A stretch of 64,000 nucleotides of DNA from Bacilli bacterium (GTDB lineage Bacteria > Bacillota_I > Bacilli_A > RFN20 > CAG-826): NCBI GenBank assembly GCA_045597865.1, contig JAZLKX010000025.1:64001-128000 (forward strand), written 5' to 3'. Of the stretch, positions 1-64,000 are shown in pieces (within the stretch, counting starts at the first letter, position 1; each line of letters begins with the position of its first letter). Below the pieces are notes generated by a model, which saw nothing but the letters and a program-made list of their open reading frames with translations, was not told the origin of the DNA and did no database searches. The position numbers and the translations under genes were made by a program.

Positions 1-1506
1 CATTTAACAATTTATGAGACTCATATTGCTGACATTACTTCTTCAAGTACCTGGACTAATGTTAAGAAATTTAGAAAACTCGAAAAAACCTTCTTAGGCG
101 CTTGTTTAGAAGGTACAACTTATAGTGAAAACGGTAAAACCGTTTCTACTGGTTTCGATCATATTAAAGAACTTGGTGTAAATGCTGTTGAACTTCTTCC
201 GATTTTTGACCAAGCAAATGATGAAATTCATCCTACATTTAACTGGGGTTATAACCCAATTAACTACAATACTTTAGAGGGTGCTTATTCCACAAATCCA
301 TTTAATGGTTATACTAGAATTCGTGAGTTCAAAGAACTCGTTAAGAAATATCATGATAATGGAATGAACATCATAATGGATGTTGTTTTTAACCATATGA
401 ATGGTGCTCCAGGAAGTAACTTTGATGTTATTATGCCTGGTTATTATTTCAGATATCATCACAACGGAACATTATCAAATGGATCTGGTTGTGGTAACGA
501 AACTGCATCTGAACTTCCAATGATGAGAAAGTTCATGATTGACTCAGTAATGTTTTTCGCAAAAGAGTACAAACTAGGTGGATTTAGATTCGACTTAATG
601 GGCCTTCATGATTTGGACACAATGGAAGAATTATCCAGGAATTTGAAGGATTTTAACAAAAATATCGTGATTTTTGGTGAACCTTGGTGTGGTGGAGGAA
701 GCGCTCTTCCATTCAAAGATAGCGCAGTTCAATACAACATTCCTAAGTTTAAAGGTTATGGTGCTTTTAATGATAAAATCAGAGAATCATTAGTCCATTT
801 AAATAATGAACCAACTTATACAGGGTGGTGTGCAAATAGTAAATTCTTACCAAATGAAGGTGAAACTGCTCAAGTCGCTGCAGCAGTTAAAGGCATGATT
901 TTTGGAATGGGCGAAGGATTTGATGATCCAAATACACAAGTTAACTATGTTACTTGCCATGATAATCACACAATGTACGATAAACTCAAAGCTTCTAATT
1001 TTAAAGATGAAGCTGAGATTAAAAAGGTTTCAACTCTTGCTCACTCAATTATTTTCACTTCAAACGGTATTTCGTTTATGCTTGGAGGTGAAGAATTCCT
1101 TAGAACAAAGGGTGGCTGCGAAAACTCATATAATGCTCCATACGAAGTAAATGCTTTAGATTATTCTTTAAAAATAAAGAATTATGATATGTTTAAGACT
1201 TTCCAAAAATTAATTAAATTTAAACAAAGTGTTTATGAATTAGCTCTCGAAAAAGGTCTTAACAACTTACTTAAAGTAGATTCAGAAGATTTGAATTTAA
1301 TTTCTTATTCTTTAGCAGACAAAGACACAAATAGACTTTATTTAGTATTCCACGTTAATGGTTATAGAAATGGTGGAGCACACATTGTTGATTTAAGTGG
1401 CTACAAACTTTATCTTGATACAATCAATTCTCATAAATCTTTAGGAGCTAAAACTTCTTTAGTTCCATACGAAACATTAATTTGTTACAAAGAAAGAAAT
1501 GAATAG
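1..1506 (+). CDS. pulA: Type I pullulanase (GH13), 5' end truncated by window edge
   Basis: Frame open from base 1 (HLTIYETH...); motifs FNWGYNP, MDVVFNH, GFRFDLMG, GEPW, YVTCHDN. Confidence 0.9.
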   Translation, partial: HLTIYETHIADITSSSTWTNVKKFRKLEKTFLGACLEGTTYSENGKTVSTGFDHIKELGVNAVELLPIFDQANDEIHPTFNWGYNPINYNTLEGAYSTNPFNGYTRIREFKELVKKYHDNGMNIIMDVVFNHMNGAPGSNFDVIMPGYYFRYHHNGTLSNGSGCGNETASELPMMRKFMIDSVMFFAKEYKLGGFRFDLMGLHDLDTMEELSRNLKDFNKNIVIFGEPWCGGGSALPFKDSAVQYNIPKFKGYGAFNDKIRESLVHLNNEPTYTGWCANSKFLPNEGETAQVAAAVKGMIFGMGEGFDDPNTQVNYVTCHDNHTMYDKLKASNFKDEAEIKKVSTLAHSIIFTSNGISFMLGGEEFLRTKGGCENSYNAPYEVNALDYSLKIKNYDMFKTFQKLIKFKQSVYELALEKGLNNLLKVDSEDLNLISYSLADKDTNRLYLVFHVNGYRNGGAHIVDLSGYKLYLDTINSHKSLGAKTSLVPYETLICYKERNE

Positions 1507-2290
1507 CAAAATAACAACTGGACATCTAGACATTGTTGAACTCCCTTTTTCAAGCATGAAAAGAGTAGTGAGAATTTGGACTCCAAGTGATTATAACAAA
1601 GACAGAAAATATCCTGTCATCTATATGCATGACGGTCAAAATATCTTTAACTTTTTTGATAAAAGTATGGAGATGTGGAACCTCAACGAAATGGTTTCAG
1701 ATTGCATTATTGTTGGAGTAGATCACGGTGGTGTAAAAAGAATAGATGAACTCTCTCCAAAAGCATGGACAAAATATGGTAAAAATGCACCTTATGTTTG
1801 TAGGCCTTGTGGAGAAGAATATTGTGACTTTTTAGTGAACACAGTCATGAAATATGTGAACGAAAATTATAGTACAAAACAAGGCAGAGAATTCACATCA
1901 ATAGGTGGTTCATCGATGGGCGGAATTATGTCGCTTTATATTGCACTTACCTACAAAGAAATCTTTGGAAAAGCTTACGTCTTCTCTCCAGCATTTAAAG
2001 TGTATTCTGCAGGTTTTTTTGAGAAATTTCTCCAGGAAAACCCGCTTATTTTAGAAAATTTGCCTTACCTTTACATTGCTTCTGGAGGCACTCACGGAGC
2101 TGAAAGAAAAGGCTCTGGTGGAGATGAATCAATCATCGCAAAATATGTTCCATACATTAAAGAAGAACTCACAAAAAGAGGCTATCCAAAAGAGAAAATT
2201 GAAACCAAAATTTTAGAGGGCAGAGTTCACCACGAAACTACTTGGAGAGAGTTGTTTCCAAGTGCCTACAAATGGTTAGAAAATAAATAA
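1499..2290 (+). CDS. Alpha/beta hydrolase (putative esterase)
   Basis: YPVIYMHDGQN, nucleophile elbow GSSMGG, C-terminal HHETTW. Confidence 0.85.
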   Translation: MNSKITTGHLDIVELPFSSMKRVVRIWTPSDYNKDRKYPVIYMHDGQNIFNFFDKSMEMWNLNEMVSDCIIVGVDHGGVKRIDELSPKAWTKYGKNAPYVCRPCGEEYCDFLVNTVMKYVNENYSTKQGREFTSIGGSSMGGIMSLYIALTYKEIFGKAYVFSPAFKVYSAGFFEKFLQENPLILENLPYLYIASGGTHGAERKGSGGDESIIAKYVPYIKEELTKRGYPKEKIETKILEGRVHHETTWRELFPSAYKWLENK

Positions 2291-2323
2291 GAAAATGCGA
2301 ACCAAATTTGACTCGCATTTTTC
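2291..2323. terminator. Probable bidirectional terminator between convergent genes
   Basis: gaaaatgcga...tcgcattttt hairpin with A/T tails. Confidence 0.55.
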
Positions 2324-2755
2324 TTATAATAATTTGTCTATTTCGTCTTCGCTATAGACTTCAATTCCTTTTGATTTTAGAAGCTTAGCGGTGACTCCCA
2401 TTCCTGGAATCAAACGATCCATGAAGTAACCATTATGAATCATATGAGTTCCGCAACTTGGAGAATTTTCCTTAAGTACTGCCTTTGTAATTCCAAGGTA
2501 TTGGCAGAGCATCAATGCTTTGTTAGCGCCTGTCTCGAAATTTTTTGTAACATTTGTTCCGTCTTTCATAACGACTTGGCTGCCTTTGATCTCGCTAGGA
2601 TTTCTAGGGCATTTAAGTCCGCCTTCCATTTCTGGACAGAACAAAACTAGCTCATATTTTTCTTTGAGTTTTTCTACATCAGGATGATATTTTCCCTGAC
2701 CTTTGTAATTACATTTTTCGCCTACTAAACAAGCACTAATCAATATTTTTTGCAT
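2324..2755 (-). CDS. DUF523 family protein (2-thiouracil desulfurase-like)
   Basis: ILISACLVG, CPEMEGGL, LKENSPSCG motifs. Confidence 0.85.
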   Translation of the reverse strand: MQKILISACLVGEKCNYKGQGKYHPDVEKLKEKYELVLFCPEMEGGLKCPRNPSEIKGSQVVMKDGTNVTKNFETGANKALMLCQYLGITKAVLKENSPSCGTHMIHNGYFMDRLIPGMGVTAKLLKSKGIEVYSEDEIDKLL

Positions 2756-2799
2756 ATCAGTATTTTAACAACAATTATTTTTGTTGTAAAATGTTTAAT

Positions 2800-3420
2800 A
2801 TGGAAAATCCAGCATTTATCTATATCTATAACGGAAAACAATATACTGTTTTCATAACAAAAGGTTTTCAACGTAACATTTACTATAGATATAGAAAAGA
2901 TGGTTTTCATATATCTTGTCCTAAATTAACTACCTTAATCGCAATAAGAAAAGGACTTGATAAATTTGCAGGCAGATTAATTTCTCAATTTGAGAAAAGA
3001 AACTGCAATTATTCTTTTGAAGAAAATTTTATTTATATTCTCGGTGAAAAATATGAACTTAGTCAGTTTCATTTAGAATCTGATAAAGATGTACATGATT
3101 TTCTTATAGAAAAAGCTAAAGTTGTATTTCTTAATTTGGTTCGCAAGAACGAACAATTAATGAAAATTAAAGAACCATACAAAATTAAATTAAAAAATAC
3201 TGGTTCACAATTTGGTTCAAACTCTAAACAAACTCACACTTTATCATTCCAATTCAATTTGATTCACTATAGTGAAGAAATAATTGAATCAGTAGTAATT
3301 CATGAGCTTGCTCATGATTTCTACAGAAACCACCAAGAAGGTTTCTATGAAGTGGTTTATAAATACTGCCCAAGATATAAAGAAATACAGAAGAAACTTA
3401 AGAAAGGAATTCACAAATGA
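2800..3420 (+). CDS. YgjP/DUF45 family M48-like metallohydrolase
   Basis: VVIHELAH zinc motif followed by NH..GFY; start placed at ATG 2800, 7 nt after TAAAAT. Confidence 0.75.
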   Translation: MENPAFIYIYNGKQYTVFITKGFQRNIYYRYRKDGFHISCPKLTTLIAIRKGLDKFAGRLISQFEKRNCNYSFEENFIYILGEKYELSQFHLESDKDVHDFLIEKAKVVFLNLVRKNEQLMKIKEPYKIKLKNTGSQFGSNSKQTHTLSFQFNLIHYSEEIIESVVIHELAHDFYRNHQEGFYEVVYKYCPRYKEIQKKLKKGIHK

Positions 3421-4133
3421 TATACGAAATTAAATCAAGACAAAACGATAAGATTAAAGAAGTTGTGAAACTTTCAAATATTAAATCTTCTAAAGAAGCA
3501 AATCTTTTTAAGATTGAAGGATTTCATGCTCTTGAAATGGCTTTAGAAGCAAAGGCTGTTAAATCAGTCTTTACTTGTAAAGAAATAAAAGATTTGCCAT
3601 CTAATATTCCTCAATACATTGTTTCAAAAGAAATAATGGAGAAGATTTCATATGCTAAAAACCCACAAGGAGTTGTTGTGGTGTGTAACTACATTCCAGT
3701 AAGAGCAATAACATCAAATAAAGTTTTGCTTTTAGATGATGTTAGTGATCCTGGAAATGTTGGAACACTTTTAAGAACCGCTTTAGCCTTCGGTTACAAA
3801 GATGTAATTATGCTTGGAGGTTGTTCTCAATACAATGAGAAGGTTCTCCAATCAACTCAAGGCGCAATCTTTAAATTAAATATCGTTAATGATATTGATA
3901 TAAATAGTTTAAAAGACTATGAAATACTCGCTACAGAAATAAAAGGTTCAGTGGAACTTTCTAAAGTTACACCTGGACCTAAACACATCCTTGTGCTTGG
4001 TAACGAAGCACATGGAGTGTCAAATAAAATCCTCTCACTTTCGACTAAGAGGATTAGAATTGATATTTCTGATATCGAATCACTTAACGTTGCTGTTGCA
4101 GGTGCAATTGCAATGTATAAGTTATCTAATTAA
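3417..4133 (+). CDS. TrmH/SpoU family RNA methyltransferase
   Basis: DPGNVGTLLRTA, LGNEAHG, ESLNVAVA SPOUT motifs. Confidence 0.9.
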   Translation: MIYEIKSRQNDKIKEVVKLSNIKSSKEANLFKIEGFHALEMALEAKAVKSVFTCKEIKDLPSNIPQYIVSKEIMEKISYAKNPQGVVVVCNYIPVRAITSNKVLLLDDVSDPGNVGTLLRTALAFGYKDVIMLGGCSQYNEKVLQSTQGAIFKLNIVNDIDINSLKDYEILATEIKGSVELSKVTPGPKHILVLGNEAHGVSNKILSLSTKRIRIDISDIESLNVAVAGAIAMYKLSN

Positions 4134-4135
4134 CT

Positions 4136-4489
4136 TTAGTTAATCTTAGAGATAACGTCGAGGTATAATGCCTCGACTTTTTTGTAGGCAGCATTAACTT
4201 CGTCTGGGTTAGCAGTTTTTGCTAAATCTCCACGCATAAGTTCAGTAAGAGTAACTGCTGCGGCGCCAAGTTCTTTGAATGCTAGGTTAAGTGATACACC
4301 TTTTAATGTGTGCGCTTCAAAGAAAGCTTTTTCATAATCATGAGTTTCAATGGCTGCTTTTAAGCCATCAAGTTTTTGAGTTTCTTTGAACTTTAAAACA
4401 AATCTTTCAATTAATGCATCGTTCATTAATCTTGAAAGTGCTTCTTCATAATTACCGCCAATTTCTTCGTAAAATTTCTTAATTTCCAT
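4136..4489 (-). CDS. Hpt (histidine phosphotransfer) protein
   Basis: AHTLKGVSLNL motif, 117 aa helical, in operon with hybrid kinase. Confidence 0.85.
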   Translation of the reverse strand: MEIKKFYEEIGGNYEEALSRLMNDALIERFVLKFKETQKLDGLKAAIETHDYEKAFFEAHTLKGVSLNLAFKELGAAAVTLTELMRGDLAKTANPDEVNAAYKKVEALYLDVISKIN

Positions 4490-4501
4490 GGGTTTTCTCG
4501 C

Positions 4502-6169
4502 TTATTTGTGATTTTTTAAATAGGTAATAAACTCATCTTCTGGGAGTGGTTTAGAGTAGAAGTAACCTTGAATTGCATCACAATCAAGATCACGATATAA
4601 ATTCTTTTGTTCTTCGGTTTCAATGCCTTCTGCGATTACTTTTGCACCAAGTTCGTGTGCCAATGCGATAACGTGTTTAACAACATCTTTTTGAGCTTCA
4701 AGACGTCTTGCAAAGGTGATATCAAGTTTTAGATAATCCATTGGAATATCACTAATCATGCCAAGGCATGAATAACCAGAACCGAAATCATCAATTTCAA
4801 TTTTAAAACCTTCATCACGAATGATTTTTGCTTTTGCAAGAACTTCAGCAGAGTTACCTGCTAAAGATTCAGTGATTTCAAAATGTAATTGGTCTTTATT
4901 AAAACCATGATATTCAATTGCTTGAGTTAATAGTTTTGGATCTGCAAAAACAGCTAAGTCTCTACGCGATAAGTTAACTGAAATTGGAATTTCTTTTAAT
5001 CCTAACTTTTTGCATTTAGCAAGGAATTCAATGGTTTTTTTAACGATAAACTCGTCTAATTTGGTAATTAAACCAGTTTCTTCAAATGTAGGAATAAAGT
5101 CTCCTGGAGAAATAAAACCAAGTTCTGGATGAATCCATCTAACAAGTGCTTCTGCTCCGACAAGTTCATCGGTCTTGCAGTCATGCTTTGGTTGAATGTA
5201 GATTTTAAAGTCCTCATTTTTGATAGAATCATCCATGTATTCTACAAGTAAGTGTTTATAGTTTTCTTTTTCAATAATTGTTTTATCAAAGAAGATAATA
5301 CTTCCTTCAGACTTAGCATTATTAGAATGGTAAGTGGTGAAGAGTTTGTTCATTAAATTATTGGTGGATAAGTTCTTATCAACGTTTTCATAGACAATAT
5401 GTTTCAAAGAAACATTTGGAATAGGTGAGACTTCAGAAAGTTCCTTTTCAATTTCTTTGATAATTGGTTTGTAATCAACTTCTGAGTTAATGACGAATGC
5501 TAAGTTGTCTCCGCCATAACGAGCCATTGCCAAAGCATCGTTTCCGTATTTTTGGAATATTGAACCCATGACTTTAAGAAGTTTATCGCAATCATCTTCA
5601 CCATAAGTGGTGTTCATATAAGTGAAATCTTGGATGATACATAAAATGTATGTTAAATCTACATCTGCTTTTTTAAGTACGTTATCAGAGATGTAGTGGA
5701 AGAATTCTCTATTAATCAAACCAGTCTTTTGATCAAGTCTAGTTTCTAAGATTGCACCAATAGATGCTTTTAATCTAATTAAAGCCTCAACTCTTTTTAA
5801 AATAACATTTGGTTTATATGGTTTTGTGACGAAATCGGAAGCACCTTTTTCTAAGGCGTGTTCTTCTTCATCTCCTTCGGAGGTTGTTACAATAACAGGG
5901 ATTTTCTTGTAATCTTCATGTTTGTTGAACTCATCTAAAAAGCCATAGCCGTCAAGCACTGGCATTTGGATGTCTAATAAAATTAATGAAATGAAATCTT
6001 TGTTGTTCTTTAAAACATCAAGACCTTCTTTACCATTTGTGGCTTCTAAGACAATATATTTTTCTTCAAGAATCGATTTTAAAATTTCTCTATTAATGTC
6101 ATTGTCTTCGACAACTAATACAGTTTTCTTAAGATTGAATAAGTCTTGTTCGCTTCGAAACGCTGTCAT
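4502..6169 (-). CDS. Response regulator with REC, degenerate GGDEF and EAL domains (c-di-GMP phosphodiesterase)
   Basis: LVVEDN..LLDIQMP..KP receiver; RYGGDN degenerate GGDEF; GAEALVRW, EITES, IDDFGSGYS, AEGIET, QGYFYSKP. Confidence 0.9.
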   Translation of the reverse strand: MTAFRSEQDLFNLKKTVLVVEDNDINREILKSILEEKYIVLEATNGKEGLDVLKNNKDFISLILLDIQMPVLDGYGFLDEFNKHEDYKKIPVIVTTSEGDEEEHALEKGASDFVTKPYKPNVILKRVEALIRLKASIGAILETRLDQKTGLINREFFHYISDNVLKKADVDLTYILCIIQDFTYMNTTYGEDDCDKLLKVMGSIFQKYGNDALAMARYGGDNLAFVINSEVDYKPIIKEIEKELSEVSPIPNVSLKHIVYENVDKNLSTNNLMNKLFTTYHSNNAKSEGSIIFFDKTIIEKENYKHLLVEYMDDSIKNEDFKIYIQPKHDCKTDELVGAEALVRWIHPELGFISPGDFIPTFEETGLITKLDEFIVKKTIEFLAKCKKLGLKEIPISVNLSRRDLAVFADPKLLTQAIEYHGFNKDQLHFEITESLAGNSAEVLAKAKIIRDEGFKIEIDDFGSGYSCLGMISDIPMDYLKLDITFARRLEAQKDVVKHVIALAHELGAKVIAEGIETEEQKNLYRDLDCDAIQGYFYSKPLPEDEFITYLKNHK

Positions 6170-8070
6170 TTTCTAAGGTTCTTTCTAATCTCTTCTTTTA
6201 ATAAATTAAAATCAATTGGTTTTGCAACGTGACCATTCATTCCTGCTGCAATTGCTTTCTTCTTATCCTCATCAAAAGCATTTGCAGTCATAGCAATGAT
6301 TGGAATTATTTTAGCATCTTCTCTAGATAATTTCCTTATTTCTTGTGTAGATTCATATCCATTGAGTTCTGGCATCATAATATCCATTAATACAACATCA
6401 AATGAATTTGGTTCGCTATTCTTAAATATTTCAAGTGCTTTTTGACCATCTGTTGCAGGCGTAATTATTACGCCATTTTGTTCTAAGATTGTCTTAGCAA
6501 TTTCCATGTTAAGTTCATTATCTTCTGCGAGAAGAATTCTAAGGCCTTCCATTGTGAAATTATCATCCTTTGAAGCTAAAGCTTCTTCAGCTTGAGAGTC
6601 TGCAATTTTGAATGGAATTGTAATGAAGAATTCTGTTCCTTTTCCAAGTTCAGATTTAACTTCAATTTTACCTCTCATAAGATCGACAAGTTGTTTGGTA
6701 ATTGACATGCCAAGACCTGTGCCTTGATAGTTGCTTCTAGCAGTCTTTCTTTCTTGTGAGAATGGCTCAAAAATTTTCTTTGTAAATTCTTCACTCATTC
6801 CAACACCTGTATCTATAGTATGGAAGACATAATTAACATAACCATCAATCTCATCGGTTTGGTAAACTTCAAGGTCAACTCTTCCTTCGTTTGTAAACTT
6901 GACTGAGTTACCTAAAACGTTAATTAAAATTTGTCTAATTCTGGTTTCATCACCAATGATAAATGGATGAGTAGGAGTTTTTAAAAATTTGCACTTAAAT
7001 GTGATATCTTTTTTAGCGGCTTCTCCAAACATAATAAATGAGACTCCGCCGACAGCTTTTCTAATATCAATTCTTTCTTCATTTAGGAAGTCACTTTGTT
7101 TATTTTCGATACGTGTCATATCGAGGACATCATTAACCAAAGAAAGTAAGTGTTTTGATGCTGTGTCAATTTTATTGACATATTCTTTAACTTTCTTTGG
7201 ATCTTTTTCATCTTTTGCAAGATTTGTTAAGCCCATAATTCCGTTAATAGGAGTACGGATATCGTGGGACATATTTGCTAAGAATTCTTGCTTTGTTGCG
7301 TTAGCTTTTTGGGCTGCAGAAACTTCGTGGTAATCTTCCAAAAATGTTTCTCTTTGACGAGTAACGTTGATGGAATAAATTGCGACTGTGAAAACTGCAA
7401 AACCTAGTGAGTAGAATGGGCCATCTGGATAAGCCATTTGAAGTGCACCAAAAATAGCAGGAATAATTAAGAAGAATGCACCAGAGAAATATTTAACTGT
7501 TGGAGTTTTTTGATTAAAATGCATAAATCCTTTAATTACCGCGTATATTGCGAGCGGGATGTATTGGGCGAATTGTAAGGCGAAAACGACATAACGAACA
7601 GTTTTGTCGACTGTCATATAGACACCTTTGTCATTAATTTGGAACCAAAATCCTTTGCCTGTAGCATTTGAAATAATGTTAGTTAAAATTAAAGAAAGTT
7701 GGGCTGCCATTACAAGATATCTATAGATAGATACTATAAGTTTTTGATTTTTTTCTAGCTTAAAGAAATGAACAGCATAAATTGAAATTGCAACAGAAGA
7801 AGCAGCAGCAAAAATATGGAATAAATAAGTTGAAATTTCGTAAATCAATGGAGAAATAATAAAATCTGGTTTAACAGTAAAACCAATTACACCCCAAATA
7901 GCATCAATTCCACAGAAAGCGATAAAGAAGATAAAAATTTGAGTTAACTTCTTATCAACTGATTGTTTGTAAGCTGTTGAAACAGTTCTGTTTAAAATAA
8001 TTGCAACGATAAACGCGCAAATAACACCAACGTACGCATATAGTTGGTAGACAAATGTTTGAGCATCCAT
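6166..8070 (-). CDS. Membrane hybrid sensor histidine kinase/response regulator
   Basis: Multiple N-terminal TM segments; FLANMSHDIRTP H-box, N/G boxes (GTGLGM), C-terminal receiver LLAEDN..MDIMMP. Confidence 0.92.
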   Translation of the reverse strand: MDAQTFVYQLYAYVGVICAFIVAIILNRTVSTAYKQSVDKKLTQIFIFFIAFCGIDAIWGVIGFTVKPDFIISPLIYEISTYLFHIFAAASSVAISIYAVHFFKLEKNQKLIVSIYRYLVMAAQLSLILTNIISNATGKGFWFQINDKGVYMTVDKTVRYVVFALQFAQYIPLAIYAVIKGFMHFNQKTPTVKYFSGAFFLIIPAIFGALQMAYPDGPFYSLGFAVFTVAIYSINVTRQRETFLEDYHEVSAAQKANATKQEFLANMSHDIRTPINGIMGLTNLAKDEKDPKKVKEYVNKIDTASKHLLSLVNDVLDMTRIENKQSDFLNEERIDIRKAVGGVSFIMFGEAAKKDITFKCKFLKTPTHPFIIGDETRIRQILINVLGNSVKFTNEGRVDLEVYQTDEIDGYVNYVFHTIDTGVGMSEEFTKKIFEPFSQERKTARSNYQGTGLGMSITKQLVDLMRGKIEVKSELGKGTEFFITIPFKIADSQAEEALASKDDNFTMEGLRILLAEDNELNMEIAKTILEQNGVIITPATDGQKALEIFKNSEPNSFDVVLMDIMMPELNGYESTQEIRKLSREDAKIIPIIAMTANAFDEDKKKAIAAGMNGHVAKPIDFNLLKEEIRKNLRK

Positions 8071-8278
8071 ATAAAATACCTGCTTTTCTTTAATTTAATA
8101 TTATATTAATTTTCACAGTTTTGAAAATATTTTCATAAAATTGTAAACACTTACATATAAATAAAAATAAAATTTTATTTGCAATTTTCAAAATAATCTA
8201 TATTCTTTTTCACAAAAGAAAGTCGGTGTAAAAAATTATTATACTGGCTTTTCTTTAAAAAAATGAAAGGAGAATTTT

Positions 8279-11200
8279 ATGAAAAAATTCAAACTTCTTG
8301 TTACAAGCTTATTTGCTACTACAATGTTAGCAGCTTGTGGCGAAAAACCTTGCGAACACATTGATGATAATAAGGATCATTATTGTGATTTATGCAAGGA
8401 AAAACTTAGTGATCATGCTGATGACAATCACGATCATCTCTGTGAGTACTGCGGTAATATTCTTTCTGAGTGTGAACCAGGAGAGAATTCTCACACATGC
8501 GATTATTGTGGCAAAGTCTTCACTGAACACTATGACAACAACAAAGACGGCAAATGCGATATTTGTGATGAAGCATTACCAACAGTTACATCTGTAAAAA
8601 TTTCAAATGTTCCAGAGTACATTCTTGTTGAAGGTTCAGCCAAATTAGCAGTTAATGTCCAAGTTAAGGACGATGCTGGCAAAGATGTTGTTTGGTCATC
8701 AAGCAATCCTGATGTAGCAACAGTTGCTGCAGATGGTACTGTTACTGGCGTTAGCGCTGGCCAAGCAATTATTAGTGTTGCATCTTCTGTTGACGGTTCA
8801 AAATTTGATTCCGTAGTTGTCAAAATTGTTGATGAAGGTATTAAGGAAATCGAAATTCTCGATCTTCCTGAAGTAATTGGCCTTGGCGAATGGATTTTAC
8901 TTGACGCAGATGTTTCATTCTACGGCGAAGAAGAATCAGATTTTGTTTGGTCAATTGTTAAATATGAAGGCGAAGGAGACCTTCTCTTAGATACTGATTC
9001 AGATGGTACATGGATTCAAGGACTCGAACTTGGTTTTGTTGAAGTTCGTGCAGTTTCCGTTGATGATCCATCAGTCTATGCATCTCAATTTATTGAGGTC
9101 ATTGATAAAGGACCAGAACCAGATCTTTACAATTATGGCCTTCCATATTTAAAAGAAGATCCAAGCGATCTCTTAGAATTAGTCATTGGTGAAGGAGAAT
9201 ATGATTTATTTGTTCCATCAGAGAATATTTGCGAAAACGGATATTATTTCTATCCATTGATGACTGAATCTGGTGCATTAGTTGGTGCTGAACTCATTCT
9301 TAACATTGGCACTTACTTTGCTACAGAAGAACAAATGGCTCTCGGCTATCAACTTATGGGCGAATTAGATGGAGATGAAAATCTTTACTATTTCTGCGAC
9401 ATTTTTAATGATGATGCCAATTGCTATATGGACAGCACAAAGACTTATGAAATCGACTCAATTGTCGAAGGTGGCAATAACGATTACTACTTTACATTAG
9501 CCTATTACCGCACTGATGCACTTTATGCTGGTGACGAACTCACTGAAGATGAAGCATGGCCAGAAGAGGCTTCTGCATTCATGATCGAAAACTTTGGCGA
9601 AGAATTACCATTCGTCAAAATGGGTGCTGCATATGATTTTGATGTTCAAGTTCCAGATCCAGAAGATCCATATGATGATTCTGTTACAATGATTATGTTC
9701 TATGACTTCTCAACCAATCACGAAGTCACTGATAACCTTGGTGAATTCCTTGAAGCCCAAGGATTTACATTTGTTAAATCATCATGGACATATCAAAAAC
9801 CATTAGCATCTAATCCATTAAAGTCAATTACTGTTGAAAGTTACTATACTTCATACGGTAACACCATTGGTGTTTATATTGACAATACTGTTTTCCAAGC
9901 ATTCCCATCAGATGTCGTTAATGATTATGTTACAAACACACTTGGATCAGAAAATTCAGTTCCAGGCTTCACACTTTCAAGTGAAGAAATGACTGACTAT
10001 AGATTCTACCCAGCAACTGATACTGCAGATTACATTAAAGTTACAGGTTTATATGCAACTTATGATGAATTCGAAAGCTACTTAGCTGCTATTGCTGGCG
10101 AAGGTTATACTTGTGTTGCTTCTGAATTCTACGAAACAAGGAATCCAGAACATATCTATAATGCAACCTTCATTTTAGGTAAGATTCAATTAGAAGTTTC
10201 TTGTGACCCACAAGTTGAAATTGATTGGGATACATTTACAATCACAACTGATTGGGATTACTCAACTATTTCTATTAAAGTCAGTGATTCAGGATTAGAA
10301 GAAACTGCAGGTTTAACAATTGTTTCTAACAAAGAAGTTAGTGCTAGAATTGATGATGAATTTGATGTTGTAGCTGTTAGCTATGGCATTGATGCTTCTA
10401 AACTTACATTTACTTCAAGCGATGAAAGCATTGCAACAGTTGATGAAAATGGTCACGTTGTTGCAAAAGGAAAAGGCGAAGTCACAATTAAAGCAGAAAT
10501 TGTTGATGGCGAAACCTATTCTGATGAAGTTGCACTTAGTGTTAATTACAAAGTAAGCTCAGACGAAGTTGTATTTGCTGATCTTGATATGTCAAATTTA
10601 GGCAGTGTTGTTTCTGCAAAGAATACTTCCCTTGCAATGATTAAGGCAGAAGCTGAATCAGCTCCTGAATACAATGATGGTTATGTCTACCTTCCAGAAG
10701 GTTCACAAATCGTTGTTCAATTAGATGGCGATCACACTGCATCAAAGATTGAATTTGCTGCAGGTGAAGGTTCAGAAATCGACTTTACAGCTGACAACGG
10801 TGTTGTTGTCAAAGGCGCTTGGTATGCTGATGAAGAATCAGGTGTTCAAAATTCACTTGTTTTAACTGTCAATGCTGGTTGCTATATCAGCGGAATGAAC
10901 ATCACTATTGATGGCGATCTTGAAGATATTCCATCTGCAATTAGCATCTATGATGTTGCTTCAGATTTCATATATTGGTATAGTGATTCATTTGTATATT
11001 TCAATGATGCTTCATATTATGATATGAACTATCTTGATGTTTACTGTGGTTATGACACAGGAATGCTTGCTGAAGAATGGCTTGATGATGACTACACATT
11101 AGCTGATGTCCTTGAAGAAAATTCTTGGTTATGGGAATATATGTTACTTATTCCATTTGAACCAGATGCAGACGGAATTTACTTCAATCCAGATGGTAGC

Positions 11201-11311
11201 GCATGTGTTTGGTTACAATCAGAAGAACTTGATGCAGGCGGTATTATTATGACTGCAGATGTCATCGATGGTGAAATTATCATCGACATTAACTTCTGGG
11301 GCACATTCTAA
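8279..11311 (+). CDS. Large acidic lipoprotein with N-terminal Cys/His repeats and Ig-like (Big_2) domains
   Basis: Lipobox LAAC; HxDxNxDHxCDxC repeats; WSSSNPDVATV and FTSSDESIATV Big_2 signatures; SD aaggag. Confidence 0.8.
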   Translation: MKKFKLLVTSLFATTMLAACGEKPCEHIDDNKDHYCDLCKEKLSDHADDNHDHLCEYCGNILSECEPGENSHTCDYCGKVFTEHYDNNKDGKCDICDEALPTVTSVKISNVPEYILVEGSAKLAVNVQVKDDAGKDVVWSSSNPDVATVAADGTVTGVSAGQAIISVASSVDGSKFDSVVVKIVDEGIKEIEILDLPEVIGLGEWILLDADVSFYGEEESDFVWSIVKYEGEGDLLLDTDSDGTWIQGLELGFVEVRAVSVDDPSVYASQFIEVIDKGPEPDLYNYGLPYLKEDPSDLLELVIGEGEYDLFVPSENICENGYYFYPLMTESGALVGAELILNIGTYFATEEQMALGYQLMGELDGDENLYYFCDIFNDDANCYMDSTKTYEIDSIVEGGNNDYYFTLAYYRTDALYAGDELTEDEAWPEEASAFMIENFGEELPFVKMGAAYDFDVQVPDPEDPYDDSVTMIMFYDFSTNHEVTDNLGEFLEAQGFTFVKSSWTYQKPLASNPLKSITVESYYTSYGNTIGVYIDNTVFQAFPSDVVNDYVTNTLGSENSVPGFTLSSEEMTDYRFYPATDTADYIKVTGLYATYDEFESYLAAIAGEGYTCVASEFYETRNPEHIYNATFILGKIQLEVSCDPQVEIDWDTFTITTDWDYSTISIKVSDSGLEETAGLTIVSNKEVSARIDDEFDVVAVSYGIDASKLTFTSSDESIATVDENGHVVAKGKGEVTIKAEIVDGETYSDEVALSVNYKVSSDEVVFADLDMSNLGSVVSAKNTSLAMIKAEAESAPEYNDGYVYLPEGSQIVVQLDGDHTASKIEFAAGEGSEIDFTADNGVVVKGAWYADEESGVQNSLVLTVNAGCYISGMNITIDGDLEDIPSAISIYDVASDFIYWYSDSFVYFNDASYYDMNYLDVYCGYDTGMLAEEWLDDDYTLADVLEENSWLWEYMLLIPFEPDADGIYFNPDGSACVWLQSEELDAGGIIMTADVIDGEIIIDINFWGTF

Positions 11312-11336
11312 TACAAGGTATTTAGAAAATAAAATT

Positions 11337-11366
11337 GGTCAATCGGTTTCCGGTTGACCTTTTTTT
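11337..11366 (+). terminator. Intrinsic terminator
   Basis: ggtcaatcgg tttc cggttgacc followed by T run. Confidence 0.8.
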
Positions 11367-11476
11367 ATAAAAAAACATTTGAAAATTGGTCTTTTTTTGA
11401 TACTAATCTTTCAAAATGTGTTGCTTTTTAAAATTCTTTCTATAAACTTAATGTTTAAAAGAAAGGAGATTTTTAT

Positions 11477-14400
11477 ATGAAAAAAATCAAACTTATTACA
11501 GCCTCATTTCTCGCAAGTGCAATGATGTTAGCTGGTTGTGGTGGAAACAATAATCCTGATGACCCAGATGATCATCAACACACTTTTTCAGAAAAGTGGA
11601 CAACTGACGACACATATCACTGGCACAAAGCTACTTGTGGTCATGATGTTGTAAGCGACAAAGGTGAGCACGTTGATGAAGACGGCGACCATTATTGTGA
11701 TGTTTGTGAAAAACAAGTTTCTGAACTTGATCCAGTTCCAGCAGTCACAAAAGTTACTGTTACCTTAACTTCAAATACAATTTATGAAGGTGAAACCACA
11801 GTAGCAAAAGCTAATGTTTCATCAGAAAACGGTGCACCTAAGACAGTTACTTGGTCATCCTCAAATGAAGCAGTTGCGACTGTTGATGCAGAAGGTAATG
11901 TCCAAGCTATCAAAGCTGGTACAGTAAAAATTATTGCTACATCAGTATTTGATTCAACAAAGAAAGGCGAGGCAACTCTTACAGTTAAAGTAGATCAAGG
12001 TTTTGATCCAACTTGGATTGAAGAAGGCTTTACTTACTCAAAAGAATTCCCAGTTGACATTGTCAAAGGATTCTTAGGAGAAGGTGAATACAAGATAGTT
12101 GTTCCATCAGAAATGTTAGAAGGTGGCGCATATTATCTTGAAGCAGAAGCTGATGCACAAGGTCCTGCATGTGTCGTTATTATTATTGACGGCGCACTTG
12201 ATGAATCATACGCCTATGATTTATTTGATGAAGGATTTGATAGAGTCTATTCTACTTCGTATGGATATGAAGCTGTTGATCCAACAGGAAAATACACAGT
12301 TTCAATGTATTGTGATTTTGATGAAGAAACTTATGAAGCAGCCGCTCCAACATACATTGAATTCTACAAATCAGCAGATGTTTGGGCAAGCTCAGAATTC
12401 ACTTCTGATGTTGCATGGGATGATGCAAAGATTGTGAATGAAGATTCAGACGAAATTGCTGTAGCAAAAGAATGGGTTTCTAAAGTTCCATTTGTTGCTC
12501 TTGGCGAAGATTACGAAATTGAATATGTAGCCGAAGATTCTAGAGACGAATACATTGAATTATTAGAAATGTTTGGTATTATTGACGAGACAACTTCTGA
12601 AGAAGAAATTGAATTCTATCTTGAATTATTAGGTTATACTGGACCAGAATATTACTTACAAATTTCTGACTATTCAGTCTGTAAACCATTTGAAGGATAC
12701 GATGATGTATTACTCAATGCAGGTTTTGCTTACATCGAATATGAAGATGAATATGGTGATGTATATGATTATTATGAAAAAGCAGATGGCTTAATTTCAT
12801 ATATTGTTTCATTTGGTTTCACCGAATCAGGTAACACTATTTACTTAGAAGAAGGTATTGCTACACTTGAAGCATTCCCAGTTGATGAAGCAAATGCTTT
12901 CATCAAAGATGTCTTAGGTTCTGAAAATAGCATTGTTGCTTACGAAGAAACCGAAGGCGCTTCATTCCAAGCAGTTGTTGGTGATGAAGAAATGGATATT
13001 CTTGTTGACTATGTAGATTTAACAGAAGCACAAGCCTATGCTGATAAATTAGAAGGTCTTGGCTTTGAAGTCGAATATATTCCAGCAGATGATTTCAATT
13101 ATCCATCATGGTTTGCCAAAAAAGGCAAATTAGTTGTCGAATTCTATCTTGAACAATTTCTTGATGAAGATACTGAATCATATCTTGATGAAGGACCACT
13201 TTATTTCTTCATTTATGCAGATCCAAATAAACACGAAGAACAAGGTATTTATTTACCAGAAGAAATTAATACAAACGTTAAAGTTGGTTTAGTTACACTT
13301 GATCCAGAATTAGTTAAATTAGGTGATAGTGTTAACTTAACTTGGACTTCTTCAGATGAAGGTGTTGCAACTGTTGATGCTGATGGTGTCGTTACATTAT
13401 TAGCAGCTGGTGAAGTTAATATCACAGTTACTACAGATGTTGCAATCCCAGATGTTGGTGGTTTCTTTAGCGCAACAACTAAATTAGTTGTTGCTGAAAA
13501 ACCAGATTTTGCTCCAGTTTTAGCAGATCTTAATGATGCTTTAGCATACTATGGCGGAACAGAAGTTCTTTCAGCTGATGAACTTCCAGAAATTGATTGT
13601 GCTGAATATGAATTCGAAGATTATTTCTTATACTATGGTTGCTATGTCATTTGGGGCGATGCTACAAATGAAACCGAGGCATCTTATGCCGAAAAGGTTG
13701 AAGCCTTAGGATTTGAAATTCTCGAAGATGAATATGGAAAATATTACGAAACCGAAGAATATCAAATTTACTTCTCATTATTCGAAGACGAAGATGAAGG
13801 CGATTACTTCCAAATTGAAGTTTACTTTAAACAAGTAGCTGCTGAAGGCGCAACATTTGATTTTTCTGAACTTTCAGGAACATCAGGTTCAATGAATGGA
13901 TTCTCATTTACAACTTCTAAAGCAGGTGGACAAAGTGACCCAGCTTATAATGATAATAAGTCAGAATTAAGACTTTATGCAAATAACACAATTACATTTA
14001 CATCAGAAGAACCAATGACAGAAATCTTCTTTGATGCAAATACTTGTGGTGAATCAAAAGCAACTGCTACATTTGTTAGCGCAAGCACAGGTTCAGTTTC
14101 AGAAGTTGACGGCGGCTTCCTCTGGGAAGGCAATGCAACTGAAGTTACATTAACTGTTAGCGGAAGCGGACAAATTCATATTAATTTGATTGATATTAAT
14201 GGCGGCGGTTCTGGCGGTGGCGGCGGAGGTGGCCAAAGCGAAGGTGATTTAGCCTCATGGCCAGCTTCACAAATCGCAGCTTGCTTAGAAGGCGGTACTG
14301 AACTTGTTCCACCAGCAGCAGAAGGTACAAGCTTTACTTTCGAAGAAAGTGATGAATATTATTATGATTGCTATGTTGGTGTTTATGGTGGTGATGCAGA

Positions 14401-14872
14401 TGCATATTTAGACACTCTTGAAAAAGCAGGTTTCGATGTAACTGATGAATATCTTGAAGATTATGGATGTATGACAGCAGTTTCTGCTGATGGTACATTA
14501 ACAATTGATCTTTACGAAGAAGATGGATACTATGTATTGGATATTTATGCTTCAGAACCATCAGAAACATATTCTTCATGGGCTGACATGGATGTTGAAT
14601 CATATTTCCCAGGTTTCTCTGGAACAATTCCAGCAGCAACAGGAAGTTCATTTGAACTTGCTGGTGAAGAAGGTTATATCCAAATCTACATTGAAGGTGG
14701 AGATGTTGATGCATATGTTTCAGCACTTTCTAAAGCCGGATATGATATCGATGATGAATATGGTGAATGGGGAATGTATTTTGCCCTTTCATCTGACGGC
14801 TCATTAGAAATTGATGCCATGGATTATGGCGATGGCACAGTTTTCATTCAAATGTATTGGGCTGAAGAATAA
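11477..14872 (+). CDS. Large acidic lipoprotein with Ig-like (Big_2) domains, paralog of 8279..11311
   Basis: Lipobox LAGC; HQHTF..W..HWH..TCGH motif; WSSSNEAVATV and WTSSDEGVATV; Gly-rich linker. Confidence 0.8.
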   Translation: MKKIKLITASFLASAMMLAGCGGNNNPDDPDDHQHTFSEKWTTDDTYHWHKATCGHDVVSDKGEHVDEDGDHYCDVCEKQVSELDPVPAVTKVTVTLTSNTIYEGETTVAKANVSSENGAPKTVTWSSSNEAVATVDAEGNVQAIKAGTVKIIATSVFDSTKKGEATLTVKVDQGFDPTWIEEGFTYSKEFPVDIVKGFLGEGEYKIVVPSEMLEGGAYYLEAEADAQGPACVVIIIDGALDESYAYDLFDEGFDRVYSTSYGYEAVDPTGKYTVSMYCDFDEETYEAAAPTYIEFYKSADVWASSEFTSDVAWDDAKIVNEDSDEIAVAKEWVSKVPFVALGEDYEIEYVAEDSRDEYIELLEMFGIIDETTSEEEIEFYLELLGYTGPEYYLQISDYSVCKPFEGYDDVLLNAGFAYIEYEDEYGDVYDYYEKADGLISYIVSFGFTESGNTIYLEEGIATLEAFPVDEANAFIKDVLGSENSIVAYEETEGASFQAVVGDEEMDILVDYVDLTEAQAYADKLEGLGFEVEYIPADDFNYPSWFAKKGKLVVEFYLEQFLDEDTESYLDEGPLYFFIYADPNKHEEQGIYLPEEINTNVKVGLVTLDPELVKLGDSVNLTWTSSDEGVATVDADGVVTLLAAGEVNITVTTDVAIPDVGGFFSATTKLVVAEKPDFAPVLADLNDALAYYGGTEVLSADELPEIDCAEYEFEDYFLYYGCYVIWGDATNETEASYAEKVEALGFEILEDEYGKYYETEEYQIYFSLFEDEDEGDYFQIEVYFKQVAAEGATFDFSELSGTSGSMNGFSFTTSKAGGQSDPAYNDNKSELRLYANNTITFTSEEPMTEIFFDANTCGESKATATFVSASTGSVSEVDGGFLWEGNATEVTLTVSGSGQIHINLIDINGGGSGGGGGGGQSEGDLASWPASQIAACLEGGTELVPPAAEGTSFTFEESDEYYYDCYVGVYGGDADAYLDTLEKAGFDVTDEYLEDYGCMTAVSADGTLTIDLYEEDGYYVLDIYASEPSETYSSWADMDVESYFPGFSGTIPAATGSSFELAGEEGYIQIYIEGGDVDAYVSALSKAGYDIDDEYGEWGMYFALSSDGSLEIDAMDYGDGTVFIQMYWAEE

Positions 14873-14893
14873 TTCTTAAAACACATAATAAAG

Positions 14894-14924
14894 AAGTCTG
14901 TACCTTATGGTATGGACTTTTTTT
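14894..14924 (+). terminator. Intrinsic terminator
   Basis: aagtctgtacc ttat ggtatggactt plus T run. Confidence 0.75.
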
Positions 14925-14947
14925 ATTTGCGTGTTTATAATATAAGC

Positions 14948-15160
14948 GCGAAGAAAAGAAGTAGTAACTCGATTACCTTAGATAATAGGGAATGTGGAAT
15001 AGTGGAACCCACAAGTGTCTAAGCCGAGTGAATTCACCTTGGAGCATCTTCTTGTAATGAGAAGCGTAAGCATCACGTTAAAGAGCAATAGCGCAACAAC
15101 AAAGTTGAATTAGGATGGCACCACGGAGAAATCCGTTCCTTATGTGTCATCTTTTTATTT
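14948..15160 (+). promoter_or_regulatory. T-box riboswitch (Phe) leader of pheST
   Basis: TTGCGT/TATAAT promoter upstream; stem I with gaaTTCacc specifier (Phe); T-box aattaggaTGGCACCACGG at ~15108-15126; T run. Confidence 0.85.
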
Positions 15161-15178
15161 TCTAGGGGGATGGAAACC

Positions 15179-16219
15179 ATGTCAGAAATATTCCAAAAAG
15201 TCGCTGATCTAAAAGCGAAGATTCTAAAAGAATCTGAATCAATCCAAGATGAGGCAAGTTTAAAAGCTTTCCAAGACACTTATATGTCAAAGAAAAGCGA
15301 ACTTTCTCAACTTATGGGAGAAATTAGAAATCTTGAAGGCGAAGACAAAACAAAGTTTGGTCAAGCAATGAACGATGCAAGAAGTGCAGTAACTGTTGCA
15401 TTCCAAGCAAAGCAAAATGAAATTCAAGATGCTGCAATCGCAAAGAAACTTGAAGCAGAAAAGATTGATATCACTCTTCCAAGCTTTAACTATAAAATGG
15501 GAGGAATTAACCCATTCTATTTAATCCAAGACGAAATTATTGATACATTCGTCGCAATGGGTTACGAAGTAAAAGAAGGACCAGATGTTGAATCTGATTA
15601 CTACAACTTCGAAAGAATGAATATTCCTGCAGACCATCCTGCAAGAGAAATGCAAGATTCTTTATACATTAATCCAACAACCCTTTTAAGAACACACACT
15701 TCTCCAGAACAAGCACATGCTATGGATGAAAAGGGTGGTAAACCACTTATGATGATTTGCCCAGGCAAAACTTACCGTAGAGATGATGATGATGCAACAC
15801 ACTCACATCAATTCGGACAAATCGAAGGTTTAGTTGTTGGCAAAGGAATTACACTTGCTAACTTAAAAGCAACACTTGAACTTTTCGTAAGAAAAATGTT
15901 CGGTGAAAAACGCGAAGTTAGATTTAGAGGTTCTTATTTCCCGTTCACAGAGCCATCAGTAGAAGTTGATATTTCTTGTATGAACTGTGGTGGTAAAGGT
16001 TGTTCCATTTGTAAAGGCACAGGATTTATTGAAATCCTTGGTGCTGGTATGGTTCACCCAAATGTCTTAAAAATGTCAGGCTATGATCCAGAAGTTTATT
16101 CAGGATTCGCCTTTGGCGTTGGTATTGAAAGAGTAGCAATGCTTAGATATGGCATTGATGATATTCGTAAATTCTATCAAGGTGATGTTCGATTTATCGA
16201 ACAATTCACCAGAAAGTAA
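15179..16219 (+). CDS. pheS: Phenylalanine-tRNA ligase alpha subunit
   Basis: HPAREMQD, LLRTHTS, YFPFTEPS, GFAFGVGIER; start could be 15170. Confidence 0.97.
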   Translation: MSEIFQKVADLKAKILKESESIQDEASLKAFQDTYMSKKSELSQLMGEIRNLEGEDKTKFGQAMNDARSAVTVAFQAKQNEIQDAAIAKKLEAEKIDITLPSFNYKMGGINPFYLIQDEIIDTFVAMGYEVKEGPDVESDYYNFERMNIPADHPAREMQDSLYINPTTLLRTHTSPEQAHAMDEKGGKPLMMICPGKTYRRDDDDATHSHQFGQIEGLVVGKGITLANLKATLELFVRKMFGEKREVRFRGSYFPFTEPSVEVDISCMNCGGKGCSICKGTGFIEILGAGMVHPNVLKMSGYDPEVYSGFAFGVGIERVAMLRYGIDDIRKFYQGDVRFIEQFTRK

Positions 16220-16237
16220 TAAAGGAGGGTTAAAGTT

Positions 16238-18631
16238 ATGTTAGTTTCATTAAATGAATTAAAGAAATACGTTAATCTTGATGGATTAACCCCAGAAGAA
16301 ATTGCTCATAGATTAACCTTCGCTGGTGTTGAAGTAGAATCAATTGAGAAAGTTGCATTTGCATCAAAAGTTGTAGTGGGTGAAGTTATCATGTGTGAAA
16401 ACATGGAAAACTCAGACCACTTACATGTTACTAAAGTAAACGCTGGTCCAAAGTATGGAGTATTAGACATTGTTTGTGGTGCTCCAAACGTAAGAACCGG
16501 TCTTAAAGTCATTGTTGCTTTAGATGGTTGTGAACTCAAAGGTGGCACAATCAGAAATGGCCAAGTAAGGGGACACGTTTCAAATGGTATGCTTTGTTCC
16601 TTAGTTGAACTCGGTGTAGATACAAAGTATCTAAGTGAAGCACAACAAAAAGGAATTGAAGAACTTCAAGCTGATGCAGAAGTAGGTAACGAAGATGTTT
16701 TAGGCTACCTTGGTTTAGACGATACAATTTTAGATCTTAAACTTCTTGCAAATAGACCAGATATGTATTCAGTTTTGAATGCTGCAAGAGAAATCAAAAC
16801 ATTATTCGGAAGAGAAGTAAATCTTCCAGATTACAGAGTAAAAGAAACATTAGTGAGCAAATTCCCTGTTGCCATTAACACTGAAAAATGTTCACAATTC
16901 TCTGCAAGAGTTGTTAAAGGAATTAAAGTTGGTGAATCACCAAAATGGATGAAAGAAGCTTTACGTAGCTCTGGCATTCGTTCAATTAACAACATTGTTG
17001 ATATTGGTAACTACGTCATGCTTTTAACAGGTCAACCACTTCATATGTATGACTTAGACAAACTTGCGAAGCAAGAACTTGTTGTTAGAGATGATTTAGA
17101 GGGTGATTTTGTAGCCTTAGATGAAAAGACTTATAAACTTCAAAAAGGCGATCTTTGCATTACTTCAAATGGCAAAGTTATGTGCCTTGGTGGAGTTATG
17201 GGATCACTTGAATGTGCAGTTGATGAAAATACAAAGAATGTTGTCGTAGAAGCTGCTAACTTTGATTATGCTTCTATAAGAAGAACATCTATTAGACTTG
17301 CACTTGTCTCAGATTCATCACAAAGATTCGTTAAAGGAATTAATCCATCACAATGGAAGTATGTTCAAGATATGACTGCTTCACTTTTAGTTGACCTTTG
17401 CGATGCTAAAGAAATCGGTGAAGTAGTGAATGTTTCAAATAAAGAAGTAAAGCCAGTTGTTATTGAATCAAGTGCTGATTATATAAATGGTAGACTCGGA
17501 ACAAACTTCTCTAAAGAAACAATTGTTGCTTCTTTAGAAGCAGCTTGGATTAAAGTCACTGAAAAAGGTGGCAAGTTAGTTTGTGAAATCCCAGCTCATC
17601 GCATTGATATCACTGGTGAAGCAGACCTTTCAGAAGAAGTTATTAGAATCAATGGTTTTGAAAACATTGAATCAAAACTTCCTGAAATTGAACTTTCAAT
17701 TGGTGGTCTTGAAAAAGATCTCGAAAATAAACGTGCAGTTCGTTCCTACCTTAGAGGTTTAGGAATTGATGAAGCACTTTGCTATTCACTTGTTCGTGAA
17801 AAAGAAGTTAAATCCTTCGCAATCCTTAACAAGGGTGAAGCATACAAGATTTTAAACCCACTTACAGATGAACATGAGTACTTAAGAACTAATGTTCTTC
17901 CAAGCTTACTCAATACACTTTCTTACAACTTAAATCATGGTAATGAAAATGTTGCAATCTTTGAAGTTAGTGATTTGTTCACAACTGATGGAAAGAAACA
18001 TATTCACCTTGCAATCGCATGTGTTGGAAATGATTTAAGAAGAGGCGCAATGAGTGGTGAACCATATAGTTACTATCACCTAAAAGGTGTTTTAGACGGC
18101 TTACTACGCGCATATAATATTGAAGAAAAGCGCACAGTTCTTGAAAGATGCAAAGCAGCAGAATTCCACCCAGGTAAATCTGCAAGCTTAAAGATTGATG
18201 GCAAACCAGCAGCAGTGCTTGGAGAACTTCATCCAAATACATTAAAAGAACTTGGTTTATCAGGCGAAAATGTTGTTGTTCTTGAAGCTGATTTAGGTGT
18301 CATTTTCGGAACCAAAACATCTGCTATTAAGATGAACCAAATCTCTAAATATCAAACAGTTAAACGTGACTTCGCATTCGTTCTTGGAAATGAAGTTACT
18401 TCTAGAGAAGTAGTTAATGAAATTTACAAGGTGAATCGTGAAGTTATTAGAAATGTTGAAGTGTTCGATGTTTATCATGGTGAACACGTTAAAGAAGGAC
18501 ATTATTCACTTGCAGTAAGTGTCTATCTTAATGATATGAATAAGACACTTGGAGAAAATGATATTGTTTCTCTTGAACAAGCAATTATTAAAGCACTTGA
18601 AACAAAGTTTGGTGCAGAGCTTAGAAAATAA
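16238..18631 (+). CDS. pheT: Phenylalanine-tRNA ligase beta subunit
   Basis: IVCGAPN, SNGMLCS, NRPD, INNIVDIGNYV, C-terminal FDX-ACB (RDFAF..FDVY..ELR). Confidence 0.97.
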   Translation: MLVSLNELKKYVNLDGLTPEEIAHRLTFAGVEVESIEKVAFASKVVVGEVIMCENMENSDHLHVTKVNAGPKYGVLDIVCGAPNVRTGLKVIVALDGCELKGGTIRNGQVRGHVSNGMLCSLVELGVDTKYLSEAQQKGIEELQADAEVGNEDVLGYLGLDDTILDLKLLANRPDMYSVLNAAREIKTLFGREVNLPDYRVKETLVSKFPVAINTEKCSQFSARVVKGIKVGESPKWMKEALRSSGIRSINNIVDIGNYVMLLTGQPLHMYDLDKLAKQELVVRDDLEGDFVALDEKTYKLQKGDLCITSNGKVMCLGGVMGSLECAVDENTKNVVVEAANFDYASIRRTSIRLALVSDSSQRFVKGINPSQWKYVQDMTASLLVDLCDAKEIGEVVNVSNKEVKPVVIESSADYINGRLGTNFSKETIVASLEAAWIKVTEKGGKLVCEIPAHRIDITGEADLSEEVIRINGFENIESKLPEIELSIGGLEKDLENKRAVRSYLRGLGIDEALCYSLVREKEVKSFAILNKGEAYKILNPLTDEHEYLRTNVLPSLLNTLSYNLNHGNENVAIFEVSDLFTTDGKKHIHLAIACVGNDLRRGAMSGEPYSYYHLKGVLDGLLRAYNIEEKRTVLERCKAAEFHPGKSASLKIDGKPAAVLGELHPNTLKELGLSGENVVVLEADLGVIFGTKTSAIKMNQISKYQTVKRDFAFVLGNEVTSREVVNEIYKVNREVIRNVEVFDVYHGEHVKEGHYSLAVSVYLNDMNKTLGENDIVSLEQAIIKALETKFGAELRK

Positions 18632-19128
18632 TGAAATTAGATGTATTAAGACTTCCATATACTAAAGAAGCAAAGCTTTCTGAAGAAGTTAGCTTTGATC
18701 CTGAAGTATTTAAGTGCCACTTTCCACTAGTGGAAGTTTTAGGCTGCAACACTGATGTGACAGTTCAAAGATTTGAAGAATTTATTTACGTTACGATAAG
18801 CATCAAAGCAAAAGTTATTTTGCAATGCTCTTACACTCTTCAAAATTTTGAAACAGTAGTGAAGGGTGTTGATGAATTACATTTTGCATCTTCTAAAGAA
18901 GATGATGAAGATTGCATTGAGTTTAAGGGCAACACAATTGACCTTGATCAATACATCTTTAACTTATTAAGCGCATCAATTCCTCCTTCTCCAAAAGCTC
19001 CAAATGCCAAAGCACCAGTTTCTGGTAATGGTTATAGAGTTCTATCTCAAGAAGAATTTGAAAGTGAAAGAGAAGAAAAAGGCAATTCCCAATTTGATGC
19101 ATTAAAGGATTTAGATTTTGATGAGTAA
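18631..19128 (+). CDS. YceD/DUF177 family protein
   Basis: Size, CSYTL, IDLDQYI..IP, C-terminal FDALKDL. Confidence 0.7.
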   Translation: MKLDVLRLPYTKEAKLSEEVSFDPEVFKCHFPLVEVLGCNTDVTVQRFEEFIYVTISIKAKVILQCSYTLQNFETVVKGVDELHFASSKEDDEDCIEFKGNTIDLDQYIFNLLSASIPPSPKAPNAKAPVSGNGYRVLSQEEFESEREEKGNSQFDALKDLDFDE

Positions 19129-20056
19129 ACACGTCTCAGTTTTATTACATGAAACAGTTGATGGATTAAACGTAAAGTCAAATGGCACTTACGTTGATTT
19201 AACTTTGGGCCGTGGTGGGCACTCAAAAGAAGTTCTTAAAAAGTTAGATAATGGCTTACTTGTTGCATTCGATAAAGATGAAACCGCAATTAATGAATCT
19301 AAACAAAATCTCCACGGATTTGAAGGAAATTTCACATTAATTCTCGATGATTTTAGAAATTTCAAATCTCATTTAGATCAAATGGGAATAACTGAAGTTG
19401 ATGGACTTATGGCAGATTTAGGAGTTTCTTCTCCTCAATTTGATGATCCAACAAGAGGGTTTTCCTATAAGGAAAATGCTAGACTCGATATGAGAATGGA
19501 CAAACGTCAAAAGTTGTCTGCATACGAGGTTGTAAATACTTATTCTTTAAATGATTTAACACGCATTTTCAAGGAATATGGTGAAGACAAATATTCCTAT
19601 CAAATCGCGAATAAAATTGTAAAAACTCGTGTAAATTCACCAATTGAGACCACAACTCAATTAGTTGAAATTATTAAGTCTTGTAAACCTCAAAAAGAAC
19701 TTATGAAAAAAGGCCATCCAGCCAAACAAATTTTCCAAGCAATTCGTATTGAAGTTAATGATGAACTTGGTGCTTTAAAAGATGCACTTACTGACGCTCT
19801 CAAAGTACTTAAAGTTGGTGGTAGGGCAGCCTTCATAACATTCCATTCTTTGGAAGATAGACTTGTGAAAACTGCTTTCAATGAAGTTTCAAAAATTGAG
19901 GGTTCTAGACATAATGTATTCGCTCTCCCAACTGAAGAAGATTTACCAAAATATCGTTTAGTTAATAACAAAGTTATTATTCCTAGCGATAAAGAAATGG
20001 AAGAAAACCCAAGAAGTAAGTCTGCAAAACTAAGAATTATTGAAAAAGTTAGGTAG
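19121..20056 (+). CDS. rsmH: 16S rRNA m4C1402 methyltransferase
   Basis: HVSVLLHE, DLTLGRGGHS, DLGVSSPQFD, FQAIRIEVN, TFHSLEDR, NPRSKSAKLR. Confidence 0.97.
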   Translation: MSKHVSVLLHETVDGLNVKSNGTYVDLTLGRGGHSKEVLKKLDNGLLVAFDKDETAINESKQNLHGFEGNFTLILDDFRNFKSHLDQMGITEVDGLMADLGVSSPQFDDPTRGFSYKENARLDMRMDKRQKLSAYEVVNTYSLNDLTRIFKEYGEDKYSYQIANKIVKTRVNSPIETTTQLVEIIKSCKPQKELMKKGHPAKQIFQAIRIEVNDELGALKDALTDALKVLKVGGRAAFITFHSLEDRLVKTAFNEVSKIEGSRHNVFALPTEEDLPKYRLVNNKVIIPSDKEMEENPRSKSAKLRIIEKVR

Positions 20057-20297
20057 TTTTCATTAATTTTCATTTGCTTACATGAAGAATGATACTTTGT
20101 ATCATTTTTTTATTTTATGAAAATAATGTAATCACTTACATTTTTAATTTTCATGAAAATTCTAGACAAGCGCGCAAATGCATATATAATAAACGCAAAA
20201 TTAGGATTTGAATGCGTTCAAGTTCTAAAAGCAATTATGAGACTGAGGTTTCATAAGGGCAAAGAGCGTGAGCTCAAAAGAAAAAGGAGGCTTAATT

Positions 20298-23200
20298 ATG
20301 CCAAACAAGAAATTCTTTTTGCCTATTGTTGCATTATTTTCTGTCGCTGCATTAGCATCATGCGGTCCTAATGAGCCAGAACACGATCCAGAAATTCAAA
20401 AGATCTACAATGCTTATAGGGCAAACGCCGAGGATAAAGGCGAGGCGGTTTTATCCTATGAAGAATGGCTCGCATCCATCAAAGGTGAACAGGGCGAACC
20501 AGGTGCTCAAGGTCCACAAGGTCCTAAAGGCGATAAGGGCGATCAAGGTGATCAAGGCCCAGCCGGTCAAGATGGTCAAGACGGAAAAGACGGCGAAGAT
20601 GGTCAAGACGGCGAAGATGGTCAAGACGGACAAAATGGTAAAGATGGTCAAGACGGAAAAGACGGCGAAGATGGTCAAGACGGCCAAGATGGTCAAGACG
20701 GCCAAGATGGTGAAGACGGAGAAGATGGAAAATCTGCTTTCGAAATTTATTGTGCAGCTCACCCAGAATACAATGGTGATGAAGCTCAATGGATGGACGA
20801 TTTAGTAAATGGTAGATTAGGAAATCATGAAAAAGTTTCTGTCATGTACCTTACTGGTTTCTATGATCCAGATTTCAATCCAGATATTACAGATGATGTA
20901 GATCCATCATGTGTTAAAGTTGAAGGCGCAGTCGATCTTGAAGATGAAAAAGGTTTCAAACTTGAATTAGAAGCAGGCAAACTTGCAGGTAGACCAGGTG
21001 ACCCATCAATTGTCGGTTATGACTTTGAAGGATGGTATTCATTAGGTTTCAAAGCAGATGGATCCGCATTCTATGAACCATTCAATTTCTCACAAACACC
21101 AGTTTCTGGTGACATGATCTTAATTGCTAAATATTCAGCAAAATCATTCGATATTGAAATCATTTGTGGTGATGATGAGTCTTATCATGTTTCATTAAAA
21201 CACAACGAAATTCCAGCCTCAAAACTTCCAGATGAAGTTAAAGCTCCACACGGAACAAAAGTTTTCGCAGGTTTATTCGCTGATGATAAATTCAAATATC
21301 CAATTGATTTAAATGAGCCATATAAGATGGCTTGTGACTATACTGTCTTTGCAAAATATGATGATTATGCAGAAGATGGTGCATATAAGGCAGCAGATGC
21401 TTATGATGGAGATTACAATTATTTCCTCTTCAAGTTTATTAAGGATGGCAATAACGTCTCTCTCTTTAACTTAGCATCTCAATCTGCATATGGAGATTTC
21501 GAATTTGATCATTTCGATGATCTTGGAAATCTTGTCTTCTTCAAAGAAGCTTCAACTGATGCATTAATTGTTACACCTAATGCAGGAACATTTAGTTTCG
21601 TTCTTACTGAAGCTAAAAATGGCGCAGATTACTATGTAAAAGTTTTTGGTGAAAACTTATGGGCTCCAGGAGATTTCTATGGTTCGAAGTTTGATAGAGC
21701 AGCTGCAATGATTTCATCTTCTAAATATATTGCAAACGAAAAATTTGAAGCTGATGCAGAATCATACATGATGTTCCCAGGAGATAGCGTTGGAAGTAAA
21801 CTTTATGATCATATTTCATTCAGTGAAAATGCCTCAATGAAATCATTTACTATTGAAGTAGCTGCTGGTTCAGAAGCTTTCTTCAGTGGTGAAGGTTCAT
21901 ACATGAAACTTACAAATGAAATTGGAGAAGCTCATGTTATTTTACATGACTTTGATGGAAATTCACTTCCATTAACAATTAACAACGTTGAAAAAACTTA
22001 TATTTCAGCAATTGATATTACAGGTGAAGGAATCCAAGATGGTGAAGTTACTCTTGAATTAGGACAAACTTTACAATTAGCAGCTTCTTATTCAATGGAA
22101 GGTGTTAACCAAGATCCAATTATTAAATGGTCTACAAGTTCTTCATCAAAAGTAAGCGTCAATGCAAGTACAGGTTTAATTACTGCTAAGGCAGTTGGTT
22201 CAGCAACAATTACAGTTAAAGACGATGCTAAACCAGCACCAAAAGTTTCAAAAACTCTTACAGTCAATGTTGTACTTCCAGCAATTCCAGAAAAGATGAT
22301 TGGTGCATGGCAAGCATTAGGCTATGATGAATGGTCCGGATGCGATATGCCAATTGATATTAGCGTTTCAGAAAGTGCTGCTGATGTTACATTAAATGCA
22401 GGTGATGGCAAATATAATTATTCTGCTGCTCTTAAATCAGTTGCAGATGGTGTTTATTCATTCCAATCTTCAGAATATTCTGATCCAATCAAATTATCAT
22501 TAAAAGTTGATGGCGATGATGTTTATTTAGTTTCCATGTCTGGTTCATACTTTGAATATGGAGACTGGTCAATTGAAGGAAATCAACAATTAATAGAAGT
22601 TCAAACTTATGCTTTAAGCATTGATTCTGAATTGAGCAATGGTTCTATCCAATTACTTAGCCCGTCAGCTGAAGGACAAGTTCCAGCAGGCAAGGAAGTT
22701 GCATTTGTTGCAAATCCAAGCGAAGGTTACAGAGTCTCATCTATTTCTGTAAATGGTGGCGCTGTTGAAGTAAAAGATAAATGGGATTCTTCTCGCTATG
22801 AATACGTTAAAGTATTTAATATGCCAGCAGGTGATGCCGTTATTTCAGCTTCATTTGAATTAATTGTAAGCCACAATGTTTCAAAAGTTTCTGGCTTAGA
22901 AGGCGGAAAAGTTGTTATTACTGGTGATGCATCAGGCGGTTCAGCAGAAGTTGGTTCAACTGTCTCATTCAGTGCAACTGCTGATGAAGGATACGCATTA
23001 AAATCAGTATTTATTGTTGATCATCCAGAAGTCGAAATTAAGTGGGTTGAAGGTTTCCCAAAAGGACATTACGAGTTTGAAATGCCAGACTTTGATGTTC
23101 AAATCAGTGCTGAATTTGAAGAATCTACCCCAGCACCAGCTGGAGATTGGCCAACAGAAAAAATTAAAGCTGTCTGTTATGGTCAAGAAGTACCTGCACC

Positions 23201-23429
23201 TTCTGTTTTTACAAGTGCAGAAGTAACAACAGAAACTAAGAGTTCTTTAGTAATTACTGTTACTGGCGCTGACTTTACAACTTATTGTCAAGAACTTAAG
23301 GATGCCGGTTTACATGTTGATTCCAGTGGTGCAAATGCTAAGTACGTTTATGATGATGCATATGACAGATGCTTTGATTTGAATAAGTTAGCAGATGGAT
23401 CATTTACATTAACATTTACTATTTGGTAA
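20298..23429 (+). CDS. Lipoprotein with collagen-like repeat, InlB B-repeat-like and Ig-like domains
   Basis: SD aaggagg then MPNKK; lipobox LASC; 28 G-X-Y triplets; GYDFEGWY; WSTSSSSKVSV; paired EGY..V repeats. Confidence 0.8.
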   Translation: MPNKKFFLPIVALFSVAALASCGPNEPEHDPEIQKIYNAYRANAEDKGEAVLSYEEWLASIKGEQGEPGAQGPQGPKGDKGDQGDQGPAGQDGQDGKDGEDGQDGEDGQDGQNGKDGQDGKDGEDGQDGQDGQDGQDGEDGEDGKSAFEIYCAAHPEYNGDEAQWMDDLVNGRLGNHEKVSVMYLTGFYDPDFNPDITDDVDPSCVKVEGAVDLEDEKGFKLELEAGKLAGRPGDPSIVGYDFEGWYSLGFKADGSAFYEPFNFSQTPVSGDMILIAKYSAKSFDIEIICGDDESYHVSLKHNEIPASKLPDEVKAPHGTKVFAGLFADDKFKYPIDLNEPYKMACDYTVFAKYDDYAEDGAYKAADAYDGDYNYFLFKFIKDGNNVSLFNLASQSAYGDFEFDHFDDLGNLVFFKEASTDALIVTPNAGTFSFVLTEAKNGADYYVKVFGENLWAPGDFYGSKFDRAAAMISSSKYIANEKFEADAESYMMFPGDSVGSKLYDHISFSENASMKSFTIEVAAGSEAFFSGEGSYMKLTNEIGEAHVILHDFDGNSLPLTINNVEKTYISAIDITGEGIQDGEVTLELGQTLQLAASYSMEGVNQDPIIKWSTSSSSKVSVNASTGLITAKAVGSATITVKDDAKPAPKVSKTLTVNVVLPAIPEKMIGAWQALGYDEWSGCDMPIDISVSESAADVTLNAGDGKYNYSAALKSVADGVYSFQSSEYSDPIKLSLKVDGDDVYLVSMSGSYFEYGDWSIEGNQQLIEVQTYALSIDSELSNGSIQLLSPSAEGQVPAGKEVAFVANPSEGYRVSSISVNGGAVEVKDKWDSSRYEYVKVFNMPAGDAVISASFELIVSHNVSKVSGLEGGKVVITGDASGGSAEVGSTVSFSATADEGYALKSVFIVDHPEVEIKWVEGFPKGHYEFEMPDFDVQISAEFEESTPAPAGDWPTEKIKAVCYGQEVPAPSVFTSAEVTTETKSSLVITVTGADFTTYCQELKDAGLHVDSSGANAKYVYDDAYDRCFDLNKLADGSFTLTFTIW
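20484..20735 (+). repeat. Collagen-like (G-X-Y)28 coding tandem repeat (9-bp period)
   Basis: GEQGEP...GQDGKDGED...GKS; near-identical gatggtcaagacgg units. Confidence 0.9.
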
Positions 23430-23449
23430 TCCTAAATTAACAAAATACT

Positions 23450-23480
23450 AAACCAATCACTTCGGTGGTTGGTTTTTTTT
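23450..23480 (+). terminator. Intrinsic terminator
   Basis: aaccaatcac ttcg gtggttggtt plus T run. Confidence 0.85.
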
Positions 23481-23548
23481 ATTTAACAAGGTTAAAACAA
23501 TAGTGTAATATATATGTAATTTATTTCCGTCAAAGAAGGAAACAAATT

Positions 23549-26257
23549 ATGAAGAAAATTAAGTTGCTCAGTTTATTATTAGCTCTTCCTTTACTTGGAG
23601 GATGTGGTGAACATCAACACACATTTGCGAGTAATTGGTCTTTTAACGAGTCCATTCATTATCACGCAGCAACTTGTGAACACACCGATTTAAAAAGCGA
23701 CGAAGGTGAACACACTTTTGTTAATGATATTTGTTCAATTTGTGGTTATGAGCAAGAACATACACATACTTTCTCAGATGAATGGACTTATGATGAAATA
23801 AAACATTGGCACGCTGCTACGTGTGGTCACGATGTAGTTAGTGATGAAGCAGTACATAATTTTGCTGATGGAATTTGTACAGTTTGTGGTGCTGAAGATC
23901 CAACTTATCAAGTTTGGACCGATGCTCAAAAACAAATTTTTGTCGAACATCTTTATGGATTTGAACTTCCATGTAGAAAAGGCTTGTCTGTAGAATGGGA
24001 TGCTGAAAATAGTTGTGTTGTAGTCTATGGCGCAACAGTTACTTCCGAATCTTTTAATGCTTACGTTGATTCAATCGTTGCTCAAGGCTTTAGTAAACAA
24101 CAAGGTCCATATGAGGATTCTTACATTCTTCTAAAAGAATTGTCATTTGATAATAAGTTAAGAACCATTGATATTGATATCTTTGTTAATTCTGGAATTT
24201 TGTATGCTATTTGTTATGACCCATTCATTTATGAATGGCCAAGCGAACTTATTGATGAATTATTTGATGAATATTTCTATGTAGCTCCTACAATTGAAAT
24301 TCCTGAAATTCCAGCAGAACGCTACTATGTAGATACAAGTTATGTTGATTCAAAAGCAATCCTTGCAATTTATTGCGAATCTGAAACAAATCTTGAAGAA
24401 ACATGCAAAGCAGCATTGATAGAAAAAGGTTTCAAGGTTAGTTCAGTAAGAGATGAAGATGGTTTCTATAAAGCTTATGAAGACAAACAATTAGTTGAAG
24501 TTTTGTATTCATACTCTAGTGTAGATAAAGCACTGTGCTTTGTTATTAAACCAGCTGATGGATGGCCAGCATTTGTTGTTGATTATTATACTGATCAATT
24601 AACTGGAAATAGTGGTACTAGAGTTCCAGCCGTTACTGGTGCAAAATCATATGAATTTATTGATGTTTATGATAGATATGGTTATTTCTTTGTGCTTTGT
24701 TTATGCAATAGTAACTTAGAAAAATTATATGAAGAAGCTCTTGCTCCTCATTACACAATCTATAATGAAAAGACAAATACTGCAGGCAACTATTATGCAG
24801 TTTCTGATAAAAAAGACTTACTTGTACAATATAAATATATTGTAACTGAGTCAATTATGGGCGGACCAGACTATATCCATTTCGATGTTTTGTTTGAGAA
24901 ATTTTTCCCACATAATGAAGAACACATTGCAGCAGGATTGCAACTAATTCAACCTGGCACAAAAACAACTTTACCAGCCTATCCAGGAAATGGTGAAAAG
25001 ATTGATTTTTCTGATACAGATAAGTATATGACTGTAACCATTCAGGCTACAACATTTGATTCAGTTGCAACATATGTTGAAACACTTAAAACTGAAGGAT
25101 GGAGTGTTAAGACAGTCAATCCATTAATGTTTAATTACCAAGCTATTTCTGCTAACAGAGACATCTTCATGGAAATTTCTATGGTTGATGGAAGAGTTAC
25201 GCTTACACTTAATGGTTATTCAGATCCTTATAAAGAATGGCCAACAGCAGGTGTAAAAGAAATACTTGATACACTTGGATTAAAAGGCGAAATTCCTGTC
25301 TTTGAAAATGCTTTTGGTTTTGACTACGAAAACACAACAGATTATCACGATATTATTTGTTTAGTTCCATTTGAAAAAGAACAAGAATTAATTGATGCAT
25401 ACAACGAAAAACTTGAAGGTTTAGGTTGGAGAAAAATTACTGATGGAGAAGATTATTACTATGTAATAGAAGGCTCCACAATTGGTTTAACAACTTATAC
25501 TGAATACACTGGTGAAGGTAAAGTTTTCATTGATGTTCGATATGCTGATGGAAATATTTACGACGTTGATGCAAGACAAGCATTTATTGACTGGAAAGTA
25601 GCAAATGAAATTGATACAGAAGTGGTTATTCCAGGACTTAATTTCAGTGCTAAAGTAGTGAATTTTGATATCGTGGGTGATGAAGGTAAAACTTATCCAA
25701 ATTATGAGTTATTTGAAGTGCTTTTAGACATGGGTGACAGTGATCTAGAAACACTTATAGAAGAGGTTAACGAACAATTCGAAAAAGATGGTTGGGTATT
25801 CTCTTCTGGCGATGGTTATTATCATAAAGATAATTGTTTCATGACTTCTTATGATTATTTAGGTTATTTAACAATTGATATTTGCGCACCAATTCCTGAT
25901 AGAAGTTTACTTGGTGTTATAAAGTCATTTGTAAGTAAATTAGGTGTTCCATATGACAGCACAGTTTTGCCAGAAACACTTGAACTAACAAACGAATATA
26001 AGTTATCTATTGCAGAGTTCGACACTGGTTACTATTTTGATTTATATATTTATCTTGATTTTGCAACTGCAGCAAAATGCAAAACATCTATTAATGAAAT
26101 TTCAGCGGCATTCAAAGCACTTGGCTGGACATTAGATGAGTATTCCAAAGAAAATGATGTAATTTTGGTTGATCCAAAAGGCAATCTTCAGTTAGAACTT
26201 TATCGTAACGGAAATTCTTCGAAACAGCTTCATGTTGAAATAGAAGAAGCTTGGTAA
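23549..26257 (+). CDS. Large acidic lipoprotein with two N-terminal His/Cys repeats
   Basis: Lipobox LGGC; HxHTF..W..H(Y/W)HAATC..H..C..CG twice; recurring WP motifs shared with the other lipoproteins. Confidence 0.75.
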   Translation: MKKIKLLSLLLALPLLGGCGEHQHTFASNWSFNESIHYHAATCEHTDLKSDEGEHTFVNDICSICGYEQEHTHTFSDEWTYDEIKHWHAATCGHDVVSDEAVHNFADGICTVCGAEDPTYQVWTDAQKQIFVEHLYGFELPCRKGLSVEWDAENSCVVVYGATVTSESFNAYVDSIVAQGFSKQQGPYEDSYILLKELSFDNKLRTIDIDIFVNSGILYAICYDPFIYEWPSELIDELFDEYFYVAPTIEIPEIPAERYYVDTSYVDSKAILAIYCESETNLEETCKAALIEKGFKVSSVRDEDGFYKAYEDKQLVEVLYSYSSVDKALCFVIKPADGWPAFVVDYYTDQLTGNSGTRVPAVTGAKSYEFIDVYDRYGYFFVLCLCNSNLEKLYEEALAPHYTIYNEKTNTAGNYYAVSDKKDLLVQYKYIVTESIMGGPDYIHFDVLFEKFFPHNEEHIAAGLQLIQPGTKTTLPAYPGNGEKIDFSDTDKYMTVTIQATTFDSVATYVETLKTEGWSVKTVNPLMFNYQAISANRDIFMEISMVDGRVTLTLNGYSDPYKEWPTAGVKEILDTLGLKGEIPVFENAFGFDYENTTDYHDIICLVPFEKEQELIDAYNEKLEGLGWRKITDGEDYYYVIEGSTIGLTTYTEYTGEGKVFIDVRYADGNIYDVDARQAFIDWKVANEIDTEVVIPGLNFSAKVVNFDIVGDEGKTYPNYELFEVLLDMGDSDLETLIEEVNEQFEKDGWVFSSGDGYYHKDNCFMTSYDYLGYLTIDICAPIPDRSLLGVIKSFVSKLGVPYDSTVLPETLELTNEYKLSIAEFDTGYYFDLYIYLDFATAAKCKTSINEISAAFKALGWTLDEYSKENDVILVDPKGNLQLELYRNGNSSKQLHVEIEEAW

Positions 26258-26266
26258 AAATTAATA

Positions 26267-26296
26267 AAATGGCGCTCCAAAAAGCGTCATTTTTTC
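26267..26296 (+). terminator. Intrinsic terminator
   Basis: aaaatggcgct..agcgtcatttt plus T run. Confidence 0.7.
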
Positions 26297-26381
26297 TTAT
26301 TTAGATTTGTTAAATTTAAATAAAAAATAACTCTTTCTTGCTATATTAATAATCAATATATAAAATATATTCTGTACAAAT

Positions 26382-27590
26382 ATGGAAAAGCCAATTACTG
26401 TAGTAGAAATATCAAACACTGAAGTTCGCATTGCATTAGGTTACGAAAACAACGATAAAATCAATCTTGTTTATTTAACTGAACGTCCAATTAACGGACT
26501 TATTTCGCGTGGTGAAATCGTTGATTTAACCACATTAGCTCAAATCCTCTCATCAATGAGAGAATTTAAGGATGAAGCATCAAAGAGTAAAATCGTTATC
26601 AACGATGTTACTTTAATTCTTCCATCAATTGGATTAAATGTTTTCCAATCTGATAAGACTACAAACATTGTTTCTCCATATGGAGTCGTTGCTCAAATTG
26701 ATATTGAAAACGTTGTTTCTTTAGTTCAAAAAGAAGCAGTACCTAGTGGTAGTGAAATTATTGATATCATTCCAGATTCATTCACACTTGAAATGGGAAG
26801 ATCATTCATCAATCCTCCACTTAATGAACACTCAAATAATATTAAAATCAACGCAAAAATCCACTGTTTACCATCACGTGTTGTATCCGAGTACAAACGT
26901 GCACTCGAAGCTGCACACATTAGAGTACGTAGATTATGCGTTAGCTCATACGCACTTTCAGAGCTTGGTAAACATATCGAACAAATCCCAAATAGCTATA
27001 TCTTAGTTGATATGGGTTCTGAACTTACAAACATTTCTCTTATCGGAAACAATACACCATTTGAAACAATTACATTCCCAAGTGGTGGTGCCGATTTAAT
27101 TACAAGAGTTGTAGAGAACTTCAGAATTTCTCCAGAAGATGCTCTTGAGACACTTAAGAAATATGGATATGATGAAAGACCTCTCTCATTCAAACCATGT
27201 ATTGCCAAAGGCAATATTGACGGAATTATGAAAGAATTCTCTCCAGAAGACTTAAATCTCATCATTAAGACATTCTTTATGGAAGACTACTTTGCTCAGT
27301 TTGATGTAGCATTCCAAAACTTAATGAAGGGCTATCCTGAAACAGTTAGAAATCTTCCAATTGTATTCACTGGTGGTTTCTCAAAGTTAATGGGATTTGA
27401 AAATTTAGCAAAATACAAATTCTCCAAGAATCAATCAATACATTATCTTGAACCAGAAACATTTGGTGCAAGAGATGCTAAGTTCTCCGCTATTATTGGT
27501 GCAATGTATAGTGCATCAAAATATAAAGGATCACTTAGTGATTCAAGAGTAAAACCAAACGAATTTAATCGTGATAAAGAACAAAATTAA
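26382..27590 (+). CDS. ftsA: Cell division protein FtsA (divergent)
   Basis: Actin-fold motifs ILVDMGSELT, SGGADLI, IVFTGGFSKL; directly upstream of ftsZ. Confidence 0.85.
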   Translation: MEKPITVVEISNTEVRIALGYENNDKINLVYLTERPINGLISRGEIVDLTTLAQILSSMREFKDEASKSKIVINDVTLILPSIGLNVFQSDKTTNIVSPYGVVAQIDIENVVSLVQKEAVPSGSEIIDIIPDSFTLEMGRSFINPPLNEHSNNIKINAKIHCLPSRVVSEYKRALEAAHIRVRRLCVSSYALSELGKHIEQIPNSYILVDMGSELTNISLIGNNTPFETITFPSGGADLITRVVENFRISPEDALETLKKYGYDERPLSFKPCIAKGNIDGIMKEFSPEDLNLIIKTFFMEDYFAQFDVAFQNLMKGYPETVRNLPIVFTGGFSKLMGFENLAKYKFSKNQSIHYLEPETFGARDAKFSAIIGAMYSASKYKGSLSDSRVKPNEFNRDKEQN

Positions 27591-27604
27591 AGGAGGCAAC
27601 AAAA

Positions 27605-28729
27605 ATGAACGAAAATGAATTAGACAATTATGAAGCTTATGCCCGTATTGTTGTAATTGGTGTTGGCGGTGCAGGAAATAACGCCGTTAACAGAATGATT
27701 GATGAAAATATTTCATCAGTTGAATTTTATGTTGCAAACACAGACCAACAAGCACTTTCAAGAAGCAAAGCTAAAAATAGAATTATTTTAGGACAAGATT
27801 CGACAGGTGGACTTGGCGCTGGAGGAGATCCAGAAGTCGGTCGTAGAGCTGCTGAAGAATCCGTTGATAAAATCCGTGAAATTGTTGCTGGAGCAAACCT
27901 AGTCTTCATCGCAGCAGGCATGGGTGGTGGAACAGGCACAGGCGCTGCACCAGTCATTGCAGCCGCAGCAAAAGAAGCAGGCGCACTCACAGTCGCAATT
28001 GTTACACGTCCATTCACATTTGAAGGTAAGAAACGTATTGCAAACTCAGTCGAAGGTTTAAATAGCCTTAAGGACTCAGTTGATGCAATCATTATCGTTT
28101 CTAACGATAAATTACTTATGGTTAGCGGAACCGCTCCAATTTCTGAAGCATTCGCAGAATCTGATAGAGTACTTGCACAAAGCGTTAAAACAGTCACTGA
28201 CTTAATCCTTTGTCCAGCATTCATTAACTTAGACTTTGCTGATGTTAGAAATACCTTAAAAGATTCAGGTATCTCACTTATCGGATTTGGTATGGGCAGT
28301 GGACCAAATCGCTCACAAGAAGCCGCTAACAATGCTATTAACTCACCTCTTCTTGAGGCCAGCATTAATGGCGCACGTCGTGCAATCTGTGCAGTTACAT
28401 GTGGTCGCGAAGTTTCACTTTACGAAGCACAAGAAACTGTCAATAGAATTATTGAAGCAGCAGGAAGCTCAGTTGATATCAAATTTGGTGTTTCTATCAA
28501 TGATGAATTATCAGATCAAATCTTAGTTTCTGTTATTGCTTCAGACTTTACTGAAGACTTCGACTTCACACACGTTCCAACTTATGATCATCCTGCTCCA
28601 GTTGCAGAACCAACTCCAGAAGAAAGTAATGAAGGAAATGCTGGGGAAGTTAGTCCAGAAGCTCCTCATAAAGAGGAAGAAGAGAAGAATTCCTTCCTTC
28701 CAAATTTCTTAAAAGACAAGAATCTTTAA
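27605..28729 (+). CDS. ftsZ: Cell division protein FtsZ
   Basis: GVGGAGNNAV, AGMGGGTGTG, INLDFADV, C-terminal LPNFLK peptide. Confidence 0.98.
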   Translation: MNENELDNYEAYARIVVIGVGGAGNNAVNRMIDENISSVEFYVANTDQQALSRSKAKNRIILGQDSTGGLGAGGDPEVGRRAAEESVDKIREIVAGANLVFIAAGMGGGTGTGAAPVIAAAAKEAGALTVAIVTRPFTFEGKKRIANSVEGLNSLKDSVDAIIIVSNDKLLMVSGTAPISEAFAESDRVLAQSVKTVTDLILCPAFINLDFADVRNTLKDSGISLIGFGMGSGPNRSQEAANNAINSPLLEASINGARRAICAVTCGREVSLYEAQETVNRIIEAAGSSVDIKFGVSINDELSDQILVSVIASDFTEDFDFTHVPTYDHPAPVAEPTPEESNEGNAGEVSPEAPHKEEEEKNSFLPNFLKDKNL

Positions 28730-28739
28730 GATTTTTATC

Positions 28740-28957
28740 CTAGAAGACACGTTTGTATTTAGCTCTACTTGTAGCGAGTTAGTGATGGTGAAAGACTAAC
28801 AGCATCTAAATATGAATATCACTTCTTTGTATGAATTCTGAAATTAAGTAAGAATTCCGGTTGTCCCCGTTATCGGATTAATTAAGTGCTCTTACATTGT
28901 AAGAGAATTAAGGTGGTACCACGTTAAAGCGTCCTTAAATTAGGGATGCTTTTATTT
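28740..28957 (+). promoter_or_regulatory. T-box riboswitch (Ile) leader of ileS
   Basis: GGTGAAA loop motif, gaatATCac specifier (Ile), aattaaGGTGGTACCACG T-box, terminator gcgtcctt..agggatgc-TTTT. Confidence 0.9.
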
Positions 28958-28976
28958 GTAAAAAGGAGTAAAAATT

Positions 28977-31676
28977 ATGGAATTTAAAGACACATTACTC
29001 ATGCCAAAGACTAATTTTGAAATGAGAGGAAATCTTCCAACTAAGGAACCTCTTTTAGTCAAGAAATGGCAAGATGAAGATTTATATGGAGAAATGTTAA
29101 AGAATCGTGAGGGAAATAAACCTTTTGCTTTCCACGATGGTCCTCCATACGCCAATGGTGACATGCACTGCGGTCATATGCTCAATCGTATCCTTAAGGA
29201 TATTATTGTGAGAGAAAAGACAATGCAAGGCTACTATGTCCCATTCATTTTTGGATTTGATACACATGGTCTTCCAATTGAAAACCAAGTTATTAAATCA
29301 GGTGTTAACCGTAAAACTACTCCTACAAGTGAATTTAGACAAAAATGTAGAGACTATGCTTACACCCAAGTAAAAAGACAACAAGATCAAATTGTTAGAC
29401 TTGGAATTATGGGTGACTACAAGAACGCCTACAAGACACTTGAAAATCAATTCGAAGCTAATCAAATTGAAGTCTTTGCAACTATGGCTCTTAAAGGTCT
29501 TATTTACAAAGGACTTAAACCAGTTTATTGGTCTTGGTCAAGTGAATCTGCTTTAGCAGAAGCCGAAATTGAATACAAAGACGTTAAGTCATATGCAATT
29601 TATGTTGCATTCGATATGATTGATGGAAAAGGTGTAGTTCCAGCAGGTTCAAAAGCTGTTATATGGACAACAACTCCTTACTCACTTCCATCAAACCTTG
29701 CAATCTCAGTTAACCCAAGATTTAACTATGGTTTATATCACACCGAAAAAGGTGATTTCATTCTATTAGAAGAAAATTCTGCAGCTCTTAAAGAAGAACT
29801 TGGATTTGAAACATTTGAACTTGTCAAAACATTCAAGGGAAGAGAACTTGAAGGCTGTAAAGCAAAACATCCTTTCTATGAAAGAGAATCAGTTTTCCTT
29901 CTTGGAGATCACGTTACAAATGATTCAGGTACAGGTTTAGTTCATACAGCCCCAGGTCTTGGTGTTGATGACTATAACGTTTGTGCAAAATATGGAATTA
30001 AACCATATTGCCCAATCGATAACTTTGGTAGATTAACTGCAGAATGTGGTGAAAAACTCAATGGTCTCTTCTATGAAGAGTCAAATGCAGTCATTCTTGA
30101 TATGCTCCGTGAAAATGGTGCATTAATCAAAGAAGGCGAAATCATTCACTCTTATCCACATGACTGGAGAACTGGTAAACCAGTTATCTTTAGATCTACT
30201 CCACAATGGTTCTGTTCCATCGGAAAGATTAAAGATGAACTTTTAGAGCAAGTTAACAAAGTTAATTGGATTCCGGCATGGGGCAAAGATAGAATGACCA
30301 ACATGATTAAAGATCGTAACGATTGGTGTATTTCTAGACAAAGAGTTTGGGGTGTTCCAATCCCAATCATTTATTGTGAAGATGAAACTCCAATTATCGA
30401 AAAAGAAGTCTTTGATCATATCGTTAAAGTATTCAAAGAATACGGAAGCGATATTTGGTATGAAAAGGATGCAGATTTCTTCCTTCCAGAAGGGTATAAG
30501 AATGAACATTCTCCAAATGGTAAATTCACAAAAGAAAAAGACATCATGGACGTTTGGTTTGACTCAGGTTCATCTTTCGATGCTGTTTTAAGAAAACGTT
30601 TAGGTTATGACCAATCAGAACTCTACCTTGAAGGTAGCGACCAATATCGTGGTTGGTTTAACTCCTCACTTACAATTTCAACCGCAATCCAAGGTAAAGC
30701 CCCATATAAAGCTGTTGTCTCACACGGTTGGGTTTTAGATGAACACGGTGAACAAATGCACAAGTCCAAAGGAAATGGTGTTGATCCAATCAAGATGTGT
30801 AACATGTTTGGTGCAGACATCCTTAGACTTTGGGTTGCCACAATTAACTATCAACAAGATGTTAGAATTTCAGAAAACTTACTTAGACAAGTTGCTGAAC
30901 AATATCGTAAGATTCGTAACACATTTAAGTTCTTACTTGGTAACATTTCTGACTTTGATCCAAAGGCAAATATGGTAAAAGAATTTGCTCCAGTTGATAC
31001 CTACATTTTAGCAAGACTTGAAGAAGTCAAAAACGATGCAATTGATGCATTCGATAGATATGATTTTGCGACTGCAATGAGCAAGATTATGACCTTCATG
31101 TCATTCGATATGTCTAGCTTCTATCTCGACATTGGAAAAGACATTTTATATTGTGATGCAAAGGATTCTTTAAGAAGAAGACAAATGCAATCTGTTATCT
31201 ACAAAGTTAGCTCAGTTTTGCTTAGACTTCTTACTCCAGTTATCCCATTCACAATGGAAGAAGTTCATCAAAATATGCCAGATTTCACGGGGAAATCCGC
31301 GCAATTACTCGATTATCCTACAAAATCTAACGAGTATGGCGAAAGCTATTTAGGAGCCTACAAGAAGTTCCTTGAACTCCGTGATGCAGTTAATAAAAAA
31401 CTTGAAGAAGCACGTAATTCTAACGTCATCGGATCAAGTCAAGAAGCACTTGTTGTTCTTCCGAATTCTGCAAAAGAAATTGTTGGAGATAGTGCTTTAG
31501 ATGTCGCAAAATTATTCATTGTTTCTAAAGTTGAATTTATGGATGTTAAAGAAGTTGAAGCACATCACATCGAAGCTCAAAAATGTCTAAGATGTTGGAA
31601 CTATGTTGATAAGCTTTATAAGGTAGACGATGAAAGCGAAGTCTGTGAACGTTGCTTACATGTATTAGGTAAATAA
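28977..31676 (+). CDS. ileS: Isoleucine-tRNA ligase (type 1)
   Basis: HDGPPYANG, WTTTP, DWCISRQR, EGSDQYRGWF, C-terminal zinc finger CLRCW..CERC. Confidence 0.97.
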   Translation: MEFKDTLLMPKTNFEMRGNLPTKEPLLVKKWQDEDLYGEMLKNREGNKPFAFHDGPPYANGDMHCGHMLNRILKDIIVREKTMQGYYVPFIFGFDTHGLPIENQVIKSGVNRKTTPTSEFRQKCRDYAYTQVKRQQDQIVRLGIMGDYKNAYKTLENQFEANQIEVFATMALKGLIYKGLKPVYWSWSSESALAEAEIEYKDVKSYAIYVAFDMIDGKGVVPAGSKAVIWTTTPYSLPSNLAISVNPRFNYGLYHTEKGDFILLEENSAALKEELGFETFELVKTFKGRELEGCKAKHPFYERESVFLLGDHVTNDSGTGLVHTAPGLGVDDYNVCAKYGIKPYCPIDNFGRLTAECGEKLNGLFYEESNAVILDMLRENGALIKEGEIIHSYPHDWRTGKPVIFRSTPQWFCSIGKIKDELLEQVNKVNWIPAWGKDRMTNMIKDRNDWCISRQRVWGVPIPIIYCEDETPIIEKEVFDHIVKVFKEYGSDIWYEKDADFFLPEGYKNEHSPNGKFTKEKDIMDVWFDSGSSFDAVLRKRLGYDQSELYLEGSDQYRGWFNSSLTISTAIQGKAPYKAVVSHGWVLDEHGEQMHKSKGNGVDPIKMCNMFGADILRLWVATINYQQDVRISENLLRQVAEQYRKIRNTFKFLLGNISDFDPKANMVKEFAPVDTYILARLEEVKNDAIDAFDRYDFATAMSKIMTFMSFDMSSFYLDIGKDILYCDAKDSLRRRQMQSVIYKVSSVLLRLLTPVIPFTMEEVHQNMPDFTGKSAQLLDYPTKSNEYGESYLGAYKKFLELRDAVNKKLEEARNSNVIGSSQEALVVLPNSAKEIVGDSALDVAKLFIVSKVEFMDVKEVEAHHIEAQKCLRCWNYVDKLYKVDDESEVCERCLHVLGK

Positions 31677-31678
31677 TT

Positions 31679-32335
31679 ATGAAAGAGTTCTTTAAGAAAA
31701 TATTCACTAAAGAGAATATGAAGAAATTCTTCTTCTCTTTCATTTGGCTTATGGTTTTAGTCTTTGCACTTGACATTATGTCTAAATGGTTAGTGTGCAA
31801 TCACTTTAATAAAGTCATTACTACTGATAAATATGAAATGATAAAAATCATTCCAAATTTCCTTTATATTGGCCTTTCCTTTAATAAAGGAGCTGCGTGG
31901 TCAATTGGTGCAGGATCATCTGCTGGAAGAATAATTTTCATTATTATTTCAGTGGTCTTAGGTGGTGCACTTATTGCTTATTATGCATATGCATCTCGTA
32001 AAGGAAAATTAAATACAGTTATGAAAATTTCATTAGCACTTATGATTGCTGGTGCTATTGGTAACTTAATCGATAGAGCGTTCTATTGGGAATCCACAGT
32101 TGGTTTTAGTGGTGTTATTGACTGGATTTCAGTTTATTTCGGTTCATATTCATTCCCAATCTTTAACATAGCAGATTCTGCTTTAGTAGTGGGTGTTATT
32201 ATTCTTCTTGTTTACGTCATTATTGAATCGATTCAAGATGCAATTAAGGCAGGAAAAGAAGGAGAATATAAATATTCTCCAAAGGAATTACAAGAAAAAG
32301 AACAAGTTAAAAATGAAGACAATCAAGATAAATAA
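31679..32335 (+). CDS. lspA: Lipoprotein signal peptidase II
   Basis: NKGAAWS, GAIGNLIDR, VIDWI, FNIADS. Confidence 0.93.
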   Translation: MKEFFKKIFTKENMKKFFFSFIWLMVLVFALDIMSKWLVCNHFNKVITTDKYEMIKIIPNFLYIGLSFNKGAAWSIGAGSSAGRIIFIIISVVLGGALIAYYAYASRKGKLNTVMKISLALMIAGAIGNLIDRAFYWESTVGFSGVIDWISVYFGSYSFPIFNIADSALVVGVIILLVYVIIESIQDAIKAGKEGEYKYSPKELQEKEQVKNEDNQDK

Positions 32336-33215
32336 AGATTTAGAGAACACTAGACTTGATAAGGCATTATCTCTTCTTTTAGAAGATGTTTCTAGAAGCA
32401 AGATTCAAGAACATCTCGATAATGGCCTTATTTTAGTGAACTCTAAAAAAGAAAAATCTTCATATAAACTTAGAGAAAATGATGAAATTACAGTGGAAGA
32501 TTTCCCAGTTAAATCATTAGAAGTTGAAGCTGAAGATATTCCACTTGATATTGTCTATGAAGATAACGATGTTATTGTTATTAATAAACCTAAGGGTTTA
32601 GTTGTTCATCCAGGCGCTGGAAATGAAGAACACACTTTAGCAAATGCACTTAAATTTCACAGCGATTCTTTAAGCACAATTAATGGTGAATATAGACCAG
32701 GAATTGTTCATCGTATTGATAAAGATACCGCAGGCTTATTAATTGTTGCAAAAAATGATGCTGCTCACGCATTCCTTTCTAACCAACTTTCTGATCATAC
32801 ATTAGGAAGAAAATACTATGCTTTAGTTCTTGGCGTTATTAAAGAGAACGAAGGCAAGATTATTGCACCTATTGGTCGTGATCAAAAGTATCGCCAAAAA
32901 ATGGCGGTGGATATGATGCACGGAAAAGATGCAGAAACATCATTTAAAGTTATTGAAAGGTTTAAAGATTCTACTTTAGTAGAATGTATCTTAAAAACTG
33001 GACGTACACACCAGATTCGTGTACATATGGATTACATTGGTCATCCAGTTATTGGAGACCCAATTTATGGCAAAGGAAATAGAGCCTTCTATGACGATGG
33101 TCAATTACTCTTTGCTCATGAGATTCATTTTATTCATCCAGCAACAAAAAAGGAGATGACTTTCTCAGTCGATCTCCCTAAGTATTTTGTGGATGTAATT
33201 ACTTCGCTTCGATAA
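32313..33215 (+). CDS. rluD: RluA/RluD family pseudouridine synthase
   Basis: S4 domain RLDKAL; NKPKGLVVHP, HRIDKDT, GRTHQIRVH. Confidence 0.9.
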   Translation: MKTIKINKDLENTRLDKALSLLLEDVSRSKIQEHLDNGLILVNSKKEKSSYKLRENDEITVEDFPVKSLEVEAEDIPLDIVYEDNDVIVINKPKGLVVHPGAGNEEHTLANALKFHSDSLSTINGEYRPGIVHRIDKDTAGLLIVAKNDAAHAFLSNQLSDHTLGRKYYALVLGVIKENEGKIIAPIGRDQKYRQKMAVDMMHGKDAETSFKVIERFKDSTLVECILKTGRTHQIRVHMDYIGHPVIGDPIYGKGNRAFYDDGQLLFAHEIHFIHPATKKEMTFSVDLPKYFVDVITSLR

Positions 33216-34122
33216 CTTCTTTGTAGTTAGCGAAATTCTTCTTACAAACTTTATTGAATTCGGTAATTCCGAATTTTTTTACGAATTCTTTTGCAAATTC
33301 AGTAACTTTTGCACTTGCTCCGTATGGAATTTTCATACCATATTTTTCTGATAATAAATTCATGTGTTGAATGAATGAATAACGAGCGATAATGCTACCG
33401 ACTGCAACAGACGGGAAGTAAGTTTCACCTTTTGTTTTGAAGGTAATTCCTCTTACAACTTCAGTTTCAAAGAAGACATATTTGTAATAATTTTCTTCTT
33501 TTAAGAATTCATCAACTAGGATGTTTGTAACATCGCAATGTTTCTTGTGAAGGTTGAACAAAACACGGTTGTGCATCTTGGCTTTCATCTCGTTCATGTT
33601 CATCTTTTTATCCACAAGTTCATTATATTTTTCATTATTCAATGAAAGTTGTGAATATTCGAATTCTTTAATGAGAATTTTGCCAATCTCCATAATTTGA
33701 GCATCACTAAGACGTTTTGAATCATCAACGCCAAGAGCTTTTAATCTCTTAATGTCTTGTTTTCTTACATATGCAGCACAAACACAGATTGGTCCGAATA
33801 AGTCTCCGGTGCCAACTTCATCTGATCCAATTTGATCATCAAGAATTTCCCACGATGCTTTTGTAGGATTTTTCTTTTCTTTTGGCTCATTTGGTTCAGC
33901 ATTTTCGTCCCAGCGTTTTGCCTCATTAAGAGCATTTTCTCCAATGAACATAACCTTGTGATAGTTTTCTTTTTTGGAATGGTAGACTGTAATTGTTAAG
34001 TCTTTTGTTTGTCCAAAAAATAGGATGTACTCACCCTTGTTTTCTTTTTGAATTGAACCGTAATAATTAACGATTCTGTCCTTCATTTCTGAAGTTGCTT
34101 CAACTAAAACTCTTTGATTCAT
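33199..34122 (-). CDS. rnhC: Ribonuclease HIII
   Basis: IGSDEVGTGD, GVDDSK, VAVGSIIAR, plus N-terminal TBP-like extension. Confidence 0.92.
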   Translation of the reverse strand: MNQRVLVEATSEMKDRIVNYYGSIQKENKGEYILFFGQTKDLTITVYHSKKENYHKVMFIGENALNEAKRWDENAEPNEPKEKKNPTKASWEILDDQIGSDEVGTGDLFGPICVCAAYVRKQDIKRLKALGVDDSKRLSDAQIMEIGKILIKEFEYSQLSLNNEKYNELVDKKMNMNEMKAKMHNRVLFNLHKKHCDVTNILVDEFLKEENYYKYVFFETEVVRGITFKTKGETYFPSVAVGSIIARYSFIQHMNLLSEKYGMKIPYGASAKVTEFAKEFVKKFGITEFNKVCKKNFANYKEVIEAK

Positions 34123-34243
34123 AATTTAATTTTAACATAACGCACATAATAAATAAATTAATTTTTTAATTTTCTTTGAAAATTGCAATTTTAATAAATT
34201 GATTTTTCTTGACTTATTTTGTGTCAATTGATTTAATATAAAC

Positions 34244-34310
34244 ACTTGAAGTTTAAGACTTCGATACCCGTTCCTAGCATAAAAAATGATACGCAGGGCG
34301 GGATTTTTTT
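34244..34310 (+). ncRNA. Putative small RNA unit A, convergent with ORF 34309..34710
   Basis: TTGACT(34209)-17-TTTAAT promoter, gaagt/acttc hairpin, cccgttcct/agggcggg hairpin, T7. Confidence 0.45.
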
Positions 34311-34710
34311 ATCTCCATTTTTTCTTTAATCTCTGATGATTATCTTTATATGAAACAAAATGAGGATGTTTAAAAGCAAAATCTTTTATTTTTTTAGCCG
34401 AACTACTTGATACTTTTTCAATAATAATTTCTCCATCCAAAAAACTTATAGGGTGTCCACCAACTGTTGTTGAATAAATATCTCTTGTTATGCCACTATC
34501 TGCGTACTCAGAGAGTTCCTTTAAGCGAATATGACCAATTATACCTTTATTTGCCATATCTACTTTTTTAAAATTTGGCCTCGCAATATGTGTTAATTGA
34601 ATAGCTAAATTTTCTCCGCTTTTTTTGTTAGTGAAAATTGCATAGTAATGATAGTTATCATTTTTTCCATCTAAACTCATTTTAGAATCTTGAATTTTAA
34701 CAACCTTCAT
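34309..34710 (-). CDS. Hypothetical basic protein, possible PemK/MazF-like fold
   Basis: 133 aa ORF; HYYAIF...LAIQLTH resembles the beta-strand/PLT pattern of MazF-fold RNases (weak). Confidence 0.45.
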   Translation of the reverse strand: MKVVKIQDSKMSLDGKNDNYHYYAIFTNKKSGENLAIQLTHIARPNFKKVDMANKGIIGHIRLKELSEYADSGITRDIYSTTVGGHPISFLDGEIIIEKVSSSSAKKIKDFAFKHPHFVSYKDNHQRLKKKWR

Positions 34711-34847
34711 TTATTGATTTTTAACAAAAAACTTGGTTTAAAATAAATACTCACTTTTAAATGAGTTTGCCACAAATGAGCTGAATAGGTTCGGTAACAT
34801 TTTTTTTATTGCCTTGACTTTGTTTAAATCATTTGATTTAATCTAAT

Positions 34848-34902
34848 TGCGCAAGAATTTTATTCTTAAACCTAGGCCGATTGACTGCCTGGGTTTTCTT
34901 TT
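34848..34902 (+). ncRNA. Putative small RNA unit C
   Basis: TTGACT(34814)-17-TTTAAT promoter, aagaat/attctt hairpin, aaacctaggc/gcctgggttt terminator, T run. Confidence 0.4.
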
Positions 34903-35093
34903 ATTTTTGTGTGCGTTTTTTGTTAACTCCTTTCAATATATATTTCAGGTAAATTTGTCATTTCCGATAAAAAACTTTTTAGACTTACAAAGTAAGTCTG
35001 TTTTTTTACTCAAAATTCTGAAATCTCATAAGAACTTAAGTTTTTCGTGATTTTTGTAATTTTATAGATATAAACTGTGATATCATAATTGAT

Positions 35094-37409
35094 ATGCTCG
35101 ATATATATGGCACTTTAGAAATTAGCAAAGTACTTGAAGAAATTTCTTCTTTTTCATCCACTGAACTTGGCAAGAAGAAAGTCTTATCTTTAAGAATGCT
35201 TGAAAAAGAAGATGCAATTAAATCGCTTAAGCTTGTTGATGAAATGTCTTCTTTCATTCTTAGATATGGTTCTCTTCCAATTGCATCTTCTTTTGATCTT
35301 GCAAAATACATTGAGACTGCTAGAAAAGGAGGAATCCTTACTCCAGCAGAACTTGATCATATCGCCCTTGATATTTTAACTGCTAAAAAGATAAGCGATT
35401 TCTTTAGAAAAGCGGAGAAATCACTTTATTTTAATTTACTTAATGTAGTGGGGAAACTATATGATATTTCTCCGCTTGAATTAAAAATTCACTCTGTAAT
35501 TGCACCAAACTTATTTATTAAGGATGATGCATCTCCAACTCTTAATAAGATTAGAACTGCAATTCATAAACAAGAATTCGAAGTTAGACGAATTGCAGGA
35601 GCTCTTATTAAGCATTACAGTGAATTTTTAACTGAACAAACAATCACAATTAGAAATGATCACTTCGTCTTACCAGTAGATACTGCAAATAAATCTAAAG
35701 TCCCTGGTATTATTCATGATATTTCAGATTCTGGACAAACAACCTTCATCGAACCAATGAATTTAGTTCAGATGTCAAATGAACTTTGTTCATTAAAGGT
35801 TGAAGAGAAAGAAGAAATATATCGTTTACTAAAAGAATTAACTTTAGAAGTTGATTCTTATGCAAACGAGATTAACTCTAATAACAATGTTATTGGTGAG
35901 TTAGACTTTATTGCATCCAAAGCAAGTTATGGAAATAAACATAATTGCTTGGTTGCAAATATTAGCGACGATAAAGTTATAGAACTTGTCGGCGCTCGTC
36001 ATCCATTAATTGATGAAGATAAAGTAGTCGCTAACGATTTTACATTTAATAAAGAACAAAGAATCATTGTTATTTCTGGACCAAATGCCGGTGGCAAAAC
36101 TGTTGCCTTAAAAACACTTGGTCTTATGGTTATGATGAGCCAAATGGGAATTGCGATTCCTGCAAAAGAGCCAGCAAATCTCGCATATTTTCCACGAATT
36201 TACGCAGATATTGGAGATAACCAATCTCTTAGCGATAACCTATCTACGTTCGCTGCACACGTCTCAAATCTTTCTACAATTACACACTTTGTAACACATA
36301 AAGATTTAGTTCTTTTAGATGAACTTGGAACTGGAACTTCTCCAAATGAAGGAGAGGCTTTAGCACTTGCAGTAAGTGATTTCTTGCTTAACAAAAATTG
36401 TTTTGCGTTAATCTCATCTCACTTTGAGAGAATGAAAGAATACGCCTACCGCAGGGAAGGCGTTCAAAATGCAATGATGGTCTTTGATGATAAGAAGCTT
36501 ATTCCAACTTATTCATTAAAGATTGGATTCCCAGGTATATCTTATGGACTTGAGATGGCAATTCGTTATCATTTAGACAAAGATGTTATTGAGTCTGCAA
36601 AGAAAAACTTGTCAAAGACAAGCAATAGATCAATCTCAGATGTTTTAGATAAACTTAACAATGTTCTTCATGAGAATGAACAAATAAATAAGAAACTCAA
36701 AGAAGACAAACGTTTACTTGAAGGAAAAACAAAAGATATCAACTATCAAAGCAAAGTTTTACAAAGTAAGAAAGAAAATCTCTTAAGCGATGTTGAAGAA
36801 ACAAAACAAGAAATGATTGCTAAAGCAAAAAGAGAAATTGATGAAGCTTTGAAAGTTATGAATAATCCTCATGCTAAAGCTCATGAATTGATTGAAGCAA
36901 AAACAAAACTTTCTAAGATGGCTGAAGTTAGCGAAGACTTCCAAGAAGAAGACGATGAAATTCAACTTAACGATTATGTTGAAGTTGCAGAACTTTCACT
37001 GATCGGAAAAGTAGTGAAGATTAATAAAGATAAAGTTGAAATTATTACAACAGATGGAATGTCTGTTAAATCAACTCTTAATAAGTTAAGAAAAGTTTCA
37101 GTTGTGCCTGAAGCCAAGAAAACATCAAAACAAAATGTTGATGATTTGGTTATGGGCAAATCACAAGTTAAACTTGAACTTAATTTAATTGGAAAACACG
37201 TTGATGAAGCAATTCCAGAACTTGCTAAATATTTAGATGATTGTTTAGTTAGACACTTCAAAGAAGTGAGAATCATACACGGAATGGGAACAGGAGCACT
37301 TAGAGATGCTGTTAGAGATTATCTCGACAGCTGCGATTTTGTTGACTCGTATCGTTATGGCGAATCCTTTGAAGGTGCAACTGGAGCAACGGTGGTAACG
37401 TTAAAATGA
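35094..37409 (+). CDS. mutS2: Endonuclease MutS2
   Basis: ISGPNAGGKT, ADIGDNQS, LDELGTGT, C-terminal Smr IIHGMGTGALR. Confidence 0.95.
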   Translation: MLDIYGTLEISKVLEEISSFSSTELGKKKVLSLRMLEKEDAIKSLKLVDEMSSFILRYGSLPIASSFDLAKYIETARKGGILTPAELDHIALDILTAKKISDFFRKAEKSLYFNLLNVVGKLYDISPLELKIHSVIAPNLFIKDDASPTLNKIRTAIHKQEFEVRRIAGALIKHYSEFLTEQTITIRNDHFVLPVDTANKSKVPGIIHDISDSGQTTFIEPMNLVQMSNELCSLKVEEKEEIYRLLKELTLEVDSYANEINSNNNVIGELDFIASKASYGNKHNCLVANISDDKVIELVGARHPLIDEDKVVANDFTFNKEQRIIVISGPNAGGKTVALKTLGLMVMMSQMGIAIPAKEPANLAYFPRIYADIGDNQSLSDNLSTFAAHVSNLSTITHFVTHKDLVLLDELGTGTSPNEGEALALAVSDFLLNKNCFALISSHFERMKEYAYRREGVQNAMMVFDDKKLIPTYSLKIGFPGISYGLEMAIRYHLDKDVIESAKKNLSKTSNRSISDVLDKLNNVLHENEQINKKLKEDKRLLEGKTKDINYQSKVLQSKKENLLSDVEETKQEMIAKAKREIDEALKVMNNPHAKAHELIEAKTKLSKMAEVSEDFQEEDDEIQLNDYVEVAELSLIGKVVKINKDKVEIITTDGMSVKSTLNKLRKVSVVPEAKKTSKQNVDDLVMGKSQVKLELNLIGKHVDEAIPELAKYLDDCLVRHFKEVRIIHGMGTGALRDAVRDYLDSCDFVDSYRYGESFEGATGATVVTLK

Positions 37410-39163
37410 CAGAAGCAGTAAAAGTTGCAATTCCATTACTTCCACGTAGACCTGGTTGCTACCTCATGAAGGATAAGGACAACAAGGTAATTTATGTAGG
37501 AAAAGCTAAGAACCTTTTTAATAGAGTTTCTCAGTATTTTTTACGTCCTCAAGTGGGTAAAGTTGCAGCAATGGTTAGTCATGTTGATCACTTCGAAACA
37601 ATCATTACAAAAACTGATAAAGAAGCATTCATTTTAGAGCTCAATTTAATTCATCAATATTACCCTCGTTATAACATACTTTTGAAGGACGCAAAACACT
37701 ATCCGTATATTGCTCTAAAAAAGAAGAATGATCCATACCTGAAAATTGCAAGGAATGACAAGGACAAAAACTACTATTATTTTGGTCCATTTCCAACCTC
37801 TGGATACGCTTATCAAGTCATCGATTTACTTAATAAATTATTCCCGACAAGAAAGTGTAGAAACGTTCCAAATGAACCATGTCTTTACTATCATATGGGT
37901 ATGTGTTTAGCGCCTTGTATCAACAAAGTTTCAGAGCAAGAAAATGACAAACTTTTTAATGAAATAAAAACCTTCTTGGAAGGAAATAATCCAGAAATTG
38001 CTAGGGAAATTAAAGAAAAAATGCAAATTGCTAGCGAAAACCTAGAGTTTGAAAAAGCAAATGATCTAAAGAAAACTTTAGATGCAATTGAACACGTCTT
38101 AGCAAAGCAAGGAGTAGAGAATAAAGACCACGTTAATCGTGATGTTTTCGCATACACAACTAGGGATGGTTATCTCTCACTTGCCATCTTAACTTACCGC
38201 AATGGATTACTACTTGGAAAAGAGAGCTATATTGTTGAAGAATTTGGAGACAATATTGAACAAATTTCTGACCTCATTTTCCAATACTATGAATCACACT
38301 CTTTACCAAAAGAAATTTTGATGAATATCGAAGGTGTTTCTGAGATACTTTCTCCGTTACTTGAAACCAAGTTTGTTTCGGTTACAAAAGGTAAGTTAAT
38401 TGAACTCATTGAAATGGCAAATTTGAATGCTGTTCAATCTTTAGATTCACACTTTATGTCTGCTAGACTTACCGATGATAATTCAGGGTTACTCGATGAC
38501 CTTGGAAATAGACTTGGAATTAAGACTCCATACCGAATCGAGCTTTTCGATAATTCACACATTCAAGGTGACGCTCCTGTTGGCGCAATGGTCGCATTTA
38601 TTAATGGTGAACCAGTGAAGAAAATGTATAGAAAGTTCAACATTGAAGGAAAAGAAAAACGTGATGATTATGCTTCTATGAAGGAAGTTATGACAAGACG
38701 TTATTCTCGTTTAAAAGAAAATGGTGATGAAATGCCAGATTTAATTTTAACTGATGGCGGGCTTGGACAAATTCACGCTGGATGTGAAGTTATAGATGAA
38801 CTTGGATTATCTATTCCTGTTTTTGGATTGTTTAAAAACGACAAGCACCAAACAAAAGGACTTATGGATAAAGACGGAAATGTAATATCACTTGAAGACA
38901 ATAAACCATTGTTTTTCTTACTTGTAAGAATGCAAGATGAAGTTCATAGATTTGCTATTGGATTTCACCATCAAAAACGTGGTAAGAATTTCACAAAGTC
39001 AATATTAGATGACATTGAAGGTTTAGGAGACAAGAGAAAGCAAATTGTTTTAGATCATTACACTGACATTGATATGCTTAAAAAAACAACAGTTGAAGAG
39101 TTGTCGCAATACCTTCCAAAAGATGTTGCAGAGCGAATTGTTAAGAAAATTAGTGAAAACTAA
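37406..39163 (+). CDS. uvrC: Excinuclease ABC subunit C
   Basis: PGCYLM..IYVGKAKNL, IELFDNSH, DLILTDGG, QDEVHRFA, HhH. Confidence 0.96.
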   Translation: MTEAVKVAIPLLPRRPGCYLMKDKDNKVIYVGKAKNLFNRVSQYFLRPQVGKVAAMVSHVDHFETIITKTDKEAFILELNLIHQYYPRYNILLKDAKHYPYIALKKKNDPYLKIARNDKDKNYYYFGPFPTSGYAYQVIDLLNKLFPTRKCRNVPNEPCLYYHMGMCLAPCINKVSEQENDKLFNEIKTFLEGNNPEIAREIKEKMQIASENLEFEKANDLKKTLDAIEHVLAKQGVENKDHVNRDVFAYTTRDGYLSLAILTYRNGLLLGKESYIVEEFGDNIEQISDLIFQYYESHSLPKEILMNIEGVSEILSPLLETKFVSVTKGKLIELIEMANLNAVQSLDSHFMSARLTDDNSGLLDDLGNRLGIKTPYRIELFDNSHIQGDAPVGAMVAFINGEPVKKMYRKFNIEGKEKRDDYASMKEVMTRRYSRLKENGDEMPDLILTDGGLGQIHAGCEVIDELGLSIPVFGLFKNDKHQTKGLMDKDGNVISLEDNKPLFFLLVRMQDEVHRFAIGFHHQKRGKNFTKSILDDIEGLGDKRKQIVLDHYTDIDMLKKTTVEELSQYLPKDVAERIVKKISEN

Positions 39164-39202
39164 TTGAAAAAGAAGGCAGTTTGCTCTATATTATTAGTCG
39201 TT

Positions 39203-39279
<77 letters not shown>

Positions 39280-39291
39280 CTATTACGAAAT

Positions 39292-39320
39292 AAAGATGAT
39301 AAATTTATCATCTTTTTTTT
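39292..39320 (+). terminator. Terminator after tRNA
   Basis: aaagatgataa/ttatcatcttt plus T run. Confidence 0.75.
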
Positions 39321-39674
39321 GTTTAATAAGCAACCGTTGTGTTATTTTTTGGCATAAAAGAATTCTCCAAACAATCTTTTTTGAACCACTCTCGGGATGA
39401 CTCAATTTTTAGCGAATTTGGTTTTAAGTCAGTTAAATTAATTCCTTTTAATATATTAATAAGATATATAACAAAGAAAGAAAATTGCTCTACTAAAACA
39501 AATGGAAAAAATAATAAAAAAATGATATAAAAAACTTAACTAAAAATGATGTTTAATTTTGATAAAAAATAGACGGAGAAATATATTAAAAAAATAACAA
39601 AAATCAAAGAACAAAATTGTACTAAATATTAAAAAATAGACTAGAGTCTACTTTTATATATCCTGAAAAATTAT

Positions 39675-40106
39675 TTATTGTAATTTCCAATAATAACCGC
39701 CAGCTCTTTTTTGATTTCCTTTAAGAACTTCTCGGATGGATTTTGCACAAGTTTTTGTTTCTTTTGCTGCCTCTAAAATTGAGGCATATTTTTTAATGAT
39801 ATTTCCGTTTTCATCTAATTTGAGAACACCAACTTTACAATTTTTGTTTTTGTTTATTTTTTTATACTTTGAAATAGGTTTTTTGCTGAAGTTTTCTTTT
39901 TTAACCCATCTCATTTGATAACCGTGTAGTGATGATCCTATTCCATTTGCACATTTCACAACCGAACGGTAAAAACAATTGAGGCTATTTGCACACTCAA
40001 GGGCAGTTTCATAAAACGAAACATAATTACCATCTAAATCGTATAGAACGAGCAGACAATCTTTGTGTAAATGAGCGTTCGACATATTAATTATTTTAAT
40101 GTCCAA
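39675..40106 (-). CDS. Stand-alone protein with two NUMOD1/IENR1-type DNA-binding repeats
   Basis: YDLDGNYVSFYET..GYQMRW and LDENGNIIKKYASILEAAK..AGGYYWK; no nuclease domain; start uncertain. Confidence 0.7.
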   Translation of the reverse strand: MDIKIINMSNAHLHKDCLLVLYDLDGNYVSFYETALECANSLNCFYRSVVKCANGIGSSLHGYQMRWVKKENFSKKPISKYKKINKNKNCKVGVLKLDENGNIIKKYASILEAAKETKTCAKSIREVLKGNQKRAGGYYWKLQ

Positions 40107-40271
40107 GTCCTTGTATGCGTCGTGCTCACAAACCCTTCAATAAGTGGGTTAATTTTCTACTTGACACAGGTTCAAAACACCCAAAACAATAGGGACAAAC
40201 CCAAAAACATCAATAATTTTTCATATTTCTACTACTAGTAGTAGTTGGCACTCACGCGTATAGAGTGCTTG

Positions 40272-40298
40272 CTTCTTCTTCTTCTTCTTCTTCTTCTT
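40272..40298 (+). repeat. (CTT)9 microsatellite in putative promoter spacer
   Basis: Nine perfect CTT units between TTGCTT (40269) and TATAAT (40298). Confidence 0.95.
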
Positions 40299-40612
40299 AT
40301 AATAGTAAACAGAGGAGTTTGAGGAGAGTTTGATTTTAATCAATGGAGACACATTCATAATCGTGTCTTCAGTGATAACAAAAAGCGAAATCGAACGAAA
40401 ACTCAAAAAGTAGGAAGAAATTGAAATTTGGGAAAAGAATATCAATGCATAATACTCTTAAATCCAAACAAAATTTTCTTCTCAAAGTGATGCATCAAAT
40501 TGCATTCACGATTGTCGGTCTTGGTTATTAACTTATATCCCCGGAGTTTTAGCCAAATTAATAATCGAAATTCCCAAATAAAAGGATTATGGGAGGAAAG
40601 GAGAAGTTTTGT

Positions 40613-43600
40613 ATGAAACGCAAAAACTTTCTCAAAAAATTAGCAGCAGTTACCTTAGGTTTTGTTATGACCTTAGGAGTGGGTGCTGCAGGGTATGCTG
40701 CGAGCGCTAGCGAAACAAGAGCTGCTTCTGACACCTTTTCAATGTCATCAAATTATAGCAGTACCTCTTCTACAAATAGTAAATTGGTATGGGCAGATGA
40801 CTATGTGACCATTACTCAAGAAAAGGGAACTGGTTCATCTTTTAGCACTTCTTATACAACTGCACCACGTTGGTATAGTGGAAACACAATTACCTTTATT
40901 CCTGCAAGCGGTGTCACCATTACCCAAATGGTATTTACAACATCTCAAGGAAATGCTGCAGCTGGTACTTGGAGTTCTGGTAGTGGAAGTGCTAACACAT
41001 GGACTGGTTCTTGTTCACAAACTTTTACAGAATCTCATCCTTCCACTCAGTCGCGTCCGACAAGTATAGCTATTACATATACTGCAGGAAGCACAAAAAC
41101 AGTGACTTCAATTGCAATTAGCGGAGATATGTCTAAAAAAACATATACTACCGATGATTCTTTTGATTCAGCTGGCTTAACGGCAACAGCTACTTATAGT
41201 GATGCATCAACCGGAGATGTTACAAGTTCTGCTGAATTTGCTTTCATTCCTGCTTCTCCAACTGTTGGATTAACTAGTGTAGGCGTTACGGCTTCCTATG
41301 GTGGTAAAACATCGCCTTCATTCACTGTTAGCGGTCTTACCGTTACTGCTCCAACAACACAAAAAGTAACTATTAAAATTGCTGATATTGCTTCTCAAAA
41401 AAGTTGGACAAATCAGACTAAATATACAAGTTTTACTACTGGTGTTTTAACATTTACTGCTAGCGGTGGAACAAATACCGGAAAATATTATTCCGCAAGT
41501 CCTGGAACTTGGCGATTCTATAGCAGTGATAGTCCAAAAGGATCTTTATCAATTTCTATTCAATCAGGTTATAAAATTAAGAGTGTTACATCTAATCCGA
41601 CCGCAACTTTTAGTGTTGCACAGGATGGAAAAACAGCTTCTTTCACAGCCAGTAGCAATATAAACTTTAGCGAATTTGTTGTTGAATATGAACAAGATGG
41701 ACCAAGTCACGATGTTACAATAACTGGAACAACAACCACTGTTTATATCGGAAAAACTATAACTTTTACCGCAGGTTGTACAGCTTCTGACACGATTAGT
41801 TGGACTTCAAGCAATACTGGAATTGCAACTGTGGCAAATGGTGTTGTAACCGGTGTTTCTGCTGGTAAAACAACTATTACAGCAAGTTGTGCTGGTGGCG
41901 GATCAGACTCAGTTGAAGTAGAAGTTAAGGCAGATGTAAAAACATTGGTTTCAATAACTGCTTCGGGTGCTACGAATACATTTACTTTAGGTGATTCATT
42001 TGTAACTACAGGATTAGTTGTTACAGGTGAGTATTCACATACAGATGGTAGTGGCAATACATTTGAAACAATTTCAAGTGGCATTTCAACAACTCCTTCT
42101 GCAGGAAGTAAATTAAATACTCAAGGTTCACAAAATGTAACTGTAAACGCCGGCGGTAAATCTACTACTTATAGCATTACAGTTAATTATGCTGCCGTTA
42201 CCGGAATTGCTCCAGCAGTTGAAGAACAAGATATGGGACCAGGCGATGAATTTGTTTTCACAGCTTCAGTTTCTCCTGAAAACGCTAATCCAAAATATAC
42301 AGTTTCAGCCTCAAGTGATGATTTAGTTGAGGGTGAAGATTACATATTTGATGATGGTGATGTTTTGATTCTTGATGATACAAAAGAAGGTACACTTACT
42401 TTAACATTTACTTCAACAGGAAAAGATTCTGGAGGCAATAGTAAGACTTGTACAACAACAATTAATGTTAGTGCACAACACATACCACAAGTTGTTGAAT
42501 TTACAGCTTCAGGTACTCCAACAAAAGCAAAACAATATAGAAATGCTACTTTCTCATTAGATTTAAGCGGTATTACTATTACTGGTACATTTGACGATGA
42601 AAGCACTCAAACATTCAATTCTGATCAATTTAGTTGGAACACTACAGGCGAACATCCTGTTGGAACTTACTTATTGAATGATGAACTTGACGTTACTGTT
42701 TATTCTATTACATTAGAGGATGATGGTTTAGGAAGTATCGCATTCGTTGATGGTTGTGATATGACCAACAAAGAATATTGGGTTGGAGATAATTGGAATT
42801 TTGCTGGTTTAGCTATCGAAGGAAAATATAAATCAGGCCCAGATTTCACATTAGATACATCAAAAGTTTCATTTACAACTTCATCCACAACTAGTGCAGC
42901 AAGTGATAGCATGTCAATTGTTGTTACTGCACATTACCAAGGTTTTAGCGGAACTGAACCAACTAAAATAATTACAGGTATTAAAGTTAAGGCAGTCACG
43001 ATGACTTCTTTAACTGTTTCATATACAGGCGGTCAACCAGTTTTAGGCACAGATTTCGTATTTGCTGGCACAATCACTGCTAATTATTCAAATGGTGATA
43101 CTCAACCAATAACCGATTTCAGTACCGTGACTATTGGTGATGTTAATAAGTTTATATTAGATGAACAAACAATCACTGTTACACACAAAACAACAGGTGC
43201 ATCAGGCACATTTAAAGTGCAATACAAGACAAAAACAATTAGATATCAAACTGTATGGACAAAAGTTTCGTCTATAGCTGCAGGTGATGTCGTTACATTT
43301 GTTTATGAAGGTACAGATACGGCTTCTTATGCTACAGGCTGGGCAAAAAGCGATAACACTTTATCGAGTAACTTCTTAAATGTAAACATGAATGGTTCTG
43401 TAACAACTGAAGGTGGTGTTACTACCTTAAATTTAGCAACTGATTCGGAAACTTCACAAGTCATCAATCCATATGAATTAACAGTTGTTGATACAAGTTC
43501 AACATTATCAGAAACAGTTGCATTTAAGGATGGAGATTATTATGTACAAGCTTCATCAGCTAAGTCTTCGTCGAATTATTTAGGTTCTACATCTGGAGCA

Positions 43601-46495
43601 CCATCTGCAACAAATCAAAAATGCTGGAACGTTACATTCTCAGGAAGTGTTCCAACTATTAAGACTGAAACAAGTACAGACGGTACTTGGCGTTATATTA
43701 AATACAATAAGGGCTCAGGACAAGAGAGATTCTCCGGTTATGTTTCTGGACAAGAAGCCATTGCAATCTATAAAAAGACTCAAACTCCAATTGATGAACC
43801 TTCAATTATTAAATTTAGTGCATCAATTGTGAAAGATTCCCAAGGTGTTGAAAAAACATTTAATGAAGGAGACCCGATTACAGTTAATGATTTTACATGT
43901 TCAACACTCAATGACTTAAATGAAACTTCGCCTGTAACTGCAACTGATGTTAATCCAACAACATTAAATTCTGGAGTAAACGAGGTTACTGTTTACTATG
44001 GAACATGGAGTACAAAAGTAAGTGTTAATGCTGCTGAAGTTGCTCATTTAGATTCTATTGAAGTTGTTGCAAATACGGGCAAACGCGCATTTGAACGCGG
44101 TGATACATTTACATCAGATGGTCTTGAAGTAATGGCTCATTATAGCAATACTGATAAAACAAAATTCCCAGATCATAAGGTTACTGATTTTGAAATTACA
44201 ACTACCCCTGATATGACGGTTCTTGGTAATCAAAATATTGGTGTCTCATACACAGAGAATGGTGTTACAAAAACAACAAGCTATACCATTACTATTAACC
44301 CAAAAACATCTACATGGATTACGATTTCAGGTGAAGGTATTACTGGTTCTGACGGTGAATATTATTTGACTTCAGAAGTTACAAATAATGTCGCTTTAAC
44401 ATTTGGAAAAGATGGTGAGGAAGAAACAGTTAATTCATCAACAACTTCATCGTTCTTGTCATTCGCAAATGGTGTACTTTCTATCAATTCAAGTACAACA
44501 ACTAGTGAACAAGGCGATATTACATTCTCTGCAGGTAATGCTAGTGCAAAATTAACTGTTACCGTAACAGCACAAGAATCAATCACATTAATTTCAGATG
44601 AAGAAGTTAGCGGATTTATCGGTGATGAATTTGATGTTGAAATTGCATTAGGCAATGTAGGAAGTGCTGAATGGACACTTCCATCTAGCACTGATGGATT
44701 TACAGTTACAACAACTTCCAAAGATAATACTGGTTTTGTTGGTACAATTTCGGTTTCAGAAGCTTGTGTAAATAAAGAAGCAGTATTTAGTGTTTTAACT
44801 GGAAAAGGAGAAACACTAAGTGTTTCAGTTTACATTACTGCTATTTATGATGCTATCGATTCTATTTCAGCAACATGTTCTAAATCATATGTTGCAGGAC
44901 AAGATACATTTAATCCTTCAGATTTAACTGTTACTTATGAAAGATTATCAGGTGCAACTGGAGCATTAACTCCAGATGAATTTACTGTAACAGGCGCACC
45001 TACAGGCAAGCTTGCACGTACTTCTTATAATTTAACAATTACTTCTATAGAAGGTAGCAAGACATGTAACTGTACAATTTCTGCAGACATGCCAACAGGA
45101 TTAAATGTTGTTACGTCACACACAGAAGAAATACCAGGACAAACAACAGTTACCTGGAGCAAACTTACTAACAAGACTCAAGTTGATGCAAATGAAAAAG
45201 TTTATATCTACAACAGTACCAAAGGATATGTTACTGGTTACAATGGGTCCGATGCCACAGTTTCATCTACTTCATCAGATAGAGTTGAATTCACAATTAG
45301 TGTTGTAGATGCAACCCAAGGAATATTTAAATTATGTGATCCAAATACACAAAAATATATAACATATTACACATCAAATAAGTTTGGTATTACTTCATCA
45401 GCCTCAGATAGTGCAGGAGCAATCTTTAAAATTAATGAAGATGGTCATTTCGAATGTGTTAGCAAAGATAATACAACAAGTAGATATTTGTGTGCTAACG
45501 GAAACTATCTACGCATGTATACCGCAATTGGCTCTTATACGCCATTTGACTTATATATTTCAAAAACAACTCCAGGCACACCAACTTATGTCACAACATA
45601 TACAAATCACGAAAGTATGTCTGGAACAATGTTTGACTTCATTAATAGATGGGGTGGAACAGAATTAACAGCTGCAAATTGGGGTGACATCTTTGATTCA
45701 GATGAATATAAAGCATTAACAGCTACCGATAAGGAATGGTTCAAAAATGGTGTAGCAGCTGATGATAAAGGAACAATGGAATCATGTGAAATGTTCGCCG
45801 ATTTCATTACTAAATACGATGAATTAGTTGCTATCAATGGTTTAACCAATTACTTAGTAAGAACTCCATTATCAACATACACAATCACAATTAATTATGA
45901 TAATGGTGAAGAAAACGGTACTGCAAAAGTTATCCAAGGCGAAAAATATACATTGCCAGATAAACCAACAAAGGACGGTTATGTTTTCAAAGGCTGGACA
46001 GTTGGTTCAGGATCTGATTACTTACAACCAGGCGATCAAATCGATGTTTCAGGAGATATCACAATTAAGGCAAACTGGGTTGTAGGCATTACATTCTCAA
46101 GTGAAGTTGGATTTAAGTTCACTGGTCTTGATATAACTAGATTCCAACTCATCTTCAATGGTACATGTCCAGACGATGCTGAATCATATGGCTTCTTGTA
46201 CACAAAGAAAGATATTGATTTAACCAAAGTTGATATTGATGAAGCAATTGCAGGAAATGTAAGTGGAGTTGCCACAGTAACAGGAAAGAACCAAGCAGTA
46301 CTTGGTACAAGTTATGGTTCTACAACTGTAACAGTCGTCTTCTATTACGTCGATGCTGATGGAGATGTTCAATACAGTGATCCAATCACAATGTCATTTG
46401 ATAGTTACGTAACATCAGATGAATTTGATATCAGTATTGTTGATGATGTATACGCAAAACTCTGTTTAGAGTATTACATTGCAAATCTTAAATAA
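40613..46495 (+). CDS. Giant secreted Ser/Thr-rich protein with multiple bacterial Ig-like domains and an InlB B-repeat
   Basis: SD aaggag, signal peptide MKRKNFLKK...ETRA; repeated GL.V.A.YS Ig-like (group 3) units, WTSSNTGIATV, GYVFKGW. Confidence 0.8.
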   Translation: MKRKNFLKKLAAVTLGFVMTLGVGAAGYAASASETRAASDTFSMSSNYSSTSSTNSKLVWADDYVTITQEKGTGSSFSTSYTTAPRWYSGNTITFIPASGVTITQMVFTTSQGNAAAGTWSSGSGSANTWTGSCSQTFTESHPSTQSRPTSIAITYTAGSTKTVTSIAISGDMSKKTYTTDDSFDSAGLTATATYSDASTGDVTSSAEFAFIPASPTVGLTSVGVTASYGGKTSPSFTVSGLTVTAPTTQKVTIKIADIASQKSWTNQTKYTSFTTGVLTFTASGGTNTGKYYSASPGTWRFYSSDSPKGSLSISIQSGYKIKSVTSNPTATFSVAQDGKTASFTASSNINFSEFVVEYEQDGPSHDVTITGTTTTVYIGKTITFTAGCTASDTISWTSSNTGIATVANGVVTGVSAGKTTITASCAGGGSDSVEVEVKADVKTLVSITASGATNTFTLGDSFVTTGLVVTGEYSHTDGSGNTFETISSGISTTPSAGSKLNTQGSQNVTVNAGGKSTTYSITVNYAAVTGIAPAVEEQDMGPGDEFVFTASVSPENANPKYTVSASSDDLVEGEDYIFDDGDVLILDDTKEGTLTLTFTSTGKDSGGNSKTCTTTINVSAQHIPQVVEFTASGTPTKAKQYRNATFSLDLSGITITGTFDDESTQTFNSDQFSWNTTGEHPVGTYLLNDELDVTVYSITLEDDGLGSIAFVDGCDMTNKEYWVGDNWNFAGLAIEGKYKSGPDFTLDTSKVSFTTSSTTSAASDSMSIVVTAHYQGFSGTEPTKIITGIKVKAVTMTSLTVSYTGGQPVLGTDFVFAGTITANYSNGDTQPITDFSTVTIGDVNKFILDEQTITVTHKTTGASGTFKVQYKTKTIRYQTVWTKVSSIAAGDVVTFVYEGTDTASYATGWAKSDNTLSSNFLNVNMNGSVTTEGGVTTLNLATDSETSQVINPYELTVVDTSSTLSETVAFKDGDYYVQASSAKSSSNYLGSTSGAPSATNQKCWNVTFSGSVPTIKTETSTDGTWRYIKYNKGSGQERFSGYVSGQEAIAIYKKTQTPIDEPSIIKFSASIVKDSQGVEKTFNEGDPITVNDFTCSTLNDLNETSPVTATDVNPTTLNSGVNEVTVYYGTWSTKVSVNAAEVAHLDSIEVVANTGKRAFERGDTFTSDGLEVMAHYSNTDKTKFPDHKVTDFEITTTPDMTVLGNQNIGVSYTENGVTKTTSYTITINPKTSTWITISGEGITGSDGEYYLTSEVTNNVALTFGKDGEEETVNSSTTSSFLSFANGVLSINSSTTTSEQGDITFSAGNASAKLTVTVTAQESITLISDEEVSGFIGDEFDVEIALGNVGSAEWTLPSSTDGFTVTTTSKDNTGFVGTISVSEACVNKEAVFSVLTGKGETLSVSVYITAIYDAIDSISATCSKSYVAGQDTFNPSDLTVTYERLSGATGALTPDEFTVTGAPTGKLARTSYNLTITSIEGSKTCNCTISADMPTGLNVVTSHTEEIPGQTTVTWSKLTNKTQVDANEKVYIYNSTKGYVTGYNGSDATVSSTSSDRVEFTISVVDATQGIFKLCDPNTQKYITYYTSNKFGITSSASDSAGAIFKINEDGHFECVSKDNTTSRYLCANGNYLRMYTAIGSYTPFDLYISKTTPGTPTYVTTYTNHESMSGTMFDFINRWGGTELTAANWGDIFDSDEYKALTATDKEWFKNGVAADDKGTMESCEMFADFITKYDELVAINGLTNYLVRTPLSTYTITINYDNGEENGTAKVIQGEKYTLPDKPTKDGYVFKGWTVGSGSDYLQPGDQIDVSGDITIKANWVVGITFSSEVGFKFTGLDITRFQLIFNGTCPDDAESYGFLYTKKDIDLTKVDIDEAIAGNVSGVATVTGKNQAVLGTSYGSTTVTVVFYYVDADGDVQYSDPITMSFDSYVTSDEFDISIVDDVYAKLCLEYYIANLK

Positions 46496-46516
46496 TGAAA
46501 TTAAAGGAGAAAAATT

Positions 46517-46639
46517 ATGGAAAAAGTAAAATATACATTGCCAGAAATTGAAGTTGTTGATTTAACCGATGATTTCATTATTACTACATCTGGTTGGAAC
46601 GATTATCCTGAAGATGGCGATCTTGATGATTTAGATTAA
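46517..46639 (+). CDS. 40-aa peptide with YxxPxIE...IITTS motif (not in ORF track)
   Basis: SD aaggag; MEKVKYTLPEIEVVDLTDDFIITTSGWNDYPEDGDLDDLD*. Confidence 0.75.
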   Translation: MEKVKYTLPEIEVVDLTDDFIITTSGWNDYPEDGDLDDLD

Positions 46640-46674
46640 AAGAAGCAATCATCTAATAAATATTGGGATATATT

Positions 46675-47280
46675 ATGAAAAAAGAAAACACTAATTACAA
46701 AAACAATTTGTCTCTTATAAAAAACGATGTTAAATATATTCAGACAAATTATAAAAAATACAATGGAATAGATGCTGCTGCAGAAATAATGAAAGCATCA
46801 TATAACTTTGCAGAAAAAGAAATGGAAGAAGAGATTTGTAGAGGAAGGGAAATTGGGAGTACAGTTAACTTTTTGTTCATTATAATTGGTTTTTTCCTTG
46901 CAGCGTATATTTCATTATTTATATTTGCACGCGGAAGCGAATTATCAACTTTATTGAAAGTTATTTTTGGCATCGCTGGTGTGTTGACCATTCTTGTTTT
47001 AGTTTTGCTAATTATTAGTGTCATGTATTTCAAGAAACATTGCATGCCTTCGCCTATGAACACTGCTATTAAATTATTAAGTAACTATAAAGATAATGAA
47101 GTTGATTTCATTAAGGATAAAGATGCTTTATTCGAAGCTGATTATGTATTGGAAAATGAAATAAAATTCAATCAAATGGTTAAAGAAAACTCTATTAAAT
47201 TAATTTTGACAAAAATAGCAGCAATTGGTGTTGGCGTTTTGTTTACATTATTAATTGTTATTTTATTTTTATTATTTTAA
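46675..47280 (+). CDS. 3-TM membrane protein A
   Basis: Two adjacent hydrophobic helices, loop, C-terminal helix; paralog of 47721..48326. Confidence 0.7.
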   Translation: MKKENTNYKNNLSLIKNDVKYIQTNYKKYNGIDAAAEIMKASYNFAEKEMEEEICRGREIGSTVNFLFIIIGFFLAAYISLFIFARGSELSTLLKVIFGIAGVLTILVLVLLIISVMYFKKHCMPSPMNTAIKLLSNYKDNEVDFIKDKDALFEADYVLENEIKFNQMVKENSIKLILTKIAAIGVGVLFTLLIVILFLLF

Positions 47281-47299
47281 ATAAAGGAGAAATGATAGT

Positions 47300-47482
47300 A
47301 TGCCTCAAAAATTACTTGAAAGAACAAAAACTCCTCAAAAAGATTGGGATCCAATCGGTGGAGGTAATAGAAGTCATAAAATTAATGAAGAATGGGGTCC
47401 TCTAAGTCCAGACGATTCTTCAAATGAAAGAATAAATGAAGAATGGGGTCCTCTGAATGGCGATAAAGGCGATGATCGTTAG
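47300..47482 (+). CDS. 60-aa peptide with duplicated INEEWGPL motif
   Basis: SD aaggag; aatgaagaatggggtcctct occurs twice in frame. Confidence 0.7.
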   Translation: MPQKLLERTKTPQKDWDPIGGGNRSHKINEEWGPLSPDDSSNERINEEWGPLNGDKGDDR

Positions 47483-47606
47483 AAATTTAATAAATTATTT
47501 ACTTGTTATTTAAAAAAACTCATATACTTATTAGTATATGGACGTAATTGTTATAGTATGGTCACTCTTTTAAAATAATAATGAATGATTTTCGAAGGAA
47601 AAAAGT

Positions 47607-47708
47607 ATGAATATTCTTTATTTTATTAATTTAATTAATGATGATAAAAAGCCATCAACAAACAATCCTGGTGGAAACGGTACGGAAACGCGCGGACCTA
47701 TAAGATAG
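47607..47708 (+). CDS. 33-aa peptide with GGNGTE motif (not in ORF track)
   Basis: gaagga upstream; MNILYFINLINDDKKPSTNNPGGNGTETRGPIR*. Confidence 0.55.
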   Translation: MNILYFINLINDDKKPSTNNPGGNGTETRGPIR

Positions 47709-47720
47709 AGGAAGCGGGAA

Positions 47721-48326
47721 ATGAAGGACTTTATTGATAAAAAACGTAAAGAAATTGAAAAATTAAATCCAAAAAATCATGATAAAATTTTTGCCGATGG
47801 ATTAAAAACAAGTTTAGATTTAGCTATTAATAGTTACGAGGAAGAATTAAGAAGATCTGAAAAAATCCAAAATTCAATTACTGGTTTGTTAACATTTGTA
47901 TCTTTTCTTTTTGGTGGCTTTGTAATATTTATTGTAAATTTTAAATTTCAATATTTTAAATGGGATTCTTTCCTTGTTATTCCAGAAGCTATTTTGATAA
48001 CTGTTATTATGATATTGCTAATCATTGCAACAAGATATCATTCATATGAGTGTTTCGTTAATCCTGAAAAACAAGTTATTGGCACTTTCGATAAATTAAT
48101 TCATGACTATGGTGTTATAGATAATAAGTTTATACCCGGTTTAAAAGAAACTATTTTATTGTGCGATTATGTAAGAGTTTTTGATTCTGTTCAATTAGTT
48201 AATGATAAAAAGAAAAAAATGCTAAATTTTTCAGCTATCTTATTAAGTATTTTTATTTTCTTATTTTTAATTAGTTTAATATTAACAATTGTTGGAGGGT
48301 ATGCAAATGCCATTAAACAAAACTAA
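47721..48326 (+). CDS. 3-TM membrane protein B
   Basis: Same topology and shared motifs (EEE.xR, LLII, DYV, N..K) with 46675..47280. Confidence 0.7.
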   Translation: MKDFIDKKRKEIEKLNPKNHDKIFADGLKTSLDLAINSYEEELRRSEKIQNSITGLLTFVSFLFGGFVIFIVNFKFQYFKWDSFLVIPEAILITVIMILLIIATRYHSYECFVNPEKQVIGTFDKLIHDYGVIDNKFIPGLKETILLCDYVRVFDSVQLVNDKKKKMLNFSAILLSIFIFLFLISLILTIVGGYANAIKQN

Positions 48327-48444
48327 TAGATTTAACAAAAGAGCAAAGTTTAAAAAACGCTTGATTCGTAAAATGAGGCGAATATGCCTATCTAAAAAAA
48401 GTAACGGTGGTAATGGAACTGAAAAAAGAATCGGGATTGAGTAA
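48301..48444 (+). CDS. 47-aa basic peptide with GGNGTE motif (not in ORF track)
   Basis: SD ggaggg; MQMPLNKTNRFNKRAKFKKRLIRKMRRICLSKKSNGGNGTEKRIGIE*; start may be 48307. Confidence 0.55.
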   Translation: MQMPLNKTNRFNKRAKFKKRLIRKMRRICLSKKSNGGNGTEKRIGIE

Positions 48445-48455
48445 AAAGAATTAAT

Positions 48456-48947
48456 ATGCCTTGTAATAAAAATTTGGTAATAAAAACTCTTGAAAAAGAA
48501 TTAACTAAAGTAGATTTAATGCAAGGAGAGTTTCTTAATCCTGGCACAAGAGAGATTTCCCTGAGTTTTAGAGTCGGATCTGTTTACGGGATTTTTGTTC
48601 AACTTAATGATGAAGAAATAGAACAATTTAAAAAAGATCTAATAAAATATGGTGGTTTCTATAAAAATCGTTTACTAAATTGGAAACCAATCAAAGATAA
48701 TTTTTATCCTTTATATTGGGGTTCAGATCAGTATATAGGTAGTCGTTTATTAGCGCATAGTAAAAGCCCAGTATCTACTGGAACGCTTCATTTGAATAAT
48801 AGAAAAGAACTTATTGATAAAAAAATAATATATGGAGCAATTCTTTGCGATGATTATAAGGAATCTGAGAAAAGGATGCGTAAACTTTATCCTGATGTTT
48901 ATAAAACAAAATCGAGGAAAAAGAATAATAATTTAGGAGACGATTAA
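48456..48947 (+). CDS. GIY-YIG-like nuclease (divergent)
   Basis: SVYGIF ... LYWG..IGSRLLAH ... ESE..YP pattern. Confidence 0.5.
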   Translation: MPCNKNLVIKTLEKELTKVDLMQGEFLNPGTREISLSFRVGSVYGIFVQLNDEEIEQFKKDLIKYGGFYKNRLLNWKPIKDNFYPLYWGSDQYIGSRLLAHSKSPVSTGTLHLNNRKELIDKKIIYGAILCDDYKESEKRMRKLYPDVYKTKSRKKNNNLGDD

Positions 48948-48949
48948 GA

Positions 48950-49336
48950 ATGTCAAAACCACACGAAAATCAAATTTATATTGTTTCATTGAGCGAAGAA
49001 CTTAATTCTATTGAAAAATTAAAAAATAACAAATATTCTATGCCTGTTGGTCATAGATATTTATCATATCCTCCTGAGTATATGGGTTTTAGATATGATC
49101 GCAAATTACAAAGAATCAGTCATGTTGATAAAGTTGGTTATTTTTATGATTCAAGAGGTTTTTTGAATTTTGAATTTGAATTAGGACCAAATCTTCTAGA
49201 TCCTAGTGTTTGTATTAAACCTGGCAAAGGTATACAAGATGCTCGTAAATGGGTTGATTTTGATTTGCTTTTTGAACCAGGCACCACAATTGTTAAAGCT
49301 GCGCATAAAACTAAATTAAGACATTCTAACAACTAA
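48950..49336 (+). CDS. Hypothetical protein
   Basis: 128 aa ORF, aggaga upstream, 2 nt after previous stop. Confidence 0.6.
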   Translation: MSKPHENQIYIVSLSEELNSIEKLKNNKYSMPVGHRYLSYPPEYMGFRYDRKLQRISHVDKVGYFYDSRGFLNFEFELGPNLLDPSVCIKPGKGIQDARKWVDFDLLFEPGTTIVKAAHKTKLRHSNN

Positions 49337-49465
49337 TTTTTTGTTAAATCATTTAATTTTTTTCTATATATCTTATTAATATAATTAAAAAAATAATTAA
49401 AATTTATTTTCATTATTTTGAAGATAAAAATAAACCTTTTTGGTAAACTATTTAGCAGTTTTAAT

Positions 49466-50716
49466 ATGAGCAACATTATTTCAGATATTTACTTTTCTAG
49501 AGCATTTAGAAGATTGGGCGGTAAAACTCAACTTTTTAGTAATTATAATAACGATCATTATCATAATAGGTTAACTCATACTTTAGAAGTACTTAAAATT
49601 GCCGAAGAAATTAATTCCAAAATAGAAAAGCCAGCAAATGGATTTATTCTTGAGGCAAGTGCTTTGGCACACGATTTAGGGCATACTCCATTTGGACACG
49701 CTGGTGAAAGAGCACTAAATGAAATTACTTATCAAGTTGACACATTAGATAAAACTATAAATCCAGATTTCACAAATAAGATAATTTTTAAACATAATTA
49801 TTATTCAGCAAAGGTTCTTCTTGGAATTTATCGAGAGCAAGAAAGAATAGATAAAATCTTAATAGCAATCGTAAATCACACAAAACTTGATTACACACAA
49901 TATGTATTGAGTAATGATGAAAAGAAAACAACTTTAAGTTTTTATCTATCAAATTATTCAAGAAGAAAATCTGTCTTAAAGAAAATAAAAGACAATTTTA
50001 TAGAAGCTCAAATAATTGCGATGGCAGATGAAATTGCTCAACGAATATCTGACCTTCATGATATTATGCTCTCTAAAGCAAAAATAATTAATTGCGATAA
50101 GTTTACTGAGTTCTTACCTAAGGAAGAAGCAGAGAAAATTCTTGGTTATCCTAACTCTTTTAGAGTTAAAGATTTATTGTCAGTTTTAAAAGATTTCTTA
50201 TTATCTGGTGTTTTCTATGATTTAAAAACCAATTCATTAATTATGGACAATGATCAAAAACACACTATGGATTATATAGATAAAATGCGAAATGAAGTTA
50301 TAAACAATGTTTCAGTTATTTCTGAATTTGATAAGCATAGTAGTGAAGTAATCAAATATTTTTTTAAGTCATTTTATAAAAATCCAAAATTATTAGATGA
50401 AAAAACGATTTCTAATACATATAAGAGAATCATTTCTATATACAATAGTTTTGATGAAAAAGTAGTGATTAATAAACAATTTCAACCTAAAATTGATAGC
50501 TCATTAATTGACGAAAAAATATCTTACTTAACTTCTATATCTAATATTTGTATTAACTCTATTGACAAAAAACTTGATCTTAACAAAATTGACGCACATT
50601 TTTTAAAGGATATTAACTCTGAATTAGTTCATAGTATAATATATTATATAGCCAACATGACTGACAGATTCGCTAACGAAAAATATAGTGAATTAAAAAG
50701 AAAATTAGAAAGTTAA
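49466..50716 (+). CDS. dgt: HD-domain dNTP triphosphohydrolase (dGTPase family)
   Basis: SRAFRRLGGKTQLF, HNRLTHTLEV, AHDLGHTPFGHAGE, ADEIA..DLHD, YIANMTDRFA; start uncertain (49418 TTG possible). Confidence 0.85.
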   Translation: MSNIISDIYFSRAFRRLGGKTQLFSNYNNDHYHNRLTHTLEVLKIAEEINSKIEKPANGFILEASALAHDLGHTPFGHAGERALNEITYQVDTLDKTINPDFTNKIIFKHNYYSAKVLLGIYREQERIDKILIAIVNHTKLDYTQYVLSNDEKKTTLSFYLSNYSRRKSVLKKIKDNFIEAQIIAMADEIAQRISDLHDIMLSKAKIINCDKFTEFLPKEEAEKILGYPNSFRVKDLLSVLKDFLLSGVFYDLKTNSLIMDNDQKHTMDYIDKMRNEVINNVSVISEFDKHSSEVIKYFFKSFYKNPKLLDEKTISNTYKRIISIYNSFDEKVVINKQFQPKIDSSLIDEKISYLTSISNICINSIDKKLDLNKIDAHFLKDINSELVHSIIYYIANMTDRFANEKYSELKRKLES

Positions 50717-50760
50717 AAATACATGTTGACAAACGATAGTGTTGGTTATAAAATTTAGTC

Positions 50761-50836
50761 AATTAAACGAACGGTGTATTGCCGTGAGCAACTGCTCAGA
50801 TAAACATCCTTAAACGTTGAGGATGTTTTTCTTTTG
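50761..50836 (+). ncRNA. Putative small RNA downstream of dGTPase
   Basis: TTGACA(50726)-17-TAAAAT, two short hairpins, terminator aaacatcct/aggatgttt and T run, no ORF. Confidence 0.5.
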
Positions 50837-50880
50837 CAAAAAACTTAAAGACAAAAGTTTGTAAAACAACAAAAAAATTA

Positions 50881-51180
50881 TTTTGGCGAAATATCGTACT
50901 TAAAAATGCCGATAACCCGCCAAAATGCATCAATTTTAATATGTTTTGGCGGCTTATCCGCTTAAGCAATAAGTGACGTACTTTTATAACTTGTTAGAAC
51001 TTTTTAGAATTAACAGCATTTCAACTATGTTTCATTGATATATCAACATCGTTGTACAAACACATAAAAATTTGGAATTCTCTTGCGAATAGGGAATTTT
51101 TATATAAATATAATGTTGGGCACAGGGATTGGATCTCTGGTGGTCCATCGAAGTGCGGGAAGAACTCCCACTTTAATTTA
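50881..51180 (+). repeat. ~300-bp direct repeat copy 1 (contains structured element copy 1, core 51115-51175)
   Basis: Near-identical to 53259-53595. Confidence 0.9.
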
Positions 51181-51280
51181 TTTATAAACTTAAAACGATT
51201 TTTTTAATTAAATTTTTATTGACTAATCCCTTAATTTTGTATAAGATTTAAGGGAATAATAGAGCAATTGAGGTAAAAAT

Positions 51281-52327
51281 ATGAGAGAATTTAATTACAT
51301 TAAATTACAAAATAACAAGTGGGATTCTGAAATCTTATCTTTAATTGCTGGTATTTATAAAGAAGCCGGAAAGCAAGAAATGTTTTTAAAACAGACGCCT
51401 CAAAAATTGGAAAAATTGGTTGAAATTGCAAAAATACAATCTACTGAGGCTAGTAATAGAATTGAGGGAATAATTGCAACGAATGCTAGAATCAAGCAGT
51501 TATGCGCTCAAAAAACTACACCAAGAAATAGAGCCGAAGAAGAAATTGCTGGCTATAGAGATGTTTTAAATTTAATTCATGAAAATTTTGATGCTATTCC
51601 TTTGACAACAAATTATATATTGCAATTACATAAAACCCTTTACAGTCATATGAATAATCCTATGGCCGGAAGAACAAAAAATGTTCAAAATTATATTAGT
51701 GCTAGTTACCCTGATGGAAGAGAAGAAGTGTTGTTTACTCCTTTATCTCCAATAGAAACACCAAGTGCATTAGATAAAATTTGTGAACAATATAATTTAG
51801 TTATTGGCAACAACACTATTGAACCATTAATCGCTATCCCGATGTTTATACATGATTTTTTGTGTATACACCCATTTAATGATGGCAACGGAAGAATGAG
51901 TAGACTTTTAACAACAATGTTGTTGTATCAAAATGGTTTTTACGTTGCAAAATACATTTCATTGGAAGCAAAAATTGCCAATAACAAAGATACATATTAC
52001 GAATCTTTATATGATTCACAACTTGGTTGGCACGAAGAAAAAGAAGATCCTAATCATTTTATTAAGTATCTTTTAAGTACAATTTTATCGGCTTATAAGG
52101 ATTTCGGAGATCGTTATTCACTTTTGGAAGATAAAATGAGTGCTAATGAAATGGTGAAAAAGGCTGCTTTAATGAAAATTGGCAAATTTAGTAAACAAGA
52201 TATAAGAGAATTATGTCCTTCATTATCTATTAGTTCAATAGAAGGAGGGTTACGCCTTTTAGTCAAAGAAGGTGTTTTAGAAAGAATTAGTAAAGGCAGA
52301 TCTACTTACTATAAGCGTTTAAAATAA
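51281..52327 (+). CDS. Fic family protein with N-terminal inhibitory motif and C-terminal wHTH
   Basis: HPFNDGNGRMSR active site; SNRIEG inhibitory motif; C-terminal KGRSTYY wing. Confidence 0.92.
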   Translation: MREFNYIKLQNNKWDSEILSLIAGIYKEAGKQEMFLKQTPQKLEKLVEIAKIQSTEASNRIEGIIATNARIKQLCAQKTTPRNRAEEEIAGYRDVLNLIHENFDAIPLTTNYILQLHKTLYSHMNNPMAGRTKNVQNYISASYPDGREEVLFTPLSPIETPSALDKICEQYNLVIGNNTIEPLIAIPMFIHDFLCIHPFNDGNGRMSRLLTTMLLYQNGFYVAKYISLEAKIANNKDTYYESLYDSQLGWHEEKEDPNHFIKYLLSTILSAYKDFGDRYSLLEDKMSANEMVKKAALMKIGKFSKQDIRELCPSLSISSIEGGLRLLVKEGVLERISKGRSTYYKRLK

Positions 52328-52390
52328 TCCCTTAAATATTATACGAAATTAAGGGAATAAATATATTTTAAGGGAAAAAGTTTTATAAAT

Positions 52391-52535
52391 TGGTACCAAA
52401 AATCGTTTGAGTATTAAAATCGTGGTATCAAAACCTTTGAGCGTATGAATATGCACAAATTTATTAAAATTCATATGCTAAACTGGTATCAAATACCGTT
52501 TGAGTAAATAAAAGTTGGTATCAAACGCGTTTGAG
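52391..52535 (+). repeat. Four copies of TGGTAYCAAA-N(3-5)-TTTGAG
   Basis: Copies start at 52391, 52423, 52484, 52516. Confidence 0.8.
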
Positions 52536-52540
52536 TTGAA

Positions 52541-52657
52541 CATTGAAATTTGGAATCCTCTTGCAAATAGGGGATTTTTATATCAATATAATGTTGGGCA
52601 CAGGGATTGGATCTCAAGTGGTCCATCGAAGTGCGGGAAGTATTCCCGCTTTTATTT
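52541..52657 (+). repeat. Structured element copy 2
   Basis: cattgaaattt..gttgggcacagggattggatctc..gtggtccatcgaagtgcgggaag..tcccgctttt. Confidence 0.9.
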
Positions 52658-53258
52658 ATATTTTAAAAATTTCTCAAGTACATTGTGCAAGGAAAAATTG
52701 AGAAAAAAAGCAAAGTAAATATTGACAAAAAAGCAAAGTAAATGTCTCATTACCATTTGGAATTCATAGAAAATTAACAGTTAAAATACATTTTGACAAA
52801 CTATAGCTTTTGCTATCTCAGGATCAAATTGTTGAACTTTATTAATCTAGTAAGAATAATATTTCTGAACGAATAAAACATATTTTAGATAAGTATGAAT
52901 TGGATGAATATTCAGTTGTTCGGTTTTTCCAAATAACTGCTAAAGATAGTAAAAAACGCACCTCTACGTGGATTTTTTATTGTCTTGCTATATCTTAGTG
53001 TCAAGAAGGATGAGAGACGTAAAAAGACCACCCAATAAATTGGGCCAAAGATTTAAAAGACTGTTCTAGTAGTGGTGATGCTTTTTTCAGACTTATGGCA
53101 AATCAGTTCAAAGAAAACGTTAAACCTTATATAGAATTCGAGAAGAAGATGTGCAACAAACATCTTGATATATTTATAAGACTATAACTCTAAAAAAGTG
53201 ATTTTGAATTAGTCTAAGAATGATTTGATATTTCGCCAAAACATCATATTTTTATAAA

Positions 53259-53595
53259 TTTTGGCGAAATATCGTACTTAAAAAAGGTGATAACCCGCTA
53301 AAATGCATCAATTTTAATATGTTTTGGCGGCTTATCCGCTTAAGCAATAAGTGACGCACTTTTAGAACTTTTTAGAACCTTTATCAATCTTTTAGAACTT
53401 TTTAGAACTTTTTAGAACTTTTTAGAATTAACAGCATTCCAACTACGTTTCATTGATATATCAACATCGTTGCACAAACACATTGAAATTTGAAATCATC
53501 TTTCGAATAGGGGATTTTAATAATATATAATGTTGGGCACAGGAATTGGATCTCTGGTGGTCCAACGAAGTGTGGGAAGAAATCCCGCTTTTTTA
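53259..53595 (+). repeat. ~335-bp direct repeat copy 2 (contains structured element copy 3, 53481-53595, and an expanded 10-bp tttagaactt tract)
   Basis: Near-identical to 50881-51180. Confidence 0.9.
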
Positions 53596-53687
53596 TTTTT
53601 TAAAAATCTCTATTATAGTATTGGTACAAAAATCATAAACTTCCGATAAAACTTTCATAAACTTCCGATTAAAAACTTATTTTTTTT

Positions 53688-53794
53688 AAAATTCTCTTTC
53701 GAATAGGAGGATTTTTATATCAATAATGTTGGGTACAGGGAGCCATAATCTCTGATGGCCCATCGAAGTGCGGGAAGAACTCATGCTTTTATTT
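53688..53794 (+). repeat. Structured element copy 4 (more diverged)
   Basis: gttgggtacaggga..tctctgatggcccatcgaagtgcgggaagaactc. Confidence 0.85.
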
Positions 53795-53830
53795 ATATTT
53801 AAAGATCTTCCATTACATTGTTATGAAAAA

Positions 53831-53941
53831 TATCTTGCCAAACTTGCGGTTAATATCTTGCCAAACTTGCGGTTTATATCTTGCCAAACTTGCGGTTTAT
53901 TTTAATCCAAACTTGCGATTATAGAAATAATCATATATAAT
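53831..53941 (+). promoter_or_regulatory. 23-bp tandem repeats (3 near-perfect, 1 degenerate) overlapping promoter of the ATPase gene
   Basis: tatcttgccaaacttgcggttWa x3; the fourth supplies TTGCGA(53913)-17-TATAAT(53936). Confidence 0.8.
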
Positions 53942-53960
53942 ATGTTCGAGGTAAAATCTT

Positions 53961-55259
53961 ATGGAAAAAGAATACATTGAACGTTTATTTGATAAAGAGC
54001 TAGATTTTTATTTAAAAAGCGTTGGCGCCGTACAAATTACAGGCCCTAAGTGGTGCGGTAAATCAAGAACTGCAAAGAAACATGCCGCGACAATAATTGA
54101 TTTAATGAAAGAAGATGTTAGAAAACAATTTGTTCCATTAGCAAAGCAAGCTCCAAATATTTTGCTTGATTATGGAACAAAACCTTTACTTATCGATGAA
54201 TGGCAAATTATTTCTTTTATTTGGAATTCTCTTAAAGAAAAAATTGATGAAAACGGAACTTTTGGACAATACATTTTAACTGGAAGCGTAACAGATGCAA
54301 CGGTAGATGACAGTTTATATGGAGAAGAGAATGAAAGACATACTGGAACCGGTAGAATAATTAAAAAGATGATGAGAACGATGTCTCTTTTTGAAAGCGG
54401 AGATAGCACTGGTGATATTTCATTGAGCCAATTAAAAAAAGGCGCATTTATTAATGCAATTGTAGATAAAGAACTTACAGATTATGCATTTTATTTGTGC
54501 AGAGGAGGATGGCCTTTAGCAATTAAAGCAGATAGAGATATTGCACTTCAACAAGCAAAAACTTTTTTTAATGGCTTAGTAAGCGAAGATATTTTTTCGT
54601 TAAAAGACGTTCCTTTAAGAAAAGATGTAAATAGAGCAAAAAAATTGCTTAGATCTTATAGTAGAGTTATATCATCTCAATCTTCTAACGAAACAATAAA
54701 AACAGACATGAAAAATAATGGAGATGAAATAGATAAAGACACCTTTGCTAAATACTTATTAGCACTTGAAAGATTGTTTGTTATAGAAGAATTAACAGCC
54801 TGGAATCCAAATTTAAGAAGCAAAACTTCAATTAGAGATAAAAATACAAGACACTTTGTTGATCCTTCAATTGCTTGTGCAGCGTTAAATTTAACACCAG
54901 ACAATTTGTTTATGGATATGAATACGTTTGGCTTATTGTTTGAATCTTTAGCAATTAGAGATTTAAGAATCTATTGCGATTCAATTAATGCCTCAGTTTA
55001 TCATTACAGAGATAAAGCAGAAAGAGAAGCTGATGCAGTAATTGTTTTCGAAGATGATTCTTGGGCATTAGTAGAAGTTAAATTATGCAACAATGAAGAA
55101 ATAAAAGAAGCTTCCAAAAAATTAGTTAATCTTTCTAATGATATTGATATCACAAGACATCCGAAACCTGCATTTTTAATGATTATCACAGCTACAAAAA
55201 CAGCTTATAAGGATGAAAATGGTGTGTATATAGTTCCATTAGCTTGTTTAAGAAATTAA
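53961..55259 (+). CDS. AAA_14-type ATPase with C-terminal DUF4143 (PD-(D/E)XK-like) domain
   Basis: Walker A GPKWCGKS, Walker B LIDEWQ, ILTGS, RGGWP, FVDPS, GLLFE, EADAV..VEVK. Confidence 0.88.
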   Translation: MEKEYIERLFDKELDFYLKSVGAVQITGPKWCGKSRTAKKHAATIIDLMKEDVRKQFVPLAKQAPNILLDYGTKPLLIDEWQIISFIWNSLKEKIDENGTFGQYILTGSVTDATVDDSLYGEENERHTGTGRIIKKMMRTMSLFESGDSTGDISLSQLKKGAFINAIVDKELTDYAFYLCRGGWPLAIKADRDIALQQAKTFFNGLVSEDIFSLKDVPLRKDVNRAKKLLRSYSRVISSQSSNETIKTDMKNNGDEIDKDTFAKYLLALERLFVIEELTAWNPNLRSKTSIRDKNTRHFVDPSIACAALNLTPDNLFMDMNTFGLLFESLAIRDLRIYCDSINASVYHYRDKAEREADAVIVFEDDSWALVEVKLCNNEEIKEASKKLVNLSNDIDITRHPKPAFLMIITATKTAYKDENGVYIVPLACLRN

Positions 55260-55454
55260 TGTGTTAACTTGTTGCTAGTGACTATTAACTTCGTTGCAAT
55301 AAGACATTGAAATTTAAAATCCTCTTTCGATGCGGATTTTTATTTTTGCGGCGGAAATAATAATAGTTAGAATTTAAGAATTTTTTAATTTTTTCATGCA
55401 TAATTGTATGAAACTATTGTCATTTGAGCGACTTAAATTTAAAATTAAGAAACG

Positions 55455-57719
55455 ATGAAATTTAAGAAATTACTTAAAGCAATTCTTATTTCTGTGCCAT
55501 TTTTGGCATCATGTTTTGTTTTATCTTCATGTAAGAATGATGAAAACAACGATGCAAAACTTCGCTCTTTTCAACTTTGCGAACAATTAAACACTTTTAT
55601 TAGAGACATAAAAATCGATGGAACCATGGAAGAAATGGAAGACATTTGGTTTGGAAAAGATGAAACAAAAAAGGTTATTGATTACACTTCTAGTGGTGAA
55701 AACGGAACAATTACATTCGCTTCTGTTTTATCTTCTGAACCTATGGGCTATATTTCTGAAGGTAAAAAGATGGGTTTCTCAACTGATTTAGTTTATAGAT
55801 TTGCAAAAAAATATGGATATAATGTTCAATTTTTTGATTCAGTTAGTCACGCAACATGTGTAACAGCCGTCGCTAGCGGTCGTGCGGATTTTGGTGGAAC
55901 TTGTATGTCTATTACAGAAGAAAGAAGACATAGCGGGTGTTTTTCTGATCCTTATTATAAAAACGAAGTTGTTGTTTTAACAACAAAAGAAACTGCAAAC
56001 ACCATAGAATCAATGGATGAACTAAATGGAATGGACTTTGGTGTGGCAAGCGGTTCAACTTACTCAATTTATTGCAATGAAAAAATGCCGTATTCAAATG
56101 TTTTTGAATACAACACGAACATGGATGCAATTAAGGATTTGAGTGACGGAAAAATTAAAGCGGTTGTCATCGATAAACCAATTGCTGATTATATCATTAA
56201 TAATGAATTTTTCCCAAATGTTATTAATTACGGAAATCTAGGTTACTCTGATGATTTTGCTTTTTATTTCCCTAAATTTGCTGAACAATCTTTGGATTAT
56301 TACGCTGATAAAAGAATCGGAACAGTAACTGGAAGTGTTGATGAACAATATATTAAAAACAAACTTCCTAACGCTAAAATTCTTTATTACGATAGCCTTG
56401 TTGATTGTGCTACAGCCTTGGCTTCTGGAAAAGTAGATGCTTATGCAGACGAAACCGCATCTTTCATTTACAACAAAGACCAAATGGATCTAAATGTTGC
56501 GAGAATCCCGGAAAATTTAGGAGATTGCACTTATGGTTTCATATTTCCAAATAACGGTAAAGGAACTGTTTTAAAAGATGACTTTAATGTTTTTCTGACA
56601 TCGTTAAAAATGTCTGGCGAACTTGAAAGACTTACCGATAAATGGCTTTACAATTATGAAACTGCTCGAAATCAAATCGATTATACTGAACTTACAGGCA
56701 GCGAAACATTAAATGTTCATACATTGGGAATGTATCCGCCATTTTCATACGTAAAAGATGGCGAAATTACTGGTTTTGAAGTAGAAATTCTTAGTTTATA
56801 TGCTAAAAGTCGTGGCAAAAAATTACAAATTACCTTAAATAATTTAGCTGGCATTTTGGCTTCTGCAGAAAATGGCTCCATTGATATTGGATTTTCAATG
56901 TTAACTTATTCTGAAGACCGCGCTACTAAAATGCATTTTTCTGATTCATATTTTGATTACAATATTTTCCTTGTAACCTCAGTTGGAAAAGAAAATAATA
57001 ATTTTTTCAATTCGATTTATGAATCTTTTAGATCAACATTTGTTATCGAGCAAAGATGGAAACTATTTTTGAGTGGTTTTTTAACTACACTAGCAATTAC
57101 AATTATTTCGATTTTAGTTGGCACAATTCTTGGTTTCCTTATTTATTTACTTGTTAGAGAAAGTAAAATAGCAAAGAAAGTTTTGAAAGTATGTGATTAT
57201 ATAATCACAGGAATGCCTGTTGTTGTTCTTTTAATGATTGTTTATTACGTTCTTTTTGCAAAATCTAGAATATCTGCAACTGCTATTTCTATTGGAGTTT
57301 TCTCATTGCTATTTACTTCAGCTGTAACGAAGGCTTTGATTGTATCGGTAAATGGAGTTAATAAGAATCAAACCGAAGCTTATTTAGCTCTTGGTTACCA
57401 TAAACTTTATGGTTTCTTTAGGTTTATTTTGCCACAAGCACTAGAGTCATTCTTCTCATTATATAAAACTGAAGTAGTTAATTTGCTTAAAGCGACTGCT
57501 ATCGTTGGATATATTGCTATTCAAGACTTAACTAAAATGTCCGATATTGTTAGAAGTAGAACCTACGAAGCCTTCTTCCCATTAATTACACTTGCACTTA
57601 TGTATTTCTTGCTATCTTTCTTGCTCGTCTTTTTAGTAAAAAAGATTGAATTGATAGGAAACAAGAAAAGACGTAAACCAGAAAAGATTTTGAAAGGAGT
57701 TGGAAAAAATGAAGATTGA
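55455..57719 (+). CDS. Polar amino acid ABC transporter, fused substrate-binding domains plus permease
   Basis: Lipobox-like LSSC; PBP family 3 motifs (ITEER..FSDPY, YPPFSY); permease GMPVVV, QTEA..LG, FILPQA, LLKATA. Confidence 0.85.
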   Translation: MKFKKLLKAILISVPFLASCFVLSSCKNDENNDAKLRSFQLCEQLNTFIRDIKIDGTMEEMEDIWFGKDETKKVIDYTSSGENGTITFASVLSSEPMGYISEGKKMGFSTDLVYRFAKKYGYNVQFFDSVSHATCVTAVASGRADFGGTCMSITEERRHSGCFSDPYYKNEVVVLTTKETANTIESMDELNGMDFGVASGSTYSIYCNEKMPYSNVFEYNTNMDAIKDLSDGKIKAVVIDKPIADYIINNEFFPNVINYGNLGYSDDFAFYFPKFAEQSLDYYADKRIGTVTGSVDEQYIKNKLPNAKILYYDSLVDCATALASGKVDAYADETASFIYNKDQMDLNVARIPENLGDCTYGFIFPNNGKGTVLKDDFNVFLTSLKMSGELERLTDKWLYNYETARNQIDYTELTGSETLNVHTLGMYPPFSYVKDGEITGFEVEILSLYAKSRGKKLQITLNNLAGILASAENGSIDIGFSMLTYSEDRATKMHFSDSYFDYNIFLVTSVGKENNNFFNSIYESFRSTFVIEQRWKLFLSGFLTTLAITIISILVGTILGFLIYLLVRESKIAKKVLKVCDYIITGMPVVVLLMIVYYVLFAKSRISATAISIGVFSLLFTSAVTKALIVSVNGVNKNQTEAYLALGYHKLYGFFRFILPQALESFFSLYKTEVVNLLKATAIVGYIAIQDLTKMSDIVRSRTYEAFFPLITLALMYFLLSFLLVFLVKKIELIGNKKRRKPEKILKGVGKNED

Positions 57720-58803
57720 AATTAAACATTTAAAGAAATCATTTGATGACAACACCGTTTTGAAAAACTTTTCTTTAACCATTGAACAAGGGGAAGTTGT
57801 TTCTTTAATTGGACCTTCTGGAACTGGTAAATCAACTTTAATACGATGTATTAATAAAATGATTGTTCCAGATGGTGGTGACATCGTAATTGATAGCGAA
57901 TCCATTTTAAGCAAGGAATACAACATTTATGAATTGCGCCGTAGAATTGGAATGGTTTTTCAATCCTACAATTTATTCTCGCATCTAACTGTTATTGAAA
58001 ACATCGTTATTCCCCAAGTTGATATTTTAAAAAGAAGTAAATCTGAATCTTATAAAATTGCAATGGATTTACTTAAACGAGTAGGATTACTGGAAAAATA
58101 TTTAGCTTATCCTGATGACCTTTCAGGTGGTCAAAAACAAAGAGTTGCAATTGCAAGAGCTTTAGCTCTTAATCCAGATGTAATTATGCTTGATGAACCA
58201 ACAAGTGCTCTTGATCCAACAACTGTAGGCGAGGTTGAATCAGTTATTTTAAAACTTGCAAAATCTGGTAAAACAATCATTTTGATTACTCATCAGTTAG
58301 AACTTGCAAAGAAGATTTCATCAAGAGTTATTTTTATGTCAAACGGCATGGTTCTGGAAGAAGGAACACCAGAAGAAATATTTGATAATCCTAAACAAGA
58401 ATTAACAAAACGTTTTGTGAGAAGCTTGAAGTGTTTAGATTTAAATATAAGCACTAAAACGTATGATTTTATTGAGAGTATTAATAAAATTAAAGTGTTT
58501 TGTAATAACTCTAATATTCCGTCTCAGGTAACTTATAATTTAATGCTCGCATTTGAAGAAATTGTACACAATCACTTAATTGATGAATTAGATACAGATT
58601 TGAAAATTCTTTATTCGTTAACTTTTGATGATAAAACAAATGAAATTTCCTTAGATATTTTCTATAACGGTAAGGAATTTAACCCTTTTGCTTTAAACGA
58701 TGAATCTATGAATCTCATTAAAAAGATTTTTGTATCAACATATGAAATCCCTAGGGGAAATGAGTATTCGAATAGATTGTCCTTAAGACTAAAATCCAAA
58801 TAA
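57709..58803 (+). CDS. Amino acid ABC transporter ATP-binding protein (GlnQ-like) with ~125-aa C-terminal extension
   Basis: GPSGTGKS, LSGGQKQR, LDEPTSALD. Confidence 0.9.
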   Translation: MKIEIKHLKKSFDDNTVLKNFSLTIEQGEVVSLIGPSGTGKSTLIRCINKMIVPDGGDIVIDSESILSKEYNIYELRRRIGMVFQSYNLFSHLTVIENIVIPQVDILKRSKSESYKIAMDLLKRVGLLEKYLAYPDDLSGGQKQRVAIARALALNPDVIMLDEPTSALDPTTVGEVESVILKLAKSGKTIILITHQLELAKKISSRVIFMSNGMVLEEGTPEEIFDNPKQELTKRFVRSLKCLDLNISTKTYDFIESINKIKVFCNNSNIPSQVTYNLMLAFEEIVHNHLIDELDTDLKILYSLTFDDKTNEISLDIFYNGKEFNPFALNDESMNLIKKIFVSTYEIPRGNEYSNRLSLRLKSK

Positions 58804-58826
58804 TTTAAATTAACTCAGATTTTGTC

Positions 58827-59282
58827 TCAATTATTTATATAAGCAGTAACTTCAATCTCAACTAACGCCCCTTTTGGAAGTTCGCCTACTTCAACACAAC
58901 TTCTTGAAGGATAACTGCCTTCTTTAAAGTAGGTTGAATAAACTGAATTCATATCATTAAAATCGTTCATGTCTACTAGATAGACAGTTGTTTTGATAAC
59001 GTTATTTAAATTTGTATTAGCAGCTTCTAAAATTGCTGAGATATTTTTGAAGACTTGAATCGTTTGTTCTTTTACATTTTCACCCACAAGTAATCCTGTT
59101 GTTGGATCTAATGCAATTTGACCTGATAAATAAGCTATGTTATACAAGATAACCCCTTGAGAGTATGGCCCAATTGCAGCAGGTGCATTTGGTGTAGAAA
59201 TTATTGTTCTTTCGGTATCCTTGGAACAACCTGAAAAACAAATAGTAGATGCAAATATAAGAGGTAAAAGTAATTTTTTCAT
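58827..59282 (-). CDS. RidA/YjgF family protein with N-terminal lipoprotein signal
   Basis: APAAIGPYSQG, SGQIA, PSRSCVEV..LPKGALVEIE; SD ggaga before MKKLLLPLIFASTICFSGC. Confidence 0.85.
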   Translation of the reverse strand: MKKLLLPLIFASTICFSGCSKDTERTIISTPNAPAAIGPYSQGVILYNIAYLSGQIALDPTTGLLVGENVKEQTIQVFKNISAILEAANTNLNNVIKTTVYLVDMNDFNDMNSVYSTYFKEGSYPSRSCVEVGELPKGALVEIEVTAYINN

Positions 59283-59403
59283 TTTCGAAATCTCCATGCA
59301 AATATTATATATTCTTTGGATTTTGGGTTGCAATTAATTCAATAATCATATATAACAATGATAAGAAAAATAAATTTTCTAGTTGATGTTAGGAGGTATT
59401 GAC

Positions 59404-60456
59404 ATGAAATTAACAAAATTATTATTCTTAGCAGTTGCAGCTTCTTCGTTAGCTGGTTGCTCTTTTGGGGAGGAAGATGTTGACACAACACTTTATGAAC
59501 TTAAGATTACAACTAATTTAGATAAAGCTAGAGAAGGTATTAAAGCTGAACTTCGTGGCGAAAGAGATCAAGACGAAATCAATGCTCTTTTAGAAGCAGG
59601 TGCAAAACAAGAAGACATTGATAAAGCTGGCACATGTGTTGATGGAACTTATTATTTCTTTGATCAAGATCCAGTTAACTTATTTGAACCATTTCTTCCA
59701 GGTTATGAGTTCTTAGGCTGGTATAAAGGAAATGAGTTCTTAGGCTTTATGGATACAGATTATGACGGAAATCCAGATTATATCTGGAACATGGATAACA
59801 AAAACACAACTCTTGAAGCCAGATTTAAATTAGTAAACTATACCATCCAATATATGGATGATGGAATAGGTCCTGCAACATACCAAGAAAATCCAAAAAC
59901 ATGGAATGTTGAACAAGGCGAAGTTGAATTAGGTCACGCAGATAAAACAGATTCTGGATTGAAATTCGATGGATGGTCATTTGCAATGGGCGGTGGAGCT
60001 TTCTATGAAGGCTATGTTAGCAAACTTAACGAACAATTCTTGGCAGATTCAAAGGCTGCAAAAGTCAGTTCAAACGGCACAGGAGAATTAACTTTCTCAC
60101 TTCATGAAATGTATAGTGAAATTAAACATAATGTCAAACTAACATTTGATAATACAATCATTGATTATATTATTGTTGAAGTAACTCCAATCGGTGGACA
60201 AACTTATACAATTGAAGATGATACTGGTAACCATTTCCTTAGAAGTGGCGAGGTTTCAGCTGAAATTTCACATAATGCAAAGGTTGTTGTTATCCCAACA
60301 TTACATAACGATGAAGAATACGAAATTGATGGTATTTATTTCGGTTCCTACAAAATTAGTACTGAAGTTCCAGTTCGTGAAGGTTTATCAACCGGATACG
60401 AAATTAGCGCAAGTCAAGATGCAGAAGTAGTTCTTCGCGCAAAAGCAAAAGCTTAA
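59404..60456 (+). CDS. Lipoprotein with InlB B-repeat-like segments
   Basis: SD aggagg; lipobox LAGC; PGYEFLGWY and GLKFDGW. Confidence 0.7.
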   Translation: MKLTKLLFLAVAASSLAGCSFGEEDVDTTLYELKITTNLDKAREGIKAELRGERDQDEINALLEAGAKQEDIDKAGTCVDGTYYFFDQDPVNLFEPFLPGYEFLGWYKGNEFLGFMDTDYDGNPDYIWNMDNKNTTLEARFKLVNYTIQYMDDGIGPATYQENPKTWNVEQGEVELGHADKTDSGLKFDGWSFAMGGGAFYEGYVSKLNEQFLADSKAAKVSSNGTGELTFSLHEMYSEIKHNVKLTFDNTIIDYIIVEVTPIGGQTYTIEDDTGNHFLRSGEVSAEISHNAKVVVIPTLHNDEEYEIDGIYFGSYKISTEVPVREGLSTGYEISASQDAEVVLRAKAKA

Positions 60457-60477
60457 TATAAAACATCTCTTATATTT

Positions 60478-60502
60478 AGCCAGTCAATGACTGGCTTTTT
60501 TA
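60478..60502 (+). terminator. Intrinsic terminator
   Basis: agccagtc aat gactggct plus T run. Confidence 0.8.
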
Positions 60503-60582
60503 TTGCCTTGAATTGCATTCATACTAGGATTAAAATAATGATACGTATATTGGGAGGATGGTTTTAAAACCAAACAGATAAT

Positions 60583-61545
60583 ATGAAAAAGATTAAATAT
60601 GCTTTATTACTTCTACCAGTCTTTGCTCTTGTTTCATGCGGAAAAGATGAAGTTCATGTTTCAAGACCAAAAGAAGTAATTTATAAAGACTACGACGGTG
60701 ATTCAGTTTATACGGAGAAAAGAACATTTTCCTATGACAAAAAAGGTAATGTTTTAACTCAAAGTAGTTATGTTTACAACGATGATACAAAAGAGTTTGT
60801 TCAAAGAGGAAAATCTGTATTTGAATACGATAGTAAAGGAAACAATACATCAATTGTAAATTATGATTATGAAGATGGTGCAGAAAAAGTACACAATAAA
60901 ATTACGTTTACTTATTCTGATAACAAATTAGTTAAAGAAGAATTCTACGATATCAATGATTCTGGCGATCTTTATGTGATGGAATATTATGGTGATTATA
61001 CATATGATTCAAAGAATCGTTTAACTGGATACAATGAATATATGTATTTTAAAGATTCTCAACAGTTCGAAAAATCAGTAGAAAATACTTATACTTACAA
61101 AGGCGATATTGAGGAATTTGAAAAAATGGTTTCCAAAAACGTAATGGGTACTCCAGATAGTGACGTAGTAATCGAAAGAACTTTTGATGATAAAGGACGT
61201 ATTATCAAAGATAAAGGTACTATTGGATCATATTGCATGGCAGATTTATATACTTACACTGAAGATGGAATGGTTTCTAGTAATGGTACTTATAAAGTGA
61301 ATGTTGAAACTGGTTTATATTCAATCCTTTCAGTTTATGAATATGTTTACACAAAGAGTTTCTACACAATTGAAGAATCACACATGTTCTTTGATATTTA
61401 CACAAATCCAGGAACAATTGATGGTTTCAGCTATATCGAGTATGAATATGATTCAAAGATGAACGTTACTTCAAAGAAAGAATATCGTCTTAATATGGAA
61501 TCAAACGAATACGCTCTTGATAGTGAAGAAATTTATAGTTATTAA
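60583..61545 (+). CDS. Lipoprotein with YD-like repeats
   Basis: Lipobox LVSC; recurring Y.YD.KGN units. Confidence 0.7.
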   Translation: MKKIKYALLLLPVFALVSCGKDEVHVSRPKEVIYKDYDGDSVYTEKRTFSYDKKGNVLTQSSYVYNDDTKEFVQRGKSVFEYDSKGNNTSIVNYDYEDGAEKVHNKITFTYSDNKLVKEEFYDINDSGDLYVMEYYGDYTYDSKNRLTGYNEYMYFKDSQQFEKSVENTYTYKGDIEEFEKMVSKNVMGTPDSDVVIERTFDDKGRIIKDKGTIGSYCMADLYTYTEDGMVSSNGTYKVNVETGLYSILSVYEYVYTKSFYTIEESHMFFDIYTNPGTIDGFSYIEYEYDSKMNVTSKKEYRLNMESNEYALDSEEIYSY

Positions 61546-61564
61546 TTTTTAAATTAATATAAAA

Positions 61565-61593
61565 AAAGGTACAGATTTTTGTCTGTACCTTTT
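61565..61593. terminator. Bidirectional terminator
   Basis: aaaaggtacaga/tctgtacctttt between convergent genes. Confidence 0.75.
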
Positions 61594-61600
61594 ATGTTAT

Positions 61601-63886
61601 TTAAATTGCTTGATACATAATGTAGAAGAATGAACCATAAGGTGTGTTTGTGAATGCCCAGTGTTCATTGTCCATCCAGTACCATTCTTTTTCTGAATAT
61701 TTAGCGTATGCTGAGATAAGATGAGATGTTTCTTCAGCTCCTGTATGAGCATTTATGAAACGACCACATGCTTTTTCTCCTGACCAACATTCATCTTCAT
61801 AATCACATTTATATTTATATTTATTTCCGATCTTGAAGTAGTTACCGCCTTCTGAGTTGCCATTCTCAATGCATGTTAATACAACATTGTCTGCAACTGT
61901 TAAATCTTTAATGCCTTCATATTCAGTAATGATTCTAGATGTGTCATCGCTAATCCAACCATCTTTTATCATGACCTTTTGAATTTCATAAGCTTTTGAA
62001 TCAATACCTTTATATTTGGTTAAATATTCAAGATAATTGGTTTCTGATTCAAGTCCTGCATTAAGAAGCATTTTATATCTAGTTAAGATTTTTGCAGATT
62101 GAGCATTATCGACAATTGGAGTTTTCTTGATATCAAATTTAGTTCTAGACATTGTTCCTTCGAAACGGTTGAACGAGTCGATCTTTTCAGTTAAGAATTC
62201 TTTTTTAAATTCTGGTGATTCTCCGCGATTTCTGAATTGGGTATTGTATTTAGACCAAACGAACGCTGAATCAACTTTATTAGATAAGATATAAGAATAA
62301 TTGTCAGGAAGACTCTTATTTGTTTTTTGATATGACTGAATAGTTTCAATAGCAATTTTGTATTGATCAGCCATTTCTTTTGTATTTATTTTAGCGTATC
62401 TACAAGCTATGCTTGTCATATCAACGAAACGTTCCATTTGAAGTTTGATATTTGCTATTATCTTTCTTACTTTTGCTTTTGTTTCAGAAGCGAAGTTATA
62501 AATGTATTTAACTCTATTGATGATTGAATTAAGAATTGATTCACCAGTTGCAACTCCTGAAATTCTTTTCATAAGTAAGATACATTTATCTAACATATTA
62601 GATGCATCGTTATATGCTTCAGAGCCATATTCACCAGAATGTTTTTGTTTTTCAAATTCATCAAGAATTGCAGATAAGTAGTCTTTACGATATTGTTCTT
62701 CTGTTAATTCGTCTTGAGGATAGATATTTGAAACATAGTTTTTGTGAACTGTATTAGCAATATCTTTTTGAAGTTCATCCATGAATCCTTCTCCAACGAT
62801 ATCGTTATGATCCTCCAAATACTTTTTAGCATTAGTCCATCCAAAGTTTTTGCCAATGAATATTTTTGTAAATGAATCATCATAATCAGCTTCGCATTGG
62901 GAGATTAATATTAATTTTCCTCTAGTGTTTCTCTTGTAATGAAGGCCTACCTTTTGAGGTTCTGCTTTAACGACTTCTTTTAGCTTTGTCTCAACGTATT
63001 GAGAATATTTTCTTTCGATTGTATCAATCGGATCAATATAGTCAGTCACAAAAGCGGTGATATCTTGTTGGTAAAGAGTTGCAAGAACTTTATCAATTTG
63101 AGCTTGTTCATAAACATGTTCATTAATAAGTTCTTTTTGGTTCTTTTGTATTTCTGCATTGATTTCATCAAGTTTCTTGTCCATGTCATCTAATTTATCT
63201 AAGACATCTTGAATTGATGGTTCTGCAGGCTTAACTGCATTAAAGAATGTTCCTAATAATCCATAAATTCCATTTGCTACAGAAACTGGATTTTCAGTCA
63301 TTCCACCAAGAATTATGTTTGCGATATACATTTCAATATTAAGACCAATGGTTGGATCAGTGTACTCTGCCGCAGATTCAATGTATGCATCTTCCCACTC
63401 ACCATCTTCTTGTTTGAATGTTCTAGTTGCATTTAAACTTTCATTCATTGCAGAGAAAGCATACAAGTTATCGATTGTTGCACTTTTATTTGTGAGTGTT
63501 CCATATCTTTCGTTAGGATTTCCGTCGAATGTAATTGTGAAGCCTCTTCCGATATCAGAAGAAACAAAAGTTTCTTTCTTAATCTCACAATTTTTAAAAT
63601 CTTCGTACGTATAATACTTTTTTCCTTTTATTTCTTTTAAATTATTAATGCTAAATAAGATGACATCATCTTCATTAATTTTTCCTTTAAAAGGACCAAA
63701 ATCATTATCAATTGTAAATTCGAATTTTCCATTTGTTTGTGAAACTTTATTTTCGAATTTTAAAATATTTTGATAATCAGATCCGTTAATATTCCATCCC
63801 TTTTCTTTTTCTTCTTCCTTGCTACATCCTACAACTGGAAGCGCCATAAGAGAGGATAATGATAATAAGAGTAATTTCTTTTTCAT
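61601..63886 (-). CDS. Large lipoprotein with hydrophobic hairpin plus coiled coil
   Basis: SD aaggag; MKKKLLL..VVGC lipobox; central hydrophobic segment followed by heptad-like QDVLDKLDDMDKKLDEIN. Confidence 0.7.
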   Translation of the reverse strand: MKKKLLLLSLSSLMALPVVGCSKEEEKEKGWNINGSDYQNILKFENKVSQTNGKFEFTIDNDFGPFKGKINEDDVILFSINNLKEIKGKKYYTYEDFKNCEIKKETFVSSDIGRGFTITFDGNPNERYGTLTNKSATIDNLYAFSAMNESLNATRTFKQEDGEWEDAYIESAAEYTDPTIGLNIEMYIANIILGGMTENPVSVANGIYGLLGTFFNAVKPAEPSIQDVLDKLDDMDKKLDEINAEIQKNQKELINEHVYEQAQIDKVLATLYQQDITAFVTDYIDPIDTIERKYSQYVETKLKEVVKAEPQKVGLHYKRNTRGKLILISQCEADYDDSFTKIFIGKNFGWTNAKKYLEDHNDIVGEGFMDELQKDIANTVHKNYVSNIYPQDELTEEQYRKDYLSAILDEFEKQKHSGEYGSEAYNDASNMLDKCILLMKRISGVATGESILNSIINRVKYIYNFASETKAKVRKIIANIKLQMERFVDMTSIACRYAKINTKEMADQYKIAIETIQSYQKTNKSLPDNYSYILSNKVDSAFVWSKYNTQFRNRGESPEFKKEFLTEKIDSFNRFEGTMSRTKFDIKKTPIVDNAQSAKILTRYKMLLNAGLESETNYLEYLTKYKGIDSKAYEIQKVMIKDGWISDDTSRIITEYEGIKDLTVADNVVLTCIENGNSEGGNYFKIGNKYKYKCDYEDECWSGEKACGRFINAHTGAEETSHLISAYAKYSEKEWYWMDNEHWAFTNTPYGSFFYIMYQAI

Positions 63887-64000
63887 GTTTGTTGTCTCCT
63901 TTCGAGTACACCTATATTGTAAAGATAACAAAAATAATAGTGGTATTAGCAGTTTTCGAAAAAAATCCGTTCATATTAAAAATTTAACTTACAAAGTAAA

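Follow-up and report, generated by a model that had tools for sequence, protein, structure and literature searches.

A small membrane protein with three transmembrane (TM) helices and the small charged ORF directly downstream of it constitute a conserved two-gene unit, a conclusion supported by all six readable members of the protein family. In the window, the 64,000-nt stretch of DNA that was analyzed, the unit appears as two tandem modules. The membrane protein is a putative remote relative of the PycTM effectors, and the new point is its pairing with a small ORF, as no PycTM-like protein with a small partner has, as far as we could see from the literature on PycTM and on orphan Pycsar effectors, been described previously. 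The reading that we favor, tentatively and somewhat short of calling it probable, is that of a cyclase-free, PycTM-like membrane effector with a small cytosolic partner, acting in toxin-antitoxin or abortive infection fashion and duplicated in a variable, low-GC island. The original prediction had proposed a membrane effector-peptide system next to defense-type genes. Its likeness to PycTM, its lack of a cyclase and its pairing of membrane protein and small ORF have held, while its SLATT comparison and a GIY-YIG gene call have not.

The features of the locus are collected in Table 1. Each of the membrane protein genes, TM-A and TM-B, is followed by a small ORF with a Shine-Dalgarno sequence (SD), and TM-B is also preceded by one, pep33 (SD GAAGGA), as had been read from the sequence at the outset. 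pep60 starts 20 nt past the TM-A stop, and pep33 ends 12 nt before the TM-B start; pep45, read from its ATG, begins inside TM-B and shares 20 nt with it. The ORF list gives TTG 48289 as the start of the ORF 3′ of TM-B; the ATG at 48307, with GGAGGG 7 nt 5′ of it, is the likely start. The 8-bp inverted repeat in front of module 2 is a possible operator. The neighboring promoter-like site is weak evidence, because the region has no more sites of this kind than the shuffles do.

Table 1. Features of the two modules and their surroundings (positions within the window)
Feature	Position	Strand	Description	Basis
pep40	46517..46639	+	40-aa acidic ORF 5′ of TM-A; context only	ORF, strong SD
TM-A	46675..47280	+	201-aa three-TM protein, putative remote PycTM-like family member, module 1	ORF
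pep60	47300..47482	+	60-aa acidic hydrophilic small protein, proposed TM-A partner	SD AAAGGAG
8-bp inverted repeat	47521..47540	.	CATATACT-tatt-AGTATATG, directly 5′ of the module-2 promoter-like site	Sequence reading
Promoter-like site	47548..47576	+	TTGTTA-17-TAAAAT, 5′ of module 2	Consensus scan, 9/12 matches
pep33	47607..47708	+	33-aa ORF 5′ of TM-B, C-terminal GGNGTETRGPIR	ORF, SD
TM-B	47721..48326	+	Paralog of TM-A (201 aa, three TM helices), module 2	ORF, BLASTP
pep45	48307..48444	+	45-aa very basic small protein, proposed TM-B partner	ATG start
p163	48456-48947	+	Gene between module 2 and the dGTPase gene	ORF
p128	48950-49336	+	Gene between module 2 and the dGTPase gene	ORF
dGTPase-family HD phosphohydrolase	49418..50716	+		PADLOC dGTPase 1.1e-41
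Terminator-like hairpin	50802-50828		3′ of the dGTPase gene	Terminator scan
Fic-domain protein	51281..52327	+	SoFic-like	Pfam Fic 4.3e-18; PADLOC SoFic 2.5e-38
35-nt inverted repeat	51224-51258 / 52325-52359		Around the Fic gene	89% complementary

TM-A and TM-B had been taken for paralogs of about 200 residues, and both the length and the relationship are borne out: BLASTP aligns the two 201-aa proteins at 35.8 bits (E 1e-7, 31/128 identities), and their identity in a MAFFT alignment is 26%. The anticipated 2TM-loop-1TM topology was also recovered by a hydropathy scan, which gives TM segments at residues 66-84, 96-114, and 183-201 of TM-A and 56-74, 84-102, and 173-191 of TM-B, with a TM2-TM3 loop of 68-70 residues in the two proteins. 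The AF2 model of TM-A (pLDDT 73.9) contains helices at residues 4-25, 31-86, 92-117, 127-141, and 149-200. A Foldseek search of the PDB with this model returned no match at E ≤ 1e-3, and a wide VIA-align search returned only generic helical bundles with a best Z of 11.4, below the value of roughly 13 that is common for helical models according to the tool.

Searches of Pfam, NCBIfam, PADLOC, and PHROGs with TM-A and TM-B gave nothing significant. The original comparison to SLATT-type effectors could not be upheld, as no SLATT model in Pfam matched either protein at E ≤ 1, and SLATT is absent among the matches listed for the 14 family members at E ≤ 0.1, which cover 25 of the 33 families hit. 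CBASS 2TM and SLATT effectors resemble the TM proteins in being small helical membrane proteins of defense islands. No CD-NTase/SMODS gene was found in this genome, however, and the match of TM-A to the PADLOC CBASS "2TM effector" covers the hairpin only and is not significant (E 0.033). This match was treated as hydrophobic-hairpin noise, as were the sub-threshold matches to DUF2721 (0.0037) and T6SS ExIF (0.011) and those of 4/14 family members to 8xMP (best E 2.1e-4), a name for which nothing relevant was found in the literature.

The suggested resemblance to PycTM proved real at the level of profiles, both by hhalign and in reciprocal HMM searches. Comparison of the family to 8 canonical PF18967 proteins by hhalign gave Prob 96.1, E 3.6e-9, and a score of 61.7 in an alignment of 145 columns spanning the pre-TM1 helix through TM3, while the controls (2 reversed and 20 block-shuffled) scored at most 35.9 over at most 42 columns. 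With the family HMM, 4 canonical PycTMs (2.8e-7 to 9.9e-5) outrank 1800 other genome ORFs (best 2.1e-4), and the cyclase-linked PycTM of genome G732 is matched at 5.1e-6; with the PycTM HMM, the best foreign matches are family members (1.7e-5 and 1.1e-4). Of the neighbors in the Atlas, 9/30 belong to a set in which 11% of the members carry PycTM.

The architectures agree as well. Like the family, PycTM/PucTM proteins are ~170-200 aa long with three TM helices, arranged as a long cytosolic helix continuing into TM1, the hairpin of TM1 and TM2, 50-70 residues of cytosolic loop, and a further long helix that leads into TM3; they also share a defense-island setting with TM-A and TM-B. The AF2 models of TM-A and a canonical PycTM have the same helix order, although TM-A has an extra N-terminal helix. 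In the Pfam searches, PycTM (PF18967) left TM-A and TM-B unmatched at E ≤ 1, did not have them among its matches in the genome at E ≤ 10, and matched none of the 14 family members at E ≤ 0.1. In the hhalign alignment, the conserved residues of the two groups do not align except for one Lys ahead of TM3, and the invariant Asp and Lys ahead of TM1 of PycTM are not conserved in the family, which has a Y..E..R...I motif instead. Because there is no Pfam match and the conserved residues are unaligned, the relationship is a remote one that could partly reflect shared architecture. Taken with this qualification, the common architecture and the profile similarity suggest that the three-TM family is a remote member of the PycTM / pJV1-SpdB3 3TM superfamily.

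Published work offers a plausible mode of action for such a family. EcPucTM is described as a hexameric channel lined by TM2 (10.64898/2026.08.12.744502), and membrane disruption has been reported for PycTM. The EcPucTM structure was not among the PDB matches of the TM-A model; it is presented in the 2026 preprint as the first structure, in the apo form, the ligand-bound state not having been obtained by its authors (10.64898/2026.08.12.744502).

The first point at which the locus departs from Pycsar and Pucsar, where a cyclase is a neighbor, is that there is none here. In agreement with the original reading, no cyclase or SMODS nucleotidyltransferase was found: PF00211, same-class PycC, and SMODS were each without a match at E ≤ 1 genome-wide, and none of the ORFs between 44 and 52 kb of the window is a cyclase. 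The remote homology to cNMP-gated PycTM proteins and the architecture shared with them would also suit orphan Pycsar or Pucsar effectors, to which the cyclic nucleotide is supplied by a host enzyme that is unassembled or unrecognized, or by phage, and beside which the small ORFs are incidental. As the genome is a bin of 58 contigs that is 96.9% complete, a cyclase could be missing from the data. A cyclase-like neighbor is present, however, at 0/6 of the family loci and at 6/8 of the canonical same-class PycTM loci (one of them Pfam-confirmed), the PycTM-invariant Asp and Lys are lost, and the downstream small ORF distinguishes the two groups completely, as described below. Orphan effectors are accordingly considered quite improbable.

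Homologs without adjacent small ORFs had been named beforehand as the finding that would speak against the proposed pairing, and the opposite was observed. In 6/6 readable members (TM-A, TM-B, and four distant ones from other genomes, picked from HMM hits, a count that leaves out the 12 database homologs P0003-P0014), the membrane protein gene is accompanied by a free, strongly charged, hydrophilic ORF of 47-60 aa whose start lies between -37 and +28 nt relative to the stop; every one of these ORFs shows either a strong SD or stop-start coupling. The same test applied to canonical PycTM genes gave 0/8. One member, L052, has two small ORFs downstream. The partners have no detectable sequence similarity across the family, and their charges range from -13 to +13.5, so no binding mode conserved across the pairs is apparent. 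The GRAVY of pep60 is -1.66 and its charge -4.4, and it contains an internal INEEWGPL repeat that is a 33-nt repeat at the DNA level; the charge of pep45 is +13.5. Co-folding of TM-A (5-row alignment) with pep60 scored 0.00 in two runs, which is evidence neither way.

AT-rich DNA abounds in short ORFs, and in this genome 84/1297 genes are followed by a free ORF of 38-75 aa. One alternative is that the small ORFs arose by chance or represent leader and spacer sequence that is not translated, leaving two duplicated membrane-protein genes. It also fits this explanation that the four peptides have no matches in Pfam, NCBIfam, or PHROGs and that a search of 5.8 billion proteins with pep60 returned only itself. 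Against it, a hydrophilic downstream ORF follows only 15/1297 genes (1.2%, both window modules included), compared to 6/6 family members, and the SDs and stop-start overlaps are strong and properly spaced. Both pep33 and pep45 carry GGNGTE.R at the same distance from the C-terminus; any shared 6-mer arose in 45/200000 composition-preserving shuffles. In four of the six motif codons the differences are confined to synonymous third positions; Arg is encoded by CGC in one ORF and by AGA in the other. Furthermore, 3/4 of the substitutions between strains are silent in the frame of pep60, compared to 1/4 and 0/4 in the other frames, and the GC content of pep60 is 37.7%, compared to 19.4% in the adjacent spacer. 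The strain substitutions, which number four, and the retention of GGNGTE.R through synonymous changes indicate that the small ORFs are translated, and chance ORFs appear improbable. Among the 15 genes of the background count, the downstream ORFs of 3 look like ribosomal proteins.

The shared motif also brings to mind a peptide pheromone or bacteriocin locus, in which the precursors would be cut after Gly-Gly to release 10-aa C-terminal peptides and the three-helix proteins would serve in immunity or processing. In both pep33 and pep45 the GG is followed by exactly 10 residues, and the usual order of bacteriocin-immunity loci, the peptide gene and then the membrane-protein gene, is counted in favor of this explanation. 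The region from 46 to 53 kb, however, lacks any gene for export or processing, such as one for an ABC transporter/C39 peptidase or a histidine kinase; no signal peptide is present on the peptides, which are hydrophilic and highly charged; and the GG motif is absent from the partners of the other family members. The regions preceding the GG are, by our reading, unlike the consensus of double-glycine leaders. A locus of this kind is therefore judged very improbable.

The three-TM family to which the pairing belongs is tiny and very rare, with 14 proteins at E ≤ 1e-3 among 1,835,955,588 representatives, and its sources are uncultured gut bacteria. All 14 proteins are 173-206 aa long, with no fused forms. 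Just ahead of TM1, all family sequences have E53 and 16/17 have R56; the relatives most like TM-B are P0004 (35% identical) and P0006 (32% identical). Among the sampled genomes of the same taxonomic family (200), order (400), and class (400), the only acceptable matches were 3 distant members, and two samples of 10 and 21 same-genus genomes gave none. A further 12 weak HMM matches (E 4.8e-5 to 0.0095) were not accepted, most of them having internal stops or partial coverage of the model; G193, G311, G451, and G631 were set aside as partial matches within much longer frames or for stops. The downstream ORFs played no part in rejecting any HMM match. ORFs on contig C16 that weakly match both the family and the PycTM HMMs are unrelated 2-TM proteins. 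No relatives were found in the genome, viral, or metagenome contig collections, a search for related loci with P0017 gave a spurious match and a fragment of 32 residues located at the end of a contig, and tblastn of TM-A and TM-B against phages and of P0009 against plasmids gave no match.

The surroundings of the modules resemble an accessory region. The dGTPase and Fic neighbors named in the original prediction are well matched (Table 1), with the dGTPase gene also matching TIGR01353 at 9.9e-40, under the cut-off of that model. The 163-aa gene (p163) had been called GIY-YIG-like; this call comes down to a motif and position, with no match to p163 in Pfam. Neither p163 nor p128 matched Pfam, NCBIfam, PADLOC, or PHROGs, and a sequence search of the PDB with p163 gave nothing below E 0.17. 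On contig C1, the positional counterpart of p163 is a sub-threshold GIY-YIG match (E 3.5e-4, 21.3 vs 22.6 bits), and a 54%-identical copy of p128 adjoins this gene and an HD protein; p128 was not found in 180 relatives, and in the Atlas it falls in hypothetical clusters only. Rfam gave no match at E ≤ 1 between 46300 and 53900.

The GC content of the island is 24-27%, compared to 35.3% for the genome, and its contents vary between strains. A TM-A variant that is 98% identical and differs in 8 codons synonymously and in 4 non-synonymously is present on a 10.7-kb gut-metagenome contig. In strain X1, module 1 is intact and module 2 has decayed by deletions, pep33 having been deleted along with the TM-B start, and in a third sample the sequence passes straight from the end of pep60 to that of the dGTPase gene. 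This behavior fits an accessory, strain-variable, low-GC defense island.

Binding, toxicity, neutralization, and any defense role of the module are inferred, and the following mechanism is proposed. The locus comprises two tandem copies of a two-gene module, the first gene of which encodes a small membrane protein with three helices, presumably distant kin to the pore-forming PycTM/PucTM effector, and the second, directly downstream and probably translationally coupled, a strongly charged cytosolic protein of 45-60 aa. As no cyclase is present, the small protein is proposed to take over control. It may bind the cytosolic face of the membrane protein, made up of the N-terminal helix and the TM2-TM3 loop, and so block the assembly or opening of a membrane-damaging oligomer. 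Loss, titration, or displacement of the partner, for example upon phage shut-off of host expression, would then allow the membrane protein to depolarize the cell. In module 2, pep33 may function as a second regulator or as a competitor for the pep45 site, having the same C-terminal GGNGTE.R tag.

The logic would be that of a toxin-antitoxin or abortive infection system similar to SpoIISA/SpoIISB. SpoIISA is described as a membrane toxin, and SpoIISB and SpoIISC as small cytosolic antitoxins by which it is bound and neutralized (PMC4926146, PMC4526809, PMC3057836). The resemblance to the reported SpoIISABC operon is one of layout, as in both cases the gene for the membrane protein comes first and one or more genes for small cytosolic partners follow in one operon. 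More than one small partner is possible in SpoIISABC, which may be compared to pep33 and pep45 and to the two small ORFs following the L052 member. Neither the TM proteins nor the peptides matched SpoIISA or SpoIISB in Pfam at E ≤ 1. SpoIISA carries a large cytosolic domain after three TM helices at its N-terminus, in contrast to the window proteins, the cytosolic parts of which are the N-terminal helix and the TM2-TM3 loop.

A more specific version of this mechanism, which is considered unlikely but worth stating, is that the small protein, rather than a cyclic nucleotide, gates a PycTM-type channel. Phage would destroy, titrate, or mimic the partner, and pep33 and pep45 would act on TM-B as rival agonist and antagonist. 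If the channel is gated by peptides, the fast-evolving, strongly acidic or basic partners would attach to its cytosolic face and thereby hold it closed, or open it.

To our knowledge, the only role known for PycTM-type proteins is as the output of cyclic-nucleotide signaling. If the favored cyclase-free reading is true, loss of the cyclase and gain of a small partner can place the same membrane effector under protein-based control, and a membrane-toxin/small-antitoxin pair would be added beyond the SpoIIS system of Bacillus. It would also provide a simple two-gene system, with proteins of 200 aa and 45-60 aa, for studies of gating, toxicity, and neutralization. Neighborhood analysis that takes small ORFs into account can separate sub-families that are overlooked by domain searches.

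The gene pair may also be real and have no part in toxin-antitoxin or defense functions, with the membrane protein serving as anchor, channel, or stress sensor, for which the small protein would be a substrate, cofactor, or signaling output. One example is cell-envelope physiology tied to the neighboring surface proteins. Two of the six members lie directly 3′ of large surface-protein genes (Flg_new/Big_3 match in the window and MucBP/Cna_B at L045), and other family members lie among housekeeping genes (cinA, gpmA). The superfamily is, moreover, named for pJV1 SpdB3, a plasmid-spreading protein, according to the EcPucTM preprint (10.64898/2026.08.12.744502), so not all PycTM relatives are suicide effectors. 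The patchiness of the family, its strain-variable presence, the low GC content, and the adjoining dGTPase and Fic genes are a better fit to accessory conflict genes than to physiology, and a non-defense role is regarded as rather unlikely. The housekeeping surroundings of some members fit a stand-alone toxin-antitoxin module and, equally, a non-defense role.

The surface-protein gene upstream of the window module also accounts for pep40, which was absent from the original prediction, was rejected as part of the TM module and goes with that gene. Small ORFs like pep40 are located directly 3′ of two other large surface-protein-like genes (C1:113843-113980 and C18:47228-47383), and only the copy in the window has a TM gene next on its 3′ side.

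TM-A and TM-B, the two 201-residue membrane proteins of the locus, are paralogs, as had been read from the sequence: BLASTP aligns them with an E value of 1e-7 and 24% identity across 128 residues, and global alignment gives 26% identity. Each contains three hydrophobic segments, with a TM1-TM2 turn of 9–11 residues and a TM2-TM3 loop of 68–70 residues, bearing out the 2TM-loop-1TM topology. The N-terminal region and the TM2-TM3 loop each contain about 10–12 Lys and Arg and 9–11 Asp and Glu residues, and because of this richness in charge both are placed in the cytoplasm. The original prediction also had a small ORF directly after each TM gene and one before TM-B, and these are present (pep60, pep45 and pep33); the list is amended in that the ORF after TM-B probably starts at ATG 48307 and that an additional small ORF, pep40, precedes TM-A. 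TM-A and pep60 are referred to as module 1, and pep33, TM-B and pep45 as module 2. The GC content drops from about 36% to 24–30% past the end of the upstream surface protein gene (46495).

Features of the TM-A/TM-B locus and its surroundings, in window coordinates
Feature	Position	Strand	Remarks
Surface protein gene	40589-46495		1968 aa; Flg_new and Big_3 domains
pep40	46517-46639	+	SD AAAGGAG
TM-A	46675-47280	+	201 aa
pep60	47300-47482	+	SD AAAGGAG
Spacer between modules	47483-47606		124 nt, 19% GC (19.4%); contains 8-bp inverted repeat
Promoter-like site ahead of module 2	47548-47576		in spacer
pep33	47607-47708	+
TM-B	47721-48326	+	201 aa
pep45	48307-48444	+	ATG 7 nt past GGAGGG; 20-nt overlap with TM-B
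p163	48456-48947	+	unassigned gene
p128	48950-49336	+	unassigned gene
dGTPase-family HD protein	49418-50716	+	PADLOC 1.1e-41
Terminator-like hairpin	50802-50828		after dGTPase gene
125-nt repeat, 2 copies	50880-51004, 53258-53382		94% alike
148-nt repeat, 4 copies	51041-51188, 52519-52666, 53458-53605, 53656-53803
35-nt inverted repeat	51224-51258 / 52325-52359		brackets Fic ORF exactly
SoFic-like Fic protein	51281-52327	+	PADLOC 2.5e-38
23-nt tandem unit, 4–5 copies	53807-53920		just ahead of next ORF
432-aa ORF	53961-55259

Curated family models (Pfam, NCBIfam, PADLOC, PHROGs) match neither TM-A nor TM-B. The lead to PycTM, the PF18967 protein of Pycsar and Pucsar anti-phage systems, was taken from a protein-language-model Atlas, in which a set with PF18967 on 11% of its members accounts for 9 of 30 neighbours. 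The likeness to PycTM noted in the original prediction holds at the profile level, while the Pfam PycTM model does not match TM-A or TM-B even at E ≤ 1. Comparison (hhalign) of the family, that is TM-A, TM-B and their remote relatives, with an aligned profile of eight full-length canonical PycTMs of the same class gave Prob 96.1, E 3.6e-9 and a score of 61.7, with 145 columns aligned between the pre-TM1 helix and TM3 inclusive, versus 35–36 across 15–16 columns for reversed-alignment controls on either side and at most 33.5 for twenty block shuffles keeping the hydrophobic-segment layout. When 1802 ORFs of this genome and the eight canonical PycTMs were ranked with the family HMM, four PycTMs (2.8e-7 to 9.9e-5) came right behind TM-A and TM-B, ahead of all remaining ORFs; the strongest of the latter (2.1e-4) is an unrelated 2-TM protein. 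The family HMM also matches a cyclase-linked PycTM (genome G732) at 5.1e-6, and the best foreign matches of the PycTM HMM are family members. In AF2 models of TM-A (pLDDT 73.9) and a canonical PycTM (pLDDT 81.1), the elements follow in the same order: a long helix into TM1 (residues 31–86 in TM-A; 12–50 in PycTM), TM2 (92–117; 65–96), a linker, a short helix (127–141; 122–129) and a long helix into TM3 (149–200; 134–181). The linker is coil at 118–126 in TM-A, with pLDDT 51–62 across residues 121–160, and is without helix at 97–121 in PycTM, with pLDDT below 50 at 104–112 and 116–119. TM-A differs by an extra N-terminal helix (4–25), and the PycTM model has short helices at 6–9 and 53–61. Furthermore, the invariant Asp/Lys ahead of TM1 in PycTM is out of register with the Glu/Arg of the family, and of the conserved residues only the Lys ahead of TM3 aligns. 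By these sequence comparisons, the relationship is remote. Canonical PycTMs exceed the Pfam cut-off in 15 of 401 genomes of the class (class-level loci L023–L042), with up to five copies in a single small genome (G473); in some of these genomes TGA occurs within the match, pointing to a Mycoplasma-type genetic code.

Members of the family are rare. Word-based searches of 5.8 billion proteins with TM-A and TM-B returned only themselves or a 98% variant, and an HMMER search with the A+B profile through all 1.84 billion representatives returned 14 proteins at E ≤ 1e-3, all of 173–206 aa. These include an A-like group (P0003, P0005, P0007, P0008; 23–42% identity) and a B-like group (P0004, P0006; 32–35%), and most of the 14 are singletons out of metagenome assemblies. 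HMM searches of sampled genomes (overlapping sets of 200 from the family, 400 from the order, 400 from the class and 400 from the phylum) found four distant members in other genera: L018 (G289), L045 (G799), L047 (G468) and L052 (G659). Alignment of 17 sequences shows E53 in all and R56 in all but one, within the motif Y..E..R...I just ahead of TM1; N..K lies ahead of TM3. In the most distant member, L052 (188 aa; G659:C3, 239163-242468, reverse strand), the invariant Glu is replaced by Gln. Two samples of the same genus, of 10 and 21 genomes, yielded no member of the TM family, and p128 was not found among 180 relatives; the island as a whole is absent from the relatives covered by these searches.

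The absence of a cyclase or nucleotidyltransferase, claimed from the window alone, extends to the genome, where searches with PF00211, a PycC from a canonical locus and SMODS found none at E ≤ 1. A neighbour with cyclase motifs is present at six of eight canonical PycTM loci, one confirmed by Pfam (Guanylate_cyc, 3e-5), versus none at six family loci. Instead, every family member with readable DNA (6/6) is directly followed by a small, strongly charged, hydrophilic ORF. With a fixed rule (same strand, 38–75 aa, start ≤45 nt from the stop, free of other genes, GRAVY < -0.8), such an ORF is found for all six, for none of the eight canonical PycTMs, and for 15 of the 1297 genes of this genome, counting the two here and three apparent ribosomal proteins. 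The remote likeness of TM-A and TM-B to PycTM would fit orphan cNMP-gated effectors; set beside the cyclase searches and the small partners, this explanation is quite unlikely.

Small ORFs directly downstream of family members
Member	Partner	Charge	Start context
TM-A	pep60, 60 aa	-4.4	SD AAAGGAG
TM-B	pep45, 45 aa	+13.5	GGAGGG; overlaps TM-B
L018	42 aa from own ATG	-8.5	AAAGGAG 9 nt ahead of ATG
L045	51 aa from ATG (55 aa from listed TTG)	about -13 (55-aa form)	TAAtATG stop-start
L047	55 aa	+9.5	AGGGGG
L052	two consecutive 47-aa ORFs	both basic	first begins 3 nt after stop

The partners thus listed span very acidic to very basic, and by inspection no sequence similarity was seen among those of different members. 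The second ORF of L052 is proline-rich with its own GGAGG, and the pair is reminiscent of the two antitoxins of SpoIISABC. At two of the six loci the TM gene lies directly 3' of a large cell-surface protein gene (MucBP/Cna_B at L045, G799:C4; Flg_new/Big_3 in the window), which may reflect chance, as variable islands often lie beside such genes, or a functional link.

Several observations give indirect support for translation of the small ORFs. The C-terminal ends of pep33 (GGNGTETRGPIR) and pep45 (GGNGTEKRIGIE) share the motif GGNGTE.R, exactly 6 residues from the C-terminus in both; across the six motif codons there are four differences, each a synonymous change in the third base, and the conserved Arg is encoded by CGC in one peptide and by AGA in the other. 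A shared 6-mer of any kind arose in only 45 of 200000 composition-preserving shuffles, and a comparison of 58 six-frame pieces from the region turned up just one more, read from the opposite strand of the internal repeat of pep60. Of four substitutions in pep60 in X1, another gut sample, three are synonymous in its frame versus one and none in the other frames (four sites only), and its GC content is 37.7% versus 19.4% in the adjoining spacer. Against these signals, it is fairly unlikely that the small ORFs are spurious. A GGNGTE.R-tagged peptide lies on each side of TM-B.

The locus varies between strains. In X1, a 10.7-kb contig encodes a TM-A 98% identical to that of the window; 8 of its codon changes are synonymous and 4 non-synonymous. 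Here module 1 has been kept whole and module 2 has decayed, so that at least one other strain has module 1 alone: pep33 and codons 1–25 of TM-B are lost in a 199-nt deletion, 4 nt are deleted at 47904, and 64 nt replace 47994-48779, which spans the remainder of TM-B, pep45 and two-thirds of p163. A 199-nt contig of a second sample, X5 (depth 3.8), joins 47487, immediately beyond the stop codon of pep60, to 50716, where the dGTPase gene ends, with the 7-nt TTAGAAA near both ends. This one low-depth contig is a weak hint, suggesting that pep33-TM-B-pep45-p163-p128-dGTPase form a 3.2-kb presence/absence block. A third sample, X6, holds near-identical pieces of TM-B.

Collectively, the PycTM-like membrane protein with no signal-making enzyme found, the coupled small partner predicted to be cytosolic, and the accessory, strain-variable, low-GC DNA adjoining dGTPase and Fic genes lead us to favour, tentatively, a toxin-antitoxin or abortive-infection module of a PycTM-like membrane protein and a small controlling partner. 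The membrane protein would oligomerise into a channel like that of PycTM/PucTM, controlled by the small protein through binding to the cytosolic face of the membrane protein. A 2026 preprint (10.64898/2026.08.12.744502) terms PycTM/PucTM 'pJV1-SpdB3 family 3TM' proteins and describes apo EcPucTM as a hexamer with a channel of about 15 Å lined by TM2 helices; a 2024 paper reports that PycTM disrupts membrane integrity. The closest functional precedent is SpoIISA with SpoIISB/C (PMC4926146, PMC4526809 and PMC3057836), although no sequence relation of SpoIISA/B to the TM proteins or peptides was found. The net charges of the cytosolic parts and the partner are of opposite sign in four of five pairs, which is suggestive at best. 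The same pairing would suit a membrane protein and small protein with a non-defence role, to which we give a modest chance beside the dGTPase and Fic neighbours; an exported peptide with its immunity protein is very improbable. In the literature on PycTM, DUF5706, Pycsar orphan effectors and spdB3, a PycTM-like protein with a small protein replacing the cyclase was not found, though supplements might list such operons. The main interest of the locus lies in offering a two-gene system, open to experiment, in which to study how channels of the PycTM type are kept closed.

The gene pep40 was considered as part of the TM module and rejected. Searches of the whole bin (tblastn) found similar ORFs at C1:113843-113980 and C18:47228-47383 (-), with a further copy at C52:139133-139285. 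They encode about 40–50 aa, with the N-terminus M-[EK]-K..Y..P.IEV[VI]..L.D.I.TSG followed by an acidic tail, which has in-frame insertions in X1, and match no Pfam or NCBIfam family. Three copies lie directly 3' of large surface-protein-like genes (1968 aa in the window, 745 on C1, 1004 on C18), and a TM gene follows only the one in the window. At C1:113800-116900 a surface protein gene is followed by a pep40-like ORF, a gene of 178 aa whose GIY-YIG match is below threshold (E 3.5e-4), a p128 copy (131 aa, 54% identity) and a convergent 515-aa HD protein, with no TM modules. Since both loci share this backbone, p163/p128/HD appears to be a recurring set, suggesting a GIY-YIG-like/p128/HD gene set of unassigned function; only in the window are the TM modules located between pep40 and this set. 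The bin (1.74 Mb, 58 contigs, 96.9% complete) carries 5.4% contamination, and C1 may therefore derive from a co-binned relative and not be a true paralogous locus. Downstream, the repeats in the spacers of 50880-53920, for which no Rfam match was found, form a mosaic resembling the boundaries of cassettes or a small mobile element.
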